64,000 nucleotides of DNA from contig JBGAQA010000030.1 in NCBI GenBank assembly GCA_044220955.1, positions 1 through 64,000 on the forward strand. The letters are read 5' to 3'. Positions 1 through 64,000 of this stretch are shown piece after piece (position 1 is the stretch's first letter; the number at the start of each line of letters is the position of its first letter). Under the pieces are notes generated by a model. The model was not told the DNA's origin. It did no database searches and saw only the letters and a list, made by a program, of their open reading frames with translations. The translations under genes and the position numbers were made by a program. Origin of the DNA: Sandaracinaceae bacterium. GTDB lineage: Bacteria > Myxococcota_A > Polyangia > Polyangiales > Sandaracinaceae.

Positions 1-324
1 CTCGAGGACGCAGGTCGCACCGCGGTCCACGTCGCAGTTCACGCCGACGCCGCGCCGCACCACGCGCTTCAGCGCCTGGATGCTCGAGCCGCTGAGGCTC
101 GCGGTGAACGCCGCACCCGACGAGCCGCCCGAGCCGCCGCCCGAGCCGCCGCCCGAGCCGCCGCCGGAGCCGCCGCCGGAGCCGTCACCGCCGCCCGCGC
201 CGCCGCCGCCGGGCTGACCCGGGCCCGGGCCGGGCGGCACGATCGCGGGGTCGACGGCGAGCGCCGCTGTCGCCAGTTCGTCGTCGTGAGTGGCAAAACG
301 GAGCGCCGGCACACGCGCGCTCAT
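1..324 (-). CDS. Partial ORF running off the window edge: Pro/Gly-rich and (GGGS)n linker followed by a small Cys-containing segment
   Basis: Manual translation gives ...VPPGPGPGQPGGGGAGGGDGSGGGSGGGS...AFTASLSGSSIQALKRVVRRGVGVNCDVDRGATCVLE. It looks like the distal part of a secreted protein; the true start is unclear. Confidence 0.45.
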   Translation of the reverse strand, partial: MSARVPALRFATHDDELATAALAVDPAIVPPGPGPGQPGGGGAGGGDGSGGGSGGGSGGGSGGGSGGSSGAAFTASLSGSSIQALKRVVRRGVGVNCDVDRGATCVLE

Positions 325-748
325 CCCGGTGTGCCGGATGGCCGTCCACTGCTGCGAGCTGGTCGGTGGCCCACCCGAGGGCTGCGCTCACGACGCGATC
401 GGCGGTGACGACGCGCCGCCCGCGGGGAGCCCCGTCGTCTGCCCGCTCACCGTGCGCTCGTACCACGACGTGCTCGTGAGCCAGCACCGCGACGCGAGCG
501 CGTGCGTGTGGCCGCCGCCCGAGGGAGCGCACGAGGCGCCCGCGCCCGCGCCTGCGCCCACGCCCGCGGGCGGGTTTCCGGAGTGCGACATGGCCGCGCA
601 CTGCTGTCTGCGCACCGGCGGCACCGCCGAGTCGTGCGACCGGTGGCACGACATGCCCGTGGCCGACTCCTGCCGGCAGGTCATCGACTCGTACCACCGC
701 GTCCTCGAGTCCCAGAACGAGGACGCGAGCGACTGCGTGTGGCACTGA
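290..748 (+). CDS. Small protein with two tandem Cys-rich domains, possibly N-terminally truncated
   Basis: Internal duplication CxMAxHCC...C...C...SYHxVLxSQxxDASxCVW, with the copies separated by a PAPAP linker. Confidence 0.65.
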   Translation: MAKRSAGTRALIPVCRMAVHCCELVGGPPEGCAHDAIGGDDAPPAGSPVVCPLTVRSYHDVLVSQHRDASACVWPPPEGAHEAPAPAPAPTPAGGFPECDMAAHCCLRTGGTAESCDRWHDMPVADSCRQVIDSYHRVLESQNEDASDCVWH

Positions 749-797
749 GCCGCGCGACACGTCGTGTCGGCCCGGCTCCGCCGTGCCCTGCGCTCGA

Positions 798-2417
798 TCA
801 GCGCGGCGTCGCCGCGCCGGTCAGCTCGATCGTGCTCGCCGTGTAGCCGCGCACCATCACGTGCACCGGCGCCGCGCTCGCCAGATCGATCTGGCAGGTC
901 TCCGCCGAGTCCGAGCGATAGGGGCGGCAGTCGTAGCTCGTCGTCGTGGGCGCGCTGCCGATGCGCACGTAGAGGTCGGCGTCGCCCGTGCCGCGGATGG
1001 AGAAGGTGTAGCGGCCGGCCGCGAGCGCGGGCGTCTGGTAGCGTCGCTCCGCGTCGCGAGCGAGGGTCGCGCTCTCACGCATGCCGGTCCAGGCCGGCGC
1101 CGGCGTCACGCCACCGCCGGGCGTGAAGCGGTTGTCCTGCTCGCCGCTGACGACGACGACCTGCGAGCTGTCGACGTTGGCGAAGATCTGGTCGTAGGTG
1201 CGCGGCGAGCCGTAGCTCATCAGCCCGTTGATCAGGGCCATCGTCGCCCGCGGCATCGAGCTGAAGTACGCCGGCATCGCGTTCATCACGATGTCCATGT
1301 GACGCGTGCCCGTCGTGTCCCCGGGGTTCGCGGCCGCGTGCGCGTCCCAGAGCGCGCTGTCGACGTACGTGTACGTGTCGCAGCCGTTCATGAACGCGAT
1401 CGCGTACTGGCCCGCGGTCCAGCGGCCCTTGCGGGCCAGCGCGCGGATGTTCGCGCCGAGGCCTGCGTGCCCGTTGTAGACGATCAGGTCCGCGCGCGTG
1501 GAGAGCTCGCCGAAGCGCGCGTCGAACGTGGGCCCGGCGGTGCGGACGTTGTCCACCAGCAGCGCGACGATCTCGATGCGGTGGGTCGCGTCGAGCGTGG
1601 CGCGGAAGGTGATGTCCGGGGTCGCGACACCGGGATCGGTCGGGACCGTCGCGGGGATCGTGGTCAGGCCGCGGCTGGCGAGGAGCGTGCGCACCTCCCG
1701 CACGAAGCGGTTGTAGGCGGCGATGCCCGCGTCGCTCGACGTCGTCGCGCCGTCCTCGAACTTGCCGAACACCGCGACGACGCGGAGCGAGCCGTCCGAC
1801 CAGACCATGTCGTACTCGGGGAAGCGGCCCGTCGTGCCCACGTCGCTCACGGTGACGCCGGCGACGGTGGTGACGACGTCCGACGACGCGAGCACACACC
1901 CGCTGCGCGAGGGCCGGTAGTAGTACCAGAACGATCCGCTCGTCACGTCGTGGGCGCCCGCGTCCACGCAGCTGTGCGAGTAGGTCGAGGTGAAGCGCTC
2001 GATGCCGGCGCTCGACATGTCGCGCGGGAGTCGGAGCGTCAGCTCGGTCGGCAGCGTCGTGCGGCGCCCGTACGCGATCGGGAGCACCGCGCTGTAGAGG
2101 ATCCGGAACCGGTCCCCCATCGCCTCGACGCGCACGTCGCTGAGCTCGACCCGATCGAGGCGCGAGACGCCGCGCTCTCCGTTGACGATCCCGATCGTGT
2201 AGAGGAGCTGGTCCTCGATCTGCTGCTCGGGGCTCCAGCGCGAGTCGGTGACGAGCTCGCCGTCGAACGAGAGCTCGAGGAACACGGCCGCCGCCGAGCT
2301 GTCCGCGGCGCCGCCCTCGCCCTCACCCTTGGCGTAGGGGATCTCGTCGCCGGCCGGGAGCGGACCCACGCAGCCGAGCAGGGACAGGGCGACGAGGGCA
2401 GAGCAGAGAGCGCGCAT
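798..2417 (-). CDS. Lipoprotein with C-terminal PPC (bacterial pre-peptidase C-terminal) domain
   Basis: Signal and lipobox MRALCSALVALSLLGC; C-terminal GTGDADLYVRIGSAPTTTSYDCRPY is a typical PPC motif. Start reassigned from the ORF track. Confidence 0.8.
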   Translation of the reverse strand: MRALCSALVALSLLGCVGPLPAGDEIPYAKGEGEGGAADSSAAAVFLELSFDGELVTDSRWSPEQQIEDQLLYTIGIVNGERGVSRLDRVELSDVRVEAMGDRFRILYSAVLPIAYGRRTTLPTELTLRLPRDMSSAGIERFTSTYSHSCVDAGAHDVTSGSFWYYYRPSRSGCVLASSDVVTTVAGVTVSDVGTTGRFPEYDMVWSDGSLRVVAVFGKFEDGATTSSDAGIAAYNRFVREVRTLLASRGLTTIPATVPTDPGVATPDITFRATLDATHRIEIVALLVDNVRTAGPTFDARFGELSTRADLIVYNGHAGLGANIRALARKGRWTAGQYAIAFMNGCDTYTYVDSALWDAHAAANPGDTTGTRHMDIVMNAMPAYFSSMPRATMALINGLMSYGSPRTYDQIFANVDSSQVVVVSGEQDNRFTPGGGVTPAPAWTGMRESATLARDAERRYQTPALAAGRYTFSIRGTGDADLYVRIGSAPTTTSYDCRPYRSDSAETCQIDLASAAPVHVMVRGYTASTIELTGAATPR

Positions 2418-2469
2418 CGGGGACCTCGTGATGGCCAGGGTGGCGACCGGAAGGACTCGCCCGTCCCCG

Positions 2470-2485
2470 AGCAGGCCACGTGCCA
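2470..2485 (-). promoter_or_regulatory. Candidate sigma-54 (-24/-12) promoter for the PPC lipoprotein gene
   Basis: Minus strand reads TGGCACGTGGCCTGCT (GG-N10-GC spacing), about 50 bp upstream of the ATG at 2417. Confidence 0.5.
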
Positions 2486-2593
2486 CCGCGGCTCGGCCCC
2501 AGATCACGCGGAAACCGGCGGGAGCAGGGGCCGCCGGCGGCCCCGCGACCGGCCCCGCCGCCGGCGAGCGCCCTGGCCAGGGGCGAGGCACCG

Positions 2594-3253
2594 TCAGGGA
2601 CGGCTGGTGCGCGCGGGGCCGATCTCGCCACACACCTCGACGAGCGCACCGGCGCGCATGGCGATCACGTCCGTGGACGCCGGGTCGTTGTCCGCCGGGA
2701 ACAGGTCCCGGTCGACGATCACGACGTTGGCCCCGGCCTCCAGGTACGAGGGGGCGTCGTCGGGCCCGATGTTGCCCATCGCGACGAGCGGAAGCCCCGG
2801 CTGGATCCGGGCGAGGCGCCCGACGTAGCGCGCGCCGCCGAGGTAGCCAGAGGGGTACACGGCGACGGGCCCCTGCGTGCGCGTGCGAGCGAGGCGCAGC
2901 TCGGAGGGGGTCGCGACGCCGGGGATCACGGTGACGCGCCCGCGGGCGCTCCTCTCGAGCTCCTCGTCGAGGTGAGGCAGGACCACGAACGCGGCGCCCG
3001 CGGCGAGGGCGATGTTGAGCTGGTCGGGCTCGACGACGTCGCAGATGCCCACCGTGAGATCGTCGGCGCGATCGGCGATCTCCGCGGCGATCTCGGCGAC
3101 GAAGGGGATCCCGACCGGGAGCACGAGCACCCGGAGCCCGCCGTCGTAGGCGGCGATGGCGCGCTCGATCAGGGCTCCTCGCGCCGGCGCCTGGACGATC
3201 GCGCCGACGCGGGCCTGCGCGACGGAAGGGACGGGTGGCGCGAGTGTGACCAT
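2594..3253 (-). CDS. KDPG/KHG aldolase (Eda)-like protein with catalytic residues apparently substituted
   Basis: Fold motifs AGAAFVVLP, IPGVATPSE, YPSGYLGG, P.VAMGNIG and YLEAGA match the Eda family. Confidence 0.7.
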   Translation of the reverse strand: MVTLAPPVPSVAQARVGAIVQAPARGALIERAIAAYDGGLRVLVLPVGIPFVAEIAAEIADRADDLTVGICDVVEPDQLNIALAAGAAFVVLPHLDEELERSARGRVTVIPGVATPSELRLARTRTQGPVAVYPSGYLGGARYVGRLARIQPGLPLVAMGNIGPDDAPSYLEAGANVVIVDRDLFPADNDPASTDVIAMRAGALVEVCGEIGPARTSRP

Positions 3254-3330
3254 GAGCCGTGGTACCGAGGAGCGCGGAGCGCGTCAAAAACGCGGAGGGG
3301 CGAGCGAGGCGAGGAGAGCGGCCCGCGGCG

Positions 3331-4602
3331 TCACTCGGCGCAGCGCGCCCACCACAGGTCGGCCCCACGCGCCACGATCGCGACGATGCCGCCCGGCGCC
3401 ACGGCCACGCGCGGCTGGGTCGCTCCCGCGATCGCGAGCGGCTCGCCGAGGGTCCCGTCCGCGCCGACGACGCGCGCGCGGGTCTGGTGAGGCGCGCTCG
3501 CCTCCGCCGCGCCAGGCGCCTCCATGACGAAGAGACCGGCGCCGCCCAGCGGCTCGGCGTCGATCGTGAGCGGGCCGCCGTAGCCGAGCCCGGGGACCAG
3601 GGCCTGGGCGCGATCGGCCGAGTCGATCGTGACGACGCCGACCGCGCGCGTCGCGCCGTTGCCGACGGCGGCGTACCCGAGGTGGGTGCCCACCACGGCG
3701 AAGGAGGGAGGCTCGGCCGTCAGGTTCAGCGGCTGCGCGACCGTGGCCGCGGCGGGGACGCCGTCCGCGCCGAACGAGACGCGGTGCACGACCGAGATGC
3801 CCGCCCGGGCGTCCATGAAGTAGAGGATGCCGCGCGCGTCGAAGAGCGGCGCCGCGCCGGAGCCCGCCTCGGGCGTCACGTCGTGCGTCGCGGCGATCGC
3901 TCCGGCTGCGTCCACGAGGGCGACGCGGACGTGGGCCGTGGTGCCGCTCGCCTCGGTCCACGCGACGAGGGTCCCGGCGTCCACGCTCGCGAGCGCGGGC
4001 GCGTAGCGCGCATCGGCGCCCGAAGGCGTGATCTGCACCGTGGCGAACACCGGCGCGGGCGAGCCCTGCTCGAAGCGCACGAGGCGGACGCCGCCGGCCG
4101 CGTCGACGAGGCCGACCCCGAGCGTCGCCTCGCCGAGCCGCGCGAGCACCGGAGGTGCCGTCCGGCGCGAGGCGTCGAGCGAGCCCGCGAGCGGGATCCG
4201 GCCGAGGGGGCTCGGCGCACCGCCGGGGCGGATGCGGGCCAGCCCGACGCTCTCGGGCGATCCCGCGACGTAGCCCGCCACGACGAAGCCGGTCGCGACG
4301 GCCAGGACGTCCGCCGTGGAGGCTCCCGCGAGGACCGGCTGCGACGCGTCCGAGGCGAGCACGCAGCCGTGCGGAGGCGCGGCGCGATCGGAGAGCGGGC
4401 CGGCCACGACGAGCTCGTCCGGGACCGGCGGAGGGTCGTCGAGGCCGACCAGCACGCTCGGCGCCGGTGCGACCACGCTCGAGGGCGGAGGCGCCTCCGT
4501 CGAAGGCGGCGCGCTCTCCGGCCCGCTCCGCGGTGGCGCCTCACCCCCTCCACCGCACGCGGCGAGGAGGAGCGCGCTCAGCGACAGCGATCGCCGAAGC
4601 AT
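3331..4602 (-). CDS. Hypothetical lipoprotein, beta-rich
   Basis: Lipobox LLLAAC, Pro-rich linker, then repeated beta-strand-like segments. Confidence 0.7.
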   Translation of the reverse strand: MLRRSLSLSALLLAACGGGGEAPPRSGPESAPPSTEAPPPSSVVAPAPSVLVGLDDPPPVPDELVVAGPLSDRAAPPHGCVLASDASQPVLAGASTADVLAVATGFVVAGYVAGSPESVGLARIRPGGAPSPLGRIPLAGSLDASRRTAPPVLARLGEATLGVGLVDAAGGVRLVRFEQGSPAPVFATVQITPSGADARYAPALASVDAGTLVAWTEASGTTAHVRVALVDAAGAIAATHDVTPEAGSGAAPLFDARGILYFMDARAGISVVHRVSFGADGVPAAATVAQPLNLTAEPPSFAVVGTHLGYAAVGNGATRAVGVVTIDSADRAQALVPGLGYGGPLTIDAEPLGGAGLFVMEAPGAAEASAPHQTRARVVGADGTLGEPLAIAGATQPRVAVAPGGIVAIVARGADLWWARCAE

Positions 4603-6014
4603 GCGGCGATCTGCGACGAGCACTCGGTCGTGATGCAGCCGATGCCGCCACCCGTCCCGCACGCGCCGCTCACGAACGCGCCGATCGCGCAGTTCACGAC
4701 GTTGTTCAGGAAGACCTGCGAGCTCGGGCACGTCTGGGACGTGCAGTTGCTGATGCAGGTGATGTCGATCGCGGGGATCCCGCCGCCGCCGCCCGCGAAG
4801 TCGAAGCAGCCGAACACGCACGTCAGGCCCTCCGAGCAGCTGTGGAGCATGCAGGCACCGCAGTCCGCGGCGCAGTTGGTGCACGTCTCGTGCGCCGAGC
4901 TCTCGCAGCGCATGTTCCCGCAGAACGCGCACGAGCCGCAGTCCTGCGAGCAGCTCGCGCAGGTCTCGGTGCCGCGGCAGCGGCCGTCGCCACAGCTCGG
5001 GCAGTCGCCGCAGTCGCCGGGGCAGGTGAAGCAGTCCTCGCCCGCGGACGCGGTGCACGTGCGGTCGCCGCACGAGGGGCAGGCGCCGCAGTCAGGCGCG
5101 CAGCTGCTGCACGTCTCGCCGTTGGCGGGCTCGCAGAAGCCGTTCCGGCACGTGTCGCAGATGCCGCAGTCGCTCGGGCAGCTGGTGCAGTTCTCGGTCG
5201 CCTGGCAGGTCCGGTCACCGCAGGTCACGCAGAGGCCGCAGTCCTGCTGGCACGTCGCGCAGCTCTCGCTCGGCTGACAGGTGCCGTCGCCACACGTCAC
5301 GCACACGCCGCAGTCGGAGGGGCACGTCGAGCAGCTCTCCGAGGCCTGACAAGTGCGGTCGCCGCACGTCACGCACGCGCCACAGTCGGCCACGCACGTC
5401 GAGCAGGTCTCGCCGGCGTCGCACATGCCGTTGCCGCACGTGACGCAGGAGCCACAGTCGGTCGCGCACGAGGTGCAGTCCTCGCCGACGCCGCACGTGC
5501 CGTCACCGCAGCGCACGCACACGCCGCAGTCGCCCGGGCAGCTCGCGCAGTTCTCGCTCGCCTGGCAGACGCGGTCCCCGCACGTCATGCACATGCCGCA
5601 GTCGCGCGGGCAGCTGGTGCACGTCTCGCCGATCGACGCCTCACACGTCCCGTTGCCGCACGTGACGCAGGTGCCGCAGTCGGGCGCGCACGTGGTGCAG
5701 TCTTCGCCGAGGGCCGCCTCGCACATCGCGTCGCCGCAGGTGTGGCACGTGCCGCAGTCGAGAGAGCAAGTCGTGCACGTCTCGGCGCCGTTGCAGACGC
5801 GATCGCCGCAGATCGGCGTCGCGGCGTCGCGGCCGGCGTCGTTGCCCGGCCCCATGTCGCGGCCGGGGCCCGTGTCACGACCCGGTCCCGTGTCGATCCC
5901 GGGGCCCGCGTCCATGCGCTCGCCGGGGATCTCGCGCAGCGTCGAGCGGCCGCAGCCGAGCGCGAGCGCGCCGAGCGCGAGGGAAGCCAAGAAGACGCAA
6001 GAGGTACGCGACAT
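4578..6014 (-). CDS. Cys-rich repeat lipoprotein with 13 CG(D/N)xxC...ExCxxCxxDCGxC repeats
   Basis: Lipobox LALGC, D(A/T/M)GPG linker repeats, and 13 six-Cys units counted by eye. Confidence 0.85.
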   Translation of the reverse strand: MSRTSCVFLASLALGALALGCGRSTLREIPGERMDAGPGIDTGPGRDTGPGRDMGPGNDAGRDAATPICGDRVCNGAETCTTCSLDCGTCHTCGDAMCEAALGEDCTTCAPDCGTCVTCGNGTCEASIGETCTSCPRDCGMCMTCGDRVCQASENCASCPGDCGVCVRCGDGTCGVGEDCTSCATDCGSCVTCGNGMCDAGETCSTCVADCGACVTCGDRTCQASESCSTCPSDCGVCVTCGDGTCQPSESCATCQQDCGLCVTCGDRTCQATENCTSCPSDCGICDTCRNGFCEPANGETCSSCAPDCGACPSCGDRTCTASAGEDCFTCPGDCGDCPSCGDGRCRGTETCASCSQDCGSCAFCGNMRCESSAHETCTNCAADCGACMLHSCSEGLTCVFGCFDFAGGGGGIPAIDITCISNCTSQTCPSSQVFLNNVVNCAIGAFVSGACGTGGGIGCITTECSSQIAACFGDRCR

Positions 6015-6136
6015 GGTCGACTCCGGGGCGCGGCGGCGCGAGGGGACGGAAAAGCAGCGTGGAGGGCGGCTCCTTCGCGGCACACTAGAGAAGAACGTGA
6101 GAAAACGCCACACGGCGCCAGGGGAATCCTCACGCC

Positions 6137-6784
6137 CTATTCGGGGTCCGGCGGCGGCCGGTACCGCGGCCCGTGCCAGAGCGGGAGGCCCGTCGCGACG
6201 AGCGCCCGGAGGTCGAGGCCGGCCAAGAGGACCCAGTCGGTGGTGCCCCCGCGGGGCGCCGCCTGATCGAGGGCCGATGCGGTGACGTAGCGCGCCCCGA
6301 GCCGGAGGAAGACGCCGCCGCTGGTCCGCTCCGGGACGAAGAGCGGGACGTCGACACCGAAGCCGATCGCGAGGCCGACGCCGGCCTCCCGGTCGAAGGG
6401 ACCCATCGCGGCGCCGAGGTCGAGCCCGAGCGAGTCGATCAGCAGGTCGACCCACTGCGAGCCCGTCTCGGCGCCGAGCAGGAACCGAGGCAGGAAGAGC
6501 GGGCGGATGTCCACGCCGACGACCGCGCGCGAGTCGCCCTCGGGGCGCCACTCGCCCACCGCGAACACGCCGCCCGAGTCGAGGATGCGCGCGCGCAGCT
6601 CGAGCGACACCGAGCCGGTCCACGCGGGGTGGACGCGGTCGTTCGTGACGGCGCCGCCGCTCACGCCGACCGAGAGCGCGAGATCCGCGTCGAGGCGCCC
6701 GTACACGCCGTCCCCCTGGGCGGCGGCCGGCCACGGGACGAGCGCGAAGAGCGCGATGGGCACGACGAAGGCCAGGGAGCGCAC
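6137..6784 (-). CDS. Hypothetical secreted or outer-membrane protein
   Basis: Signal peptide ending AAA-Q and alternating amphipathic beta-strand pattern; GTG start inferred. Confidence 0.65.
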   Translation of the reverse strand: MRSLAFVVPIALFALVPWPAAAQGDGVYGRLDADLALSVGVSGGAVTNDRVHPAWTGSVSLELRARILDSGGVFAVGEWRPEGDSRAVVGVDIRPLFLPRFLLGAETGSQWVDLLIDSLGLDLGAAMGPFDREAGVGLAIGFGVDVPLFVPERTSGGVFLRLGARYVTASALDQAAPRGGTTDWVLLAGLDLRALVATGLPLWHGPRYRPPPDPE

Positions 6785-6792
6785 GATCGCCC

Positions 6793-7800
6793 TCAGCGCG
6801 TGAAAGGCATCTGCATCTGGATCGGTGCCGTGCCTTCCGGCGGCGGCGGCAGCTGCCACGTCCCGACGTTGTTCTGCAGGCAGCGCCCGAGCGCGTCGTT
6901 GCCGGTGGTGTTGCGATCGAGCGTGGGGCTCTGCGCGTGGCCGCGCGCGTCGATGTCGAAGCCGACGACGACCGTGCCTCTCACCGGATCGCGCGAGGCC
7001 GCCGACGCGTGCTCGAAGCACGACGTCGCCTGAGGGAGCAGGTACTGGCGGATGAAGCGACGCACCTGCGTGCTGTACATCTGCATCTGGTAGTCGGGCT
7101 CGTCCTCGGGCGCGACGGTCCCCTCGAGCGCGTCCCAGTCCACCGAGGAGGCCGGCGCCGTGCCGGTCCCGCTCGCCGTGCCCGTCCCCGTCCCCGTCGT
7201 CGGCGGCGGCGTTCCCGAGCCGGTGGGGGTTTCGGTGGCCGTGCCCGTGCCGGTCCCCACGCGCGTCGCCGGCGGCGGGCGCGTCGCGGCGCCGCTGGTC
7301 GTCCGCGGCGGGGTCGTCCGTCCGGTGGTCGTCGGAGGCGGCGTCGTGTCCGTTCCCGGCGGCGCCGTGGTGTCGGCGGTCCCCGGCGTCGTCCCGGCCG
7401 ACGCGCCGCGCTTCACGACGCGCGCCCCGCTCGTCATCACGAAGTCGTCGTCGGGAACGTCGACGCCCTCCGGCAGCGCATCGCCCCCGCCCCCGCTCGC
7501 GTCCGCGGCAGGCTCCCCCGGCGCGCTCGGCCCGGCCGGCCCAGCGTGCATCCCGACGTACGCCATGCCCGCGCCGAGGCCGAGGAAGACGAACGCGCCG
7601 AGCGCGAGCACCGCGTAGGTCTTGCGCGGCGACTGGATCCCGATGCCGGCGAGCGTGATCGTGCCGCCCGTGTTGTTCGCGGGGGGTGGCGCGGCGGCCG
7701 CCCCGGACGGAGCGCCGGCCGAAGTGATGGCGGTGCCGCACTTGTTGCAGAAGCGCGCATCGTCGGAGTTCGGGGCTCCGCAGCTCGGACAGAAGCTCAT
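6793..7800 (-). CDS. Zinc-ribbon, TM helix and AgmX/PglI (TonB-like) C-terminal domain protein
   Basis: N-terminal CPSCG...FCNKCG, one TM helix, Thr/Gly/Pro linker, C-terminal SCFE...RGTVVVGFDIDARG...CL...W.LPPP. Confidence 0.8.
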   Translation of the reverse strand: MSFCPSCGAPNSDDARFCNKCGTAITSAGAPSGAAAAPPPANNTGGTITLAGIGIQSPRKTYAVLALGAFVFLGLGAGMAYVGMHAGPAGPSAPGEPAADASGGGGDALPEGVDVPDDDFVMTSGARVVKRGASAGTTPGTADTTAPPGTDTTPPPTTTGRTTPPRTTSGAATRPPPATRVGTGTGTATETPTGSGTPPPTTGTGTGTASGTGTAPASSVDWDALEGTVAPEDEPDYQMQMYSTQVRRFIRQYLLPQATSCFEHASAASRDPVRGTVVVGFDIDARGHAQSPTLDRNTTGNDALGRCLQNNVGTWQLPPPPEGTAPIQMQMPFTR

Positions 7801-7829
7801 GGCTCGCCGAGTCTACACGAGCGGGCCTG

Positions 7830-8240
7830 GTGAGCTTGGCGGCGCACGCGTGGCAAGCTCGGCGCGTGGGTGCTCGCTGCGGGTTCTGCTCCGCGCCGCT
7901 CGCCGACGCGCCGGCGGGCGCGGCGGTCCGCTGCGCGTCGTGCGGCAACGTGACGAGCACGCCCGCCCTGCCGCCCACGCTGCTCGAGTCGCCGCGCGCG
8001 CCCGGGACGGCTCCGGCCCCCGCGAGCGCGCTTCCGTTCGCGAGCGTCGAGCGCCCGAAGCAGGGCGCCTCGCCTCCGCCCGCGGTGGTCCTTCCCTCGC
8101 GCGCGGGCGGGGTCGACGAGCTGATCGGCGGCGGCATCACCATCCTCGGGATCGGCCTGGCGAAGATCGTCCTGTTCGGGCTGGCCGGGCTGGTGTTCTC
8201 CTGCATCCTCGGGATGCTGGGGCTCGCCTTCCACTGCTGA
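7830..8240 (+). CDS. Small zinc-ribbon membrane protein
   Basis: CGFC...CASC pairs and a hydrophobic C-terminus; the start may lie slightly downstream. Confidence 0.6.
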   Translation: MSLAAHAWQARRVGARCGFCSAPLADAPAGAAVRCASCGNVTSTPALPPTLLESPRAPGTAPAPASALPFASVERPKQGASPPPAVVLPSRAGGVDELIGGGITILGIGLAKIVLFGLAGLVFSCILGMLGLAFHC

Positions 8241-8250
8241 GATGGGTTGA

Positions 8251-8949
8251 ATGATCGTCGTCCGACGCTCCGAGGATCGCGGCCATGCCGACCACGGCTG
8301 GCTCGACTCGCGCCACACCTTCTCGTTCGCCGGGTACCACGATCCGGCGCACATGGGCTTCCGCGCGCTGCGCGTCCTGAACGAGGATCGCGTCGCGGCC
8401 CGCGGGGGCTTCCCGACGCACGGCCACCGCGAGATGGAGATCGTCTCGTACGTGATCGAGGGCGCGCTCCGCCACGAGGACTCGATGGGAAACGGCTCGG
8501 CGCTGAGGCCCGGCGACGTCCAGCGGATGACGGCGGGGACCGGCGTCCACCACAGCGAGGCGAACGCCTCGCGCGAGCACGAGGTGCACTTCCTGCAGAT
8601 CTGGATCCTGCCCGACACGCCGCGCCTGCCCCCAGGCTACGAGCAGAAGCACTTCGACGAGGCGGGACGGCGCGGCAGGCTGCGCCTCGTCGGCTCGCGC
8701 GACGGGCGCGCTGGGTCGATCACGATCCACCAGGACGTCTCGCTCTACGCGTCCCTCCTGTCCGCGGGCGAGCGGGTGGAGCATGGTCTCGCGCCGAGGC
8801 GCCACGCGTGGCTGCAGGTGGTGCGCGGGACGATCACGCTGAACGGCCAGACCCTGCGCGGCGGAGACGGAGCGGCCGTGTCGAGCGAGGCGGCGCTGGC
8901 GATCGAGGCGAGCGCGCCCTCGGAGCTGCTCTTGTTCGACCTGGCGTGA
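8251..8949 (+). CDS. Pirin family protein (YhhW-like cupin)
   Basis: GWLDSRHTFSF, LRVLNED, GFPTHGHREMEI, HEDSMGN, HSE and LQIWI motifs. Confidence 0.92.
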   Translation: MIVVRRSEDRGHADHGWLDSRHTFSFAGYHDPAHMGFRALRVLNEDRVAARGGFPTHGHREMEIVSYVIEGALRHEDSMGNGSALRPGDVQRMTAGTGVHHSEANASREHEVHFLQIWILPDTPRLPPGYEQKHFDEAGRRGRLRLVGSRDGRAGSITIHQDVSLYASLLSAGERVEHGLAPRRHAWLQVVRGTITLNGQTLRGGDGAAVSSEAALAIEASAPSELLLFDLA

Positions 8950-8979
8950 GCCGCGCGTGCGCAGGGCGCGGTCCGGCGC

Positions 8980-9990
8980 TCACGGCGCGGTCCGCGTCCC
9001 GGTGAGCACGCGCATGTCGTCGCCCACGATCTCGAGCGCCTGGATGGGCCCCTGGTAGATGCGCGCCAGCCCGACGTCGATCCGGACGACGCGCCGGTCG
9101 CACGCGAACGTGATGCCGTCCGCTTGCTTGGTGTGGCCGACCACCATGCGCTCGGCGCCCGCGGCCGCGAGCGCGTCGTCGAGGCGCGCGCACGTGGCCT
9201 CGTCGTCCTGCATCGCGAAGCCGCGGTACCAGATCGGTCCGTCCTCCGCGGCGAGCGTGGGCGAGAGCGGCGCCTGACCGAGGAAGAACGCCCGTCCGTC
9301 CTGGTTGATCGCGTCGAGCCCCTCTGCGAGGTGCGACGCCAGCACGCCGCCGTGGACCAGGAGCGTCCCGCCGACCCGGACGATCGTGTCGCGCGCCGCG
9401 AACGCGCGGGCGTACGCGCCGCCAGGGCGGAACGCTGCGATCCGGCCGCGCATGCGCGGTGGGATCCCCTCGTAGACCTCGCCGGTCGCGCCCTCGCCGA
9501 ACGCCTCGAAGTCGCGGAAGCCGCCCGGCGTCGCGTAGCGGAAGTCGCCCTGCGTGTTCATGTACTCGTGGTTGCCGTCGAGGGCGACGAAGTGGCCACC
9601 CGCGGCCTCGGCCTCCGCCTCGAGCCGGGCGACCAGGTCGAGGATCTCCCGCTCCTGATCCCCGCGGTCGAGCAGGTCGCCCGTCTGCACCACGAAGAGC
9701 GCCCCACCGCTCCAGTGTGCGTCGGCGTCGATCGCGCCCGCCGCGCGCAGCGCATCCTCGAACGCGTCGAGGTCCCCGTGCACGTCGCCGATCGCGACCA
9801 GGCGCGCGGGTGCGGGATAGGTCGAGGGAGGCAGGGGCGGGACGGGGTCGATCGACGCCGCCGGCGCGGGGACCTGCTCCGGCGCGGCCCGACGGTGGCG
9901 CGCGGGCTCGGAAGCCGAGGGCGGCGAGTCGTGCGCCGAGCACGAGCACAGGGCGAGCACGAGCGCGACGAAGCCGGGTCCGAGGCGCAC
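8980..9990 (-). CDS. Exported calcineurin-like metallophosphoesterase (Shewanella-like phosphatase type)
   Basis: GDVHG, GDLLDRG, GNHE, VHGG and VVGHT motifs; N-terminal signal with probable lipobox. Confidence 0.88.
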   Translation of the reverse strand: MRLGPGFVALVLALCSCSAHDSPPSASEPARHRRAAPEQVPAPAASIDPVPPLPPSTYPAPARLVAIGDVHGDLDAFEDALRAAGAIDADAHWSGGALFVVQTGDLLDRGDQEREILDLVARLEAEAEAAGGHFVALDGNHEYMNTQGDFRYATPGGFRDFEAFGEGATGEVYEGIPPRMRGRIAAFRPGGAYARAFAARDTIVRVGGTLLVHGGVLASHLAEGLDAINQDGRAFFLGQAPLSPTLAAEDGPIWYRGFAMQDDEATCARLDDALAAAGAERMVVGHTKQADGITFACDRRVVRIDVGLARIYQGPIQALEIVGDDMRVLTGTRTAP

Positions 9991-9999
9991 GCGGGCCGG

Positions 10000-11652
10000 C
10001 TACTTCAGCGGCCGGAACTTCAGGGGCCGCGCCACGTTCTTCACCGCGGCCTCGCGCTCCTCGCCGAACTCGTCCTGGCCGCCGTGCGCCGCGACGAACG
10101 CGTCCATGCACAGGATCTCGCCGCCCTTCGCCTGCCCCTGCAGGCGCGCGGTGTTGTTCATGCCGGCGGAGAACCCGGTGAAGTCCGCGTCGGGCCCGAA
10201 CGTGCCGACGAAGAGCGGCGCGTAGTTGAGGCCCGTCGCCACGTCGACGGGCTCGCCGACGAGCTCGGGGAGCGCCTCGTGCGCCGTCAGCGAGCGCGTG
10301 AACTCCCGGATCTGCCGGGCCGCCGTCGCCGCGCGACGGCAGAGATCCTCCGGCGTGTGCTCGAAGAAGGGGGGACCCCAGATCCCGATGACGCAGTCGC
10401 CGACCATCTTGTCGAACACGCCGCCGGTCTCCCAGAGGATCTCGACCACGCGGGCGCTCCACGTGTCGACGAGCCGCCCGATCGCCTCCGGGTGCACCAG
10501 CACCTGCTCGGAGAGGCGGGTGAAGCCGCTGATGTCCGCGAACATCACCGCGCAGACCTTCTCGCGGGGTGAGAGGTACTTCTCGGTGTAGTCCTCCTCG
10601 TGCAGGAGGCGCTCGACCACGTCCTTGGGGAAGCCGGTGCTCAGGCCCTTCCACTCGCGGTTGAAGTCCACGATGCGCTGCCGGAGCGAGTCGGCGAAGC
10701 GATCGAGCAGGTCGCGATCGAAGGTGTTGAACTCGCCGCGCCGGCTCGTGACGATCACGCGCCCGATGACGCGCGCGCTGCGCATCCCGGTGATCATCAC
10801 CTCCTCGCGGAAGCGGCGGATGCCGAAGCGCTCGCGGACACCCTCGTCGTCGCCGGTCATCATCCGGAACGCGTTGCTCCGCATGAACGCGTCCACGTCG
10901 CCGTCGCTCTCCGAGCGGACGCTCGAGTCGTGCACGACCTCGCGGTTCTTGAGGATCTTGTAGCGCAGCGAGGCGCCCGAGACGTCGTCCTCGTGGCGGA
11001 ACACGAGGATCATGTCCTCGAAGGGGATGTTCTCGCGCAGGACGTCGAGCGCGCGCGCCAGCCCGGCGTCGAGCACGGGATCGCGGAGCGCCTCGCTCAT
11101 CGCGGCGGTGAGCATCGTCTTCTTGCGCGCGACCGCGATCGAGGCGAGGTGGTTGTCGATCTCCTCGGCGAACGTGTCGAGCAGCCCCGCGAGCCGCTCG
11201 CGCTCGGCGTCGTCCGCCGCGCCGGGGACCACGATCGCGAGCGCCCCGAAGGGCTCGCCCGCCACGTCGAGCCCCTGCGCGACGAGCGTGGCCCGCACCT
11301 CGCCGGGGAGGACGACCTCGCGGACCAGCGGGTCGCTCTGCTCGATCGCACGGCAGAGCGCGTCCGCCTCGATCGGCAGCGACGCGTCCTCGCCCGTCGC
11401 GTGGACGAAGTCGTGCAGCGCGAGCGACTCGTCGTACGTGCGCACGAACGCGAGCGAGGCGCCGGTGTGGGCGCAGAGCGCCGGCAGGACCAGGCGCAGC
11501 GTGTGGTCGACGGGCAGGCGGTCGCGGATCGCGACCTCGGCGAGGTCGTCGATCTCGTCGTTGAGGGCCCAGCGCTCTTTCAGGATCCGGACCTCGCGCT
11601 CGAGCTCGGCGATGCGCTCTCTCAGCTCGGCTTGGGATTGGGCGTCGGTCAT
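10000..11652 (-). CDS. Class III adenylate/guanylate cyclase with N-terminal GAF-like regions
   Basis: MFADISGFT, DKMVGDC and MNNTARLQ catalytic motifs; the Lys in DKMVGD suggests ATP specificity. Confidence 0.88.
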   Translation of the reverse strand: MTDAQSQAELRERIAELEREVRILKERWALNDEIDDLAEVAIRDRLPVDHTLRLVLPALCAHTGASLAFVRTYDESLALHDFVHATGEDASLPIEADALCRAIEQSDPLVREVVLPGEVRATLVAQGLDVAGEPFGALAIVVPGAADDAERERLAGLLDTFAEEIDNHLASIAVARKKTMLTAAMSEALRDPVLDAGLARALDVLRENIPFEDMILVFRHEDDVSGASLRYKILKNREVVHDSSVRSESDGDVDAFMRSNAFRMMTGDDEGVRERFGIRRFREEVMITGMRSARVIGRVIVTSRRGEFNTFDRDLLDRFADSLRQRIVDFNREWKGLSTGFPKDVVERLLHEEDYTEKYLSPREKVCAVMFADISGFTRLSEQVLVHPEAIGRLVDTWSARVVEILWETGGVFDKMVGDCVIGIWGPPFFEHTPEDLCRRAATAARQIREFTRSLTAHEALPELVGEPVDVATGLNYAPLFVGTFGPDADFTGFSAGMNNTARLQGQAKGGEILCMDAFVAAHGGQDEFGEEREAAVKNVARPLKFRPLK

Positions 11653-11784
11653 CGGTGGCGGGATAGTAACGCGTCCCCTCCGCGGCGGGCGTCGCGCGTT
11701 CGGGCATGGGTACGTGGTGGCCGGTCCGGGTCTGCCGAACCGGTCCCTGGCGGACCGCTCCGCCCGGGCTCAGGCTTGGCCTCC

Positions 11785-12741
11785 ATGAAGGGCGAGACCG
11801 CGAGCCTCAGGGCGCCCGAGACGCTCCCCTCCCCCGCGCTCTCGCCCCGCGTGATCGCCGCGCTCGCGTCGGTCTACCTGATCTGGAGCTCGACGTACTT
11901 CGCGATCCGCGTGGCGGTGCAGTCGCTGCCGCCCTTCCTGACCGCGGGCGTGCGCTACCTGGCCGCCGGTCTGGTGATGATGGCGTGGGCCTTCTTGCGG
12001 AAGGAGCGGCTGCCGCCGGCGCGCGCGTGGATGCACTCCGCGATCGTCGCCCTGCTCTTCTTCGTCGTGGGCAACGGCTTCGTCGCGCTCGCGTCGGTCC
12101 ACATCGGCTCGGGCGTGATCGCCGTCGTGTGCGCGATGATGCCGCTCTGGGGCGCGGTGATGATGCCGATGGTCGGGGAGCGCACCTCGGCGCGCGAGTG
12201 GGGCGGGCTCGCGGTGGGGTTCGCGGGCGTGCTCGTGCTCGCGCTCGGTGAGGACCTGCAGGCCGATCCGGTCGCGACCGGTCTCTTGATGCTCGCGCCG
12301 ATCGGCTGGGCCCTGGGCTCGATGCTGGTGAAGAAGCTGGACGTCGGACGTGGCGCGATGGGCGGCGCGATGCAGATGATCGCCGGCGGCGCGCTCACGC
12401 TCTTGGTGTCGCTGGCGCGCGGCGAGGTGCTGCCGGACCACGTCCCCGGGGAGGCCGTCTTCGCCGTCGTCTACCTCGCCACGCTGGGCTCGCTCGTGGG
12501 GCTCACCGCGTACAATTACCTCCTGCTCCACGCGCGCCCCGCGCTCGCGATGAGCTACGCGTACGTGAACCCGGTGCTCGCGGTCCTGATCGGCGCGGTG
12601 CTCGGCGGAGAGCAGGTCGGCCCGCGCGTAGGCATCGCGGTCGCGCTCATCCTGCCGGCCGTGGTCATGATCGTCGCGCGTCCCCGGGCTCGCCCCGCGA
12701 GCCCGGCGGTCGCGGCGCCCGCGGCCGAGCCCCAGGCCTGA
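11785..12741 (+). CDS. EamA/DMT family transporter (YedA-like)
   Basis: VYLIWSSTY, PPFLTAGVRY and SYAYVNPVLAV motifs; about 10 TM segments. Confidence 0.9.
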   Translation: MKGETASLRAPETLPSPALSPRVIAALASVYLIWSSTYFAIRVAVQSLPPFLTAGVRYLAAGLVMMAWAFLRKERLPPARAWMHSAIVALLFFVVGNGFVALASVHIGSGVIAVVCAMMPLWGAVMMPMVGERTSAREWGGLAVGFAGVLVLALGEDLQADPVATGLLMLAPIGWALGSMLVKKLDVGRGAMGGAMQMIAGGALTLLVSLARGEVLPDHVPGEAVFAVVYLATLGSLVGLTAYNYLLLHARPALAMSYAYVNPVLAVLIGAVLGGEQVGPRVGIAVALILPAVVMIVARPRARPASPAVAAPAAEPQA

Positions 12742-12832
12742 TCACGCCTGCGTCCGGAGCCTCCCACGACGAGCCGGCCGCTCGGCTGACGTTTCCTTGA
12801 CCCGGCCGAGGCCGACTCGGGACCATTCGCTC

Positions 12833-13831
12833 ATGGAAAAGCGCGCAGCGTCCCTGGCGCTCGCCCTCGCGGCGCTCTTCCCGGTGCCCGTGGCCCGAGC
12901 CGACCTCACGGTGTCGTTCGCGACGGACGGCCCGGCGCCCGCGATGAGCGTGACGGTGCAGACCGCGGCCGCCCCCGAGGCCTCGCCGGAGCCGGAGCCG
13001 GAGCGGTCGCCCGAGCTCTCGACCTCGACCGCGACCGCGGCCGCCACCTCGACCTCGACCTCGACCTCGACCTCGACCTCGACCGCGACCTCGACCTCGA
13101 CCTCGACCTCGACCTCGGCCGACACCGCGACCTCGACCCCCACCCCGCCCTCGGCCGACACCGCACGCTCGACCACGCGCTCCGCGGTCGAGGCGCGCTT
13201 CGTCCGCGTCGGCGACGGCAGCGGCGAGTCCGCCACCCTCGTGCTCCGCGACGGCTGCGGATCCCCCGCTCCCGACGCCCTCGAGCGCCTCTCCATCCTC
13301 GCGCGCCCGCGCGGCGTCGACGCCCCCGCGCGCGTCGACGGGTCCGACCCCGACTTCGTCGCCGAGGGCATCCGGCGGCTCCACCCCGGCTTGCTCCCGC
13401 TGCTCGCTCGCCTCGCGGAGCGCTTCCCCGGGCGCGCGATCGAGATCGTGAGCGGCTACCGGCCGGGCGCGCGCGAGGGCAGCCGCCACCGCTTCGGCCG
13501 CGCGCTCGACCTGCGCGTCGCGGGCACCTCGGTCGACGAGGTCGCGGCGTTCCTCGAGCCCGAGCCCGACACCGGCGTGGGGCTCTACCCGACGAGCGGC
13601 TTCGTCCACCTCGACGTCCGGACCGAGCGGGTGCGCTGGGTCGACGACAGCGGACCGGGTCAGGCCGCGCACGTGGTGCGGACGGAGGTCGGCGCGCGCT
13701 CCGGAGCGCCCGCTCCGCCCGCGCCCGCGGCCGCTCCGGACGCGGAGCCCGCGGCCATCGACGTCGAGGCCATCGAGCGCGCCATGCGCGCGGCCGACGC
13801 GATCAGGCTCGATCTCGACCTCGGCCGCTGA
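12833..13831 (+). CDS. Peptidase M15 / DUF882 (YcbK-like) secreted Zn peptidase with Thr-Ser linker
   Basis: IVSGYR, SRH...ALD and GVGLYPTSGFVHLDVR motifs; signal peptide. Confidence 0.85.
   Translation: MEKRAASLALALAALFPVPVARADLTVSFATDGPAPAMSVTVQTAAAPEASPEPEPERSPELSTSTATAAATSTSTSTSTSTSTATSTSTSTSTSADTATSTPTPPSADTARSTTRSAVEARFVRVGDGSGESATLVLRDGCGSPAPDALERLSILARPRGVDAPARVDGSDPDFVAEGIRRLHPGLLPLLARLAERFPGRAIEIVSGYRPGAREGSRHRFGRALDLRVAGTSVDEVAAFLEPEPDTGVGLYPTSGFVHLDVRTERVRWVDDSGPGQAAHVVRTEVGARSGAPAPPAPAAAPDAEPAAIDVEAIERAMRAADAIRLDLDLGR
13046..13117 (+). repeat. (ACCTCG)n hexamer tract encoding (Thr-Ser)n
   Basis: Six plus five perfect units interrupted by one ACCGCG. Confidence 0.9.
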
Positions 13832-13905
13832 CGCAGCCCCGGCACCCGCGCCGGTCCACGGACGTCGTCGCCCAGGGCCCCGGGCTCCGGGTACCATGCG
13901 CAGCC

Positions 13906-15165
13906 ATGACGAAGACCGCGACCTCCATCGACTCGCTGCGCATCAACGGAGACCGCCTCTGGGGCTCGCTCATGGAGCTGGCGTCGATCGGCGCGACCGA
14001 CAAGGGCGGCGTGTGCCGCCTGGCCCTGACCGATCTCGATCGACGGGGCCGAGACCTCGTCACCGGCTGGGCCAGGGCCGCGGGCATGACGGTCACCATC
14101 GACAAGATCGGCAACGGCTTCATGCGCCGGCCCGGTCGCAACCCGAACCTGCCGCCGATCGTCACGGGCAGCCACATCGACACGCAGCCGACGGGCGGCA
14201 AGTTCGACGGCAACTACGGCGTGCTCGCCGGCATCGAGGTCGTGCGCACGCTGAACGATCTGGGCATCGAGACCGAGGCGCCGATCGAGGTCGCGTTCTG
14301 GACGAACGAAGAGGGCTCGCGCTTCGTGCCCGTGATGATGGGCTCGGGCGTGTTCGCCAGGGCCTTCACGCTCGAGAAGGCCTACGCGGCGACGGACACC
14401 GCGGGCAAGACGGTGAAGGACGAGCTCACGCGCATCGGCTACGTCGGGCCCGAGGAGCCGGGCGCGCATCCGATCGGAGCGTACTTCGAGACGCACATCG
14501 AGCAGGGACCGGTGCTCGAGGATCACGACGTCACGATCGGCGTGGTGACCGGAGTCCTGGGCATCCGCTGGTACGACTGTACCGTGACCGGCATGGAGGC
14601 CCACGCCGGGCCGACGCCCATGGCGCTGCGCAAGGACGCGATGCAGGTCGCGGCCAAGATCATGCAGGAGGTCGTGGCCATCGCGCACCGCCACCCGCCG
14701 CACGGTCGCGGCACGGTCGGCATGGTGGCCGTGCACCCGAACAGCCGGAACGTGATCCCGGGCCGCGTGAAGTTCTCGATCGACCTGCGCAACGCCACCG
14801 ACGCGCTCGTCGACCAGATGGACGCCGACATCCGCCGCTTCGTCGCCGCCACGAGCGAGGCGACCGGCCTGCCGATCCAGATCGAAGAGGTCTCGCACTA
14901 CCCGGCCCAGCCCTTCCATCCGGAGTGCGTGGAGGCCGTCGCGCGGAGCGCGGCGAAGCTCGGCTACTCGAACATGCGCGCGGTCTCGGGCGCTGGCCAC
15001 GACGCCGTCTACATGGCCAAGCTCGCTCCCTCCGGGATGATCTTCATCCCGTGCAAGGACGGCATCAGCCACAACGAGATCGAGGACGCCAAGCCCGAGC
15101 ACATCACGGCGGGCTGCAACGTCCTGCTCCACGCGATGCTCGAGCGCGCCAAGGTCGTGGGCTGA
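13906..15165 (+). CDS. M20 family Zn-dependent hydrolase (N-carbamoyl-amino acid / beta-ureidopropionase type)
   Basis: GSHIDTQPTGGKFDG, WTNEEGSRF, ETHIEQGP, HAGPTPM, SGAGHDA and GISHNEIE motifs. Confidence 0.92.
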   Translation: MTKTATSIDSLRINGDRLWGSLMELASIGATDKGGVCRLALTDLDRRGRDLVTGWARAAGMTVTIDKIGNGFMRRPGRNPNLPPIVTGSHIDTQPTGGKFDGNYGVLAGIEVVRTLNDLGIETEAPIEVAFWTNEEGSRFVPVMMGSGVFARAFTLEKAYAATDTAGKTVKDELTRIGYVGPEEPGAHPIGAYFETHIEQGPVLEDHDVTIGVVTGVLGIRWYDCTVTGMEAHAGPTPMALRKDAMQVAAKIMQEVVAIAHRHPPHGRGTVGMVAVHPNSRNVIPGRVKFSIDLRNATDALVDQMDADIRRFVAATSEATGLPIQIEEVSHYPAQPFHPECVEAVARSAAKLGYSNMRAVSGAGHDAVYMAKLAPSGMIFIPCKDGISHNEIEDAKPEHITAGCNVLLHAMLERAKVVG

Positions 15166-15223
15166 TCGGCGCCGACACCCGGACGGCGGCTCGAGATCGA
15201 CGCCGTGCGCGGCGCGGCGAACC

Positions 15224-16480
15224 TCAGCGAGCCGGATCGACCACGCGGCCCGCGAAGAGGATGGCGCCCGTCCGCGAATCGCGCAGGAAGAAGAGGAAAG
15301 GATGGTCCGCCTCGAAGCGCGGCGGCGGCGGTGGCGCGTCCATGCTCGCGCTCTCGGCCACCATCGTCACGGCCGTCGCCGCGGCGGCCTCGGTGCCCTC
15401 CTCGTTCAGCTCGACGAACACGCGGTGGATCACGTCGTCGATCCGCAGCGGCTGCTCGCCCGGAGCACACATCGCCGTGAAGTCCGCGGCGTCGCTGAAC
15501 GCGATCGCCATGCCGAGCCCGGACAGGGCGGCCCGCAGCGAGAGCGAGTCCGTCTCGATCCGGAAGCGGGGCAGGTAGACCTGGGTCAGCGCGTTCTCCG
15601 AGACGCGCGAGGCCCAGCGGCGCACGAGCGCGTCGTCGAGCCGGGCCTCGACCGACCCGAGGCCCCCGCGATCGCGCGGGAGCACGAAGAGCATCGTCAG
15701 CTCGCCGCCGGCGTAGGGGAGCGCGAGCAGCTGCACGTCGTCGTCCTCGCCGTACGCGCCGCCCTGCCGGAACATGGTCGGGACGGCGTGATCACCGGCG
15801 GGCGCGTGGAAGAGGCGGTCCGACGTCGCCTCGGGCTCGAAGGTCTCTTGCCAGCGCCCGTGGAAGTAGACCGCGTTCACCAGGACCAGGCGCGTGTCGC
15901 CGCTGATCGTGCCGTCCGGGAGCAGCTCGGGGATGCGCTCGTGCGTGCGCTCCGAGACCCACCCGTTGATCGTCCCGCGCGACGCGTCCGGGCTCCCGGC
16001 GAAGTCGAGCCGCTCGAGCTCGGCGCCCATCTGCTCGCGCGTCGCCGCGAGGTAGGCGTCCTCGAACGCGTAGCTCCGGTCGCCGAAGAGGCGGTTCGCG
16101 ACGGCCAGCTCGTAGGCCGTGCGGGACGGATCGTTCCACGCGCGGACGAGCGCCCCCGCCGAGGCCATGGTCCCGTCGGGGGACGACGAGACGTGCATCG
16201 CCCCCGCCATCGCGGTCGCCGTCTCGCCCCGCGCACCGCCGTAGGTCATCGCGAGCGCCGTGCTGATGCTCGCCGGCGAGATCGCCAGGTTCTCGTCCTG
16301 GTGCTCGCCGCGGAGGCTCTCCCACACGTCGAGCCCGAGCTCGTTGGCGGCGGAGGCGAACGCAGCCGCGTCGGAGGCCTCTGCCGCCGGATGCGTCGTC
16401 GTGTGGACCGTGCCGCCCGCGGCGCCACCACCTCCGCAGGCGGCGAGCGCGAGAACGAGAGCGAGCGGGAGGCGTGTCAT
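15224..16480 (-). CDS. Serpin family lipoprotein
   Basis: ISPASISTAL, LVLVNAVYFHGRW, hinge NEEGTEAAAATAV and FEADHPFLF motifs; lipobox LAAC. Confidence 0.93.
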   Translation of the reverse strand: MTRLPLALVLALAACGGGGAAGGTVHTTTHPAAEASDAAAFASAANELGLDVWESLRGEHQDENLAISPASISTALAMTYGGARGETATAMAGAMHVSSSPDGTMASAGALVRAWNDPSRTAYELAVANRLFGDRSYAFEDAYLAATREQMGAELERLDFAGSPDASRGTINGWVSERTHERIPELLPDGTISGDTRLVLVNAVYFHGRWQETFEPEATSDRLFHAPAGDHAVPTMFRQGGAYGEDDDVQLLALPYAGGELTMLFVLPRDRGGLGSVEARLDDALVRRWASRVSENALTQVYLPRFRIETDSLSLRAALSGLGMAIAFSDAADFTAMCAPGEQPLRIDDVIHRVFVELNEEGTEAAAATAVTMVAESASMDAPPPPPRFEADHPFLFFLRDSRTGAILFAGRVVDPAR

Positions 16481-16486
16481 GCCCGG

Positions 16487-16876
16487 TCAGACGGCCGAGC
16501 GGGCCGGACGGTTCAGCCCACGGACCGCGCCGCCCGCCATGGCCCCCGCGAACGCGAGCACGGGCATCGCCCAGGCGACGAGCGCGGGGGTCTCCGGAGG
16601 CGCGCTCGTCGCGGAGAGCACGCCGAAGAGCGCGCCGCAGATCGCGATCGCGAGCGCCACGCGGCCCTTCGATCCCTTGGATGTCGCCGTGCCCAAGGCA
16701 GCGCCCACGACGGCGGCGCCGAAGGTCAGCGCGAGCGTGGCGGAGAGAAACGTGCGCCCGATCGGCAGCGGCGCGCCGTCGGGGGCCACGAGGAACGATG
16801 CCGTCGCGAGCTGCCCGAGCGCGGACACGCCGAGCATCACCGCGATCCCGAGCACGGACGCGAAGGCTGGGCGCAT
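16487..16876 (-). CDS. Small integral membrane protein
   Basis: Four hydrophobic segments; tightly packed between genes on the same strand. Confidence 0.6.
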   Translation of the reverse strand: MRPAFASVLGIAVMLGVSALGQLATASFLVAPDGAPLPIGRTFLSATLALTFGAAVVGAALGTATSKGSKGRVALAIAICGALFGVLSATSAPPETPALVAWAMPVLAFAGAMAGGAVRGLNRPARSAV

Positions 16877-16889
16877 GGGCCTGACGCCC

Positions 16890-17870
16890 TCACTCGTCGT
16901 CGAGCATGCGCTGGATCGACGCCTGCCGCCGGAGCTCTTCCATGAGCGCCGTCTCCTGGTGCTGCATCGCGTCCTGGCGCATCTGGTTGTAGAGGGTCAT
17001 CCGCACGCTCTCGTAGCTCGGCACCGACTCGGACGCGTAGTGCCGCGCGCGCAAGAGGAAGACGAAGAAGCCGCGGCTTCCGCGCACGACGGGGCTGATC
17101 TCGCCCTCCTCGAGGTGCATCAGCGTGTCCTCGAGCTCGGTGTCGAGGCTGCCCTGCGTGAGGTTGTGCAGCTCGCGGCCGCCGTGATCGGCCATCGCGT
17201 CCTCGAAGCTCTCCTCGTCGTCGATCGAGTCGCGCAGGGCCTCGGCGGCGCGCCGCGCGCGGTTGATCTCGGCGGCGCTCGCGCCGGCGGGGAGCGGGAA
17301 GAGGATCTGCGCCGCGTCGAAGCGGGCCTCGCGCCGCGCCTGCGCGACGAGCTCGTCGTAGCGCTGCTGCACGTCCTCTTCGGTGATGTTCACGCGGCTG
17401 CCCATCCGCGCGTTGAGGAGGCGGAAGTGCACGAGCTGCGCGCGGATGTCGGCGCGGTAGTCCGCCTGCGTGCCGAAGCCCTGCTCCGCGACCGCGTCCC
17501 AGAACTCGTCCTCGCCGAGCCCCGACTGCTCGCGCACGTTGGCGATCGCGCTGTCGACGTCGGCGTCGGTGACGACGATCTCCTCTTCCTCCGCGGCCTG
17601 ATCGACGAGCTTGGTGTCGATGAGGTGGTCGAGGACCTGCGCGTAGATCTGGTGGATGGCCTGCAGGCGCTGCGCCTCGGTCGGCGCGCCCATCGCGCGG
17701 GACATGAACGGCGCGGCCTTCTGCCGGAGCTCGGACAGGAAGATCGCGTCGTCGTTCACGACCGCGACGACGCGCTCGATGACGTCGGCGCGCGAGCGCG
17801 ACGCCGCGATCGGCCCCGCGAGGACGGTGGCGATCAGGGTCAGGCCGAGGGCCGTCCGCGCGCGCCGCAT
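16890..17870 (-). CDS. SurA-like chaperone / parvulin PPIase
   Basis: IERVVAVVNDDAIFLSEL SurA N-terminal motif; GEISPVVRGSRGF rotamase tail. Confidence 0.85.
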   Translation of the reverse strand: MRRARTALGLTLIATVLAGPIAASRSRADVIERVVAVVNDDAIFLSELRQKAAPFMSRAMGAPTEAQRLQAIHQIYAQVLDHLIDTKLVDQAAEEEEIVVTDADVDSAIANVREQSGLGEDEFWDAVAEQGFGTQADYRADIRAQLVHFRLLNARMGSRVNITEEDVQQRYDELVAQARREARFDAAQILFPLPAGASAAEINRARRAAEALRDSIDDEESFEDAMADHGGRELHNLTQGSLDTELEDTLMHLEEGEISPVVRGSRGFFVFLLRARHYASESVPSYESVRMTLYNQMRQDAMQHQETALMEELRRQASIQRMLDDE

Positions 17871-18895
17871 CAGTGCGCTCCTGCGGCTGTCTCGGGAGGC
17901 TGCAGGGGCAGCTGCACGTCGGGCACGTCGCCGGCAGGGACGTCGATGTGGATCTGATCGAGCACGTCGAGGTGCTCTTCCACGTCGGCCTCCGCCGTCA
18001 AGCGCTCGACGAGCGCCTCGATCTCGTGCTCGCGCCGCTCGCGCCAGAGGCGGTTCCGGATGGGCCGCGACGACTCGTCGAGCGTGCGGTCGAGCGCGGC
18101 GCGCCGACCCGTGAGCTTGATGATCTCGTAGCCGCGCGCGCTGTGCACCACCTCGGGGTAGACGGCGCCGATCGTCTCCATGGAGAAGGCCGCCGTCGCG
18201 ACCTCCTCCGGCACGACCGGCTCGCTCTCGCGCCGCTCCGCGGGGCGCGAGAAGAACCCGACCTCGCCGAAGTGGTCCCGGGTCGTGGGATCGGTGTCGT
18301 ACTGCTCCGCGAGCTGCCGGAACAGACGCACGTCGGACGGGCTCGCCTGGATCTGGCGCAGCACGCGCGTCGCGTCCGCCTCCCGCTCGAAGAGGATGTG
18401 GCTGATGCGGACCTGCTCGGGCTGGTGGAACTCGGCCGGGTGCGCCTCGTAGTACGCGCGCACCTCGTCGTCGGTGACGTCCGAGGGCTGGATGCGGTCC
18501 TCGTACTCCTGCTTCAGGAAGCGCCGGATGAGGATCTGCTTGCGCGTGCGCTGCACCTCGGGCGCGTCGTCGAAGCCGCGCGCGTCGGCCTCCTGCGCGA
18601 GCAGCTCGAAGCGCACCATCTGGTCGAGCAGCTCCCGGCGGCGCTCGGGGCTGTTGTACCGGGTGCGCAGGAAGGGGCCCTTGTTGGCGATCTCCTCGGC
18701 GAACTCGCCGACGGTGATCGTGTGGTCGCCGATCTTCGCGAGCGTCTGCGCCGCCTCGGCCTCGGTCAGGCCGTGGACGCGCGGCCCCTCGCCCGACCCG
18801 CCGCCGGATCCCGCGCCCTCTCCTTCGCCCGAGCAAGCGAGCGCGATCGACCCGACGGTCGAGAGCGCGAGCAGGACGGCGAGGCGGCGATTCAT
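17870..18895 (-). CDS. PpiC-type peptidyl-prolyl isomerase lipoprotein
   Basis: Lipobox ALAC; PEQVRISHIL, F.QLA.QY, GEVGFF and RGYEIIKL motifs. Confidence 0.87.
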   Translation of the reverse strand: MNRRLAVLLALSTVGSIALACSGEGEGAGSGGGSGEGPRVHGLTEAEAAQTLAKIGDHTITVGEFAEEIANKGPFLRTRYNSPERRRELLDQMVRFELLAQEADARGFDDAPEVQRTRKQILIRRFLKQEYEDRIQPSDVTDDEVRAYYEAHPAEFHQPEQVRISHILFEREADATRVLRQIQASPSDVRLFRQLAEQYDTDPTTRDHFGEVGFFSRPAERRESEPVVPEEVATAAFSMETIGAVYPEVVHSARGYEIIKLTGRRAALDRTLDESSRPIRNRLWRERREHEIEALVERLTAEADVEEHLDVLDQIHIDVPAGDVPDVQLPLQPPETAAGAH

Positions 18896-18922
18896 ACCCG
18901 GAACCACGGTGCGATTAGCACG

Positions 18923-21718
18923 TCAGTGGCGGGCACGGAAGAACGTCCGGGCGCTCTCGCGCTGGCCCTCGGCGCGCGCCGCGCAGAGCTCGATCTCCTC
19001 GACGGCGCTGTCGAGGTTGCGGGGTCCGCCGCTCGTCTCGGCCATGCGCGGCGCGAAGAAGGCGCGCACGGCCTCGGCCTGCTCGTGCGAGCAGAAGCCC
19101 GCCGTGACGAGCGGCAGGTAGCCCGCGTACTCGGGGCCCATGCGCTCGCGCAGGCGGTCGTAGCTCTGCTGGAGCCACGCCCAGGCCCCGTCGCGCCCCG
19201 CCGGGTCACCGAACTGGCCGGCGATGGGCCGGAACACCTCGTTGGTGCGCAGGTGCTCGTCGAGCGCGAGCGCGAGCGCGCGCGGGCGCAGGGCGTCGTC
19301 GTCCACGCTGGAGAGCGCGCGCAGGACGTTGCTGCGCACGACGGCGTCCTCGCTGGAGGCCAGGAACGTGGCGAGCGAGTCGAAGAACGCAGCGTCGCCC
19401 TCCTGCGCCGCCACCGTCAGGGCCATCTCGGCCAGGTCCGCGGGGACGGCGTCGGCGTGGATCGTCCCCCCCGCGACGTAGGCCCTGCCGCGGCGCGTCG
19501 CCTCCCGGCGCACCGTCGCGTCGCGGGCGTCGAGCGCGAGGAACGAGAGGATCGACGCGCGCAAGAGGCGCGTGTCGCCGTCCTCGGTCGCGTGGGCGCG
19601 CGGTGCCCAGCCGAGCGTGCGCAGCTGCGCGCGGTAGAGCGTGCTCGCATACGTGCCGAACGCGGCCTCGTCGGACGGCTCGAGCAGATAGTCGTGCGCG
19701 AACGCCAAGAGGCCCGTCGGGGCCGTCGCGACGAAGCGATTGGGCGACGACGCGAGAGGCGCGAGCGTCGCGATCGCCGACGCGAAGGGGATCCGGCCGG
19801 CCTGGAAGCCCGCGCCGACGGAGTCGGCGATGGTGACGCGATCGCGATCGGTCAGCAGCGCCGCGCCGCCGCGCGGCACCGGCGCGCTCATCGCCGTGGC
19901 GAGGTGCGCGAGCCACTCGTCGGGGAGCGTGAAGCGCGCGTACGACCCCCCGTCGGCGTTCGGGAGCACCCACGCCGGGCAGCCGCTCCCCTCGAGCGTG
20001 ATGCTCGGCGCCTCGGGCGTGACGAGGCCGCAGGTCGTGTGGGCCGTCGTCGTGGGATGCGCGCCCGCGCCCGTCACGCCGTAGCGCACGCAGAGCGGGA
20101 CCGGCCACGTGACGGCGCTCTCGGCGTGGGACCCGACGGGGAGGTACCTGCTCTGCGTGAAGCCGACCGTGGCCGGCGCTCCCTCGGTGCAGGTCACCGT
20201 CGTCGACAGGAGCGGGATGCCGGGCCGCAGCGTGAACGCGTCGAGCACCGGGCCCACGTCCTGCCCGCTCGCGGCCGAGAGCGCCGCGACGAGGTCCGCC
20301 GTGGTCGCGCTGCCGCGCGCGTGCGACGCGAGGTAGGCGTGGATGCCCTGCTGGAACGCCTCGGCGCCCAGCCAGTGCTGGATCGTCATGATGACGCTCG
20401 CGCCCTTGCTGTACGTGATCGAGTCGAACGCGTTCGAGATGTCGTGCCGCGACTCGATCGGCTGCCGGATCTGCCGGGCGCTCGCGAGCGAGTCGGCCTC
20501 GAAGCCCTCGATCTCGGTCGAGAGCTCGGTGAGCTCGGCGTGGAACTCCGGGAACACGCGCTGGACGATCACCGTCTCCATCCAGCTCGCGAACGCCTCG
20601 TTCAGCCAGAGGTCGTCCCACCACGCCATCGTGACGAGGTCGCCGAACCACTGGTGCGCGAGCTCGTGCGCCATCACGAAGCCGTACGCGCGCTGCTGCG
20701 CGACGGGCGGATCGGCGGAGAGCAGGAGCAGCGAGTCGCGGAACGTCACGAGGCCCGCGTTCTCCATGGCGCCGGCCGCGAAGTCGGGCACCGCCACGAT
20801 GTCGAGCTTGTCGAAGGGATACGCGATGCCGAACCACTCCTCGAGCGCCTGCACGATCGCCGGCGTGTGCTCCATGGCGAACGCCAGCTCCGGGCCGCGC
20901 CCGCGGGGCGCGAGGCCTCGCAGCGGGATCGGCGTGGTGCGGACGGACGAAGGAGGGATGGTCCCCTCGACGACGTCGAGCGGGCCGACGGCCCAGGCCA
21001 CGAGGTAGGTCGGCAGCGGCTCCGTCGTCGCGAAGCGCATGCTCTGCATGCCGCCGCTCGCCGTGCCCTCCTCGATCATGCGCGTGTTGGCGAACCCGCC
21101 GAGCTCCTCGGGGACGACGAGCGTCACGTCGTAGGGCGTCTTGAAGCGCGGCTCGTCGAAGCAGGGGAAGGCCTTGCGCGCGGCGATCGACTCGAACTGC
21201 GTGAAGGCGTAGTGGTCGGCCCCGACGTCGACGCGGTAGAGGCCCTCGAGCGTCTCGTCGAAGGGCGCCGAGTAGCGGATCCGGATGCGGACGTTCCCCG
21301 GCCCGAGCGGGCGCGCGAGCACGATGCGGGCGATGCCCTCGTCGTCGTCGACGCTGCGCCACTCGCCCGCGACGGGATCGTGGCCGGGCTCGTTCGCCAC
21401 GACCTCGGTCACGGTGAGGTGCTGCCCGTGGATCCAGATCCGCGACTGCCGCTGCTCGAGCCGTACGTCGATCTCGGCCACGCCCGTGAAGACGGTCTGC
21501 GCGGGGTCGATCGCGACGGTCAGCGCGTAGCGCGTCGGCGTGACGTCCGTCGGCAGGCGCAGCGGCGTCGGATCGGAGTCGCTGGTGGCGTCGCCGCCGC
21601 TCGTGGTCTCGGGCGGGGGAGGCGCCATCGTGTGCGGCGTATCGGCACTGCTTGCGCCGCCGCCGCAGCCGATCGCACCCGCCAGGACGAGAACCAGGAG
21701 ATCACGCGCCTTCGACAT
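18923..21718 (-). CDS. M1 family aminopeptidase lipoprotein (ERAP1-like C-terminus)
   Basis: ARKAFPCFDEP, GAMEN, HELAH...WLNEAFA and YSKG motifs. Confidence 0.95.
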   Translation of the reverse strand: MSKARDLLVLVLAGAIGCGGGASSADTPHTMAPPPPETTSGGDATSDSDPTPLRLPTDVTPTRYALTVAIDPAQTVFTGVAEIDVRLEQRQSRIWIHGQHLTVTEVVANEPGHDPVAGEWRSVDDDEGIARIVLARPLGPGNVRIRIRYSAPFDETLEGLYRVDVGADHYAFTQFESIAARKAFPCFDEPRFKTPYDVTLVVPEELGGFANTRMIEEGTASGGMQSMRFATTEPLPTYLVAWAVGPLDVVEGTIPPSSVRTTPIPLRGLAPRGRGPELAFAMEHTPAIVQALEEWFGIAYPFDKLDIVAVPDFAAGAMENAGLVTFRDSLLLLSADPPVAQQRAYGFVMAHELAHQWFGDLVTMAWWDDLWLNEAFASWMETVIVQRVFPEFHAELTELSTEIEGFEADSLASARQIRQPIESRHDISNAFDSITYSKGASVIMTIQHWLGAEAFQQGIHAYLASHARGSATTADLVAALSAASGQDVGPVLDAFTLRPGIPLLSTTVTCTEGAPATVGFTQSRYLPVGSHAESAVTWPVPLCVRYGVTGAGAHPTTTAHTTCGLVTPEAPSITLEGSGCPAWVLPNADGGSYARFTLPDEWLAHLATAMSAPVPRGGAALLTDRDRVTIADSVGAGFQAGRIPFASAIATLAPLASSPNRFVATAPTGLLAFAHDYLLEPSDEAAFGTYASTLYRAQLRTLGWAPRAHATEDGDTRLLRASILSFLALDARDATVRREATRRGRAYVAGGTIHADAVPADLAEMALTVAAQEGDAAFFDSLATFLASSEDAVVRSNVLRALSSVDDDALRPRALALALDEHLRTNEVFRPIAGQFGDPAGRDGAWAWLQQSYDRLRERMGPEYAGYLPLVTAGFCSHEQAEAVRAFFAPRMAETSGGPRNLDSAVEEIELCAARAEGQRESARTFFRARH

Positions 21719-21791
21719 AGGGCGCCGATCTAGCACCGGATCCCAGCGAGCGGCGAGCGGGAGGCGCGCCACCCGACTCGAGCAGCGCGGC

Positions 21792-23312
21792 TCAGCGCGA
21801 GAGCTGGATCGGCAGCGCCTCGATCAGCGGCGGATCGGACAGAGAGACGGTCACGGTGATCATCGCGGGCGCGTAGCCCGTCATCACCGCGGCGCCGCCG
21901 AGCCTGCCGCGCGGGACCTCGGCGAGCGTGTAGTAGCCGTCCGCGTCGGTCTGGGCGCTGGTGACGAGCTGGCTGTCGAGCTGCGCCTGCGTCATCCGCC
22001 CGACCGAGACGAGCGAGAGCATCGCGCCGAGATCCGCCCCGGGCCGCGCGACCATGACGGTCGCCGCGGAGACGGGGCTGCCCGTCGCGGCGTCGATCAC
22101 GCGGCCATGCACGGACACGGGCGGCGCGGCCACCGTGGGCGGCGGCGCCGCGCCGTACCCCGGCGGGTACGGGCCGCGACCGTAGCCTGGCGGGTACGGG
22201 TACGGCGGCGGCCGGCCTCCGTACGCGGGCGGGTAAGGCGTCGGAGGCGCCGTCGTCTGGTCGAAGCGCAGGTGGAAGTCCACCGGCGCCCCGTCGGCGG
22301 AGCGCTCCACCAGCACGGCGAGCGTCAAGGCCGTCGGGTCGTGTGGGTAGATCTGGATGGTCCCGCGTCCCTCGCGGCCGATGTCGCCGCTCGGGCCGAT
22401 GAGCCCGAGGGGAACCGCGGGGGTGACGGTGATGGTCGCGGGGCGATCCGCGGGCACGTGATAGTAGAAGACCTCGGGCGCATCGAGCCCGCCGCTGTCG
22501 CCGACCGCGCGGTCCGCGAGCTCGGCGCCCGACGTGAGCTCGCCGATCCCCGTGACCACGACGTCGTCGATCGGGCCCTGCTCGAGGGCCGTGCGCCACG
22601 CGTCCGGCATGCGCTCGACCGGGCGCGCGAGCTCGATCGGCTCGAGGGTCTCGCCGCTCGAGACGACCGCCGTCGGCACCGCGACGAGCCGCCCCTGGCG
22701 GTCGACGAGCATGCCGCCCGAGTTGCCCGGGTTGAACTCGGCGTCGGTGCGGATCCACGAGACGAGCGACGCGTCGCTCATCTGGAAGCCGGTCATGTGC
22801 CCGCCCGTGACGTTGATCGTGCGCACGCCGAGCGGGAAGCCGAACGCCCAGAGGCTCGCGCCGGGACGAAGCGCGTCGGTCGTCGCCAGCGGCACGGTCG
22901 GGAAGGTCGCGTCCGCCGGCAGCGGCGTGCCGTCGGCGTTCGCCGTGATGCGCACGAGCGCGAGGTCGAGCCGCACGTCACCGCGGACCACGCGCCCCAC
23001 GTAGCGAGGCGTCGCCGTGTCACGCGCGGAGCTGACCGTCGCGATCTGCACGTGCTCCGCGTCGTAGAACGTCCCCGGCCCGCCGTGCTCGCCGTGACGC
23101 ACGTGCCCGACCACGTGGAAGTTCGTGAGCACGTAGCCGTCGGCGTCGATGATGCTGCCCGAGCCGACCGAGGTGCCTCCGGCGGTCTCGACCTGGATGC
23201 GGACGGCGGCGCGCGTGCAGCGCTCGATCGCGCGATCGCTCATCTCCTGGGCCCGTGCCGGCGCACAGACCAGGAGCACGGCGGCGAGCGCGAGTCGCGG
23301 AGCGGACGTCAT
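21792..23312 (-). CDS. Secreted trypsin-like (S1C) serine protease with C-terminal carboxypeptidase-regulatory-like domain
   Basis: GSGSII, LTNFHV, DLAL and NPGNSGG triad motifs; C-terminal VHGRVIDAATGSPV...TDADGYYTL. Confidence 0.88.
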   Translation of the reverse strand: MTSAPRLALAAVLLVCAPARAQEMSDRAIERCTRAAVRIQVETAGGTSVGSGSIIDADGYVLTNFHVVGHVRHGEHGGPGTFYDAEHVQIATVSSARDTATPRYVGRVVRGDVRLDLALVRITANADGTPLPADATFPTVPLATTDALRPGASLWAFGFPLGVRTINVTGGHMTGFQMSDASLVSWIRTDAEFNPGNSGGMLVDRQGRLVAVPTAVVSSGETLEPIELARPVERMPDAWRTALEQGPIDDVVVTGIGELTSGAELADRAVGDSGGLDAPEVFYYHVPADRPATITVTPAVPLGLIGPSGDIGREGRGTIQIYPHDPTALTLAVLVERSADGAPVDFHLRFDQTTAPPTPYPPAYGGRPPPYPYPPGYGRGPYPPGYGAAPPPTVAAPPVSVHGRVIDAATGSPVSAATVMVARPGADLGAMLSLVSVGRMTQAQLDSQLVTSAQTDADGYYTLAEVPRGRLGGAAVMTGYAPAMITVTVSLSDPPLIEALPIQLSR

Positions 23313-23343
23313 GAGGGCAAGGGTACGCAGGGTAGACGGTTGT

Positions 23344-24318
23344 TCAACCCTGCCCCTTGGCAAGGATTCCACCGGATGCGGCCAGCGCAACCATGGCCAG
23401 CGCGGCGACGCCGATCTGCGAGACGCGCGCGAAGAGCGCGATCGACACGGCGCGCGCGGGATCGTCGCCGAGCGCGAGCGCGTCGGCGAAGACGCGGTAG
23501 GCGCCCTCGAGCACGCCGACCTGGTTGGGAACGACGTCGCCGAGCCCCGCGCCGACGAGGTGCACGCCGAGCGCGAGCAGCGTCGCGACGGCACCGGGGC
23601 GCAGACCGACCGCGACGAGGAGCCCGGCGTACATGCCGATCTGGACCACGCGCGCCAGGCACGTGAAGCCGATCGCACGCCCGATCTCCCCCGGGCTCGC
23701 GCGGAGCCCGTCGCCCATGCCGGCGAAGCGCGCGGCGAGCGCGGGCCAGCGCTTCTCGATCGCCGTCCCGAGCCGATCGTGGCGGACCAGGGCCCACGTC
23801 AGGGCCGCCAGGAGCAGCGTTCCGAGCCCGTTGACGCAGAGCAGGAGCGTCAGCGGGTGCCAGATCCCGAGCGCGCGCGCGCACGCGGAGAAGCAGAGCG
23901 CGGAGATGAAGCTGTTGCCGACGAACGCGGCGAGCTGGACGTTCGTGCCCGCGGCCGTCGCGCGGCCCGCACCCACGAAGGGCGCGAAGGCCGCCGCGCG
24001 CGCGACCTCGCCGCCCGCCCGTCCGAGCGGGACGAGCGAGGCGACGACGTAGACGAGCATCGTGGCGCGCGCGAAGACGCGGGCGGGGATGGACCGGCCC
24101 CCCGCGCCGAGCACGGCGCGATGCCCGAGCGCCTCGCAGACGAAGTAGCCCGCGTCGAACACCATCACGAAGGGCAGCGTCCACGCGCCGGCGCGCAGGG
24201 TCTCCCAGACCCGCCCGGGCCCGGTCTCGACGACGAGATACGCGACGCCGACGATGCCCAGGACGAGCAGGATCGCGCGCGCGATCCGCGCGCCCGCGCC
24301 GCTCCCGCCGGCGACCAC
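23344..24318 (-). CDS. Lysylphosphatidylglycerol-synthase TM (flippase-like) family protein
   Basis: PLGRAGGEVAR and VPNQVGVLEG motifs; multiple TM helices. Confidence 0.75.
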   Translation of the reverse strand: MVAGGSGAGARIARAILLVLGIVGVAYLVVETGPGRVWETLRAGAWTLPFVMVFDAGYFVCEALGHRAVLGAGGRSIPARVFARATMLVYVVASLVPLGRAGGEVARAAAFAPFVGAGRATAAGTNVQLAAFVGNSFISALCFSACARALGIWHPLTLLLCVNGLGTLLLAALTWALVRHDRLGTAIEKRWPALAARFAGMGDGLRASPGEIGRAIGFTCLARVVQIGMYAGLLVAVGLRPGAVATLLALGVHLVGAGLGDVVPNQVGVLEGAYRVFADALALGDDPARAVSIALFARVSQIGVAALAMVALAASGGILAKGQG

Positions 24319-24323
24319 CGGGA

Positions 24324-25421
24324 TCAGCTACCGGCGCGCGCGAGCTTGGGCGCCCGGAGCGGCACGACGCGGGGCCGCTCGGGCTTCCTGCGCACCCCGT
24401 CGACGGCCACCGGTGCCTCGGCGCTCTCGAGCGGCGACTCCGCGTGCTGCGCGTCCGCGTGAGCCTCGGCGCGCTGCGCCTCGATGCGCGCGATCGAGTG
24501 CCGACCCGTGATGGGCTCGCGCTCCCCCGCCGGCGCGAGGCCGCTCCAGTGGGAGGCCCCGGCGGGCGTGGCGCCGCGGCCCGAGAGCGCGAACGGGCTC
24601 TCGAGGTAGGCCTCGCGCTCGGACAAGGACTCGAGCTGCGCCCACATCGCGCGGTGCCGCGGGCGTGGATCCATGCGCTTGTAGCTCCAGCCCTCGAACT
24701 GCATCGCGCGCCGGAGGCCTTGCACGACGAGCTGCGGCGCGTGCTTCTGGGCGAGGTAGAGGAAGCCGCGCTGGGCCTCGAGGAGCAGCTCGGGGCTGCG
24801 GGAGGTCGAGCCGCCGCCGACGTGCACGACCTCCTCGGGCACGAGCTCGAGGTGATAGCCGGCGCGGAGGGCCCGCGCGCACCAGTCCCACTCCTCGTTG
24901 TAGAGGAAGAAGTTCTCGTCGAGCGCACCGATCGCGCGGAGCACGTCGCGACGAGTCATGAGGCAGGCGCCGGAGATCAGGGGCACGCGCGTGGGGCTCT
25001 TGATCGGCACCCAGTTCGGCCAGTAGAAGGCGCCGAAGGTGTGCTGCTTGCTGCCGTCCTCGTTGATGAGGACGGGGCCGACACCCGCCAGGAGCTTGTC
25101 GCTCGCCAGGCGCGCGATCATCGTCTCCAGCGCGCTGCGGCTGACGAAGAGATCGGAGTTGCACAGGAGCAGGAACTCGCCGCTCGCCGCCTCGAGGCCG
25201 CGGTTGGTCGCGTGCGCGAAGCCGTGGTTCTGCAGCTCCATCAGGACCACGCCGGGGAACTCGGATCGCACCATCTCCGGCGATCCGTCGTGCGACGCGC
25301 CGTCGACGACGATCACCTCGGCCTCGGGGGCCGCCACCGCGAGCGTCCGCAACGTCCGCCGAAGCAGCGCGCGGGCGTTGTACGAGGGGATCACGATGCT
25401 CAGACGGCGCATCTCGGTCAT
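24324..25421 (-). CDS. GT2 family glycosyltransferase
   Basis: SIVIPSYN, VIVVDGASHDGS, NHGFAHATNRG, NSD, SGACL and FFLYNEEWDW motifs. Confidence 0.9.
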   Translation of the reverse strand: MTEMRRLSIVIPSYNARALLRRTLRTLAVAAPEAEVIVVDGASHDGSPEMVRSEFPGVVLMELQNHGFAHATNRGLEAASGEFLLLCNSDLFVSRSALETMIARLASDKLLAGVGPVLINEDGSKQHTFGAFYWPNWVPIKSPTRVPLISGACLMTRRDVLRAIGALDENFFLYNEEWDWCARALRAGYHLELVPEEVVHVGGGSTSRSPELLLEAQRGFLYLAQKHAPQLVVQGLRRAMQFEGWSYKRMDPRPRHRAMWAQLESLSEREAYLESPFALSGRGATPAGASHWSGLAPAGEREPITGRHSIARIEAQRAEAHADAQHAESPLESAEAPVAVDGVRRKPERPRVVPLRAPKLARAGS

Positions 25422-25570
25422 TCGCTTGCCCTGGCCTCGAAGGAAGGTGCCGGAGTAGATCGCGGCGGGCCGAGCCATAGCACGACACCCGGAGACCGCC
25501 GCGTTTTCTTCTTGTCCGCGCAAGGAGCGTACACGTTGCGTGCCACTTCGACTCCTCCTTCTTTCGAGGC

Positions 25571-27241
25571 CTAGCGTGAAGGATCTTGCTCAGCGGGCAG
25601 CCCGGATGCGAAGCAGGTTACACGGTAGGTGGTGAAGCGCTCGAGCGGCTCCTCGCTCGGTCCATACGGCACGCCCTGCCAGACGGCGTAGTAGCCGGAG
25701 CGAGAGGTGATCGTGCGGAGGAACGTGGCCGGTCCGGCCGGGACGGTGCGCTCCTCGATCGCGGTCAGGCACGCCTGATCGCGGGCGTCGATCGGCTGGG
25801 CGTCGACCAGTCCGGGCCGGACCAGGAGGTCTCCGGGGGCCAGGACCGAGACGCCGGGATCGTAGGCGCGCAACCCGGAACGCTCCGCGTACCACTGCCA
25901 GCCCCAGTGGCCGACGAACCAGGTCTGGCCCGACGTGGCACTTCGTTCACGGTAGCGTGCCCCTGCTTCACGGTAGACGTCGGCCTGGGCGCGATCGGCC
26001 CCCGCCACCGCGAGGCCCAGGACCGTCGAGACGACACCGAGGACCCAGGCACGCCGCGGGGACACGTCCGCGCGCCGAAGGACCAGGAGCGTGAGAGAGG
26101 GCAGCACCACGAGGGCGTGCCGGACGGCCACGAAGGGAGACAGGACGATCACGAAGGCCGCACACAGCCCGGACGCGCTCGCGAGCAGCAACTCGGCGCG
26201 ATCTCCAGGGTCGACCGAGCGGCTCGCGCGCACGAGCACGACCACGCCGCCGAGGAAGAACCCGGTACGGAGCAGCGTGACCGCCCAGGGCTCGTCCCTC
26301 ATCTCGATCGGACCCACGGCCGCCACCAGCCGCGTCGCGGCGACGAGCAGGACGAACGCGGCGCCGAGCCGCGCCCACGCGCCGCGCGGCGTGGGGAGCG
26401 CGAAGGGCGCCAGGGCGATGGAGCCCAGCGTGAGGACGAAGATGGCGCCGCGCGCGAGCGTGACCCCGACGCGCCCGAGCAAGCCGAACTCGCCCACGCC
26501 GCCCGGATGGCGCTCGAGGACGTGGACACCGCCGTAGTCGGCGACGTTGAAGGCCGAGTAGGCGGCCAGGAGCGCGAGCGCGATCCCGAGCGGTGCGAGG
26601 CGGCGTGCGTCGCGCGCGCGCCACGCGTCCAGCACGAAGAGCGGGAGCAGCGAGAGAGCCGTGTACTTCACCAGACAGGCCAGACCCAGCGCGAAGCCGG
26701 CGAGCGCCAGCCGGCGCCCCCACCCCTCGGAGGTCACGAGCGCCCAGAGCGCGACGCAGACGAGCGACACGAGCGGCGCGTCGCACATGATGTTCTGCCC
26801 GGGGACGAAGCCCGGGCCGAGGAACACGAGAGCGGTCGCCAGCCTCGCCTTCGCCCGCGCGCTCGAGCTGGCGTCCGCGCCGAAGAGGTGCCGCGCGAGC
26901 GCGTGCAGCGCCGCGATGCCCGGCGCGACCGTGATCGCGAGCGCGAGCTGGGCGGCGACGAGCGACCCGCCCGAGACCGCGAGGGCGCCCGCGAGCCAGT
27001 AGTAGAAGAGGTGCGGCTGGTTGAGCGCGTGGATGGCCTCGGGGTGGGCGCCCCAGAACACCGTACCGCGCATGGGGTGCAGCGGATCGAGCAGGATGTG
27101 ACGCGCGATGGCGAGGTGCGCGGCGTCGTCGACGTGCGCGGCCTTGCCGAGGTTCGCGAGCGTCGCCAGGGCCCAGACCGCGGCCACGAACACCCCGTCC
27201 GCGCGGCGAAATGGACCGTTCGCCGGGACGATCGTCGACAT
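25571..27241 (-). CDS. GT-C fold (ArnT/PMT-like) membrane glycosyltransferase
   Basis: N-terminal HVDD acidic motif, NQPHLFYY, GLACLVKY, and many TM helices. Confidence 0.7.
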   Translation of the reverse strand: MSTIVPANGPFRRADGVFVAAVWALATLANLGKAAHVDDAAHLAIARHILLDPLHPMRGTVFWGAHPEAIHALNQPHLFYYWLAGALAVSGGSLVAAQLALAITVAPGIAALHALARHLFGADASSSARAKARLATALVFLGPGFVPGQNIMCDAPLVSLVCVALWALVTSEGWGRRLALAGFALGLACLVKYTALSLLPLFVLDAWRARDARRLAPLGIALALLAAYSAFNVADYGGVHVLERHPGGVGEFGLLGRVGVTLARGAIFVLTLGSIALAPFALPTPRGAWARLGAAFVLLVAATRLVAAVGPIEMRDEPWAVTLLRTGFFLGGVVVLVRASRSVDPGDRAELLLASASGLCAAFVIVLSPFVAVRHALVVLPSLTLLVLRRADVSPRRAWVLGVVSTVLGLAVAGADRAQADVYREAGARYRERSATSGQTWFVGHWGWQWYAERSGLRAYDPGVSVLAPGDLLVRPGLVDAQPIDARDQACLTAIEERTVPAGPATFLRTITSRSGYYAVWQGVPYGPSEEPLERFTTYRVTCFASGLPAEQDPSR

Positions 27242-27318
27242 CCGCGGGCGTTCTACTACACAGCGTCCGAATTGCCGCGAAGTTGACCCCTCGCCCTGCC
27301 TCGGAGACAGGTCGGGCC

Positions 27319-30300
27319 ATGTCCAGTGCCACCATGAGCGACGAGCTGAGCAACCCGATCGCAGGCCCCTCGAGCGAGCCTCCCCCCGCGCGCCGCGCGG
27401 CCGGCGGGGGCGGCGCGCGCCGCTGGGTCCTGTTCGGCATCAAGCTCTTCGTCAGCGTCGCGATCCTCGCGGGCATCGCTCGCTCCATCGCCAGCCAGCA
27501 AGGCCTCGCCAGCTTCGGCGACGCCATCCTTCACCTGGGCTGGGGCTGGGTGGCGGCCGCCCTGGGCGTGCACCTCGTGGGCGTCGCGCTCAACGTCGTG
27601 CGCTACCGCGAGGTGCTGCGCGGGCAGGGGATCCACGCGAGCTGGCGCTTCCTCGTCGGATCGTTCCTCGTCGGCCGCTTCTTCGGGGCGCTCTCGCCCG
27701 CCGGGTTCACCGGCCTGGCGGGGTGGCGCATCTACGAGGTCGGCACGCACTCGGGCAAGTTCGCGCGAGCGACGGCGGCGATCACCATCGACACCATCGT
27801 CGGCCAGCTCGGGTTCGGCGCGATGGTGATGATCGGCTCGCTCTTCGGCGCCCGGATCATCGGCGTGAACGGCGTGCTCCTCGTGAACGCGGCGTGCATC
27901 GCGATCATGGCGTCGGTCGTGCTCGTGCTCGCCCAGCCACGCCTCTTCGCGGTGATCGCGGCGCGCCTGCCGGCCAAGGTCCGCCTGCGAGGTCAGACGT
28001 TCGTCGACGCGCTCCAGGCGTACCGCGGTCAGACCTCGATCCTGCTCGTGACGCTCCTCTGCGCGGTCGGCGTCCACGCGGCGCACTTCTTCGTCTACGT
28101 CTGCACGGCGCAGGCGCTCGGCGCGAGCCAGATCGGCCCGGGCGAGGTGTTCTTCGGGAGCTCGCTGCAGATCCTCGCGACGATGGCGCCGGTCTCCATC
28201 AACGGCATCGGGCTGCGCGAGATGACGGCCGTGGCGCTCTACACCTCACCGGCCATCGGCGTGCCGATGGCGATCGCGGTGCTCATCCCGTCGATCGGCT
28301 TCGCGGTCGAGATGAGCGTGTCGATCCTCGGCGCGCCGATCTGGCTCGCGCGACGCAGCGGCTACGCACCCGGGATCGTCGTCGACGCGCCGGAGCGCGA
28401 GCAGCCGGCGATCGCGGCGATCCCCGTCGCGCCCGAGAGCGCTTGGCCGAACGTGCGGCGGGGCGCGGAGCTCGGGCTCGGGGCGGGGATGCTCGCGGGT
28501 CTCGTGATCGGCGTCGTCGAGGGCGCCGTCGTCGTCGCGGGCGCCGAGGGCCGCGCCGGCCCGTGGGTGATGGCGTACGGCGCGATCGCGTACGCGGCGT
28601 TCTGCGGGGTCGTGGCGGCGGGGATCGGCGCCACGCTCGCCTGGTCGGGCCGCAAGATGCGCCGCGAGGCCGCCCCGGAGGCCGACGCGTGGGCGCGCAC
28701 GAGCGCGGGGCTCGTGGCCGCCATCGGGTTCGGGCTCACCGTGTTCCGGGTCCGGCGTGACGTGTTCCACGAGGAGGCCGGCTGGCTCTCGCCGCGCATG
28801 CTCGCCTCCGAGCTGGGCTGCGCGCTCGCCTACGGCCTCGTCGCGCTCGCGCTCGCGGCCGTCCTGGTCCGGATCGCGCGGCGCGCGCGCTTCGTGCTCC
28901 GTCCGCTCGGGACGCCGGCCGTCGTGATCGCGGCGCTCGGTGTGCTCGTCCCGACGACGCTCGCCGTGGGCGAGCCGAGCACCAACGACCCGCGGGTCGT
29001 GCACGCGGCGGCGGCGCCGGAGGGCGCGGGCAACGTCATCGTCATCGTCGTGGACACGCTGCGCGCGGACCACCTGCCGAGCTACGGCTACGCGGCCGGC
29101 CGCACGCCGAACCTCGACGCGTTCGCGGCGGACTCGATCCGCTTCGAGCAGGCGTTCTCGAACGCGAGCTGGACCCGCCCCAGCTTCGCCTCGATCATGA
29201 CGGGGCGCTATCCGTCCTCGCACGCCGTGATGGCCAAGAGCGAGTCGCTCCCCGACGCCGTCACGACGATGGCCGAGGCCTTCGCCGCCGGCGGGTACGC
29301 CACGCACGGGATCGTCACGAACTACAACGTCGGCCCGTACTTCAACTTCCAGCAGGGCTTCGACGCCTACGAGTACCTCTCGCCCGACTTCGTGCTGGGC
29401 GCCGACGACACGGCCGCCAAGCTCCTGCTGGTGCAGTTCCTCCGCCAGCGCATCGAGACGGTGCGCGACGCGGCGCTCGGCGTCCAGCCCGGGACGGCCT
29501 ACCAGGACGCGTCCATCGTGAACGAGCACGTGCTCTCGTTCCTCGATCGGCGCCCGAACGACCGCCCGTGGATGCTCTTCGTGGGGTACATGGATCCGCA
29601 CGACCCCTACTTCCGCCATCCCTACGACGGGACGGCGTACGGGCGCGCCGCGCACCCGGCGCCCTCGCCCGACGAGACGGAGATGCTCACCGAGCTCTAC
29701 GACGGCGAGATCACGTTCTGGGACGAGCAATTCGGCGCGCTCGTGCAGGAGCTCCAGCGCCGCGGCATCTACGACGACGCCACGATCGTCGTCACGGCCG
29801 ATCACGGCGAAGAGCTCTGCGAGCACGGCGGCTTCTGGCACGGCACCACGCTCTACGACGAGCAGATCCACGTGCCGCTCTTCGTCCGGCTGCCTCGCGG
29901 ACGCCGCGCGGGCACGACGGTCCGTCACTGGGTGCAGAGCATCGACATCCTCCCGACCCTGCTGAGCGAGTCGCACGTCGCCGTGCCCGAGGGCGTGCAG
30001 GGCGGCAGCCTCTTCGAGGGGAGCGATCACCTCTTCGCCGAGGAGAGCCACGAGGGCAACGTGCTCGAGGCGGTGCGCGAGCGCCGCGGGACCGACGAGC
30101 TGAAGCTCATCACCGCGAACCCGGGCAACCCACGGCACCTCGCCGAGCACGAGCTCTACCGCGTCGATCTCGACGCCGCCGAGCAGCAGGATCTCGCGCC
30201 GACCGAGCCCGGCCTCGTCGAGTCCCTCGCGGCGGCGACGACCGCGGCCCACGTGCGAGCCTCCGAGGGAGCCGTCGAGGGCCAGCAAGTCGAGCTCGAC

Positions 30301-30363
30301 GACGCCAGCCGGCGCCAGCTCTGCGAGCTCGGGTACCTGAGCGGAGACGAGTGCCACCGCTGA
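27319..30363 (+). CDS. Fusion of LPG-synthase-TM (flippase-like) domain, membrane region and sulfatase/alkaline-phosphatase-superfamily domain
   Basis: PVSINGIGLRE in the N-terminal half; VDTLRADH, SWTRPSFASIMTG, DPHDPY, YDGEI, ADHGE and HVPL in the C-terminal half; ends LCELGYL. Confidence 0.85.
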   Translation: MSSATMSDELSNPIAGPSSEPPPARRAAGGGGARRWVLFGIKLFVSVAILAGIARSIASQQGLASFGDAILHLGWGWVAAALGVHLVGVALNVVRYREVLRGQGIHASWRFLVGSFLVGRFFGALSPAGFTGLAGWRIYEVGTHSGKFARATAAITIDTIVGQLGFGAMVMIGSLFGARIIGVNGVLLVNAACIAIMASVVLVLAQPRLFAVIAARLPAKVRLRGQTFVDALQAYRGQTSILLVTLLCAVGVHAAHFFVYVCTAQALGASQIGPGEVFFGSSLQILATMAPVSINGIGLREMTAVALYTSPAIGVPMAIAVLIPSIGFAVEMSVSILGAPIWLARRSGYAPGIVVDAPEREQPAIAAIPVAPESAWPNVRRGAELGLGAGMLAGLVIGVVEGAVVVAGAEGRAGPWVMAYGAIAYAAFCGVVAAGIGATLAWSGRKMRREAAPEADAWARTSAGLVAAIGFGLTVFRVRRDVFHEEAGWLSPRMLASELGCALAYGLVALALAAVLVRIARRARFVLRPLGTPAVVIAALGVLVPTTLAVGEPSTNDPRVVHAAAAPEGAGNVIVIVVDTLRADHLPSYGYAAGRTPNLDAFAADSIRFEQAFSNASWTRPSFASIMTGRYPSSHAVMAKSESLPDAVTTMAEAFAAGGYATHGIVTNYNVGPYFNFQQGFDAYEYLSPDFVLGADDTAAKLLLVQFLRQRIETVRDAALGVQPGTAYQDASIVNEHVLSFLDRRPNDRPWMLFVGYMDPHDPYFRHPYDGTAYGRAAHPAPSPDETEMLTELYDGEITFWDEQFGALVQELQRRGIYDDATIVVTADHGEELCEHGGFWHGTTLYDEQIHVPLFVRLPRGRRAGTTVRHWVQSIDILPTLLSESHVAVPEGVQGGSLFEGSDHLFAEESHEGNVLEAVRERRGTDELKLITANPGNPRHLAEHELYRVDLDAAEQQDLAPTEPGLVESLAAATTAAHVRASEGAVEGQQVELDDASRRQLCELGYLSGDECHR

Positions 30364-30483
30364 GCGCAGGCACGGAAACAAGCCCATAGCGCGCCGCGTC
30401 AGGGCCCGATCCGAGAGATCTCGGAAACTCGGGCCATCCGAGGTACCATCCGAGGCAGCCATCCCCGCTGCACGGAGGCCTCG

Positions 30484-32868
30484 ATGGGTGAACGCAGTCT
30501 GTTCGGGCGCGCACGAGCGCTCTTGGTCGTGTTGAGCGCTTTCGGTGCCCTGAGCGCAGGCTGCGCGGACGGGAACACCACGACCGGTGGTCATCGCGAC
30601 ACGGGGACCGGCGAGGCCGGCACGATGGACGCCGGGGTGCCGGACACCGGTCCGCGCGACTCGGGCGCGCTCGACTCGGGCGCCGTCGACGCGAACAACC
30701 ACGACGCCGGGGCCGACACGGGCCCGCACACGATCGTGGGCACGTGCGAGGCGTGCACGACGGACGCGGACTGCGACCCGATGTCGTTCTGCGCTCGCCT
30801 CGTGACCGGCGAGCACGCGTGCTTGCCCGGCTGCGACAGCGAGCTGCCCGTCTGCCCGCGCGCCTTCACGTGCATCTTCGACGCGACGGGCACGGGCGTA
30901 CACGCCAACGTCTGCGCGCCGGTCGGCGGACCCTGCTGCGTGGACGAGGACGCGGACACGTACGGCGTCGGCGTCGGGTGCATGGGTCCGGACTGCAACG
31001 ACTCGCTCGTCAGCGTGCACCCGGGCCGCGACGAGATCTGCGACGGCATCGACACCAACTGCAACGCGCACGTCGACGAGGATCCGAACGACTGCATGAC
31101 CGGGCGCTGCTCGGCCGACGGCGACGGGACGTACTCGGCCATCGCCGGCGCGACCTGCCGGCTCGCGGCGTGCACCTCGGGGACCAACACCGACTGCGGC
31201 CTCTACACGTGCCACGACGGCGCCGCGATGGGCACGACCTGCGCGACGCAGTGCTTGAGCGCCGCCGGGACCGACGACGACCTGTACTGCATCGTCAGCG
31301 CGCACTGCGACACGGGCGCTTGCGTGGCCGACGTGCCGAGCGGCGGCGTCTGCGACGAGGACAGCGACTGCTCCTCGACCCACTGCGACAACGGGTTCTG
31401 CTGCGGCTCGGGGACCTGCTGCGCCACGGACGCGAACTGCCCCGGCGGCGGATCGCCGACGCGCATCTGCGACGACCCGACGAACTGCCAGGGTCACCGC
31501 GGCGTCGTCACCTGCCAGAGCAACTCCTGCACGGCGATGAGCGGCATCAACGACGACACGGCCTGCGACGCGTCGGTCACGGCGCGTGACTGCGGCACCT
31601 ACAACCCCATCGTCTGCACCGGCGCGGATCCGCAGACGTCGCGCGCCTGCCCGACGAGCTGCGTCAGCGACGCGGACTGCGTGGCCGCGGCGCACTGCGC
31701 GGTCGGCTTCTGCATCCCCGATCTCCCGCAGGGCGGGCCCTGCGGCCGCAACGCGGACTGCCAGACGGGCCTCTCGTGCGTGGACAGCACGTGCTGCTCG
31801 AGCGCGTGCACGGGCGCGTGCATGGCGTGCAACGTCGCCGGCAGCGAGGGCACCTGCTCCGCCATCGCGGCCGGAAGCGATCCCGCTGGCGAGTGCCCCG
31901 GCTTCGCGTGCGACAACTACTACACGGGCTTCGGCGCCGGGAGCGACGTCTGCCGCTCCCGCGCCCCGGTCAGCGACTCGGCGGCGGCGTGTGACGGCGC
32001 GGGCGCGTGCCGCACGGCGGCGGTGATGTGCCCCGCCCAGCTGCCGGGCACCACGCAGATCGACTGCAACGACACCTGCATGACGCCGCGATCGGGGACG
32101 TGCACCGGCAACACGGCCGGCGTCTGCGACAACCTCGACGGGACGGCCGGGACGCGCAGCTGCGGCTCCGGCGCGTGCACGACGACGGTTCAGGCATGCG
32201 TGATGGGCCTTCCGCAGACCTGCATGGCCCCCATGGGCGGTCCCGAGAGCTGCAACGGCGTCGACGACAACTGCAACGGCACGGTGGACGACGGCGGCGC
32301 CGCGCTCTGCGGCGCGGTCCCCCACGTCGACACCCAGTCCTGCAACGGCTTCAGCGGGTGCGGCATCGCGATGTGCAGCACCGGCTGGGCCAACTACGAT
32401 GGGAGCACGGGCAACGGCTGCGAGTGCGACCTCGCCGGCGCGGGCGCCACCTGTGCAGTTGCGCGCAACCTCGGGTCGGTCACGGCGGGCATGACGATGT
32501 CCCAGACGGTGAACATCGGTCCCGGCGCCAGCTCGGCCTGGTTCCAGGTCGCCTTCCCTGCGGACGCCGCTCCGGCCCCGCGCGGCGGGACGCCGACGAT
32601 CTCGGTCACGCCGTCCGCGAACTTCCACATCTTCGTGTGGAGCAACTGCTCCGCCGGGACGTACGCCTGCAACGCCCCGGGCGACCCGGCGAACTCGGGC
32701 ACGGGCTCGTTCTCGACCTACCAGATGGCCGATACCGTCGCGAACGGACCGACGGGATACACGTCCGCGATGTCGTCGTGGCCCGCGACGGTCTACATCC
32801 AGGTCGTGCGCAACACGCCGGCGACCACCTGCGCGAACGCCACGTTCTCTCTCACCGTCTCGCGCTGA
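30484..32868 (+). CDS. Large Cys-rich lipoprotein with putative metal-binding (MopE-like) motifs
   Basis: Lipobox LSAGC; DCND...HPG..EICDGIDTNCN..VDE and ESCNGVDDNCNGTVDD motifs. Confidence 0.85.
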   Translation: MGERSLFGRARALLVVLSAFGALSAGCADGNTTTGGHRDTGTGEAGTMDAGVPDTGPRDSGALDSGAVDANNHDAGADTGPHTIVGTCEACTTDADCDPMSFCARLVTGEHACLPGCDSELPVCPRAFTCIFDATGTGVHANVCAPVGGPCCVDEDADTYGVGVGCMGPDCNDSLVSVHPGRDEICDGIDTNCNAHVDEDPNDCMTGRCSADGDGTYSAIAGATCRLAACTSGTNTDCGLYTCHDGAAMGTTCATQCLSAAGTDDDLYCIVSAHCDTGACVADVPSGGVCDEDSDCSSTHCDNGFCCGSGTCCATDANCPGGGSPTRICDDPTNCQGHRGVVTCQSNSCTAMSGINDDTACDASVTARDCGTYNPIVCTGADPQTSRACPTSCVSDADCVAAAHCAVGFCIPDLPQGGPCGRNADCQTGLSCVDSTCCSSACTGACMACNVAGSEGTCSAIAAGSDPAGECPGFACDNYYTGFGAGSDVCRSRAPVSDSAAACDGAGACRTAAVMCPAQLPGTTQIDCNDTCMTPRSGTCTGNTAGVCDNLDGTAGTRSCGSGACTTTVQACVMGLPQTCMAPMGGPESCNGVDDNCNGTVDDGGAALCGAVPHVDTQSCNGFSGCGIAMCSTGWANYDGSTGNGCECDLAGAGATCAVARNLGSVTAGMTMSQTVNIGPGASSAWFQVAFPADAAPAPRGGTPTISVTPSANFHIFVWSNCSAGTYACNAPGDPANSGTGSFSTYQMADTVANGPTGYTSAMSSWPATVYIQVVRNTPATTCANATFSLTVSR

Positions 32869-32882
32869 CGCGGCGCCGACCT
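32838..32882 (+). repeat. Direct repeat copy 1 (partner 37803-37846), overlapping the 3' end of the Cys-rich gene
   Basis: 27 bp identical core CGCCACGTTCTCTCTCACCGTCTCGCG, continuing to CGCGGCGCCGACCT with one substitution and one indel. Confidence 0.9.
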
Positions 32883-32902
32883 GCGTTTCCGGCGCGAGCT
32901 GC

Positions 32903-32982
32903 TCGGCGAGCGTGTCCTCGACGCCGCACAGCGCGTTGGCGCGCCCGAGGGCAGCCGCTGCCGCGGCGTCTGCGCCTGCTCC
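32903..32982 (+). pseudogene. Inverted 80 bp fragment of the ferredoxin gene (matches 38098-38177)
   Basis: 78/80 identity to the reverse complement by manual alignment; encodes GERVLDAAQRVGAPEGSRCRGVCACS. Confidence 0.85.
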
Positions 32983-33203
32983 GGTGCGATCTCGGCGCTG
33001 GGGTGGGTGTACGCGAGCCAGATCGCGACCGACTCGAGCGCAACCGCCGCCCGGAGCTCTCTCGTCGACACCTCGCGGCAGGCGTTCTCGGCGCGCGACT
33101 GGCGCACGCGGCGCACCGACGCTGGCGATCCGGACACCACGGTCTCCGAGCGCTCTCGACACGACTCACGGCGTCGGGTAGCTACGCGCGCAGGAGGGTG
33201 CAC

Positions 33204-33665
33204 ATGGTCAGACCGTCGTGGATCTCGGGGCTCGCGCTCGTGCTCGGAGGGTGCTGTTTCGGGGGCTCCGTTCCGCCTCCGATGGAGACGATGACCGTGT
33301 GCACCGAGCCCGACTCGGACGGCGTCTGCCCGCAGCCTCTCGCGATCGGTGGCATGTCGCCCGACACGGCGCTCCCGATGACGACGGGCGCCATCTCGAT
33401 GTACGCCTCGATCCGAATGCAGACGGTCGAGCCGGGCCTGTCGATCGGCGTGAGCCAGTACCCGCCCGACGATCGCAACGCGCTGCCGACATGGACCGGC
33501 GACGTGGAGGCGCCCTGCACGGCGGGCCCGTGGGGCGACGCGTCCGGGCTGGTGGCGGTCCACCTGCCGATGCCACCGACCGGCTGGACGAGTGGGCTCT
33601 ACGTCGTCGGGCTCTACCGGAACCACACCACCACGGGTCACAGCCTGTGGTTCCGCGTGCCGTGA
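33204..33665 (+). CDS. Hypothetical small lipoprotein
   Basis: GGAGG RBS; signal MVRPSWISGLALVLGGCC. Confidence 0.65.
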   Translation: MVRPSWISGLALVLGGCCFGGSVPPPMETMTVCTEPDSDGVCPQPLAIGGMSPDTALPMTTGAISMYASIRMQTVEPGLSIGVSQYPPDDRNALPTWTGDVEAPCTAGPWGDASGLVAVHLPMPPTGWTSGLYVVGLYRNHTTTGHSLWFRVP

Positions 33666-33712
33666 TGGTCGACACGCCGGCGGCCGGTCGGTAGCGCAGA
33701 TCGGAGTGGCGA

Positions 33713-33757
33713 AGCGCGCGGTCCGGGTTTGGGCCGCGCGCTCGAGGCGATGAGGTC
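33713..33757 (+). pseudogene. Inverted 45 bp fragment of the ferredoxin gene 3' end (matches 37842-37886)
   Basis: 43/45 identity to the reverse complement, including the stop codon. Confidence 0.8.
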
Positions 33758-34268
33758 AGTGAAGGACCTGCGTCGGGAACGTGCCCGGCGTGGCCGTGAA
33801 GCCGATCGTGTACGAGCTGAGCGTCGAGTCCGAGCTGTACGCGCCGACGTACACCGCGTAGTCGCCTGGCGCCGCGTTGGCGATGTCCACGACGGGGTTC
33901 AGGCTGTTGCCCGGGTCGCCCGAGTCGTCGTTGCAGTAGAACGTGCCCGTCGGCCCGCGCACGACGAGCGTGCTGTCCTGCGTGCCGCTGACGAGCACAC
34001 GAAGCAACGGGATCGCGGCCCCGACGTGCACGGTGTGCTGCGCGGTGAGCGGGACGTTGCCGAGGCAGGGGTTGCCGTTGGCGTCGCTCGCCGCGAGCGC
34101 GCTCGCCTGCTGCACACCGCCGGCCAGGCCCGTGGCCGTGGTCGGATCGGGCGTGAACCCCGGGCCCGCGATTTGGATGGGAGCCGGAGCCGAGCCGCCA
34201 CCACCCATGCAGCATCCGCTGACCGAGAGCGCGAGCACCATCACCGCGAGAGAGATTCCCTTGATCAC
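33756..34268 (-). CDS. Small lipoprotein with PPC-like beta-sandwich domain
   Basis: Signal ending VSGCC; GFTPDP, DSTLVVRGPTG.FYCNDD and GDYAVYVG motifs. Confidence 0.75.
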   Translation of the reverse strand: MIKGISLAVMVLALSVSGCCMGGGGSAPAPIQIAGPGFTPDPTTATGLAGGVQQASALAASDANGNPCLGNVPLTAQHTVHVGAAIPLLRVLVSGTQDSTLVVRGPTGTFYCNDDSGDPGNSLNPVVDIANAAPGDYAVYVGAYSSDSTLSSYTIGFTATPGTFPTQVLH

Positions 34269-34390
34269 TCGTTCCTCCGTATCGTTCGCCGCGAGCGCCC
34301 TCGGCTCGTCCGGCTACGCTGCCGTGTGTAGCCCTCTTCCATTCTGGTGCCAGCAACCGCTGACGCGAGCGCGCTCGCTCTTGCGGAAGA

Positions 34391-35176
34391 TCAACCGACC
34401 CTGACGCCCGCGTGGAGGATCGACTGGAAGCGATCGGTGACCATCGTGAGGAACGGTCGTGCGTCCTCGAGCCCGAGCGCGCGAAGACGATCGGCCATCA
34501 CGTGCTTGGAGCCACCCACGTGGAGTCGGACCGAGCCCGACGCTCTCACCCTCACAGCTCCGCGCACGTCGATGTGCGTGCGGAGCAACACGCCATGGAG
34601 ATGCGTGTAGGTCACGAGCGAGAGCGGCGGCGCTGGCACGCCCCGTCCGAGGCGGCCCCGGAGCCGGCAGATGTCTCCGGCGCCGCCCGGATCCTCGACT
34701 CCGAGGTCGACCTCTCGACCCTCGAGGCGGAACGAGATGGGCGTGACGAATTTCGGGTAGCCCCAGATCTCTCGGCCTGCGGCGTGGGCCACGGCCGTCG
34801 TCACCGGAAGATCGACGACGTAGACTCCGAGCGCCCGTGCGGCGGGACTGCGCAGGACATCGGCGAACGCGATCGAAGTGGTGGGCTCCCCCTCACGCAC
34901 GCAGAAGATCGCCGTGCCAACCTCGTTGTACACACCCACGGTGGTCCGCCGGTACTCGTAGAACGAGAGCCCGACGACGGCGTGCTTCCGCCCCGCCGTC
35001 ACCGGCTCGAGGCCGGTACCCGCGAGCACGTCCCGGGCCTTGGCGATCGGGACGGCGAAGAGGCCCACGACGTTGCGCACGTCGTAGTAGAGGATCGGCA
35101 GCGTGACGGGCCCCTCCGAGGTCGCGCACGTCGTGCGCGGTACGTCGAAGAAGCGGCTCGCGGTGAACGATCTCAT
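34391..35176 (-). CDS. Acetoacetate decarboxylase family protein
   Basis: FYEYR.T.VG.YNE, YVVDLPVTT and AGREIWGYPK (Schiff-base Lys motif). Confidence 0.82.
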   Translation of the reverse strand: MRSFTASRFFDVPRTTCATSEGPVTLPILYYDVRNVVGLFAVPIAKARDVLAGTGLEPVTAGRKHAVVGLSFYEYRRTTVGVYNEVGTAIFCVREGEPTTSIAFADVLRSPAARALGVYVVDLPVTTAVAHAAGREIWGYPKFVTPISFRLEGREVDLGVEDPGGAGDICRLRGRLGRGVPAPPLSLVTYTHLHGVLLRTHIDVRGAVRVRASGSVRLHVGGSKHVMADRLRALGLEDARPFLTMVTDRFQSILHAGVRVG

Positions 35177-37770
35177 GGGGTCCTCTCCTCGGAGCGCGCG
35201 GCGATCGTGAGGAGCAGCCGTTCCTGCATGTCTTCCACGACGGCGAGCCGGTTGATCTGGTTGGTGCCCTCGAAGATCTGCGTCAGGCGCGCGTCGCGGT
35301 AGATCTTCTCGACGCGCTCGTGATGCAGCGGTGCGTGATTGCCGAGCAGGTCCATCGCGCGCGTGCATACCGCGAGCGCGATGTCCGTACACCGGAACTT
35401 CGCGGCGGAGGCCTCGCGCTGCAGAGCCTGCGGCCGCCTCGCCGCGGCCCACACGAGGGCGCGTGCGGCGGAGGTGTCGGCGAGCATGTCGGCGATCTCC
35501 AGCTGCACGTCCTGGTAGGCGATGAGCGGCCGGCGACCGAGCTCCACGCGGCAGCAGAAGTCGATGGCCGCCTCGGTCGCCGCGCGCGCGAAGCCGACGC
35601 CCATGGCCGCGACCGGAATGCGCGACATGTTCAGCACCGCGCGGCTGAGCCCCCATCCGTTGCGCAGCCCACCGATCACGTGGTCGTCCGGGACCCACAC
35701 CTCGTCGAGCTCGAGCTCGGCCGCGCCCGAGGCGCGCATCCCCATCTTCAGCTCGGTGCGCACCACGCGAAAGCCAGGCGTGCGCGCAGCAACCCAGAAC
35801 GCCGTCCACGAGGGCATGTCCTCGCCAGCGAGCGCGGCGAAGACGACGACCCCCTCGGCCAGGTCGCCCCCGCTGATGAAGCACTTGCGGCCCGAGAGCC
35901 TCCACCCTCCGCGTGCGCGTGTCGCGATCGTGCCCGGGCGGAGGCGCATCGCGCCGTGCCCCTCCTCGACGTCGGAGCCGGCCATGGGCTCCGTGATCGC
36001 GAACGCGCAGATCTTCGGCTCGCCGCGCGCGCACGAACGAAACAGCGGGAGCACGAAGCGACGCAGCGCTCCGAGATCGCCTGCGAGCAAGAGCGGTGCG
36101 ACCCCGAGGGAGTGCGCAGAGACGAGCAGCATGAGACCACCGTCGACCGCGGCGAGCTCCTCGACCTTGAGCGCAGACGCGAAGTGGAGCGGGTGTCGGA
36201 ACAGACGAGGATCGGCGGAGCCGAAGGGTCTGGGCAGGAGGTCGTCGAGCAGTCCTTCGCGCGCCGCCGCACGCAGCACGCCCATCGCCTCGGGGCCCGG
36301 GGCGCCGGGCGGACCGTGGCCTCGCGCGTCGATGGTGAGGGCGACCGGGGCGAGGTGTCGCTCCGCGAAAGCGCGCGCCTTGCGCCGCACGCGGCCGAGC
36401 GAGGGAGGGAGCGACGCCGTGTCGAGCTCCCAGGGATCGGCGAGCGCGTACTCGGCCATCGCGCGGGCGACACGCGGCAGCCGCGCGAAGGCCGTGCGCG
36501 GCGAGAGCGGACTCGAGGGCGGGACGTGCCCCGGCAGAGAGTCGACGATGAGCTCGCATCGACTCGCCGTGGGCGAGGGAGCAAGCCGCGCATGCCCCGC
36601 TCGGCCGCGAAGGCGATCCCATTCGCCGACGATGAGCTCGAGCTCGCGCGGACTGCCCGCGAGCGCGCGCAGACAGTTCACGTCGCGAACGACCTTCTCG
36701 AGCCCCGTGTCCCTGAGGTAACCGAGCCCTCCGAACACCTGCATTGCGGCGTTGGCCGCGGCCGCGAGCTCGGGCTGCGCGCGAGCACGCAGCCCGAGCG
36801 CGAGCGGACCTTCGGCGAGCGTGAGCACCTGGCCAGAGAGCGCATCGAGCTGCGCGCCCACGCCGCAGATCGTCGCTCGCGCGCGTCCGAGCAGGCCGAG
36901 CACGGCCGCGTGGCGATCGATCACCTTGCCGCCTTGGTGGCGCTCCGACGCGAAGCGACGTGCCTGGTCGTACGCGCGCTGCACCGCGCCGAGCGAGAGC
37001 GCGACGAGCGCCAGCTGATGTGCCAGCAGCGTCTCGCCGACGAGCGTCCGCGCGACGTCGGCGGGCACGGTAGCCATCTTCCCCGGCTCGCGAGGTCGCA
37101 ACTCGACCGTGACGAGCTCGTCGAGGCCGTGCGCGGGGGCGTGGGTCGTGACGCGCAGTTGCTCACGCGCGTGCAGCTGCCACGTGAGCGCGCCATCGCG
37201 CGCGAGGCAGGGCGTGAGGAGCCCCGAGAAGCCGGGGTCGAGCGGCAGAACGCGCGCCGCGTTTTCGGCGAAGGCGTCGGCGAGCAGAGCGCGATCCTCG
37301 TCGTCGAGCGGAGCATCGAGGAGCGCGCCGGCGAGCGCGGAACGACCGAGGCCGTGACTCGCCTCCGGCGCGATCACGAGCGGACCGCCGACGAGGCCGA
37401 CGAGGCTCGCGCGGCGCGCCACGCTCCGCGCGAGCGCGCGCTGGTGCACGACGAGCGCCAGAGCCGTGCTCGAGCGCGAGACACGCGTCAGCACCGCAAG
37501 CGTCGCGCCTGGCCCGCCTCCGCCGAGCCCTTCCCACGGCGCGAGGCCCGTCGGCTCCTCGTCGCTGCCGCAGAGGCCGAGCGACTCCGCCTCGGCGAGG
37601 AGCGCCGCGAGCGCGACGGGACCGATGGGAGCCTCGGGCCGCGCGACCGCTGGGTCTACCGTCCGCGAAAGGAAGCGGTGGACCTCGGCGAGCCATGCGT
37701 CTTGCTCGGGGATGCTCGACACGGAGGTGATGGTGCCGCGTCCCGCGGCCCGCACCGTGCTGCGCGTCAA
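35173..37770 (-). CDS. Tandem (double-module) acyl-CoA dehydrogenase family protein
   Basis: Module 1: RHQGGK and AMQVFGGLGY.RD..LEK..RD. Module 2: FAITEPMAGSD, LSGRKCFIS, KMGMRAS and RDARLTQIFEGTNQI. Confidence 0.85.
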   Translation of the reverse strand: MTRSTVRAAGRGTITSVSSIPEQDAWLAEVHRFLSRTVDPAVARPEAPIGPVALAALLAEAESLGLCGSDEEPTGLAPWEGLGGGGPGATLAVLTRVSRSSTALALVVHQRALARSVARRASLVGLVGGPLVIAPEASHGLGRSALAGALLDAPLDDEDRALLADAFAENAARVLPLDPGFSGLLTPCLARDGALTWQLHAREQLRVTTHAPAHGLDELVTVELRPREPGKMATVPADVARTLVGETLLAHQLALVALSLGAVQRAYDQARRFASERHQGGKVIDRHAAVLGLLGRARATICGVGAQLDALSGQVLTLAEGPLALGLRARAQPELAAAANAAMQVFGGLGYLRDTGLEKVVRDVNCLRALAGSPRELELIVGEWDRLRGRAGHARLAPSPTASRCELIVDSLPGHVPPSSPLSPRTAFARLPRVARAMAEYALADPWELDTASLPPSLGRVRRKARAFAERHLAPVALTIDARGHGPPGAPGPEAMGVLRAAAREGLLDDLLPRPFGSADPRLFRHPLHFASALKVEELAAVDGGLMLLVSAHSLGVAPLLLAGDLGALRRFVLPLFRSCARGEPKICAFAITEPMAGSDVEEGHGAMRLRPGTIATRARGGWRLSGRKCFISGGDLAEGVVVFAALAGEDMPSWTAFWVAARTPGFRVVRTELKMGMRASGAAELELDEVWVPDDHVIGGLRNGWGLSRAVLNMSRIPVAAMGVGFARAATEAAIDFCCRVELGRRPLIAYQDVQLEIADMLADTSAARALVWAAARRPQALQREASAAKFRCTDIALAVCTRAMDLLGNHAPLHHERVEKIYRDARLTQIFEGTNQINRLAVVEDMQERLLLTIAARSEERTP

Positions 37771-37802
37771 TCGACCGTGGCAGGGTTGAACCTTCGCGCG
37801 CC

Positions 37803-37846
37803 CGCCACGTTCTCTCTCACCGTCTCGCGGTGCGCGGCGCCGACCT
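37803..37846 (+). repeat. Direct repeat copy 2 (partner 32838-32882), abutting the ferredoxin stop codon
   Basis: Same 27 bp core and CGCGGCGCCGACCT tail. Confidence 0.9.
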
Positions 37847-38229
37847 CATCGCCTCGAGCGCGCGGCCCAGGCCCGGACCGCGCGCTCGCGCTCGGCGGGC
37901 GAGGCCAGCTCGAGCCAGGCACGGAAGCTCTCCTCCGAGATCTCCACCTCGGCCGTGCCGGCGGCGATCGCGCGCGCCTGGCAGCCGAGGCGGCTCTCCG
38001 GGCGCGGCTCCTCGCACGCGAGCTCGATGACGTCGCGCTCGTCCTCGTGGACGGGGCTCAGGCTCTCCGCTCCGCTCCGCACGTAGACGTGGCACGTGGA
38101 GCAGGCGCAGACGCCGCGGCAGCGGCTGCCCTCGGGCGCGCCGACGCGCTGCGCGGCGTCGAGGACACGCTCGCCGATCGGCAGATCGCACGCGAGGTCG
38201 AGACCGACGAAGACGACGCGCAGGCCCAT
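37846..38229 (-). CDS. 2Fe-2S ferredoxin (adrenodoxin / ISC-Fdx type)
   Basis: CRGVCACSTCHVYV...SRLGCQ; ATG lies 1 bp after the stop of the upstream radical SAM gene. Confidence 0.9.
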   Translation of the reverse strand: MGLRVVFVGLDLACDLPIGERVLDAAQRVGAPEGSRCRGVCACSTCHVYVRSGAESLSPVHEDERDVIELACEEPRPESRLGCQARAIAAGTAEVEISEESFRAWLELASPAERERAVRAWAARSRR

Positions 38230-38230
38230 G

Positions 38231-39412
38231 TCACTCGCGGTCGAGGACGACGAGCCGGATCTTGGCGCTACCACGCTTGGCCGTGGCCTTGCGAACGGGG
38301 GCGCGCTGGGCGCGCGGGGCATGGCGACGAGCAGCCCCCTGCTCCCACACGAGCGGGGCGAACTCGCCCTCGCCGTAGATGTCGAGGTATCCGCGCCAGA
38401 CGCCCTCGCACACGTCGGTCAGCGCACAGCGCGAGCAGGCGTCCATGTGGTGCTTGAGGTCGTAGCGCTTGCGATCCTGCCAGTTGAAGCGAGCGCGACC
38501 GTCCTCGAACGAGGCGACGCCGTACTCGCCCTCGGCGCGGATCGAGCAATCGGTGGAGAGGTCGCGGAAGACGTCGCCGCAGTACTTCGCGAGCAGGTGC
38601 TTGCTGCGCAAGAGCTCCTCCGGGAGCACGCAGAGCGGGAACCCGCCGAAGGTGAACGTCTTCTTGAAGTGGTACTCGTTCAAGAGGATCGCCTTCGTGA
38701 GCAGCGGCACGATCTCGGTGTAGGTGGGCACGAGATCGGCGTTCCCCTCGGCGTAGCCCTCGGGGCGCACGAAGTTCACGCGCAGATCGTCGAGGCCCAT
38801 CGTGTCGAAGAAGAACTTCATCATCGCGAGCAGGTGCGGCCCGTTCTTCGCATTGAGCACGATGTTCACGGAGACGCCGTCCGCGAGGTGTCCCTCCGAC
38901 TTGCGCTTCAAGAGGTTCCGGATCGCTGCGCACTTCTTCTCGTACGCGCCCGGCACCATCACGAGCTCGTCCTCGAGCGCCTTGGTGTGCCCGTGCATGG
39001 AGATCGTCGTGCGCGTCAGGCCGGCCGCGAGGAGCTTGTCGGTGAACTCCATGCGCCGCAGCATCATCGCGTTGGTGGCGAGCGCGATCCGCGTGTAGCC
39101 GAGCTCCTTGGCGTACGCGACCGACTCGACGATCTTCATGTACGTGGTCGGCTCGCCCCCGAGGAAGCCGACGGACAGGTGGCCCTCGGCCCGCCAGCGC
39201 TCGAGCTCGCGCTTCATCACCTCGAAGTCGATGAACGCGAGATCCTCCTTCGTCGGCATCCCGTCGAGACAGAAGACGCACTTGTTGTTGCAGACCTTGC
39301 CGACGTTGATCTCGACGTTCTTGCGGAGGTCCCGGTAAGTGCTGGTCACCTGGTTCGCGCTCGGGGAGAGCGCGGAGCTGGCCGGTGCCGGTGCGTCGCC
39401 GTCCGCGCTCAC
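38231..39412 (-). CDS. Radical SAM protein with C-terminal CxxC-x5-C motif (HxsC-like position)
   Basis: CNNKCVFC, GGEPT, TNA, FPLC and CSRCALTDVCEG. Confidence 0.88.
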   Translation of the reverse strand: MSADGDAPAPASSALSPSANQVTSTYRDLRKNVEINVGKVCNNKCVFCLDGMPTKEDLAFIDFEVMKRELERWRAEGHLSVGFLGGEPTTYMKIVESVAYAKELGYTRIALATNAMMLRRMEFTDKLLAAGLTRTTISMHGHTKALEDELVMVPGAYEKKCAAIRNLLKRKSEGHLADGVSVNIVLNAKNGPHLLAMMKFFFDTMGLDDLRVNFVRPEGYAEGNADLVPTYTEIVPLLTKAILLNEYHFKKTFTFGGFPLCVLPEELLRSKHLLAKYCGDVFRDLSTDCSIRAEGEYGVASFEDGRARFNWQDRKRYDLKHHMDACSRCALTDVCEGVWRGYLDIYGEGEFAPLVWEQGAARRHAPRAQRAPVRKATAKRGSAKIRLVVLDRE

Positions 39413-40419
39413 GACCCGCCCGCCTTCACGTAGGGAGTCAGGGCCGTCGTCGGGAAGATCTCCGCGTAGCGGTCGAACACGCCCATGCAGACGTCACGAC
39501 GCGCGCAGTCTCGGCAGGCATGGGCGTGGACGCGCTTGCGGTCGGGCGCCCAGGAGTAGATCGCCTCGAACACGACCTTGCCCGGCGCGCTGCCCCACTC
39601 GACGGTGACGCGCGGATCCCAGTGCAGATCGTTCGAGAGGAACGCGTGATCGCCCAAGAGGCACATCGGGGTACCGAAGAAGCGTACCACCGCGCGGGGA
39701 GCGCGCGACGGTACCTGGGGCAGCACCCGGGCCAGCGTATCGAGCGGCACCGCCAGCCGCTCGTAGTCGTCCAGGCCCTTGCCCTCGGGCGTGACGTTCG
39801 AGATCACGATCAGCTCGGCCCCGAGGGCGTCCGCGAGCGCGGCGGTGTCGGGCAGCGCCTCCACGTTCTGGCGCGTGACGACCGTGTTCACGTACGCGCG
39901 GAAGTCCGGGCGCAGACGCCTCGCGTTCGCGATCGCGGCGCAGACCTGCTCGAAGCTCCCCTCGCGCCCCGCCATGGCGTCGTGCAGCGCCGCGTCGGGC
40001 CCGTGGAGCGAGAAGAGCCCCTCGTCGAGGAAGGGCAGCGCGCGCGCCGCGAACTCCGCGCGCGCGATCATCGTCCCGATGGTCCCGATCGACGTGCGCA
40101 TCCCCAGCTTCTTGGCGAGCGCGAGCACCTCGACGAACTGCGGATGGATCGTCGGCTCGCCCCCGGTGAAGTGGACGTTCTTCACGCCACGCGACGCGTG
40201 CATGCGCAGGACGGTGGCCACGCGTGCCCACGTGACGGGGAAGGGCCTGAAGCGCTGCATGCGGTGCTCTTCGGAGCAGAACGAGCAGCGCTCGGGGCAG
40301 GTGTACGTGAGGTGCAGCTCGAGCCGCTCCATCACCCGGCCGTTCCGCGCGATCCAGGGTGTCGCGTTCTCGGCCTTCGCCGGGGCGTGCGCGCCGAGGA
40401 CGGGGAGAGACACCCTCAT
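39409..40419 (-). CDS. Radical SAM protein with C-terminal CxxC-x5-C motif, paralogous to 38231-39412
   Basis: CPERCSFC, TGGEPTIH, SLHG...HD, PMC and CRDCARRDVCMG. Confidence 0.88.
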   Translation of the reverse strand: MRVSLPVLGAHAPAKAENATPWIARNGRVMERLELHLTYTCPERCSFCSEEHRMQRFRPFPVTWARVATVLRMHASRGVKNVHFTGGEPTIHPQFVEVLALAKKLGMRTSIGTIGTMIARAEFAARALPFLDEGLFSLHGPDAALHDAMAGREGSFEQVCAAIANARRLRPDFRAYVNTVVTRQNVEALPDTAALADALGAELIVISNVTPEGKGLDDYERLAVPLDTLARVLPQVPSRAPRAVVRFFGTPMCLLGDHAFLSNDLHWDPRVTVEWGSAPGKVVFEAIYSWAPDRKRVHAHACRDCARRDVCMGVFDRYAEIFPTTALTPYVKAGGS

Positions 40420-40441
40420 GGGCGCGGACCTCGACGCCTCG

Positions 40442-41425
40442 TCACGCGGCCCTCGACCGGCGAGCGTCGATCCAGCGCGGCAAGAGGCGCCGACAGAAGC
40501 GCGTGAGGGCCTCGTCGGCCGCCAGGGTCGAGCTCCACACGCGCGGCGGGAGCGTGCGCTCGAGCAGCGCGTTCACCTCGCGCTGCTTGCCCGCGAGCGC
40601 GGCGGGAGTCGGCGGCGCGTCGAGGTCGCCGCAGCGCGTCTGATCGAGCAGTTCCTCGAGCGCGCCCGAGAGGCCCACGTTCGAGGGATGGATCGTCCGG
40701 TCCGCGTCGACGACCAGGCCCGTGTTGAAGAAGGGCGTCGGCGCCCGGGTCGTGAGGTTGCGGACGTAGAGCCACTCGCCCGCCGCCCATCGCGCCTCGA
40801 TGTTCTCCGCCATCGCGCCGAGCGCGCGCTCGAGCGCCGCGAGCTGCTCGTCGGTCCAGGGGATGTAGTAGCCGGGGAGGAAGTTGAAGCGGCGGAAGCC
40901 CAGCGAGAGGAGGTGCTCGAAGTTGTCCGCGGCGGCCGCCGCCGTCGCGGGCGGGATGGTCTGCGTGACCACCACGCGCGGCAAGCGCGCGAGCCGAGGC
41001 GCGAGCGCGGCGAGGTGATCGTAGGTGTCCAGGACCTTGGGCAGCGAGCGGCGGTGCCGGCGGTGGTCCTCGGGCCGCCCGTCCATGGAGACCTGCAGGA
41101 TGGTCTTGGGTCGCGAGGCGAGCAGCTCGAGCCACGCGTCGTCGAGCATCAGGCCGTTCGTCGAGAGCTGGATGGAGCGGATACCCGGCAAGGTCTCGGC
41201 GTGATCGATCGCCGCGCGCACGACTTCCGGCACGAGGAGCGGCTCGCCGCCGAAGAGCTTCACCGCGCCGCCACCGAACGCGCCGACGAAGAGGTCGAGG
41301 GCGCGGCGCGCGTCGGCGGCGCTGAGCGAGGGCCAGCCGTCCTTCGCGGTCGGGCAGTAGCTACAGCGCAGGTTGCAGGCGCGCGTGACCGTCAGGACCA
41401 GCAGCGATGCTGCGTCCGCCGGCAC
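40442..41425 (-). CDS. Radical SAM protein (anSME/AslB-like core, no clear SPASM cysteines)
   Basis: TRACNLRCSYC, FGGEPLL, STNG and VSMDG..E.H motifs. Confidence 0.88.
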   Translation of the reverse strand: MPADAASLLVLTVTRACNLRCSYCPTAKDGWPSLSAADARRALDLFVGAFGGGAVKLFGGEPLLVPEVVRAAIDHAETLPGIRSIQLSTNGLMLDDAWLELLASRPKTILQVSMDGRPEDHRRHRRSLPKVLDTYDHLAALAPRLARLPRVVVTQTIPPATAAAAADNFEHLLSLGFRRFNFLPGYYIPWTDEQLAALERALGAMAENIEARWAAGEWLYVRNLTTRAPTPFFNTGLVVDADRTIHPSNVGLSGALEELLDQTRCGDLDAPPTPAALAGKQREVNALLERTLPPRVWSSTLAADEALTRFCRRLLPRWIDARRSRAA

Positions 41426-41452
41426 GTCACCCCGCCCGACGCGCTCGCGTCG

Positions 41453-41839
41453 TCACCACTGACCGTGCGAGCCGTGCGAGCCGTGCGAGCCGTGCGAGCC
41501 GTGCGAGCCGTGCGAGCCGTGCGAGCCGTGCGAGCCGTGCGAGCCGTGCGAGCCGTGCGAGCCGTGCGAGCCGTGCGAGGCGTGCGAGCAGTGCTGCGCG
41601 AGGATGATGCTGCGGCTCGCGGGATCGGCGAGCAGGTCGTCGGCTGCGATGAGGAGATCCGCCGTCCGATCGGGACGCGTCGCCTGCTCGGTCTCGCGCG
41701 GCTGCATGAAGAGCGCCGGGGCGCGCCTGCGCCGCGGAAGCATCGGCGCGGCTGCCTGACGGGGCTGACGCCCGAGCTGCACGAGCTCGGTGCTCGCGTC
41801 CGGCGTGGCGTTGTCGTCCCTCTTCTCGCCTTCGGCCAT
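41453..41839 (-). CDS. hxsA: His-Xaa-Ser repeat precursor peptide (HxsA-like)
   Basis: 82-aa leader ending IILAQ, then HCS-HAS-(HGS)12-HGQW; strong RBS AGGAGAGG; flanked by radical SAM genes. Confidence 0.85.
41463..41579 (+). repeat. Perfect 9-bp tandem repeat (CCGTGCGAG)x13 encoding the HGS tract on the minus strand
   Basis: 117 bp equals 13 identical units, counted directly. Confidence 0.95.
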
Positions 41840-41937
41840 GATCCCTCTCCTACTGCACGGCGGAGTGCCCGACGAGGTCGAGCAAGTTACGTTCTAGCAC
41901 GGGCGTCCGGGTCACGGATAGCGTACGACGAATCCGG

Positions 41938-43521
41938 TCAAACGGCGCAGCTTTGTCCCTGCTCCCGAGGGCGGGTCAGGATCCAGCGGCGGAACATCGC
42001 TTCGATCTCGCCGCTCGGGTCGTTCGCCAGCCGCTCGAGGAGCAGGGAGGCGATGGTGTAGTGCTCCTTGCACTTGGGGGAGTTCGGCCGCTGGCCGAAA
42101 ATATCCCCGCTCTTCATGTAGTTGTGCATCGGACAGACGCCGCAGAACGGCTTGTTCCAGCACGTGTCGCAGCCCGGCAGCGAGTCCTGCAGCGACGCGA
42201 CGGCCATCGCCCGCACCGTCGGGTGCTGGATCATCTCCGGATACGCTGTGCTCCCGACCTCGCCGATCTGGAACAGGTCGTTGCCCATCGCCGAGGTCAT
42301 CCGCGCCTCGTCGCAGGGAAAGAGCTTGCCGTCGTAGTTGTAGGCCACCTGGCCCGTTCCGGCGCCGCACGGCGAGCGGATGTCGACGAAGTTCGGATCG
42401 TCACCCGTGAGCATCTTGGCGAGGAACGTCGCCGACGTGCCCTCGACGATGGTGACGCCCTTCCGATTGAGCTCGATCAGGTAGTCGAGCGCCTGCGCGT
42501 AGAAGTCGAGGTACTCGGTCGTCGTGTAGCCGATGGCCTTCCACGTCGCGAGGGCGAACCCGTACGGGTTCAGCGGGCGGAGGTGGATCGTGTGCATCCC
42601 GAGCTCGACGTAGAGGTCGACGACCTCCTTGAAGTGCTCGAGCGTCTTGCGCGTCGTCGTCATCAGCGCGTCGACGTGCCAGAGCTGCGGGTCGCGCCCG
42701 AGCTCGACGTAGCGCCGGTTGAAGTAGGCGATCCACTCGCGCACGGTCTCGTAGGCGCCGGCCTTCGCGAGATCCTTCCCGGGGGGCCCCTTCTTTCCGG
42801 GAGGCAGAGTGTCGGGTGACTGCTTCCACGCGCGGTTCCAGTCGTGCACGTGCTGCGGTCCGTCGAGCGAGGTGCATACGAGCACGTCGTTCGCGATGAG
42901 CCACTCGGCCTTCTCCTCGGTCATGAACGTCATGTTCGTGACGAGCGAGTGGACGAGATCCTTCTTCTCGTACTTGTTCTTCTCGCGGCTGTACTCGACC
43001 ACGAACTTGATCGCGTCGAAGTTGGCCGTGGGCTCGCCACCCTGGAACTCGAAGTTGATCGTCGGCGAGGTCGACTGCATCGCGTGGTCGACCACCTGCT
43101 TGGCCGTCGCGAGCGACATGTCCGTGTCGACGCGATCCATGTCCGTGCGCGAAGCGTGGCAGTACTTGCAGCTCTGGTTGCAGCGCAGCGTCGTGATGAC
43201 GATGTGCAGGTGGGGCCCGTGGCTGAGAAACGCCTTCTTCCGGCGTACGCGCGCCGCGAGGTCGTCGATGTCCAGGCCCTCGCGGAGAAACCCCTTGGCC
43301 CGCAGCGCGGCGTGCTCGGGGTGCGCCTCGGTGATCTGGCCCGCGAGCAGCGCCTCGAAGTCGGACTTGGAGAGGAAGTGCCACTGTCCGGCGTCGTTGG
43401 TGACGATCATCCGCCCGGCGACCTCGCCCCAGCGGAAGAACGAGAGCTTGTCGGTCACGAGGGGGAGGCGGCGGACGCTGAGGGTCTTCTTGGTCACCGC
43501 GCCGACGACGGAATCGCTCAT
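41938..43521 (-). CDS. hxsB: His-Xaa-Ser system radical SAM/SPASM maturase HxsB
   Basis: LHIVITTLRCNQSCKYCHAS, EFQGGEP, TSLDGP..VHD.NR, RSPCGAG.GQVAYNYDG..FPCDEARM and CDTC..KPFCG.CP. Confidence 0.88.
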   Translation of the reverse strand: MSDSVVGAVTKKTLSVRRLPLVTDKLSFFRWGEVAGRMIVTNDAGQWHFLSKSDFEALLAGQITEAHPEHAALRAKGFLREGLDIDDLAARVRRKKAFLSHGPHLHIVITTLRCNQSCKYCHASRTDMDRVDTDMSLATAKQVVDHAMQSTSPTINFEFQGGEPTANFDAIKFVVEYSREKNKYEKKDLVHSLVTNMTFMTEEKAEWLIANDVLVCTSLDGPQHVHDWNRAWKQSPDTLPPGKKGPPGKDLAKAGAYETVREWIAYFNRRYVELGRDPQLWHVDALMTTTRKTLEHFKEVVDLYVELGMHTIHLRPLNPYGFALATWKAIGYTTTEYLDFYAQALDYLIELNRKGVTIVEGTSATFLAKMLTGDDPNFVDIRSPCGAGTGQVAYNYDGKLFPCDEARMTSAMGNDLFQIGEVGSTAYPEMIQHPTVRAMAVASLQDSLPGCDTCWNKPFCGVCPMHNYMKSGDIFGQRPNSPKCKEHYTIASLLLERLANDPSGEIEAMFRRWILTRPREQGQSCAV

Positions 43522-43778
43522 CGGCTGACCTCCCGCGAGCGCGCGACCGTCTCGGAGAGCGCGTAGTTCGCCAGCTCGTCGGCCAGCACGGCGCTGACGC
43601 TCGGGTGCGCGTGCTCGATGATCACCAGCATGTCCTCCGCGTTGTGCAGCACCTTGAGGGTCGCGAGGTCGGCGAACGCCTTCACAGCGTCCTCGACGGC
43701 CTCGGGGACGTAGAGCGACCGGTGGAAGCGAACGTGCTCGGGATCGGCCGCGGCCGACGGCTCCGCGGAGGACCCCAT
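43518..43778 (-). CDS. Short HxsD-like protein
   Basis: FHRSLY..EAV..A...F and LADELANYAL parallel the motifs of the upstream HxsD; overlaps both neighbours. Confidence 0.65.
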   Translation of the reverse strand: MGSSAEPSAAADPEHVRFHRSLYVPEAVEDAVKAFADLATLKVLHNAEDMLVIIEHAHPSVSAVLADELANYALSETVARSREVSR

Positions 43779-44287
43779 CAGCGCTTCTCCTCGGCGGGAG
43801 CGCCCGGCGGCGAAGCAGGGCTGGCCTTTTTCTCCCAGGGGACGGCGACCTCGAGCGGGGCCTCGGCCATCTCCTCGGCGTCGAGCTCCGCCAGGAGCTG
43901 GTCGATCGTGCTCTTCTGGTCGGACGCGAAGAACGCGCGGGCCATGTAGTACTCGCGGATGCGGGCCGTCGACTCGCCGACGCGCAGGCGCAGCACCTGG
44001 TTGAGCAGCTCGTTGGCCAGCTCGCCCGCGAGCGCCTCGAGCTCCGCCGCGGTGGCCGGTCCCTTCGTGCGCAGCCGCACCGCGACGCGCTGATCGGCCG
44101 GTCGATCGAGGAGCACGTAGCAGCGGTCGATGAAGAGGTAGGTGGCGCCGTAGATCGCGTCGCGCGGATAGAGCTGCTCGTCGATCACGAAGCGGATCTG
44201 GCGCTCGGAGAGCTCGTACTCGAAGTCCGCGCGATCGCCCGGCCCCGAGACGTCGGAGCGCTGCGGGGGAGCCGCCACTTCGCTCAT
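43778..44287 (-). CDS. hxsD: His-Xaa-Ser system protein HxsD
   Basis: IDEQLYPRDAIYGATYLFIDRCYV and ELANELLNQVLRLRV...TARIRE resemble the HxsD signature; operon context agrees. Confidence 0.75.
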   Translation of the reverse strand: MSEVAAPPQRSDVSGPGDRADFEYELSERQIRFVIDEQLYPRDAIYGATYLFIDRCYVLLDRPADQRVAVRLRTKGPATAAELEALAGELANELLNQVLRLRVGESTARIREYYMARAFFASDQKSTIDQLLAELDAEEMAEAPLEVAVPWEKKASPASPPGAPAEEKR

Positions 44288-44814
44288 GCCGTCTCCGCGA
44301 CCTGGTATCCGCCGTGCACCGCGTTGCGCTGCTCGTGCGTGAAGAGCGCCCGCAGCGCGACGCGCTGGTCGGGCGAGACGCCCCCTCGAAGGGCCGCCGA
44401 CTCGACGCGGCGAACGCGCGCCGCGAGGCTCATCACGGCGACGCCACCGGCCTCCTGCGTGATGCGATCACCATCGCCACCGTTCATCCAGCGCAGGTCG
44501 AGCAAGCGCGTCGTCGCCAGCCCCGCCGAGAGCGGCGAGCGCCGGAAGACCTGCACGACCGCTCGCGCGCCGTCCTGGCGGGCGAGCGTCACCGTCGCGG
44601 ACCCGCGCTGCACGTCCGAGACCGCCAGCACGCGGAAACCCCCGGGGAGCGGCCGGCCGATCAGCGGGGCGAAGAGGAAGTCCAGGCTCGGCAGGTGGCC
44701 GCGGCCTTCCGCGCGCTGGCCACCGGTCGGTCCTGCGCTGGCGAGCAGGGGCAGCGGAAGCGCTGCGCTCACGGCACCGGCACCCACGATCCCGAAGAAC
44801 GTCCGTCGTCGCAT
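44284..44814 (-). CDS. Twin-arginine (Tat) signal protein of unknown function, first gene of the Hxs operon
   Basis: MRRRTFFGIVGAGAVSAAL...; GGAG RBS; 4-nt ATGA overlap with hxsD. Confidence 0.7.
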   Translation of the reverse strand: MRRRTFFGIVGAGAVSAALPLPLLASAGPTGGQRAEGRGHLPSLDFLFAPLIGRPLPGGFRVLAVSDVQRGSATVTLARQDGARAVVQVFRRSPLSAGLATTRLLDLRWMNGGDGDRITQEAGGVAVMSLAARVRRVESAALRGGVSPDQRVALRALFTHEQRNAVHGGYQVAETA

Positions 44815-44861
44815 TGGTGTACTCCGTGGCCTCGTCCAAGCGGAACCGAGGCCGCGCTCAG

Positions 44862-44890
44862 AGGATACGCCCGCGCGGGCCCGGGGTGAA
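44862..44890 (-). promoter_or_regulatory. Candidate sigma-70 promoter of the Hxs operon
   Basis: Minus strand TTCACC-N17-TATCCT, followed by a GGCCTCG/CGAGGCC hairpin (44828-44853) just ahead of the RBS. Confidence 0.5.
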
Positions 44891-44913
44891 GGGGATCGAC
44901 GATGCGCCCGCGC

Positions 44914-46296
44914 TCAGAGCTCGAGGGGGCCTCGGTAGCCGTCGACCAGCGCGTTGGCCATGACCTCGCCCAGGCGCGTGTAGCCGCGCGCGGTGTAGTG
45001 CGTGTGGTCGGGCTGCGCCCACGCCGGATCGGCCGCCGCCCACTCGACCATGTGGAGGTCGCCCCCGCCGAACGCGACGAGGTCGAAGAAGCCGCAGCCG
45101 TAGTCCCGCGCGACGCGGCGCTGGACCTCGACGACCTGCGCCGTGCGCGGGCGCGTCTCGAAAGTGTGGTCTCGGTGGACGATGGGCCGGTCGGACGGGC
45201 CGACCAGCAGGCAGGACGCACCCGGCACCGCGCTCTGCACCCGGCCGACCACCGCCCGCACCGCGGCCTCGTAGTCCTCGATGGGCTGGTCGTCGTCACC
45301 GCTCTCGTTGGTGCCGTACGCGAGCACGACGAGATCCGGCATGCGGCGTCGCAGCTGCTCGGCTTGCAGCTCGGGGTTCCAGAGGAGCTGCGCGGCGGCA
45401 CGCGCGCCGTTGATCCCGAGCGTGTCGACGATCACGCCCGGTCGCTCGCGCTCGACGGTCGCGCCGTAGATCGTGACCGTTCCGTCGCCCCGCGTGCGGA
45501 CCTCGAAGGTGTGAGGGCGGTCCTCCGCGCTGACGACGGTGTAGACGGGGTGCGGGTGATCGGAGCGCGAGTTCAGCCGGCGATCGAGGTGCCCATCGAC
45601 GAGCACGTCGATCGTGCCGCCGTCCGGGCGCTCCGCGTACCAGAGCTCGAAGCGGCTCGCCGGCTCCGCCCCGGTGTCGATGCGGCCCCACGCGCGGGGT
45701 GCCTCCGTCGTGAGCGTGACGCCCATGATCCCGTACAGCTGCGGCTCGGTCTGCCCGACGTGAACGCGCAGGATGTCCCAGCGGCGGTAGTTCGAGGTGA
45801 CGTCGAGGTCCGCCGCTCGGTAGCTCGGCCAGGGCTCGACGGGGAGCACGAAGCCGTGACCGGCGTCGCCGAAGCGCGACTGCAAGAGGTGGCGCACGGT
45901 ACCGGTGTAGATGTCGGCGGCCACGTGCGAGGCGCCGTAGAACACGATGCGCGACTGGCCCTCGCCGGTCGCGGCGCGGCGCAGGGACTCGTGGAACGCG
46001 CGCAGCGCCGTGCCGCTCGCGTCTTCGATCGCGACGTCGACGCCGTAGATCGGTCGACCCTGCTCGTCGAGCGGCCAGACCGGCGCCGCGGGTAGCGCCG
46101 GATCGGTCGAGGGGGTCATGGCGCCGGACGCCGCGTCGGACGCCTCGGGGACCGGCGGATCGGCCAGCGCGACGAGCAGCGGGCCGGTACCCTCGACCTC
46201 CTGGGCCACGGAGTGCGAGGGACCGTTCGCGACGAGCCCCGCGCCCACCAGCGCGAGCCCGATCATCGAAGCGCGGAGCGCGGCGGCCGACCTCAC
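44914..46296 (-). CDS. Secreted SGNH/GDSL hydrolase (O-acetyltransferase / esterase-like)
   Basis: Blocks FYGASH, GINGAR, YGTNE and DHTHY. Confidence 0.82.
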   Translation of the reverse strand: MRSAAALRASMIGLALVGAGLVANGPSHSVAQEVEGTGPLLVALADPPVPEASDAASGAMTPSTDPALPAAPVWPLDEQGRPIYGVDVAIEDASGTALRAFHESLRRAATGEGQSRIVFYGASHVAADIYTGTVRHLLQSRFGDAGHGFVLPVEPWPSYRAADLDVTSNYRRWDILRVHVGQTEPQLYGIMGVTLTTEAPRAWGRIDTGAEPASRFELWYAERPDGGTIDVLVDGHLDRRLNSRSDHPHPVYTVVSAEDRPHTFEVRTRGDGTVTIYGATVERERPGVIVDTLGINGARAAAQLLWNPELQAEQLRRRMPDLVVLAYGTNESGDDDQPIEDYEAAVRAVVGRVQSAVPGASCLLVGPSDRPIVHRDHTFETRPRTAQVVEVQRRVARDYGCGFFDLVAFGGGDLHMVEWAAADPAWAQPDHTHYTARGYTRLGEVMANALVDGYRGPLEL

Positions 46297-46389
46297 CCCT
46301 CAAAGCTGCGGATCGAACGGCTCCACGTCAAATTCCCCGTACGCCGTCGGGGTGCCGATCGCCCGGGACGGCCCTACACTTCGAGCCCC

Positions 46390-47349
46390 GTGACGCGCCT
46401 GGGACGACGGACCCTGATCGGCGGCGCCGCCGCGACGCTGGCGCTCGGCGCGCTCGGGTGCGCGCCGGAGGCCACCCGCCTCCGCGCGAGCGGCCGGCGC
46501 TCGCTGGTGTCGCGCGCGGTCGAGCAGCTCGTCGAGGCACGTCGCTCGGTCGACGGGGCCGGCGTCTCGCTCACCCGCCACACGGCGGCGGCGGCCCTCG
46601 AGGCGCTCGACCCCTTCGTGTTGCTCGACGAGATCCACTCGAGCGACCCCGCCGACTACGCGCGCGGTTTCCCGAGCCACCCGCACCGCGGCTTCGAGAC
46701 CGTGTCGATCATGCTGTCCGGCCGCTTCCGTCATCGCGACAGCCACGGCGGCGGCGGCGTGGTCGTGCCGGGCGGCGCGCAGTGGATGACGGCGGGCAGC
46801 GGCATCGTGCACAGCGAGATGCCCGAGACGGATCCCGCGGGCGACACGGAGCTCTGGGGCTTTCAGCTCTGGGTCAACCTCCCCCGCGCGCAGAAGTGGC
46901 AGGCGCCAGGCTACCAGGAGCTCGGCGCCGAGCGCATGGGCGAGGTCACGCTCGATCGCGGAGGACAGCTGCGGGTGATCGCGGGCGAGCTGCTCGGCGC
47001 GCGGGGGCCGGTGGCGCCGCGCACGACCGAGCCCGTCCTGGCCACGCTGCGTCTCGGCGCCGGCGACGACGTGGAGCTCCGTCTGCCGCGCGAGCACGCG
47101 GCGTTCGTCCTGGCCGCCGAGGGGTCGCCGGCCATCGGGCCCCGCTCCGAGAGGGTCCCCGAGGGCGCCCTCGCGAAGCTGACCCCGGGCGAGCTCGTCA
47201 GGGTGCGCTCGGACGCCGGGGCGCAGCTGCTCGTCCTCGCCGGCGCCCCGATCCGCGAGCCGATCGCGCACGGCGGCCCCTTCGTGATGAACACCGAGCG
47301 AGAGATCGAGCAGGCGTTCGCCGACTACCGCGCCGGTCGCCTCGGATAG
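46390..47349 (+). CDS. Pirin family protein with N-terminal Tat/lipoprotein-like signal
   Basis: DPFVLLDE, GFPSHPHRGFETV, QWMTAGSGIVHSEMP, FQLWVNLP and GPFVMNT; N-terminus RRTLIGG...ALGC. Confidence 0.88.
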   Translation: MTRLGRRTLIGGAAATLALGALGCAPEATRLRASGRRSLVSRAVEQLVEARRSVDGAGVSLTRHTAAAALEALDPFVLLDEIHSSDPADYARGFPSHPHRGFETVSIMLSGRFRHRDSHGGGGVVVPGGAQWMTAGSGIVHSEMPETDPAGDTELWGFQLWVNLPRAQKWQAPGYQELGAERMGEVTLDRGGQLRVIAGELLGARGPVAPRTTEPVLATLRLGAGDDVELRLPREHAAFVLAAEGSPAIGPRSERVPEGALAKLTPGELVRVRSDAGAQLLVLAGAPIREPIAHGGPFVMNTEREIEQAFADYRAGRLG

Positions 47350-47378
47350 GGCGTCTCGGATAGTCTGCATCCGCCCAG

Positions 47379-48593
47379 ATGCGGAACATCGTCTTCGTCG
47401 CACCCTTCCCGCTCGAGACCACCATGCGCTTCGCGCGCGCCGCCGCGAAGCTGAAGGACGTCCGATTCCTCGGCGTCTTGCAGGAGGAGCCGAAGGGCCG
47501 CGATCGCAAGATGTTCGACGACGTCGTGACCGTGAAGGACGGTCTCGACACCAAGCAGCTCGCGCGCGCGATCGAGGCGCTGCGGAAGAAGTACGGACGC
47601 CCGGAGCGCATCCTGGGGATCCTGGAGCCGCTCCAGGTGCAGCTCGCCGAGCTGCGGGCCCACTTCGAGGTGCCGGGGACGGACCCGCGCACCGCGGATC
47701 TGTTCCGCGACAAGGCGCGCATGAAGGACGCGCTGCGCGCCGCCGGCCTGCCGGTCGCGCGTCACAAGGTGCTCACGACCTTCGGCGAGGGGCAGGCGTT
47801 CGCGCGCGAGGTCGGCTACCCGATCGTGCTCAAGCCCCCGGCGGGCATGGGCGCGAAGGCGACCTTCCGCGTCACCGACGACGGGGCGCTGAAGGGCGCG
47901 CTCGAGTCCATGCGGGTCTCGGACGCGAGCCCGATGCTCGCCGAGGAGTTCCTGCGCGGGGAGGAGTTCAGCTTCGAGACGATCACGACGGGCGGCGAGG
48001 TCCGTTTCCACTCGCTCAGCAGGTACCTGCCGAGCTGTCTCGAGGTGCTCGAGAACCCGTGGATCCAGTGGTGCTGCGTCCTGCCCCGCGACATCGGCGG
48101 GGCGGAGTGGAACGAGCCCAAGCGCATCGGGCACGCGGCCGTGAAGGCCCTCGGTCTCGACGACGGCTTCACCCACATGGAGTGGTTCCGCCGGCAGGAC
48201 GGCTCGCTCGCGATCGGCGAGATCGCGCAGCGGCCTCCAGGCGCGAACATCACCCTGATGACCGGGCTCGCGCACGACTTCGACCCGTACCGCGCCTGGG
48301 CACGCGCGGTCGTCGATCGCGCTTTCGACGGTCCCTACGAGCGAAAGTACGCCGTCGGCTGCGCCTACCTGCGCGGCGCCGGGCGGGGCCGGATCGTCCG
48401 CGTGGAGAACGCCGACGCGGTGAACAAGAAGATCGGGAAGTACGTGGAAGAGGCCAAGCTGCCGACGCCCGGCGCGCCGAAGAGCGACAGCTACGAGGGC
48501 GACGGCTTCGCGGTGGTGCGCGACCGCGACACGAAGACGGTCGAGGACGTGCTGAAGTACGTCATCGAGAACCTGCGCGTCGTGTACGCCTGA
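47379..48593 (+). CDS. ATP-grasp domain protein
   Basis: FRDKARMK, YPIVLKP..G.GA, AEEFL.GEE, THMEWF and EIAQRPPG motifs. Confidence 0.87.
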   Translation: MRNIVFVAPFPLETTMRFARAAAKLKDVRFLGVLQEEPKGRDRKMFDDVVTVKDGLDTKQLARAIEALRKKYGRPERILGILEPLQVQLAELRAHFEVPGTDPRTADLFRDKARMKDALRAAGLPVARHKVLTTFGEGQAFAREVGYPIVLKPPAGMGAKATFRVTDDGALKGALESMRVSDASPMLAEEFLRGEEFSFETITTGGEVRFHSLSRYLPSCLEVLENPWIQWCCVLPRDIGGAEWNEPKRIGHAAVKALGLDDGFTHMEWFRRQDGSLAIGEIAQRPPGANITLMTGLAHDFDPYRAWARAVVDRAFDGPYERKYAVGCAYLRGAGRGRIVRVENADAVNKKIGKYVEEAKLPTPGAPKSDSYEGDGFAVVRDRDTKTVEDVLKYVIENLRVVYA

Positions 48594-48636
48594 GCGTCGG
48601 CAGCCGACCCGATACGGACTTGCAGCGCCCCTCAGT

Positions 48637-48651
48637 TGATAGTAACTATCA
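48637..48651. promoter_or_regulatory. Fur-box-like operator
   Basis: Perfect 7-1-7 palindrome TGATAGT-A-ACTATCA in an AT-rich patch upstream of the iron-uptake genes; weaker second copy TGAGAGTCAGAATCA at 48663-48677. Confidence 0.8.
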
Positions 48652-48713
48652 TTTACTCGTACTGAGAGTCAGAATCAGGCAGTCCGCGCTGCATCCATTT
48701 CGGAGGAGTCCCC

Positions 48714-49943
48714 GTGAAACGCACCCCCTCGTCGGTCCTCTCCCTCGCCGCGCTCGCGCTCGCGTCGTGCGGCACGCCTGCCGACACGCTCTCCGACGGC
48801 CGTCCCGTGCTCGAGGACTACGCGGCGATCCTGCACGCCGAGTACGACGACGCGCGCATCGACGCGCTCGATCTGCGCACGAGCGCGCAGCCGCTCTTCG
48901 CCTCGGGGACGAGCGCGAGCGCCGCGGCGCTCACCGGCGCGCGCGACGCGTGGCGGGACGCTCGCGTCACGTACATGCAGACCGAGGCTGCGCGCTTCTA
49001 CGGCGGGCCGATCGCGGACCACTCCGCCTACACGAACGAGTGGCCGATCGACGAGGCGCAGATCGACTACGTCGCGGGAACCGGCGGCGCGCCGAGCTTC
49101 GGAGGCATCGTGAACATGCCGTCCGCGGTCCCGACGATCGACGCGGCGGCGCTCCGTGACGCGAACCTCCCGACGGGATCCGAGACGGTCACCGTCGGCT
49201 TCCACGCCATCGAGTTCCTGCTCTGGGGCCAGGATCTGCGCGCGGACGGCGCCGGCGATCGTCTGCACACCGACTTCGTCGATGGAATGCAGATGAACGC
49301 CGACCGACGCCGGGCGTACCTCGACGTCACGACCCAGATGCTCGTGGGCGAGCTGACGGCGGTGCGCGACGCGTGGGCGCCAGGCGCGAGCAACTACCGC
49401 GCGGAGTTCGTCGCGCTCGAGCCGCGCGAGGGCGTGCACCGCATCCTCATCGGCCTCATCCGCTTGCTCGGCGGCGAGATCGGTGACGACCGAATCCTGC
49501 CGGCGTACACCGACAAACTGCAGGAGGACGAGCACTCCTGCTTCAGCGACAACACGAGCGCCGACCTGCTCAACGACGTGCAGGGCGCGGTGAACGTGTA
49601 CGAGGGGCAGTACACGCGGACCGACGGAACGGTGGTCGGTGGCCACGGGCTGTCCGACCTCGTGCGCGCGCGCGACGCGGCGCTCGACGCGCGTGTCCGC
49701 GCCGCGCTCCAGGCCGTGCTCACGCACCTGGCGGCGTGGCCGACGACGGCCTCCTGCCCGAGCGCGACCCTTCAGGGCATGTGTCCCTTCGATCAGCTCT
49801 TCCTCGGCGTCGACAGCGATCCGGGGCGCATCGCGATGTGGCAGGTGCACACGGAGCTCGAGGATCTCGCGGCCCTGCTGCAGACCGACGTCGCCGCCAC
49901 GCTGGGCGTCACGATCACGCCGGCGGATCTCTCGAACGACTGA
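48714..49943 (+). CDS. Imelysin family iron-regulated lipoprotein (IrpA/IcmP-like)
   Basis: Lipobox LASC; NEWPIDEAQIDYV, GFHAIEFLLWGQD and EDEHSCFSDNT motifs. Confidence 0.9.
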   Translation: MKRTPSSVLSLAALALASCGTPADTLSDGRPVLEDYAAILHAEYDDARIDALDLRTSAQPLFASGTSASAAALTGARDAWRDARVTYMQTEAARFYGGPIADHSAYTNEWPIDEAQIDYVAGTGGAPSFGGIVNMPSAVPTIDAAALRDANLPTGSETVTVGFHAIEFLLWGQDLRADGAGDRLHTDFVDGMQMNADRRRAYLDVTTQMLVGELTAVRDAWAPGASNYRAEFVALEPREGVHRILIGLIRLLGGEIGDDRILPAYTDKLQEDEHSCFSDNTSADLLNDVQGAVNVYEGQYTRTDGTVVGGHGLSDLVRARDAALDARVRAALQAVLTHLAAWPTTASCPSATLQGMCPFDQLFLGVDSDPGRIAMWQVHTELEDLAALLQTDVAATLGVTITPADLSND

Positions 49944-51313
49944 TGCGTCGGCGTCTCGCGGCGCTCGGAGCCCCGTTGCTCGCGTCGAGCCTCGTCGCGG
50001 CGTGCGCGGCGACGGCGCCCTCCCTCGACCCGGGTGAGTCGATGCCCGGCGGGGGCGCGACGACGCAAGACGCGTCGCGCGCGGCGCTCGAGCACGAGGT
50101 GCTCGGGCTCGACGAGGCGCAGCACGCGGCGTTCGTCGTCGGCGACAGCTTCACCACGCACGACTGGGTGAGCGCGCCGGCGTCGGCTTCCTCCCGCGAC
50201 GGCCTCGGTCCGCTCTACAACGCCACGCGCTGCAGCGCCTGTCACGCGCGGAGCGGCCGCGGCCGACCCGCCGACGAGGGCGGCGAGATGCTCTCGTCGC
50301 TGGTGCGGCTCAGCGTGGCCGGCGCGGACGCCGAGCCGACCTACGGCGCGCAGCTCCAGACGCGCGCGATCCTCGGCGTCCCGCCGGAGGCCGCGACCCT
50401 CACGCGCTGGATCGAGACGCGAGGCGCGTTCGCCGACGGCACACCGCTCTCGATGCGCGCGCCGCGCGTGGACATCGTCTCTCTGGCCTATGGGCCGATG
50501 GCCGAGGCCACGCTCGTGTCGGTGCGGACGGCGCCCGCGCTGGTCGGGCTCGGCTTGCTCGAGGCGATCCCCGACGCGGCGCTCCTCGCGAACGAGGATC
50601 CGGACGACGCGGATCACGACGGGATCTCGGGGCGCGCGAGCCGCGTGTGGGACGCCGAGCGCGGGGCGTGGCGCCTCGGGCGCTTCGGGTGGAAGGCCTC
50701 GATGCCCGACGTGCGCACGCAGACGGCGGCCGCGCTCGCCGGGGACATGGGGATCACGTCCGTGGCCGTGGGAGCGCAGCCCTGCACGGAAGCGCAGCGC
50801 GAGTGCGCGGCGGCCCCGGACGGAGGCGAGCACGAGGCGAGCGACCTGGTGCTCGACGCCATCACGCTCTACCAGCGCGCCCGCGAGGTGCCCGCGCGGC
50901 GCGACGCGTCGGACGCGCGCGTTCTGCGCGGTCGCGAGCTCTTCCACGCCGCTCAGTGTGCGAGCTGCCACGTGCCCTCGTTCGTCACCGGCCCGAGCGA
51001 CGTCGCTGCGCTCGCGGGCCAGCAGGTCTGGCCCTACACGGACCTCTTGCTCCACGACATGGGAGAAGGTCTCGCCGACGGGCGCCCGGACCACGCCGCG
51101 ACCGGCCGCGAGTGGCGGACGCCCCCGCTGTGGGCGGTGGGCCTGGCCGAGGTCGTGTCGGGCGAGGCCTTCTACCTGCACGACGGGCGTGCCCGCGACG
51201 TGACGGAGGCGATCCTGTGGCACGACGGCGAGGCCGAGGCCGCACGTGAGGCTTTCGTCACGATGAGCGCGAGCGATCGCGACGCGCTCGTGCGATTCGT
51301 TCGTTCCCTCTAG
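49943..51313 (+). CDS. Di-heme oxidoreductase (DHOR/DUF1111) family lipoprotein
   Basis: GLGPLYNA..CSACH, GRFGWKA, CASCH, PYTDLLLHDMG, WRTPPLW and LHDGRAR motifs. Confidence 0.92.
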   Translation: MRRRLAALGAPLLASSLVAACAATAPSLDPGESMPGGGATTQDASRAALEHEVLGLDEAQHAAFVVGDSFTTHDWVSAPASASSRDGLGPLYNATRCSACHARSGRGRPADEGGEMLSSLVRLSVAGADAEPTYGAQLQTRAILGVPPEAATLTRWIETRGAFADGTPLSMRAPRVDIVSLAYGPMAEATLVSVRTAPALVGLGLLEAIPDAALLANEDPDDADHDGISGRASRVWDAERGAWRLGRFGWKASMPDVRTQTAAALAGDMGITSVAVGAQPCTEAQRECAAAPDGGEHEASDLVLDAITLYQRAREVPARRDASDARVLRGRELFHAAQCASCHVPSFVTGPSDVAALAGQQVWPYTDLLLHDMGEGLADGRPDHAATGREWRTPPLWAVGLAEVVSGEAFYLHDGRARDVTEAILWHDGEAEAAREAFVTMSASDRDALVRFVRSL

Positions 51314-51337
51314 CCTTCTTCGTCTCGAGGTCCTCCG

Positions 51338-52449
51338 ATGCGCCGTACCGTCCTCTTCCTCGCCCTCTCGCTCTCGACCGCGGCGTCGCTCGCTTGCCCC
51401 GGCTGTGACGGGCCGAGCTACCCGCCCTACGATCGAGGCGCGCTGCTGCGGGAGACCGCCGACATGGTCATCCTGCCCGGCATCGCCGCGTCCCGGGCGA
51501 GCGCGGCCGACCTGCACACCAGCGTCGGGGCGCTCTGTGCGGCGCCCGACGCAGGCCGGCTCACGGCCGCGCGCGAGGCCTGGACGACGGCCTTCCTCGC
51601 GTGGCGATCGACGACCGCGTACCACTTCGGCCCGGCGCGCGACATGAACCTCGGGCCCGAGCTCGCCACCTGGCCGACCAACGTGACCGCCATCGAGGCC
51701 AACGTCGCGGCGACGGACGCGATCGACGCGCACTACGTCGATGCGCTGGGGGCGGGGAGCAAGGGGCTCTCCGCGCTCGAGTACCTCCTCTTCGCGTACC
51801 CCGGGTACACCGCGCGCGACGACGCGATGACGCTGGCCGCCCTGGGCGAGACGCGGCGCTGCGCATATGCGGTGGCGCTCGCCGACCACGTCGAGCGTGT
51901 CACCGGGCAGCTCGAGACGGCGTGGAGCGCGGGGGGCGGCAACTACGTCGGGACGTTCGTGAACGCCGGCAACGCTGGCAACACGAGCTTCACCTCCCAG
52001 CAGGCGGCGGTCGACGCGCTCGTCAGCCAGATCCGCGAGGCCGTCGAGCGCACCAAGGTCGACCGGATCGGAAAGCCGCTCGGCCGGACCGTGGCGACGG
52101 GCGGCGTGGAGTCGCCCTACGCCCACGTCTCGGTCGCCTCGATGCAGGCCTGCGTCGACGGCGCGCACGACGCGTGGACGATCGCCCCCCACAGCCCGGA
52201 CGCGTTCCTGCGCACCCGCAACGCGGCCTTGGCCGACGAGGTTCTCGGCCAGTTCGCGGCGGCCTCGACGGCGCTGGCGGCCCTCGAGACGCCCCCCCTC
52301 ACGCCCGAGTGGGAGTCGTACGTGAGCGGAGCCGATCACGCGGCGGGCAACGCGGCGTACGACGCGCTCGGGCTGCTCGAGCGGACGCTCGCCGGCGACG
52401 TGGCAGCGACGCTCGGCGTCAGCATCGTGTCGGCCGCCGACGGGGACTG

Positions 52450-52450
<1 letters not shown>
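51338..52450 (+). CDS. Second imelysin family lipoprotein
   Basis: AAREAW, FGP...WP, KGLSALEYLLF, ESPYA and C-terminal LGV....DGD. Confidence 0.85.
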
Positions 52451-54759
<2,309 letters not shown>

Positions 54760-54764
54760 GCGAC

Positions 54765-56078
54765 ATGAAACACGCGCGGCAGTGGCTCGGCGAGCGCGTC
54801 CCGGGCTGCTCGCTCGCGGCGCTGCGCATCGCGTTCGGCGTGCTCATGCTCGTCGCGACGATCCGCTTCGCGGCGATGGGCTGGATCGACTCGCTCTTCG
54901 TCGAGCCCTCGTTCCACTTCACCTACTTCGGCTTCGGTTGGGTCCACCCGTGGCCTGCCCCGTGGCTCCACGTGCACTTCGCGCTCCTCGGGCTCGCCGC
55001 GCTCTGCGTGGCGCTCGGCCTCCTGCACCGCGTCTCGACGATCGCGTTCGTGCTCCTGTTCGGCTACGTCGAGCTCCTCGACGTCACGACCTACCTCAAC
55101 CACTACTACGCGATCACGCTCGTCGGGATCCTCCTGGCCTGCACGCCCGCGGCGAACGTGATGTCCGTCGACGCGTGGCTGGCGCGCCGCCGCGGCGTCC
55201 CGCTCCCGCCCGACGTCCCGCGCGCGGCGGTGTTCGTCTTCCAGGCTCAGCTCGGGATCATCTACTTCTTCGCGGGCGTCGCGAAGCTCGGGCAGGACTG
55301 GCTCCTGCACGCCGAGCCCCTCGCGACGTGGCTGCTCGCGCGCAGCGACCTGCCGGTCGTCGGGCCCTGGCTCGGCCAGCGCTGGGTCGCCTTCGCGATG
55401 AGCTGGGCAGGCGCTGCGTTCGACCTGACGATCCCGCTCTGGCTCTCGCTCCCGCGCACGCGCCCACTCTCGTACGCGGTCGTCGTCGTGTTCCACGTCG
55501 CGACGGGCCTGCTCTTCCCGATCGGCATGTTCCCCTGGGTGATGATCGGGCTCACCCCGATCTTCTTCGCGCCCGACTGGCCCTCGCGCGGCGCGGCGGC
55601 CACCACGCCGAGCGCACCGCTGCCGCGCGGATGGACGGTCGCGCTCGCCGCATGGCTCGTCGTTCAGGTCGCGATGCCGCTCCGCCACCACCTCTACGCC
55701 GGCGACGTGCTCCAGACCGAAGAGGGCTTCCGCTACGCGTGGTACGTGATGATCGTGGAGCGCCAGGGCCTGACCTCGTTCCGCGTGGTCGACGACGCCG
55801 GGCGCGCGCGCGACCAGGCGCCCGACGACCTCACGCCGCTCCAGCGCCGGATGATGGCGACCCAGCCGGATCTCATCCTCGAGTACGCGCATCACCTGCG
55901 GGACCGGCACGCCGCCCGGGGCGAGCACGTGCGCGTCTACGCCGATGCGTTCGTCTCCACGAACGGCCGCCGGCGGCGCCGGCTGGTCGATCCCGACGTC
56001 GACCTCGCCGCGCGAGAGGACTCCATCTTCGGCTTCGACTGGGTGCTGACCGAAGACGACCCGCGGGGCGCCGACTGA
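54765..56078 (+). CDS. HTTM domain / vitamin K-dependent gamma-carboxylase-like membrane protein
   Basis: LRIAFG, TYLNHYY, IYFFAGVAKL..DWL, FH......F.IGMFP, EEGFRYAW.VM and QPDLILEYAH motifs. Confidence 0.9.
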   Translation: MKHARQWLGERVPGCSLAALRIAFGVLMLVATIRFAAMGWIDSLFVEPSFHFTYFGFGWVHPWPAPWLHVHFALLGLAALCVALGLLHRVSTIAFVLLFGYVELLDVTTYLNHYYAITLVGILLACTPAANVMSVDAWLARRRGVPLPPDVPRAAVFVFQAQLGIIYFFAGVAKLGQDWLLHAEPLATWLLARSDLPVVGPWLGQRWVAFAMSWAGAAFDLTIPLWLSLPRTRPLSYAVVVVFHVATGLLFPIGMFPWVMIGLTPIFFAPDWPSRGAAATTPSAPLPRGWTVALAAWLVVQVAMPLRHHLYAGDVLQTEEGFRYAWYVMIVERQGLTSFRVVDDAGRARDQAPDDLTPLQRRMMATQPDLILEYAHHLRDRHAARGEHVRVYADAFVSTNGRRRRRLVDPDVDLAAREDSIFGFDWVLTEDDPRGAD

Positions 56079-56288
56079 CTCTTCAGCGGGCGTGAGCCGC
56101 TCAGGGTTCTGCACATCTCGACGTCGCCCTGTTTTCTCGGGACGTTCTCGGCTCCCCCGTCGAAGGGGTCGAACGGGGACAGGCTCGGGGTGAGGGGCGG
56201 CAGCGCTCGAAGGCGTCCGTCCGAGCACGTCGGCGCCCGTGGACGCCTCCGCCTCGACGGGCGCCCGCGCGTCCGGTAGGCATCGCGC

Positions 56289-57320
56289 GTGGCCGACCCC
56301 CTCGACCCGATCCTGGAGCGCGCGCTGGCCCGGCTCCGCGCGCCAGAGAGCGCAGCGCTCGACGGGCTCGTCGATCTCCTGATCGACGCCGCCCTGGCCC
56401 GCCCCATCGCTGCGGCCCTCGATCCGGAGCGGGCGGTCGCGCTCGCCGTGAGCGTCGTGGAGGCCGAGCGCGTGGAGAGGGCGCTCGCGACGCTCGTCCG
56501 GCCCGCCTGGGACCGGCAGCGCGCGCTGCTCACCGCGCGCGGAGATCGCGTCGGCGACTGGCTCCCGGAGGGCGGCCGGGCGCTCCTCGACGAGGTGCTC
56601 GCGGGGGCCAAGCTCCCGCGCGGCGAGTGGGCGCGCGGCCTCGTCGACAGCGCGGACGTGCGCGAGCTCATCCGGCCCGTGCTCCAGGACACGCTGCTCG
56701 CCTTCGCGCGCAAGCTGCCGCTCGTCGGCACCGCGAGCGAGGCCGAGGGACCCGCGCGCGCGGCGGGCAAGCTCTTCGGCATGGCGCGCGAGCTGGCGGA
56801 CAAGGCCGGCGAGCGCGCCGGCAAGCTGGCCGATCTCGGGCGCGGCGTCCTCGGCGGGATCGGCGGCGAGATGGAGAAGCGCATCCACACCGCCGCGCGC
56901 GACTTCAGCCACGGCGCCTTCGAGCCGCTCGAGGCCTCGTTCGTGGCGCGCCTGCGCTCGGACGAGGGCCAGGCGATCCTCACGCGCATGCGCGCGCGCG
57001 CGATCGACCGACTCCTCGCCGCCGGCGCGGCCGACGTGCTGGCCGATCTCGACACGCTGCCTCGCGAGGCGCTCGACCGGCTCGTCGCGCGCGCCATCGC
57101 GTTCGGCGCCTCTCGCCCGGAGCTGGCCGAGATGCTGCGCGCCGAGGTCGCCGCGTTCGTGAAGGCGCACGAAGGAAGGACGGTCGGCGAGGTGCTCGAG
57201 GCGTGGTCGCTCCGCGCGATCGCCGTGACCGAGCTGCGGCGTGAGCTGCGCGCGATCGCCGGCGCGACGGCGGCCGGCCCCGGCGCCGAGGCGTGGCTGC
57301 GCGCGCTGCTCGCCGAGTGA
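56289..57320 (+). CDS. Hypothetical all-helical protein
   Basis: Long ORF with host-like codon usage; GTGA overlap with the next gene. Confidence 0.65.
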   Translation: MADPLDPILERALARLRAPESAALDGLVDLLIDAALARPIAAALDPERAVALAVSVVEAERVERALATLVRPAWDRQRALLTARGDRVGDWLPEGGRALLDEVLAGAKLPRGEWARGLVDSADVRELIRPVLQDTLLAFARKLPLVGTASEAEGPARAAGKLFGMARELADKAGERAGKLADLGRGVLGGIGGEMEKRIHTAARDFSHGAFEPLEASFVARLRSDEGQAILTRMRARAIDRLLAAGAADVLADLDTLPREALDRLVARAIAFGASRPELAEMLRAEVAAFVKAHEGRTVGEVLEAWSLRAIAVTELRRELRAIAGATAAGPGAEAWLRALLAE

Positions 57321-58195
57321 GGCGCTCGACCGCGGCTGCGCTCCTGCGCGCCGCGCGACCGCTCGCGCACGGCAACATCGCGCCACCGATCCTCTACGGA
57401 CAGGCGCTCGCGCTCGCGCTCACGGGACGCTTCACGTGGACGGGCTTCGCGCTCGCGCACGCGTTCGGGCTCGTCGACCACCTGCTCGTCGTCTTCGCCA
57501 ACGACTACGCCGACAAGGACGACGACGCCCGCAACGACTCGCCGACGCCCTTCTCGGGCGGCTCGCGCGTGCTGCCGGACGGCGAGCTTTCGCCGGGCAC
57601 GATCGGCGCGCTCGCGATCGGCTCGCTGAGCCTGCTCGCAGCGCTCTCGGTCGCGGCGTATCCCGCGGCGCACGCGCTCCCGATGCTCGCGCTGGCGGCG
57701 ATCGCGCTGATCGGCGGGTACAGCTACCCGCCGCTGCGCCTCTCCCATCGCGGCGGAGGCGAGCTCTTGCAGGGGCTCGGCGTCGGTGTCGTGCTGCCGC
57801 TCGTCGGCGTCGCGGCGCAGGGAGCGGCGCTCGAGCCGCGCGTGCTCGTCTGTCTCGCGCCGACGTTCGTCCTCGGCGTCGCCGGCAACGTGCTGACGTC
57901 GATCCCGGACGAGCGCGCGGACCGGGCCACGGCGAAGCGCTCGCCCGCGGCCCGCTGGGGCGGACCCGCGGCCCGCCGGGTGTCGGTCGCGCTCCACCTG
58001 GCCGCCATCGCGCTGGGCACGGCGATGGTCCCGACCGCGCTCGCCCCGCGCCTCGTGGTCGCCGCCGCAGCGGCCGTTCCGCAGGCGCTCGCGCTCGCGC
58101 GGCGCGACACCTCACCGCTCGCGTTCGTCGTCCTCGGCGGGCTCTCCGAGACCATCGCGCTCGTCGGCTGGAGCGCAGCCCTCGCGCTCGCGTGA
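57317..58195 (+). CDS. UbiA family prenyltransferase (MenA-like)
   Basis: ANDYAD...FSGGSR, YSYPPLRLSHRGGGE and IPDERAD...KRS motifs. Confidence 0.82.
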   Translation: MRRSTAAALLRAARPLAHGNIAPPILYGQALALALTGRFTWTGFALAHAFGLVDHLLVVFANDYADKDDDARNDSPTPFSGGSRVLPDGELSPGTIGALAIGSLSLLAALSVAAYPAAHALPMLALAAIALIGGYSYPPLRLSHRGGGELLQGLGVGVVLPLVGVAAQGAALEPRVLVCLAPTFVLGVAGNVLTSIPDERADRATAKRSPAARWGGPAARRVSVALHLAAIALGTAMVPTALAPRLVVAAAAAVPQALALARRDTSPLAFVVLGGLSETIALVGWSAALALA

Positions 58196-58308
58196 GTGCG
58201 TACGCGGCCCCGCCCTCCTCCGACTCGGCGCAAGACCGCCTGGGATCGCCGTCAGGGCGCGCGGGCGCGCCTTGACGCGCGAGGCCGGGCCGCAGACGAT
58301 CCTCGAGG

Positions 58309-59364
58309 ATGCGGCGACGCGTACGCATGATCTGCATCGGCATCGTCCTGGCGGGCGCGGGAGCCTCCTGTACGGCGCTGCGCCCGCTCGATCCGCTCGA
58401 CGCGGGGCAGCGCACCGACGCCGCCGCGCTCGACGCGACGAGCGGCCCCGACGCGAGCGTGGACGCGGCGAGTCCGGACGCAGCGCGCCTCGACGCGCCG
58501 AGCCCGGACGCCGCCGGCGCGGACGCGCGCTGTGCCGGCGTCGAGCTCTGCAACGGGCTCGACGACGACTGTGACGCGCGCACCCCCGATGGCGCCTCGG
58601 ATCCAGCGGTGGGCATCGCCTGCGACGGGCCCGACTCCGACGCCTGCCTCGAGGGCGTCAGCCGCTGCGCCGACGGCGGCAGCGTCGCGTGCGACGACGC
58701 GACCTCCTCGACGCCCGAGGTCTGCGACGGCACCACCGACGAGGACTGCGACGGGATGATCGACGAGGCGGGCGCGCTCTCGGGCGTGACCTATTACCTC
58801 GACGCCGACCGCGACACCTACGGCGACTCGGCGACGGCGATGAGCGCCTGCACCCCGCCGGCGACGAGCGCCGCCCGCGGCGGCGACTGCGACGACACGA
58901 GATCGGACGTGCGCCCGCTCGCGGCGGAGCTCTGCGACGGGCTCGACACCGACTGCGACGGTCTGGTCGACGACGGAAATCCCTGCCCGCGGTGCGACAC
59001 GCGGACGAACGCAGGTCGCACGTATCAGCTCTGCGCGCGCGACGCGCTCAGCTGGGACGCCGCACGGATGGCGTGCATGGCGATGGGCTACGACCTCGCG
59101 AAGATCGAGAGCGACGCCGAGCAGAGGTTCATCGAGACCCTGGTGCCTGCGGGAGGCTTCACCACCGGCCTCTGGGTCGGGCTGCACAGCGACGCGGCCG
59201 GCGTGTTCACGTGGACCGACGGATCCATCCCGGTCTTCACGGCGTGGGCGAGCGGCGAGCCGAACCTGACCAGCTCGTGCGTTCGTCTGCGCGCCACGGT
59301 CGGCGGTCTCTGGACCGACACCGGGTGCACGGTCACGAGCTACTACCTGTGCGAGGCACCCTGA
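58309..59364 (+). CDS. Lipoprotein with MopE-like metal-binding repeats and C-terminal C-type lectin domain
   Basis: ELCNGLDDDCD-type repeats; SWDAARMAC, LAKIES..E, WVGL, FTWTDGS, W.SGEPN and W.DTGC...YLCE. Confidence 0.85.
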   Translation: MRRRVRMICIGIVLAGAGASCTALRPLDPLDAGQRTDAAALDATSGPDASVDAASPDAARLDAPSPDAAGADARCAGVELCNGLDDDCDARTPDGASDPAVGIACDGPDSDACLEGVSRCADGGSVACDDATSSTPEVCDGTTDEDCDGMIDEAGALSGVTYYLDADRDTYGDSATAMSACTPPATSAARGGDCDDTRSDVRPLAAELCDGLDTDCDGLVDDGNPCPRCDTRTNAGRTYQLCARDALSWDAARMACMAMGYDLAKIESDAEQRFIETLVPAGGFTTGLWVGLHSDAAGVFTWTDGSIPVFTAWASGEPNLTSSCVRLRATVGGLWTDTGCTVTSYYLCEAP

Positions 59365-59388
59365 CCGGCTCGGGTCCGCGCGACGCCG

Positions 59389-59907
59389 TCAGCCGTCGTC
59401 GTCCGTAGCCGCCACGACGTGTCGTGCGCCCGAGCCGAACAAGATCGCCACGAGCTCGGCCTCCGCCACGCCGAGGGCGTCCTGCGCCGCGAGCGACACG
59501 CGCCCACCGCGCGGCTGGGCGAGCGCGACGAGACGCGCGTCGTCGAGTGCGACAGGCGGTGGATCTCCGGGCTCCGTCGCCGCGTACCCAGCGGCCCACG
59601 CGCGGGCGCCCTCGAGATCCCGCGCTCCCGCGGCTCGCATCCGGAGCGCCACCCGCAGCCAACCGTGGAAGCTCGAGACCGTCGCCGCCCACGCGGGCAC
59701 CGCGCCGCCTTCGAGCGCGTTCTCGAGCGCGGCGAGGCGTCCCTCGAGCGAGCCCATCGTGCGCGTGTCGAGCTCGCGGAGCGCCCCGGGAAAGCGCGTC
59801 GCGAGCGCGCGCAGCCGGCCATCGTCACGCGGCCCCGCCTCCCGCCGCAGGGCGATCATCTCGCGGTACTTCGCCGCGAGCGCCTCGAGCTCGGCGCGGT
59901 CCGTCAC
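59389..59907 (-). CDS. Hypothetical protein
   Basis: GTGA overlap with the upstream gene; FPGALRELD segment. Confidence 0.6.
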   Translation of the reverse strand: MTDRAELEALAAKYREMIALRREAGPRDDGRLRALATRFPGALRELDTRTMGSLEGRLAALENALEGGAVPAWAATVSSFHGWLRVALRMRAAGARDLEGARAWAAGYAATEPGDPPPVALDDARLVALAQPRGGRVSLAAQDALGVAEAELVAILFGSGARHVVAATDDDG

Positions 59908-61475
59908 GCCTTGCCGAGGTAGATCTTGAGCATCTCGGTCGCGGCCGCCTTGTCGAAGGGCACCTCGCGGAGCTCCGCTCGGGCCGACACCTGCTCGAAG
60001 AGCGTGCCGAGGAACTTCGAGAACGCGCGGCACTCCGCCACGGCGTGATCCATGCGCTTGGGATCGAGCAGATCCACGTCGCGCAGATCCTCGAGCGCGC
60101 GCAGGAACGGATCGATGCGCTCGTAGTCGTGCGCGCGCACGAGCTGGTAGCCGATCGCCCGGAAGTGCATGAGGAAGTCACGCACGTACTGGAAGCCCGT
60201 GTGACCGAGCCAGACGTCGGGGGAGCCGGACGTGACCGCGCTCATGGCCAGGAATGCGCGAACGATCTGCTGGAACATCCAGACCTCACGCCGCAGGCGA
60301 TCGCTCGCCGCGCGCCGCGCCGCAGTGTCGGCCGAGAGCTCGGGGAGCGGCGCCCCGGGCCGCACCTCCTGGCAGAGCGCGTGGATCGCGGCGTGGATCG
60401 ACGCGCGCAGCTGCGCCATCCCCACGACCATCTGCGGGCCGAGATCCTTGTCCGCCTCCGCCTGATCGGGCGAGGGGAGCTCGTGCTCGAACACGCGCCG
60501 CACCTCGAGGCGGAGCGAACCGGCGATCGCCTCCATCGCGCTGCGCAGCGAGGCGAGCGTGCGCGCCTCCGTCGCGAGCTCCCGGTGACGTGCGGAGATC
60601 TCGCGCGCGGGGATGGCGAGCAGATCGCGCTCGAAGCCGTCGGCAACCGAGTCGGCCGCGCGCTGCGCGAGGTACTTCACGAGCGCGCGCACGTCGCTGC
60701 GCAGCACCGCGAGGATCACGTACGCGCGGCGCATTCCGAGCGGGTCGGTCGCGTAGTGGTCGACGAGCTCCGTGTAGCGCAGCGCGCGGAAGAGCGTCAG
60801 GAACGCCAGCGCGAGGACCCGGTGCGCGCTCTGGGTGCGCACCGACGCCAGCACGTCGAGCACCTCGGCGCTCCGGATCCGATCGAGCTCGCCCCGGAAC
60901 TCGAGCGCCATGAGCGGGTTGAAGTACGCGTTGCGCCCGATCTCGCGGACGATGATCCCGTGGTGGGCGTAGTACAGGCGGTTACCGATCCGACCGAGGC
61001 GCAGGAGGCCCTCCGAGAGATCGACGAAGGCGCCGAACGCGTTGCGCAGGACGAAGAGCGCCTCTTCGGGTGTGTCCTGGGCGAGCTGCTCCTGGACGAG
61101 CTTGCCGCGCGCCGCGTCCTCGGGGACGACCGTCTCGAGGTAGCGCGCGAAGGTGTACGCGCGCTCGCGGTCGCCGAGCAGCGTCTTGGTGAGCGCGACG
61201 ACGCGGTGGCTCGCGTCGCGGAGCACCCGCATGTGCTCGTGGAAGTCCTGCGCGACCGCCGTCTTGCCCTGCGGCGTGCCTGGGTGGTTCCGCTGGTTGC
61301 CGTAGCAGGCGATGCCCTTGAGGAGCATCTCCAGCTCGAAGAGCGTGTCCTCCTTCTTGTCCCAGGGCAGCGAGGCGAACCACCCGTCGCGCGCCGTGCT
61401 CTGGTCACGCCGCAGCCCGCGCGTGTCGCGCAGCAGGTTGGCGTAGACGTCACGCTCGGTCGCGAGGCGAACCAT
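59904..61475 (-). CDS. Hypothetical helical protein, 523 aa
   Basis: Long ORF with strong coding bias; no family recognised. Confidence 0.75.
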   Translation of the reverse strand: MVRLATERDVYANLLRDTRGLRRDQSTARDGWFASLPWDKKEDTLFELEMLLKGIACYGNQRNHPGTPQGKTAVAQDFHEHMRVLRDASHRVVALTKTLLGDRERAYTFARYLETVVPEDAARGKLVQEQLAQDTPEEALFVLRNAFGAFVDLSEGLLRLGRIGNRLYYAHHGIIVREIGRNAYFNPLMALEFRGELDRIRSAEVLDVLASVRTQSAHRVLALAFLTLFRALRYTELVDHYATDPLGMRRAYVILAVLRSDVRALVKYLAQRAADSVADGFERDLLAIPAREISARHRELATEARTLASLRSAMEAIAGSLRLEVRRVFEHELPSPDQAEADKDLGPQMVVGMAQLRASIHAAIHALCQEVRPGAPLPELSADTAARRAASDRLRREVWMFQQIVRAFLAMSAVTSGSPDVWLGHTGFQYVRDFLMHFRAIGYQLVRAHDYERIDPFLRALEDLRDVDLLDPKRMDHAVAECRAFSKFLGTLFEQVSARAELREVPFDKAAATEMLKIYLGKA

Positions 61476-61529
61476 CGGGGGCGAGAGGATACCCGCTATC
61501 GGGGCGGGGCGGCGAGCGCGCGCTCGCGG

Positions 61530-61934
61530 TCACGGCATGACCGTCAGCCGGCCGAGCTTGCGTACGCGGTAGACGGCGAAGTCGCGTCGGTCGAGCGTGA
61601 GCACGCGCCGGATCGACTCGCGCTCGGCGACGCACACCAGCGCGGCGTCGGCGAGGTCCATCGGCAGGTCTCGATACTTCGTCATCAGCTCGCGGATCCG
61701 AGCGAGGTCTTCCGCGCCGAGCGGGAGCAGGCGGGGCGCACCGCGCGACACCATCTCGAAGAGGCGCTCCTGCGCCTCGTGCGAGTCGCGCAGCAGGGAC
61801 GACGCCTCGGTCAACACCGGCCAGACGGTACCGATCGGCTCGCGGATCCCGCGGAGCGCCGCCACGACAGCCGAGTGGTGCCGGTCGGACGCATCGATGA
61901 GCGCGATCAGTAGGCCCGCATCGACGAGGATCAT
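61530..61934 (-). CDS. vapC: PIN domain toxin (VapC-like)
   Basis: ILVDAG, VLTEA, MDLADA and LTLDRRDF acidic PIN motifs. Confidence 0.9.
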   Translation of the reverse strand: MILVDAGLLIALIDASDRHHSAVVAALRGIREPIGTVWPVLTEASSLLRDSHEAQERLFEMVSRGAPRLLPLGAEDLARIRELMTKYRDLPMDLADAALVCVAERESIRRVLTLDRRDFAVYRVRKLGRLTVMP

Positions 61935-62188
61935 CGCTTCCGCGCGGCGAGCAGGCGCGCGTAGCGCTCACCGGTGCGCTCGGACAGGTCGCCTCGTCCG
62001 CTGCGCCACGACCCGACGAGGTCGGCGATGACGTCGTAGGGAGACGTGGTCTCGTCACCGGCGCTCGCGGCGTCGCGCAGCGCGAGGCGAATCACGTCCG
62101 ATCGCGTGGTCCCGCGCCGGCGCGCCTCGCGGCGTACCCAAGCTTCGGACTCCGGGTCGAGGCGTACGCTCTGCGGCATGTAGTACAT
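61931..62188 (-). CDS. Ribbon-helix-helix (CopG-like) antitoxin
   Basis: SVRLD...TRSDVIRLAL; ATGA overlap with the toxin; the start may be 62179. Confidence 0.82.
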   Translation of the reverse strand: MYYMPQSVRLDPESEAWVRREARRRGTTRSDVIRLALRDAASAGDETTSPYDVIADLVGSWRSGRGDLSERTGERYARLLAARKR

Positions 62189-62199
62189 GGTGTACTACA
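62179..62199. promoter_or_regulatory. Inverted-repeat operator at the antitoxin start
   Basis: TGTAGTACA-TGG-TGTACTACA, a perfect 9-3-9 inverted repeat. Confidence 0.75.
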
Positions 62200-62233
62200 G
62201 CGCGCCGCGTCGCCAGCACAGAATCGACGGCTC

Positions 62234-62809
62234 TTAGCGGGGCGGGGCGGCGAGCGCGCGCTCGAGCGCATCGACGTTCGTGCGACCGAGCGAGTTCACC
62301 AGCACGTGCGCGGCGCCGCGCGCGGAGACGAGGCGCGCCTCCCAGCCGGGCGGGGGCTGGTAGATCGCGCCCAGGAGCTCTCGAAGGAAGAGGACGCAGC
62401 GGCCGCCCCCGGCCTCGCAGACGGCGAGCTCGAGGACGAGCTGCGGCAGGCTGCCGCGCCCGGTGTGCACGGCCTCGCGCACGAAGCCGCGCTCGACGCG
62501 GAAGGGCCCGACGTACGAGATCGTGGCCTTGCCGGGCGGCGTCACGTCGAGACGGAGCGCCTCGCCCGTCCACCCGAGCACGACCGTCGCGCGCGTCCGC
62601 ATCGCGACGAGCCACGTGATCGCTGCGAAGAGCGCGAACGTCCCGAGGCCGAGCTCGACGCCGAGCGTGCGCGACTCGTCGCTGCTCGGCCCGGCGAAGA
62701 GCACCACGCCCACCATCACGAGGCCGACCAGCGCGAGCGCGGCCGGGACCGCGAGCAGCGCCTGGCCGCCCGGCGTGGTGAGGTTCGAGGCGCGCCAGCG
62801 GACGTTCAT
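62234..62809 (-). CDS. Hypothetical protein with two TM helices
   Basis: Two hydrophobic helices then a soluble domain; ATGA overlap with the upstream gene. Confidence 0.6.
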   Translation of the reverse strand: MNVRWRASNLTTPGGQALLAVPAALALVGLVMVGVVLFAGPSSDESRTLGVELGLGTFALFAAITWLVAMRTRATVVLGWTGEALRLDVTPPGKATISYVGPFRVERGFVREAVHTGRGSLPQLVLELAVCEAGGGRCVLFLRELLGAIYQPPPGWEARLVSARGAAHVLVNSLGRTNVDALERALAAPPR

Positions 62810-63447
62810 CGCTCCTCGATCGCCAGCCCGAGCGCGCGCGCCTTCTCCTCGCGGAGCGCGGTGTATCCGCGGTCCCAGCGCGGCGCGCACGACGGATCCC
62901 AGGCGGCGACCGGGATCGCGCCCTCGGCGGCGAGCGCGCGATGCAGCAGGCGCTCGGCCTCCGGGTCGCGGCGGAACGGGAACGGGTTGCGGTGCGCGCC
63001 CGGCGCGAGCGGTCCGTACTTGCTGTCGCGCGCCCGGACGAGCGCGCAGAGCTCGGCGGCGCGTTGCTCGGAGTAGTCGAGGAACGCGGCGTCGTAGGGC
63101 CCCACGCCTCGTCGCGCGTCGGGGTCGCGCGCGACCCAGCGCGCCCAGTCGAAGCCGTAGAGGAAGTCGTGCGCGTAGCGGAAGCGGAGCGGCGTCTCCT
63201 GCCCGAAGAGCGCGTGCACCGCGGCGATGCGCTCCGCGTGCGCGAGGGCAGCCGCCTCGCCCTCGCGCGCGCGTGTCCTCTCCAGCGCGGCCGCGACGAG
63301 GTCGAGGTCGGCGAAGACGTTCTCGGGAAAGTGGCGCGCGATGGCCACCGCGATCGCCTCGAGCCCGGCCCGCACGGCCCCGGAGCGCGCGAGCGCGTCG
63401 AGGGAGGTCGCCTCCTGCCGCGCCGGATCGAGCGACGCGCTCGTCAC
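62806..63447 (-). CDS. Conserved-looking hypothetical protein
   Basis: Aromatic-rich core FPENVFADLD...FRYAHDFLYGFDWARWV...HRNPFPF.R; GTGA overlap with the upstream gene. Confidence 0.65.
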   Translation of the reverse strand: MTSASLDPARQEATSLDALARSGAVRAGLEAIAVAIARHFPENVFADLDLVAAALERTRAREGEAAALAHAERIAAVHALFGQETPLRFRYAHDFLYGFDWARWVARDPDARRGVGPYDAAFLDYSEQRAAELCALVRARDSKYGPLAPGAHRNPFPFRRDPEAERLLHRALAAEGAIPVAAWDPSCAPRWDRGYTALREEKARALGLAIEER

Positions 63448-64000
63448 AGGCCGAACCACGGGCCGAGCGCGAGCAGCATCGCGATCCCGAGCGCGCTCTC
63501 CCAGCTCGAGCGGTGGAGCGCTGCCTTGAGCTTGCTCTGCGCGTCGAACGCGTCCGTCGTCGCGTCCTTCGAGAGCCGCATCAGCGCCGGCCACGTGAGG
63601 CCTTGGAGCGCGGCCGCGAGCCCGAGCGCCGCCGTCGGAGTGCCGTGCGGGATCAGCGCGGCGAGCGCCCACGCGACGGGCCCGAGCGCCGCGCACGCGA
63701 GCATCACCCTCCGCGCGAGCGTGCTTCCCAGCATGGTCACGAGCGTGCGCTTGCCGCCCTCGCGATCGCTGCGCTCGTCGGAGAGGCCGCTCGCCACCGC
63801 GCTCGCGAGCGCGAGGAACGCGAAGCCCGGCAGCACGTCGAGCGCGGGCATCCACGCCCGGCCCGACTGCAGGTACGCGCTGAGCCAGGGCAGCACGAGC
63901 CCGACGCCGAGCGCCTCGAGCAGCTCCCCGCCGCCGCGGTAGTTCAGCCGCAGCGGCGGCAGCGTGTACGCGACGAAGATCCCGAGCGCGAGCGCCCCGA
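63444..64000 (-). CDS. Partial UbiA family prenyltransferase (MenA-like), 5' end outside the window
   Basis: YTLPPLRLNYRGGGELLE and LSDERSDREGGKRTL mirror the motifs of 57317-58195. Confidence 0.78.
   Translation of the reverse strand, partial: GALALGIFVAYTLPPLRLNYRGGGELLEALGVGLVLPWLSAYLQSGRAWMPALDVLPGFAFLALASAVASGLSDERSDREGGKRTLVTMLGSTLARRVMLACAALGPVAWALAALIPHGTPTAALGLAAALQGLTWPALMRLSKDATTDAFDAQSKLKAALHRSSWESALGIAMLLALGPWFGL

What the first reader, a model, noticed from the sequence alone, without database searches (positions are those of the whole stretch)
37846..44890. Expanded His-Xaa-Ser peptide-modification operon: four radical SAM enzymes, two HxsD-like proteins, a Tat protein and a ferredoxin around one (HxS)14 precursor
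Seen: nine co-oriented genes joined by overlaps or gaps of 1-27 bp (one 98 bp gap, before the precursor), four CxxxCxxC motifs and a short HxS-repeat ORF. Established: HxsA/HxsB/HxsC/HxsD are named families, defined bioinformatically as a precursor plus a radical SAM pair; to my knowledge the modification chemistry and product are unresolved. Inference: this is a RiPP-like or metal-binding peptide system with more catalytic steps than the canonical pair, plus its own electron donor and an exported partner. It is the best candidate in this window for an undescribed system.
Basis: partly seen in the sequence, partly recalled or inferred. Interest (0 to 1): 0.92.

Follow-up and report, generated by a model that had tools for sequence, protein, structure and literature searches.

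The report
Myxobacterial His-Gly-Ser peptide maturation-export operon
This is a real myxobacterial gene cluster, an enlarged relative of the HXS anti-phage system of E. coli, in which radical SAM enzymes probably cross-link a His-Gly-Ser repeat peptide; the peptide has no export signal of its own and may be carried out of the cytoplasm by a small partner protein that has one.

Summary
Observation confirmed: nine coupled minus-strand genes, four CxxxCxxC enzymes, an (HxS)14 precursor. HxsB, HxsD, HxsD-like and HxsA4 pass NCBIfam cut-offs; the three downstream rSAMs pass none. The cassette is a conserved Myxococcota subtype (precursor ends HGQW): 48 of 49 R1 orthologues have a precursor in the locus or genome. 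The ferredoxin is not core (4 of 41 loci). The operon is only part of the system: an aKG-HExxH hydroxylase and further HxsC-like enzymes lie on other contigs and track HxsA4. New here: across 78 genomes, 17 have precursors carrying their own twin-arginine or hydrophobic signal and no stand-alone Tat partner was found; 49 of 60 with signal-less precursors, like this one, have the partner. This suggests hitchhiker export (untested; possibly one evolutionary event). Chemistry (His-Ser cyclophanes) and role (phage defence versus metal binding) are inferred. The scan noted HxsA4-type and expanded Hxs clusters before on other DNA (29 findings). New variant of a known kind.

The parts
44284..44814 (-). 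Twin-arginine signal protein, 176 aa, no named family; proposed carrier of the matured peptide
   Evidence: No Pfam, NCBIfam or PADLOC hit. RR plus hydrophobic stretch in 32 of 34 orthologues, RR invariant in the 31-row alignment. Confident model from about residue 40 on, no clear fold match, best Z 5.6. 57 of 59 genomes with the domain also have an HxsA4 match.
43778..44287 (-). HxsD (D1), 169 aa, with an acidic C-terminal tail
   Evidence: TIGR03976 54.8 bits, cut-off 50. Model resembles Rpb11/Pcc1-type dimerising domains, weakly (Foldseek E 1.2e-3; best Z 7.3).
43518..43778 (-). HxsD-like protein (D2), 86 aa
   Evidence: NF038315 58.8 bits, cut-off 41; D1-D2-HxsB is the shared core of both HxsA4 subtypes.
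41938..43521 (-). HxsB radical SAM/SPASM maturase, 527 aa
   Evidence: TIGR03978 490 bits, cut-off 370; C-terminal cysteines 385-484; 34-35% identical to two canonical plasmid HxsB, one clade 100/99.
41453..41839 (-). HxsA4 precursor, 128 aa: 83-aa leader without export signal, core HCS-HAS-(HGS)12-HGQW
   Evidence: NF038313 119.7 bits, cut-off 55. Leader maximum hydropathy 0.87. Leader box shared with Tat-signal-bearing precursors, hhalign probability 71%, score 28.5 against at most 11.0 in 50 column shuffles.
40442..41425 (-). R1: unnamed radical SAM enzyme, 327 aa, HxsB-side paralogue without conserved auxiliary-cluster cysteines
   Evidence: Best NCBIfam hit PapB 92 bits, cut-off 340; only the three motif cysteines conserved in 6 sequences; groups with HxsB, 96/87; 49 orthologous loci.
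39409..40419 (-). R2: unnamed HxsC-like radical SAM enzyme, 336 aa
   Evidence: HxsC4 81 bits (cut-off 500), HxsC 67 (268); four further conserved cysteines; follows R1 in 38 of 41 loci.
38231..39412 (-). R3: unnamed HxsC-like radical SAM enzyme, 372-393 aa
   Evidence: HxsC4 144.5 bits (cut-off 500); five further conserved cysteines; next to R1-R2 in 22 of 41 loci, elsewhere in 3 of 5 other genomes tested.
37846..38229 (-). 2Fe-2S ferredoxin, 127 aa; coupled to R3 here but an accessory, not core
   Evidence: Pfam Fer2 27.7 bits, cut-off 21; fdx_isc 52 bits, cut-off 132. Downstream of R1 in 4 of 41 loci. The genome's ISC ferredoxin lies on contig C110.

Best explanation
An HxsA4-type (His-Gly-Ser repeat) maturation and export system, the 'HGQW' subtype of Myxococcota. 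Step 1 (family membership shown, function inferred): HxsB with D1/D2 and the HxsC-like enzymes recognise the precursor's conserved leader box and modify the HxS triplets in the cytoplasm, most likely by His-to-Ser three-residue cross-links, then further tailoring by R1-R3 and by partners encoded on other contigs (two more HxsC-like rSAMs on C243, an aKG-HExxH hydroxylase on C276, an HxsC4-like enzyme on C263). Step 2 (inferred from gene distribution): the modified peptide leaves the cytoplasm through Tat; because this precursor has lost the twin-arginine signal that relatives carry behind the same leader box, it rides out bound to the small Tat-signal protein at the head of the operon. Step 3 (inferred by homology only): the product works in the periplasm, most likely as a barrier to incoming phage DNA like E. 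coli HxsA. My odds per step: the precursor is the enzymes' substrate 0.9; His-Ser cross-links 0.5; export by the Tat partner 0.5; anti-phage role 0.4.
For: Families over cut-off: HxsB, HxsD, HxsD-like, HxsA4. Precursor in the locus for 45 of 49 R1 orthologues, elsewhere in the genome for 3 of the other 4. Among 61 relatives, of 35 with an HxsA4 precursor all 35 have HxsB, 34 the C243-type rSAM, 32 the HExxH enzyme; of the other 26, 1, 1 and 2 (counts include unpublished G026, positive for all four). Own-genome C263 and C243 enzymes are 50%, 41% and 43% identical to genes of a CPR HxS cluster, L157. Chemistry precedents: His-C2 to Ser-Cbeta link in an HAS motif made by a radical SAM enzyme (PMC12912966, passages); aKG-HExxH enzymes hydroxylate His and Asp on a pre-installed cyclophane (PMC12636437, passages). 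Export: 17 of 78 genomes have signal-bearing precursors (13 twin-arginine, 4 hydrophobic) and no stand-alone Tat partner was found in any; 49 of 60 with signal-less precursors have a hit to the partner's domain; G207 has both precursor types and the Tat gene sits beside the signal-less one. TatC is in the genome. Hitchhiker export of signal-less subunits is established (PMC4273604, abstract and opening text). The same domain is fused in front of a radical SAM enzyme in four HxsA4-bearing genomes, twice near the precursor. E. coli HXS: periplasmic HxsA, +8 Da on SHRSS, blocks 110 of 113 phages (PMC13128918).
Against: No experiment on any HxsA4 system was found. The core has no Lys or Arg and no peptidoglycan-binding domain, the two features Li et al. 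tie to DNA capture. The system is common and positionally stable (HxsB in 25 of 31 genomes of the family; same flanks in three same-genus genomes), and only 11 of 130 flanking ORFs hit PADLOC models, mostly partial generic domains (no control run). 11 of 60 signal-less genomes gave no Tat-partner hit, six of one genus including 100%-complete G011. The signal-bearing genomes fall in 7 families that may be one clade, so the pattern may be one event. 23 of the 49 partner hits were not inspected for the twin arginine, and 7 of the 17 signal-bearing genomes had only the shallow search. The domain also occurs in unrelated settings (membrane proteins, a lipoprotein, an RsmI-like methyltransferase). 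The +8 Da of E. coli is not a simple -2H cross-link, and HxsB's best solved relative is not a cyclophane synthase (5wgg E 1e-21; ChlB E 2.4e-5).
Confidence: 0.45

Rival explanations
1. Same maturation and export, but the product is a periplasmic poly-histidine metal binder (Cu, Ni or Zn buffering or uptake), not a phage barrier.
For: 15 His in the precursor and a leading HCS; no basic residues for DNA binding; common and stable in its family. A paper on ribosomal peptide metallophores appeared (PMC11626156, search listing only).
Against: No recurring metal transporter or metal regulator among 50 flanking ORFs scanned with Pfam (single MarR, ArsR-type and MerR-type hits; MopE-motif proteins in 3). 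The only tested relative is a phage defence system. Cross-linking at His C2 would alter metal binding in unknown ways.
Confidence: 0.25
2. The peptide stays in the cytoplasm or is processed into small products; the Tat protein is exported alone (immunity, sensor or envelope anchor) and is not a carrier.
For: The window's precursor has no signal; 11 signal-less genomes gave no partner hit; no protease or RiPP transporter in the operon; the domain occurs in non-Hxs proteins.
Against: Does not explain why none of 17 genomes with signal-bearing precursors yielded a stand-alone partner, nor the two precursor types in G207.
Confidence: 0.2
3. R1-R3 and the ferredoxin form a separate small-molecule or cofactor pathway that merely sits beside the Hxs core.
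For: None passes an Hxs family cut-off; R3 is often apart from R1-R2 (19 of 41 loci); R1-R2 lie without a precursor within 10 kb in L116 and L125.
Against: 48 of 49 R1 genomes have a precursor; 18 of 19 other genomes with R3 homologues have an HxsA4 match; R2 and R3 fall among HxsC-like enzymes and R1 beside HxsB.
Confidence: 0.07

Closest known systems
Canonical HXS anti-phage system, HxsD-HxsB-HxsC-HxsA (TIGR03976-03979; Li et al., Nat Commun 2026, PMC13128918)
   Same: HxsB and HxsD pass the family cut-offs; an HxS-repeat substrate; HxsC-like partners; an export signal somewhere in the system.
   Different: No HxsC over cut-off (best 67 of 268 bits in the operon); precursor is HxsA4, not HxsA (16.6 of 121.65 bits), with 14 Gly-spaced neutral repeats, no signal peptide and no peptidoglycan-binding domain; a second HxsD-like gene; three extra rSAMs in the operon and more elsewhere; a separate Tat protein. 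The paper reports 99.7% of systems in Pseudomonadota; 'Myxococc' does not occur in the two supplements that could be searched.
HxsA4/HxsC4 systems catalogued in NCBIfam (NF038313, NF038315, NF038332), the 'HGSW' subtype
   Same: HxsA4 precursor, D1-D2-HxsB core, Tat-domain protein, HExxH and further rSAM partners in the genome.
   Different: The named HxsC4 (568 bits in G029) is absent; R1, R2, R3 stand in its place; the precursor ends HGQW; the Tat gene heads the operon.
Triceptides (three-residue cyclophane RiPPs) with aKG-HExxH hydroxylases, e.g. minviopeptin MicB and ChlBH
   Same: Aromatic-X-Ser triplets, a SPASM-type radical SAM enzyme, an HExxH hydroxylase that tracks the system; a His-Ser link in an HAS motif is structurally proven (PMC12912966).
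   Different: HxsB scores far below cyclophane-synthase models (YhhB 45.7 of 445 bits); many more enzymes and repeats; export appears to be Tat rather than protease plus transporter; cross-linking is not shown for any Hxs protein.
Tat hitchhiker substrates (HybOC, PaoABC; PMC4273604)
   Same: A signal-less partner exported with a twin-arginine-bearing subunit.
   Different: Known cases are cofactor enzymes; a search for all of twin-arginine, RiPP, precursor peptide, radical SAM and periplasm found no paper. Binding is not shown here.

Membership tests
Canonical HXS system | HxsB radical SAM maturase (TIGR03978) | tested here: met
   490 bits, cut-off 370; clade with two canonical HxsB 100/99
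Canonical HXS system | HxsD (TIGR03976) | tested here: met
   54.8 bits, cut-off 50
Canonical HXS system | HxsC (TIGR03977) next to HxsB | tested here: not met
   R2 67.4, R3 64.9 bits, best of the other own-genome rSAMs scanned 100.3; cut-off 267.9
Canonical HXS system | HxsA with its own signal peptide and peptidoglycan-binding domain | tested here: not met
   TIGR03979 16.6 of 121.65 bits; leader hydropathy 0.87; protein ends four residues after the repeats
Canonical HXS system | Blocks phage DNA entry; +8 Da modification; periplasmic effector | not testable with these tools
   Needs experiments
HxsA4-type system (NCBIfam) | HxsA4 precursor (NF038313) | tested here: met
   119.7 bits, cut-off 55; the score is partly driven by the repeats
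HxsA4-type system (NCBIfam) | HxsD-like protein (NF038315) | tested here: met
   58.8 bits, cut-off 41
HxsA4-type system (NCBIfam) | HxsC4 (NF038332) | tested here: not met
   R3 144.5, R2 81.3, C263 enzyme 167.6 bits; cut-off 500
Triceptide pathway | Aromatic-X-X core motifs | tested here: met
   14 His-X-Ser triplets; HAS precedent in PMC12912966
Triceptide pathway | Maturase of a named cyclophane-forming family | tested here: not met
   Best NCBIfam scores far below cut-off, e.g. YhhB 45.7 of 445 for HxsB, FxsB 31.7 of 370 for R1
Triceptide pathway | Demonstrated -2 Da aromatic-to-Cbeta cross-links | not testable with these tools
   Needs MS/MS and NMR
Tat substrate (44284-44814) | N-terminal twin-arginine motif followed by a hydrophobic stretch, conserved; Tat translocase in the genome | tested here: met
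   32 of 34 orthologues by pattern (one of the two misses is cut by a contig end); tatC over cut-off. No dedicated signal predictor was available.
Tat hitchhiker pair | Physical complex between signal-bearing and signal-less partner | not tested
Dedicated pathway ferredoxin | Co-occurs with the enzyme cassette | tested here: not met
   4 of 41 loci

The most novel reading that the evidence does not exclude
HxsA4 systems make a heavily cross-linked poly-(His-Gly-Ser) peptide, tailored by eight or more radical SAM enzymes and a hydroxylase spread over the genome, and export it through Tat. In this lineage the twin-arginine signal has moved off the precursor onto a dedicated carrier protein, giving a RiPP exported as a Tat hitchhiker and forming a constitutive periplasmic barrier to phage DNA in predatory myxobacteria.
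Probability: 0.25. Interest if true: 0.85.

Novelty: new variant of a known kind. Interest (0 to 1): 0.56.

Why it matters
The chemistry of HXS maturation is unresolved, and E. coli HxsA could not be modified in vitro because it forms inclusion bodies (PMC13128918). HxsA4 is a short, hydrophilic, signal-less substrate with near-identical repeats, so it may be the easier route to the His-Xaa-Ser chemistry, and it brings three unnamed radical SAM families plus an HExxH hydroxylase acting on one peptide. The complementary pattern of signal peptides gives a concrete, cheap test of how these products leave the cytoplasm, a step Li et al. call non-canonical and open. If the role is defence, HXS immunity extends to Myxococcota in a form kept by most members of some families; if it is metal binding, the same machinery serves two functions.

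Tried and rejected
Ferredoxin as core donor: rejected, 4 of 41 loci. Upstream GDSL gene (44914-46296, 99 bp gap): only in 3 of 49 loci, all same genus. MopE-motif protein at 30484-32868 first looked like a fifth rSAM by motif; Pfam shows only MopE repeats. Prepilin-type leader cleavage (a lead from earlier notes): I noticed no peptidase gene in ORF lists of L096, L099 and L157 (read by eye and by a membrane-segment count), and most signal-bearing leaders proved to be twin-arginine types. The C111 fusion of the Tat-partner domain to an RsmI-like methyltransferase does not track the system (1 of 61 genomes). Fold searches of the Tat protein gave no clear match; the ESM Atlas gave only hits under 0.9. 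A match of the domain to the N-terminus of a CPR rSAM was too weak to use (probability 11%). PADLOC hits of the four rSAMs are generic viperin-domain matches. No R3 relative in the phage collection; HxsB relatives on 17 plasmids are 33-36% identical in the 12 rows listed, canonical type. No sigma-70 promoter or minus-strand terminator match. RNA: one sludge metatranscriptome gave 8 short contigs on the 16 kb laid, 5 in the operon, one across the R2/R3 junction; DNA carry-over is not excluded, so no weight. Complex prediction of Tat partner with precursor was not available. Literature: 7 searches showed no paper on HxsA4 or myxobacterial Hxs systems in the rows listed (one search listed 40 of 46, 10 of 72, 10 of 335); a survey of conserved Myxococcota clusters has no Hxs term in its main text (PMC12766979, term search only). 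Haft and Basu 2011 was not read; it is known here only through PMC9062424 and PMC13128918. Not used: protein homologue searches, representative search, metagenome and viral contig scans.


Full report
1. Observation. The nine minus-strand ORFs are there, with gaps of -4, -1, -4, +98, +27, +22, -4 and +1 bp. Four carry CxxxCxxC and pass the Pfam radical SAM cut-off. The precursor core is HCS-HAS-(HGS)12-HGQW, the only HxS array in the 7.5 Mb, 88%-complete genome, which also has a single HxsB. NCBIfam names four genes over cut-off: HxsD (54.8/50), HxsD-like (58.8/41), HxsB (490/370) and HxsA4 (119.7/55). The three downstream enzymes, called R1, R2 and R3 here, pass no family cut-off. Near-identical sequence is held by activated-sludge and bioreactor runs of several studies; contigs of three DNA runs cover the operon in pieces and break in the repeat, so the count of 14 is not independently confirmed. 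Record titles of the nearest R1 loci name Sandaracinus, Sandaracinaceae and Myxococcota.

2. What is known. Li et al. 2026 (PMC13128918; I read the abstract, introduction, results, discussion and part of the methods, and term-searched two of three supplements; one PDF and the source-data table were unreadable) show that E. coli HxsD-B-C-A blocks 110 of 113 phages at DNA entry. HxsA there has a signal peptide, five basic HxS repeats and a peptidoglycan-binding domain, and gains +8 Da (+C, -4H) on SHRSS; the chemistry and the export route are left open. So the family is no longer functionally blank, but this locus is not the canonical system: it has no HxsC over cut-off and its precursor has neither signal nor anchor.

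3. Conservation. A scan of species-representative genomes with the R1 alignment kept 80 loci, 49 of them at 42-82% identity; the other 31 (23-38%) were treated as non-orthologues and left out of the counts. Some of the 49 are close kin, three are same-genus genomes. An HxS array lies within the fetched stretch in 45 of 49 and nearly all end in HGQW. Of the four exceptions, three genomes have an HxsA4 over cut-off elsewhere; the fourth is a 3 kb contig in a 4.1 Mb assembly. Among 38 loci with enough upstream sequence, the precursor is upstream in 36, D1 in 34, HxsB in 33 and the Tat gene in 33; among 41 with enough downstream sequence R2 follows in 38, R3 in 22 and the ferredoxin in 4. R3 was found elsewhere in 3 of 5 genomes tested that lack it beside R1. 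More distant R3 homologues (36-58%) occur in 19 other genomes of a 301-genome class sample; only 3 of 20 fetched stretches hold a long HxS array, but 18 of the 19 genomes have an HxsA4 match. A second, commoner subtype (precursor ending HGSW, D1-D2-HxsB core, named HxsC4) fills most of the family.

4. The operon is part of a larger kit. Genes that flank the cassette in about 15 of the 49 loci (an aKG-HExxH hydroxylase and two HxsC-like rSAMs) have 51-54% identical orthologues on other contigs of this genome: C243 (604 and 345 aa) and C276 (HExxH, TIGR04267 88/40 bits), plus further HxsC-like enzymes on C276, C263 and C122. In 61 relatives, 35 have an HxsA4 precursor (34 over cut-off plus G040, checked by eye). 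All 35 have HxsB, 34 a C243-type match (full length only in window-type genomes) and 32 the HExxH enzyme; among the other 26 the counts are 1, 1 and 2. These tallies include unpublished G026, which is positive for all four; no conclusion depends on it. Kin are not independent, but joint absences occur inside three different genera (G015, G017, G027, 93-99% complete). In a 33-sequence tree R1 sits beside HxsB (96/87) and R2, R3 and the satellites among HxsC-like enzymes (97/93; midpoint root, several long branches); three satellites are 41-50% identical to genes of an HxS cluster in a CPR record, L157.

5. Export. The 176-aa protein has a twin-arginine motif and hydrophobic stretch in 32 of 34 orthologues, folds confidently from about residue 40 with no clear structural match, and its domain was found in 59 of 301 class genomes, 57 of them among the 87 with an HxsA4 match. 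tatC is present. Classifying precursors from 78 genomes (those whose precursor I had fetched; G026 left out) gave a complementary pattern. In 17 genomes the precursor itself carries a signal directly behind a conserved leader box (13 twin-arginine, 4 hydrophobic without RR), and none yielded a stand-alone Tat partner; deeper searches were run in 10 of the 17, and five weak hits proved to be the domain inside membrane proteins, a lipoprotein-like ORF or a long ORF and were not counted as partners. In 60 genomes the precursor has no signal; 49 have a partner hit (26 inspected for RR, 23 not) and 11 have none, six of them one genus. G207 has both types, and its Tat gene stands with the signal-less one. 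The window-type leader shares the box with the signal-bearing leaders (probability 71%, score 28.5 against at most 11.0 in 50 shuffles) and lacks what follows. The same domain is fused in front of a radical SAM domain in four HxsA4-bearing genomes, in two of them near the precursor, which fits a module that binds the peptide. The simplest reading is that the export signal moved from precursor to carrier, a hitchhiker arrangement known for HybOC and PaoABC (PMC4273604, abstract and opening text). Limits: the 17 genomes span 7 families that may be one clade; binding was not modelled; the domain also occurs outside Hxs settings.

6. Chemistry. Inferred. A radical SAM enzyme links His C2 to Ser C-beta in the HAS motif of minviopeptin (PMC12912966, passages), and aKG-HExxH enzymes hydroxylate His and Asp only after cyclophane formation (PMC12636437, passages). 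An HExxH enzyme tracking an (HxS)n precursor points the same way. By arithmetic, +C -4H equals one added carbon with two or three desaturations or cross-links, so the E. coli shift is compatible but not proof. HxsB's nearest solved relative by sequence is 5wgg (E 1e-21), ChlB is distant (E 2.4e-5). D1's model resembles Rpb11/Pcc1 dimerising domains at weak scores, which suggests, no more, a D1-D2 heterodimer scaffold; E. coli HxsD binds HxsC.

7. Role. Inferred by homology. For defence: the only tested relative, and export to the periplasm appears conserved. Against: neutral Gly-spaced repeats, no cell-wall anchor, presence in 25 of 31 family genomes, stable flanks in the genus, and no defence-island signal (11 of 130 flanking ORFs hit PADLOC, mostly partial generic domains, no control). 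Metal binding is the main rival; 50 flanking ORFs showed no recurring metal-handling gene. RNA evidence was too thin to use.

8. Novelty and verdict. Families HxsA4, HxsB, HxsD and HxsD-like are catalogued; the canonical system has a published function; this scan has 29 earlier findings on HxsA4-type or expanded Hxs clusters in at least 27 other genomes (unchecked notes; 8 shown). I found no paper on this branch in seven searches (three lists were partial), and no earlier finding holding all the words of the Tat-carrier reading. What is new is the HGQW subtype with three unnamed enzyme families, its dispersed partners, and the complementary signal pattern.

Noticed in passing
window 32830-32982 and 37790-38180: An 80-bp inverted copy of part of the ferredoxin gene (97.5% identical) and a direct repeat of about 52 bp (92%) bound a 4.9 kb block (acyl-CoA dehydrogenase, acetoacetate-decarboxylase-like gene and others) that is absent between ferredoxin and MopE gene in three same-genus genomes. 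Metagenome contigs break at both copies and cover the block, so it looks real.
   Followed up: partly
G000 contig C111:37787-38998 (L214:754-1965, minus): The Tat-partner domain fused to an RsmI-like tetrapyrrole-methylase domain; found in 1 of 61 genomes.
   Followed up: partly
L277, L278, L279: The same domain, behind a Sec-like signal, at the N-terminus of about 600-residue membrane proteins in three genomes whose HxsA4 carries its own signal. Function unknown.
   Followed up: no
L157:801-12716 (CPR record): HxS precursor with hydrophobic signal, about nine radical SAM genes and a U32-family gene pair; shares three enzymes at 41-50% identity with this genome.
   Followed up: partly
L111:4839-5594, L130:8259-9995, L105:3-320: Very long or doubled precursors: 58 HxS triplets; two tandem precursors with 19 and 42; at least 33.
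   Followed up: no
G010, contigs C54 and C50 (L024, L045): One genome carries both the HGQW and the HGSW subtype, each with its own HxsB, HExxH enzyme and Tat-domain gene.
   Followed up: partly
L027, L028, L030, L035, L039 (genus g7): Precursor and HxsC4 are split from D1-D2-HxsB and sit behind a PEGA-domain gene and a small unknown gene; no stand-alone Tat partner found, a candidate for another export route.
   Followed up: partly
L223:3691-6975 (plasmid record): Canonical hxsB-hxsC followed by a nuclease-like ORF, with no HxS precursor annotated in the stretch shown; in L224 a short signal-bearing HxS precursor precedes hxsB and a thermonuclease gene follows hxsC.
   Followed up: no
window 48714-51313: Imelysin and di-haem oxidoreductase genes, an iron-uptake-type pair, 4 kb upstream of the operon on the other strand.
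   Followed up: no
window 27211-30363: 1050-aa fusion of a lysylphosphatidylglycerol-synthase-type membrane region with a sulfatase domain, conserved in the genus.
   Followed up: no

Follow-up and report, generated by a model that had tools for sequence, protein, structure and literature searches.

An HxsA4-family His-Xaa-Ser repeat precursor in a Sandaracinaceae-like myxobacterium and its uncurated clade with the radical SAM enzymes R1, R2 and R3

Introduction

A short open reading frame (ORF) with a histidine at every third residue of its C-terminal part raises the questions of whether it is a gene at all, which enzymes would act on its product, and what that product would do. Proteins with His-Xaa-Ser (HxS) repeats were predicted long ago to be substrates of radical SAM enzymes (rSAMs). 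In the literature searched, data on them come only from the Escherichia coli branch, with one unexplained +C/-4H change (PMC13128918). The ORF considered here lies in a window of 64,000 nucleotides, the whole stretch of DNA that was analysed, and belongs to the HxsA4 family, whose members are small, domain-free substrates with a simple repeat and therefore a good handle on the open chemistry of HxS repeats.

A conserved precursor gene

The precursor and its parts are as follows.

41453..41839, minus strand: HxsA4 precursor gene, GQW subtype; 128 aa; 119.7 bits against NF038313 (cut-off 55)
41594..41839, minus strand: leader, 82 aa; conserved stretches at residues ~34-50 and ~60-75; without a hydrophobic signal helix
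41456..41593, minus strand: core HCS-HAS-(HGS)12-HGQW; the 12 HGS units form one perfect 9-bp tandem array

A sequence-only reading had described an 82-aa leader, an LAQ junction, an HCS-HAS-(HGS)12 core and an HGQW tail, with 15 His at three-residue spacing, a lone Cys and a C-terminal Trp, and the ORF translation reproduces both the architecture and the count exactly. The histidines are at residues 83, 86 and so on to 125, LAQ at 80-82, the single Cys at 84 and the single Trp at 128, the final residue; the core is made only of H, C, S, A, G, Q and W, without Arg or Lys. A purine-rich GGAGAGG site stands immediately 5' of the ATG, and the GC3 of the leader is 0.88, as in the adjoining genes. 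The Met start and a leader of 82-83 aa were kept in all three same-genus relatives compared, and in a six-frame search of the 7.5-Mb genome the precursor was the sole run of at least three H-x-S/T units. Leader DNA was present in contigs from three DNA runs. An RNA run also gave a contig 100% identical over the leader (three contigs, depth 2.6-3.9, DNA carry-over possible), and this low-depth contig is a weak hint of transcription. A promoter and terminator scan of the locus gave no signal exceeding shuffles. The precursor is a real, conserved gene.

All 12 HGS units share an identical 9-mer, a uniformity found in just 3 of 99 related arrays, and this is the observation that would suit an artefact of assembly or a 9-bp microsatellite without coding function. 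We give that reading practically no probability, as homologous precursors encode HGS with 2-17 different 9-mers, the score against NF038313 exceeds the cut-off, and the leader recurs in the three DNA runs. Across the 99 related arrays, codon differences from the modal unit were 1189 synonymous and 10 non-synonymous, and 1335 of 1345 interior units were HGS; this pattern indicates that the repeat is under selection as protein. The frame and HxS register had been expected to persist in homologues, and they do so in the relatives. The microsatellite or artefact reading is refuted for the gene, and doubt is confined to the exact copy number: since every one of the 12 units has the same nucleotide sequence, the number may be unstable or a product of assembly consensus, and 12 is best treated as a soft figure.

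The number of His ranges from 7 to 59 in GQW precursors and from 9 to 64 in GSW precursors (those with an HGSW tail), a range so wide that a linear array fits better than a fixed ring topology. Some relatives carry very long arrays of 50-64 His (loci L072, L073, L134, L455, L456 and L460), and tandem precursor pairs were seen at L082/L084, L088, L099 and L115.

Family membership and the C-terminal tail

The match to NF038313 (HxsA4) covers model positions 2-93 of 93, and of the 301 genomes sampled from the order, 96 have a protein above the cut-off of the model. This tally counts this genome and one unpublished genome (G123), which enters no further count here apart from the 301 genomes searched for C243a (below). 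HxsA4 is a catalogued family that is chemically unstudied, and a single precursor gene is ordinary for its order; this membership is absent from the sequence-only reading. The closest relatives of the adjoining HxsB (88-89%) come from Sandaracinus sp., Sandaracinaceae and Deltaproteobacteria.

For comparison, we used 80 regions around HxsA4 matches in these genomes (a subset of the matches) and 33 HxsB-anchored loci. With 6 duplicate rows removed, 106 precursors had a core that starts H-[C/A]-[S/Q] and includes HGSHGS. Conservation of the terminal Trp had been left as a query, and it is kept in 100 of these relatives (71 HGSW, 29 HGQW), the remaining six being interrupted by Ns or a frameshift or cut off where the contig stops; the set is biased towards the HMM, because the HMM itself contains the Trp. 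The LAQH junction, raised in the same query, is poorly conserved, with LAQ in 16 of 106 and a Gln preceding the first His in 82. Among 72 more distant homologues, 4 of which were misfiled leader types, Trp is the last residue in 38 and Tyr in 12; a further 12 have an aromatic residue within the last three positions and 10 have none.

Several HGSW precursors stand without an Hxs enzyme within ~7 kb (L057, L058, L060, L064, L068 and L071, and further L083, L089, L092, L093 and L108). The Hxs enzymes may lie elsewhere in those genomes.

The operon and its enzymes

The genes around the precursor run in the order U-hxsD-hxsD-like-hxsB-hxsA4-R1-R2-R3(-ferredoxin).

44284..44814, minus strand: U, first gene of the block, with a twin-arginine N-terminus; no known family
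43778..44287, minus strand: HxsD; TIGR03976 54.8 against 50
43518..43778, minus strand: HxsD-like protein; NF038315 58.8 against 41
41938..43521, minus strand: HxsB radical SAM/SPASM maturase; TIGR03978 490 bits against 370; Pfam Radical_SAM and weak SPASM
40442..41425, minus strand: R1, unnamed radical SAM enzyme; best NCBIfam PapB, 92 against 340
39409..40419, minus strand: R2, HxsC-like radical SAM enzyme; HxsC4 81.3 against 500, HxsC 67.4 against 267.9
38231..39412, minus strand: R3, HxsC4-like radical SAM enzyme; HxsC4 144.5 against 500, HxsC 64.9 against 267.9
37846..38322, minus strand: 2Fe-2S ferredoxin, overlapping the end of R3; PF00111 27.7 against 21

The expectation that the ORF would be the precursor of a radical SAM system is borne out, as HxsB, HxsD and the HxsD-like protein adjoin it. 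The structural model of HxsD is predicted to have a ferredoxin-like/ACT-type fold with a long helix (pLDDT 82), and among the matches listed it appears closer to ferredoxin-like folds than to a recognition element, with a middling best score (Z 7.1, rmsd 3.0, 72 aligned).

R1, R2 and R3 exceeded no NCBIfam cut-off among the best 25 families per protein, and no close solved structures were found for them. R1 has a SPASM-type fold, and its model is nearest to CteB and anSME (TM about 0.7), with only the three CxxxCxxC cysteines conserved (alignment A2); its SPASM-like C-terminal part is without conserved Cys, a pattern that persists in distant homologues. R2 and R3 have the cysteine layout of HxsC, yet they are only 22-24% identical to three plasmid HxsC proteins; the C-terminal CxxCxxxxxC of R2 resembles canonical HxsC.

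U matched no Pfam family and came near no NCBIfam cut-off among the matches listed, with an Atlas lead of only 0.79. Its twin-arginine (RR) motif is seen across the N-termini of the family, and it is present in 21 of 28 GQW loci and 4 of 69 GSW loci; we regard U as a candidate export partner or anchor. The ferredoxin is lineage-restricted and was rejected as a core component, being found in just 4 of 28 GQW loci and in none of 69 GSW loci.

Two subtypes with different enzyme sets

The enzymes separate the precursors by tail. A close R1 orthologue occurs in 29 of 29 GQW precursor loci and in 0 of 71 GSW loci, and R1-R2-R3 is complete in 25 of the 29, two of the others being without R3 in the retrieved stretch and two lying at contig ends. 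True HxsC4 (598-631 bits) was found in 28 of 69 GSW loci and in 0 of 28 GQW loci. Anchoring on R1 gave 33 close loci, namely 29 GQW, 0 GSW, 1 broken and 3 without a precursor, and a search of 401 genomes from the phylum gave R1 matches at E<=1e-35 in 53. Both subtypes coexist in several genomes (G036, G150, G164, G182 and G185). What is new here is an uncurated GQW clade with the rSAMs R1-R2-R3 in place of HxsC4, plus U.

We built a tree with FastTree from 107 HxsB proteins, restricted to those whose tail had been scored, together with three plasmid outgroups. It places a GQW/R1 clade (48 proteins, support 0.997) as sister to a GSW clade without R1 (36 proteins, support 1.0), and its outer branches carry distant R1-like genes. 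Because this is a single split between sister clades, the co-segregation of GQW and R1 is no proof of specificity. Distant R1-like genes also follow HGSW (L474, L476, L477), HSSW (L417) and HTSW (L427) tails, and R1 is missing from the position immediately downstream at several distant GQW loci. The tail Gln as the target of R1 was rejected on the single clade split and on the distant R1-like genes behind non-Gln tails.

The lone Cys and the Trp had been proposed as targets of the extra enzymes, and neither proposal stands. Seven of the 29 GQW precursors have no Cys, even though the core filter favoured Cys-bearing ones; all seven retain R1 and five retain R1-R2-R3. Three Cys-less HGSW precursors were found among 20 further regions. 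Trp, for its part, is just as regular in the 71 HGSW precursors, whose loci have none of R1-R3. Since Cys can be absent where those enzymes are kept and Trp occurs without them, neither residue explains the extra enzymes.

Orphan Hxs-type enzymes elsewhere in the genome

Six orphan rSAM genes and one aKG-HExxH gene, all of Hxs-associated families, lie on four other contigs with no HxS precursor nearby.

C243:29848-33652: two orphan rSAMs
C263:4040-5062: one orphan rSAM
C276:17163-18704 and 25428-26654: one orphan rSAM and the aKG-HExxH gene
C122:4510-9134: two orphan rSAMs, one of them B12-binding

Counting orthologues at >=38% identity over >=150 aa in 107 non-duplicate loci, we found those of the first C243 enzyme (C243a) adjoining HxsA4 in 16, of the second (C243b) in 23, of the HExxH gene in 15 and of the B12-binding enzyme in 2; the remaining three gave 1, 1 and 0. 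C243a was present at E<=1e-90 in 32 of 301 genomes, and by hand comparison 31 of those have HxsA4 over the cut-off. Within one family the co-occurrence is 22/23 vs 3/68. Kin are not independent, and P values calculated across such relatives are overstated. In two same-genus genomes the orphan-type genes form a separate cluster.

The GQW precursor is new in having no signal helix and the orphan Hxs-type enzymes in co-occurring with the precursor. We infer that these enzymes act on this HGS precursor, and the apparent trans network, together with the enzyme set of the clade, is the uncatalogued part. One could extend this to a dispersed network in which the four rSAMs in cis, up to six orphan rSAMs and the aKG-HExxH hydroxylase would turn the peptide into a hypermodified His polymer of variable length, exported together with a Tat-dependent partner, used at the envelope by myxobacteria and made by chemistry other than that of the single +8 Da site of E. 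coli; we consider this distinctly improbable. The same low weight applies to the part of it that takes in R1, with its SPASM fold and lost auxiliary-cluster Cys, and the low-GC and small-genome archaeal cousins described below.

Leader types and the wider range of the family

Within the leader, conservation centres on a motif at residues ~34-50, LP-x4-P-x2-F-[LM]-Q-x2-E, and not on the junction (alignment A1). A profile of GQW leaders matched GSW leaders at E 1e-5 and a low-GC leader type at E 6e-5, the GSW and low-GC profiles matched each other weakly (E 0.009), and reversed-control profiles gave E 0.35-0.47. These comparisons show one leader motif common to three leader types (GQW, GSW and low-GC). 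The leader of this precursor has a maximum 15-residue hydropathy of 0.87, vs a median of 1.87 in the low-GC type, which carries an additional hydrophobic segment.

The low-GC type came from a tail-anchored metagenome scan, in which the first 80 of at least 121 loci were analysed in full and showed the same tail in low-GC lineages behind a different leader. Low-GC loci in which the leader motif is followed by the hydrophobic segment, the HxS core and a distant R1 include L175, L176, L180, L193, L197, L202, L207, L223 and L234. We take the hydrophobic segment to resemble a class III (prepilin-type) signal. No prepilin-type peptidase (Pfam A24) was found in 70 of the 93 candidate ORFs within ~6 kb at 18 low-GC loci. 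Matches to HxsB at E<=1e-80 also came from a small-genome archaeal phylum, in 50 of the 401 genomes searched, and HxS precursors were present in about 10 of 30 short archaeal loci. Blocks of hxsD, hxsB and a precursor were seen in these archaea (L411-L440). A phage-borne system was rejected, being absent from the viral-contig loci that match the HGS pattern (at least 121 listed). At least two viral contigs (L299 and L302) carry an HxsA2-like precursor adjoining HxsB.

These distant homologues bear on a structural reading of the repeat, according to which Gly-x-y would form collagen-like or polyproline-II bundles on the surface for contact or adhesion in predatory or attached cells. The core reaches 29.6 bits against the Pfam Collagen model (cut-off 27.2), the middle Gly is nearly invariant in myxobacterial arrays, and related precursors of other lineages have their hydrophobic segment behind the leader motif. 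However, the Collagen match arises because any Gly-x-y repeat yields it, and homologues from archaea and low-GC lineages vary freely at the middle position (G, A, S, T, V), so Gly is no requirement of the family. We believe that this reading is very unlikely.

Surroundings of the operon in the window

On the opposite strand, 48714-54759 holds an imelysin, a di-haem oxidoreductase, a second imelysin and, by eye, a probable TonB-dependent receptor; the cluster is likely to serve iron uptake and is not recurrent beside HxsA4. At 30484-32868, plus strand, lies a Cys-rich secreted protein of the MopE-motif type. Such proteins recur near HxsA4 loci (neighbour families 13, 18 and 24), yet they are common in these genomes.

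The imelysin/di-haem/imelysin cluster, 4-8 kb off, is one argument for a polymer that would bind or buffer Ni, Cu, Zn or Fe, with modifications that tune the imidazoles. The 15 His at a spacing of three, the absence of basic residues and an array length that is free to vary also fit such a polymer. Against it, the cluster lies outside the recurrent families, the one studied homologue has another role, and no metal transporter or regulator is among the annotated recurrent neighbour families. This leaves metal binding rather unlikely as the function.

What the precursor may become

The closest functional model is E. coli HXS, for which one study reports that HxsA/B/C/D blocks phage DNA entry and that all four genes are needed (Li et al. 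2026, PMC13128918). In the same study, HxsA cleavage is aided by B, C and D, export is non-canonical and the location is periplasmic; HxsC and HxsD form a complex; of the five repeats, the last has the single modified site, with +8 Da (+C/-4H); Ser, His and Ser are each essential; and the basic repeats bind DNA (PMC13128918). According to the same work, the insolubility of HxsA stood in the way of reconstituting the chemistry in vitro (PMC13128918).

Taken as a whole, the best explanation of our locus is a His-Xaa-Ser (HXS) system with an HxsA4-family ribosomal precursor in a Sandaracinaceae-like myxobacterium, for and against which we see the balance as about even. Its parts differ in strength. 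The peptide is very probably modified by HxsB, HxsD, the HxsC-like R2/R3 and R1, with the leader motif as the recognition site that recruits them; by comparison with CteB/PapB-type enzymes, the N-terminal domain of HxsB would be the most likely partner of the motif. By analogy with E. coli, R2/R3 together with HxsD, HxsB and R1 would oxidise or cross-link Ser-His-x-Ser at one or a few sites, probably near the end of the array; the remaining units would serve as a multivalent, linear array of His, with the leader cut off at or near the junction. We find the arguments for this step evenly weighted. The same analogy would give the product a barrier or defence role at the cell envelope, reached by a non-Sec route and possibly via the twin-arginine U, which might replace the missing signal peptide and anchor; this is conceivable, but we lean against it.

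Function is the weakest step. Synteny of the operon in relatives supports the explanation, as do the family scores of the precursor, HxsB, HxsD and HxsD-like, the synonymous excess in the repeats, the wide range of His numbers, the cysteine layout of R2/R3, the E. coli data, the twin-arginine U of most GQW loci and, weakly, the RNA contig. A peptide without Arg or Lys, signal helix or peptidoglycan-binding domain argues against it, since the E. coli model depends on each of these, and so does the failure of R2 and R3 to match either HxsC model, given their low identity to canonical HxsC. PADLOC matched 2 of 64 flanking proteins at GQW loci, both with generic kinase or desulfurase domains, and none of the non-rSAM neighbours in the window. 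At the GQW loci, HxsA4 neighbourhoods are not defence islands; the family, with its presence in about a third of the order (96/301 genomes), sits among housekeeping genes, unlike many defence cassettes. The annotated recurrent neighbour families included neither a peptidase nor a transporter.

A more extensive modification had been suggested on the precedent of cross-links between an aromatic residue and the residue two positions away. That precedent exists, for His too: triceptide enzymes are reported to join residue i to residue i+2, with C2(His)-Cbeta(Ala) and Phe-Cbeta(Ser) among the bonds formed, and TvgB performs repeated cyclopropanation on a repeat precursor (PMC11002830). Together with the four rSAMs in cis and the strong selection on each interior unit, this would allow an enzyme to cross-link or oxidise every His-x-Ser, with serial losses of 2 Da, into a rigid poly-macrocycle. 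However, E. coli HxsA is reported to have one modified site among its five repeats (PMC13128918), the scores of HxsB and R1 fall well short of the cyclophane-enzyme models (YhhB for both, FxsB for R1), and arrays of up to 64 His would demand very high processivity. We consider such a fully cross-linked product unlikely.

Comparison with known systems

Literature naming HxsA4 or HxsC4 was not found, subscription journals and bioRxiv supplements being outside the search, and a chemical study of HxsA4 may exist there. The searchable supplements of the E. coli study, which places HXS systems almost wholly in Pseudomonadota, do not mention Myxococc-, archaea or HxsA4 (PMC13128918). Another source treats HxsB and HxsC as clusters of their own (PMC9062424).

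Triceptide systems (XncB, OscB, MscB, HaaB, YhhB) and TvgAB (PMC11002830, PMC9062424) likewise place an rSAM/SPASM enzyme beside a leader-core precursor, and their aromatic-x-x motifs and repeat cores are similar to this locus. Their enzyme models were missed here, with YhhB at 45.7 (HxsB) and 32.2 (R1) vs 445, and FxsB at 31.7 (R1) vs 370 among the matches listed (best 25 families per protein). Unlike triceptides, no dedicated protease or transporter was seen at this locus.

The E. coli HXS system shares with ours the HxS repeats behind a leader, orthologues of HxsB and HxsD, and the cysteine layout of HxsC. According to the study cited above (PMC13128918), E. coli HxsA has a signal peptide and a peptidoglycan-binding domain, whereas this precursor has neither (Pfam, hydropathy); it has five basic repeats, against 14 units here with no basic residues and a terminal Trp; and its system has two rSAMs, against four in cis here. 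The precursor scored 16.6 bits with the HxsA model TIGR03979 (cut-off 121.65), and R2 and R3 both missed the canonical HxsC model TIGR03977.

The type-4 HXS set also has HxsC4 (NF038332), for which R3 gave the best score here, and no protein of the whole genome (88%-complete) passed its cut-off. In its place stand the three unnamed enzymes of the GQW clade, among them one whose SPASM-like domain is cysteine-free. The clade also gives natural controls in the form of Cys-less precursors, arrays of 7 to 59 His and genomes with both subtypes. The other four members of the type-4 set (HxsA4, HxsB, HxsD and HxsD-like) all pass their cut-offs at this locus, and the gene order D, D-like, B, A and the HxS-(HGS)n-HGxW core are found here as well.
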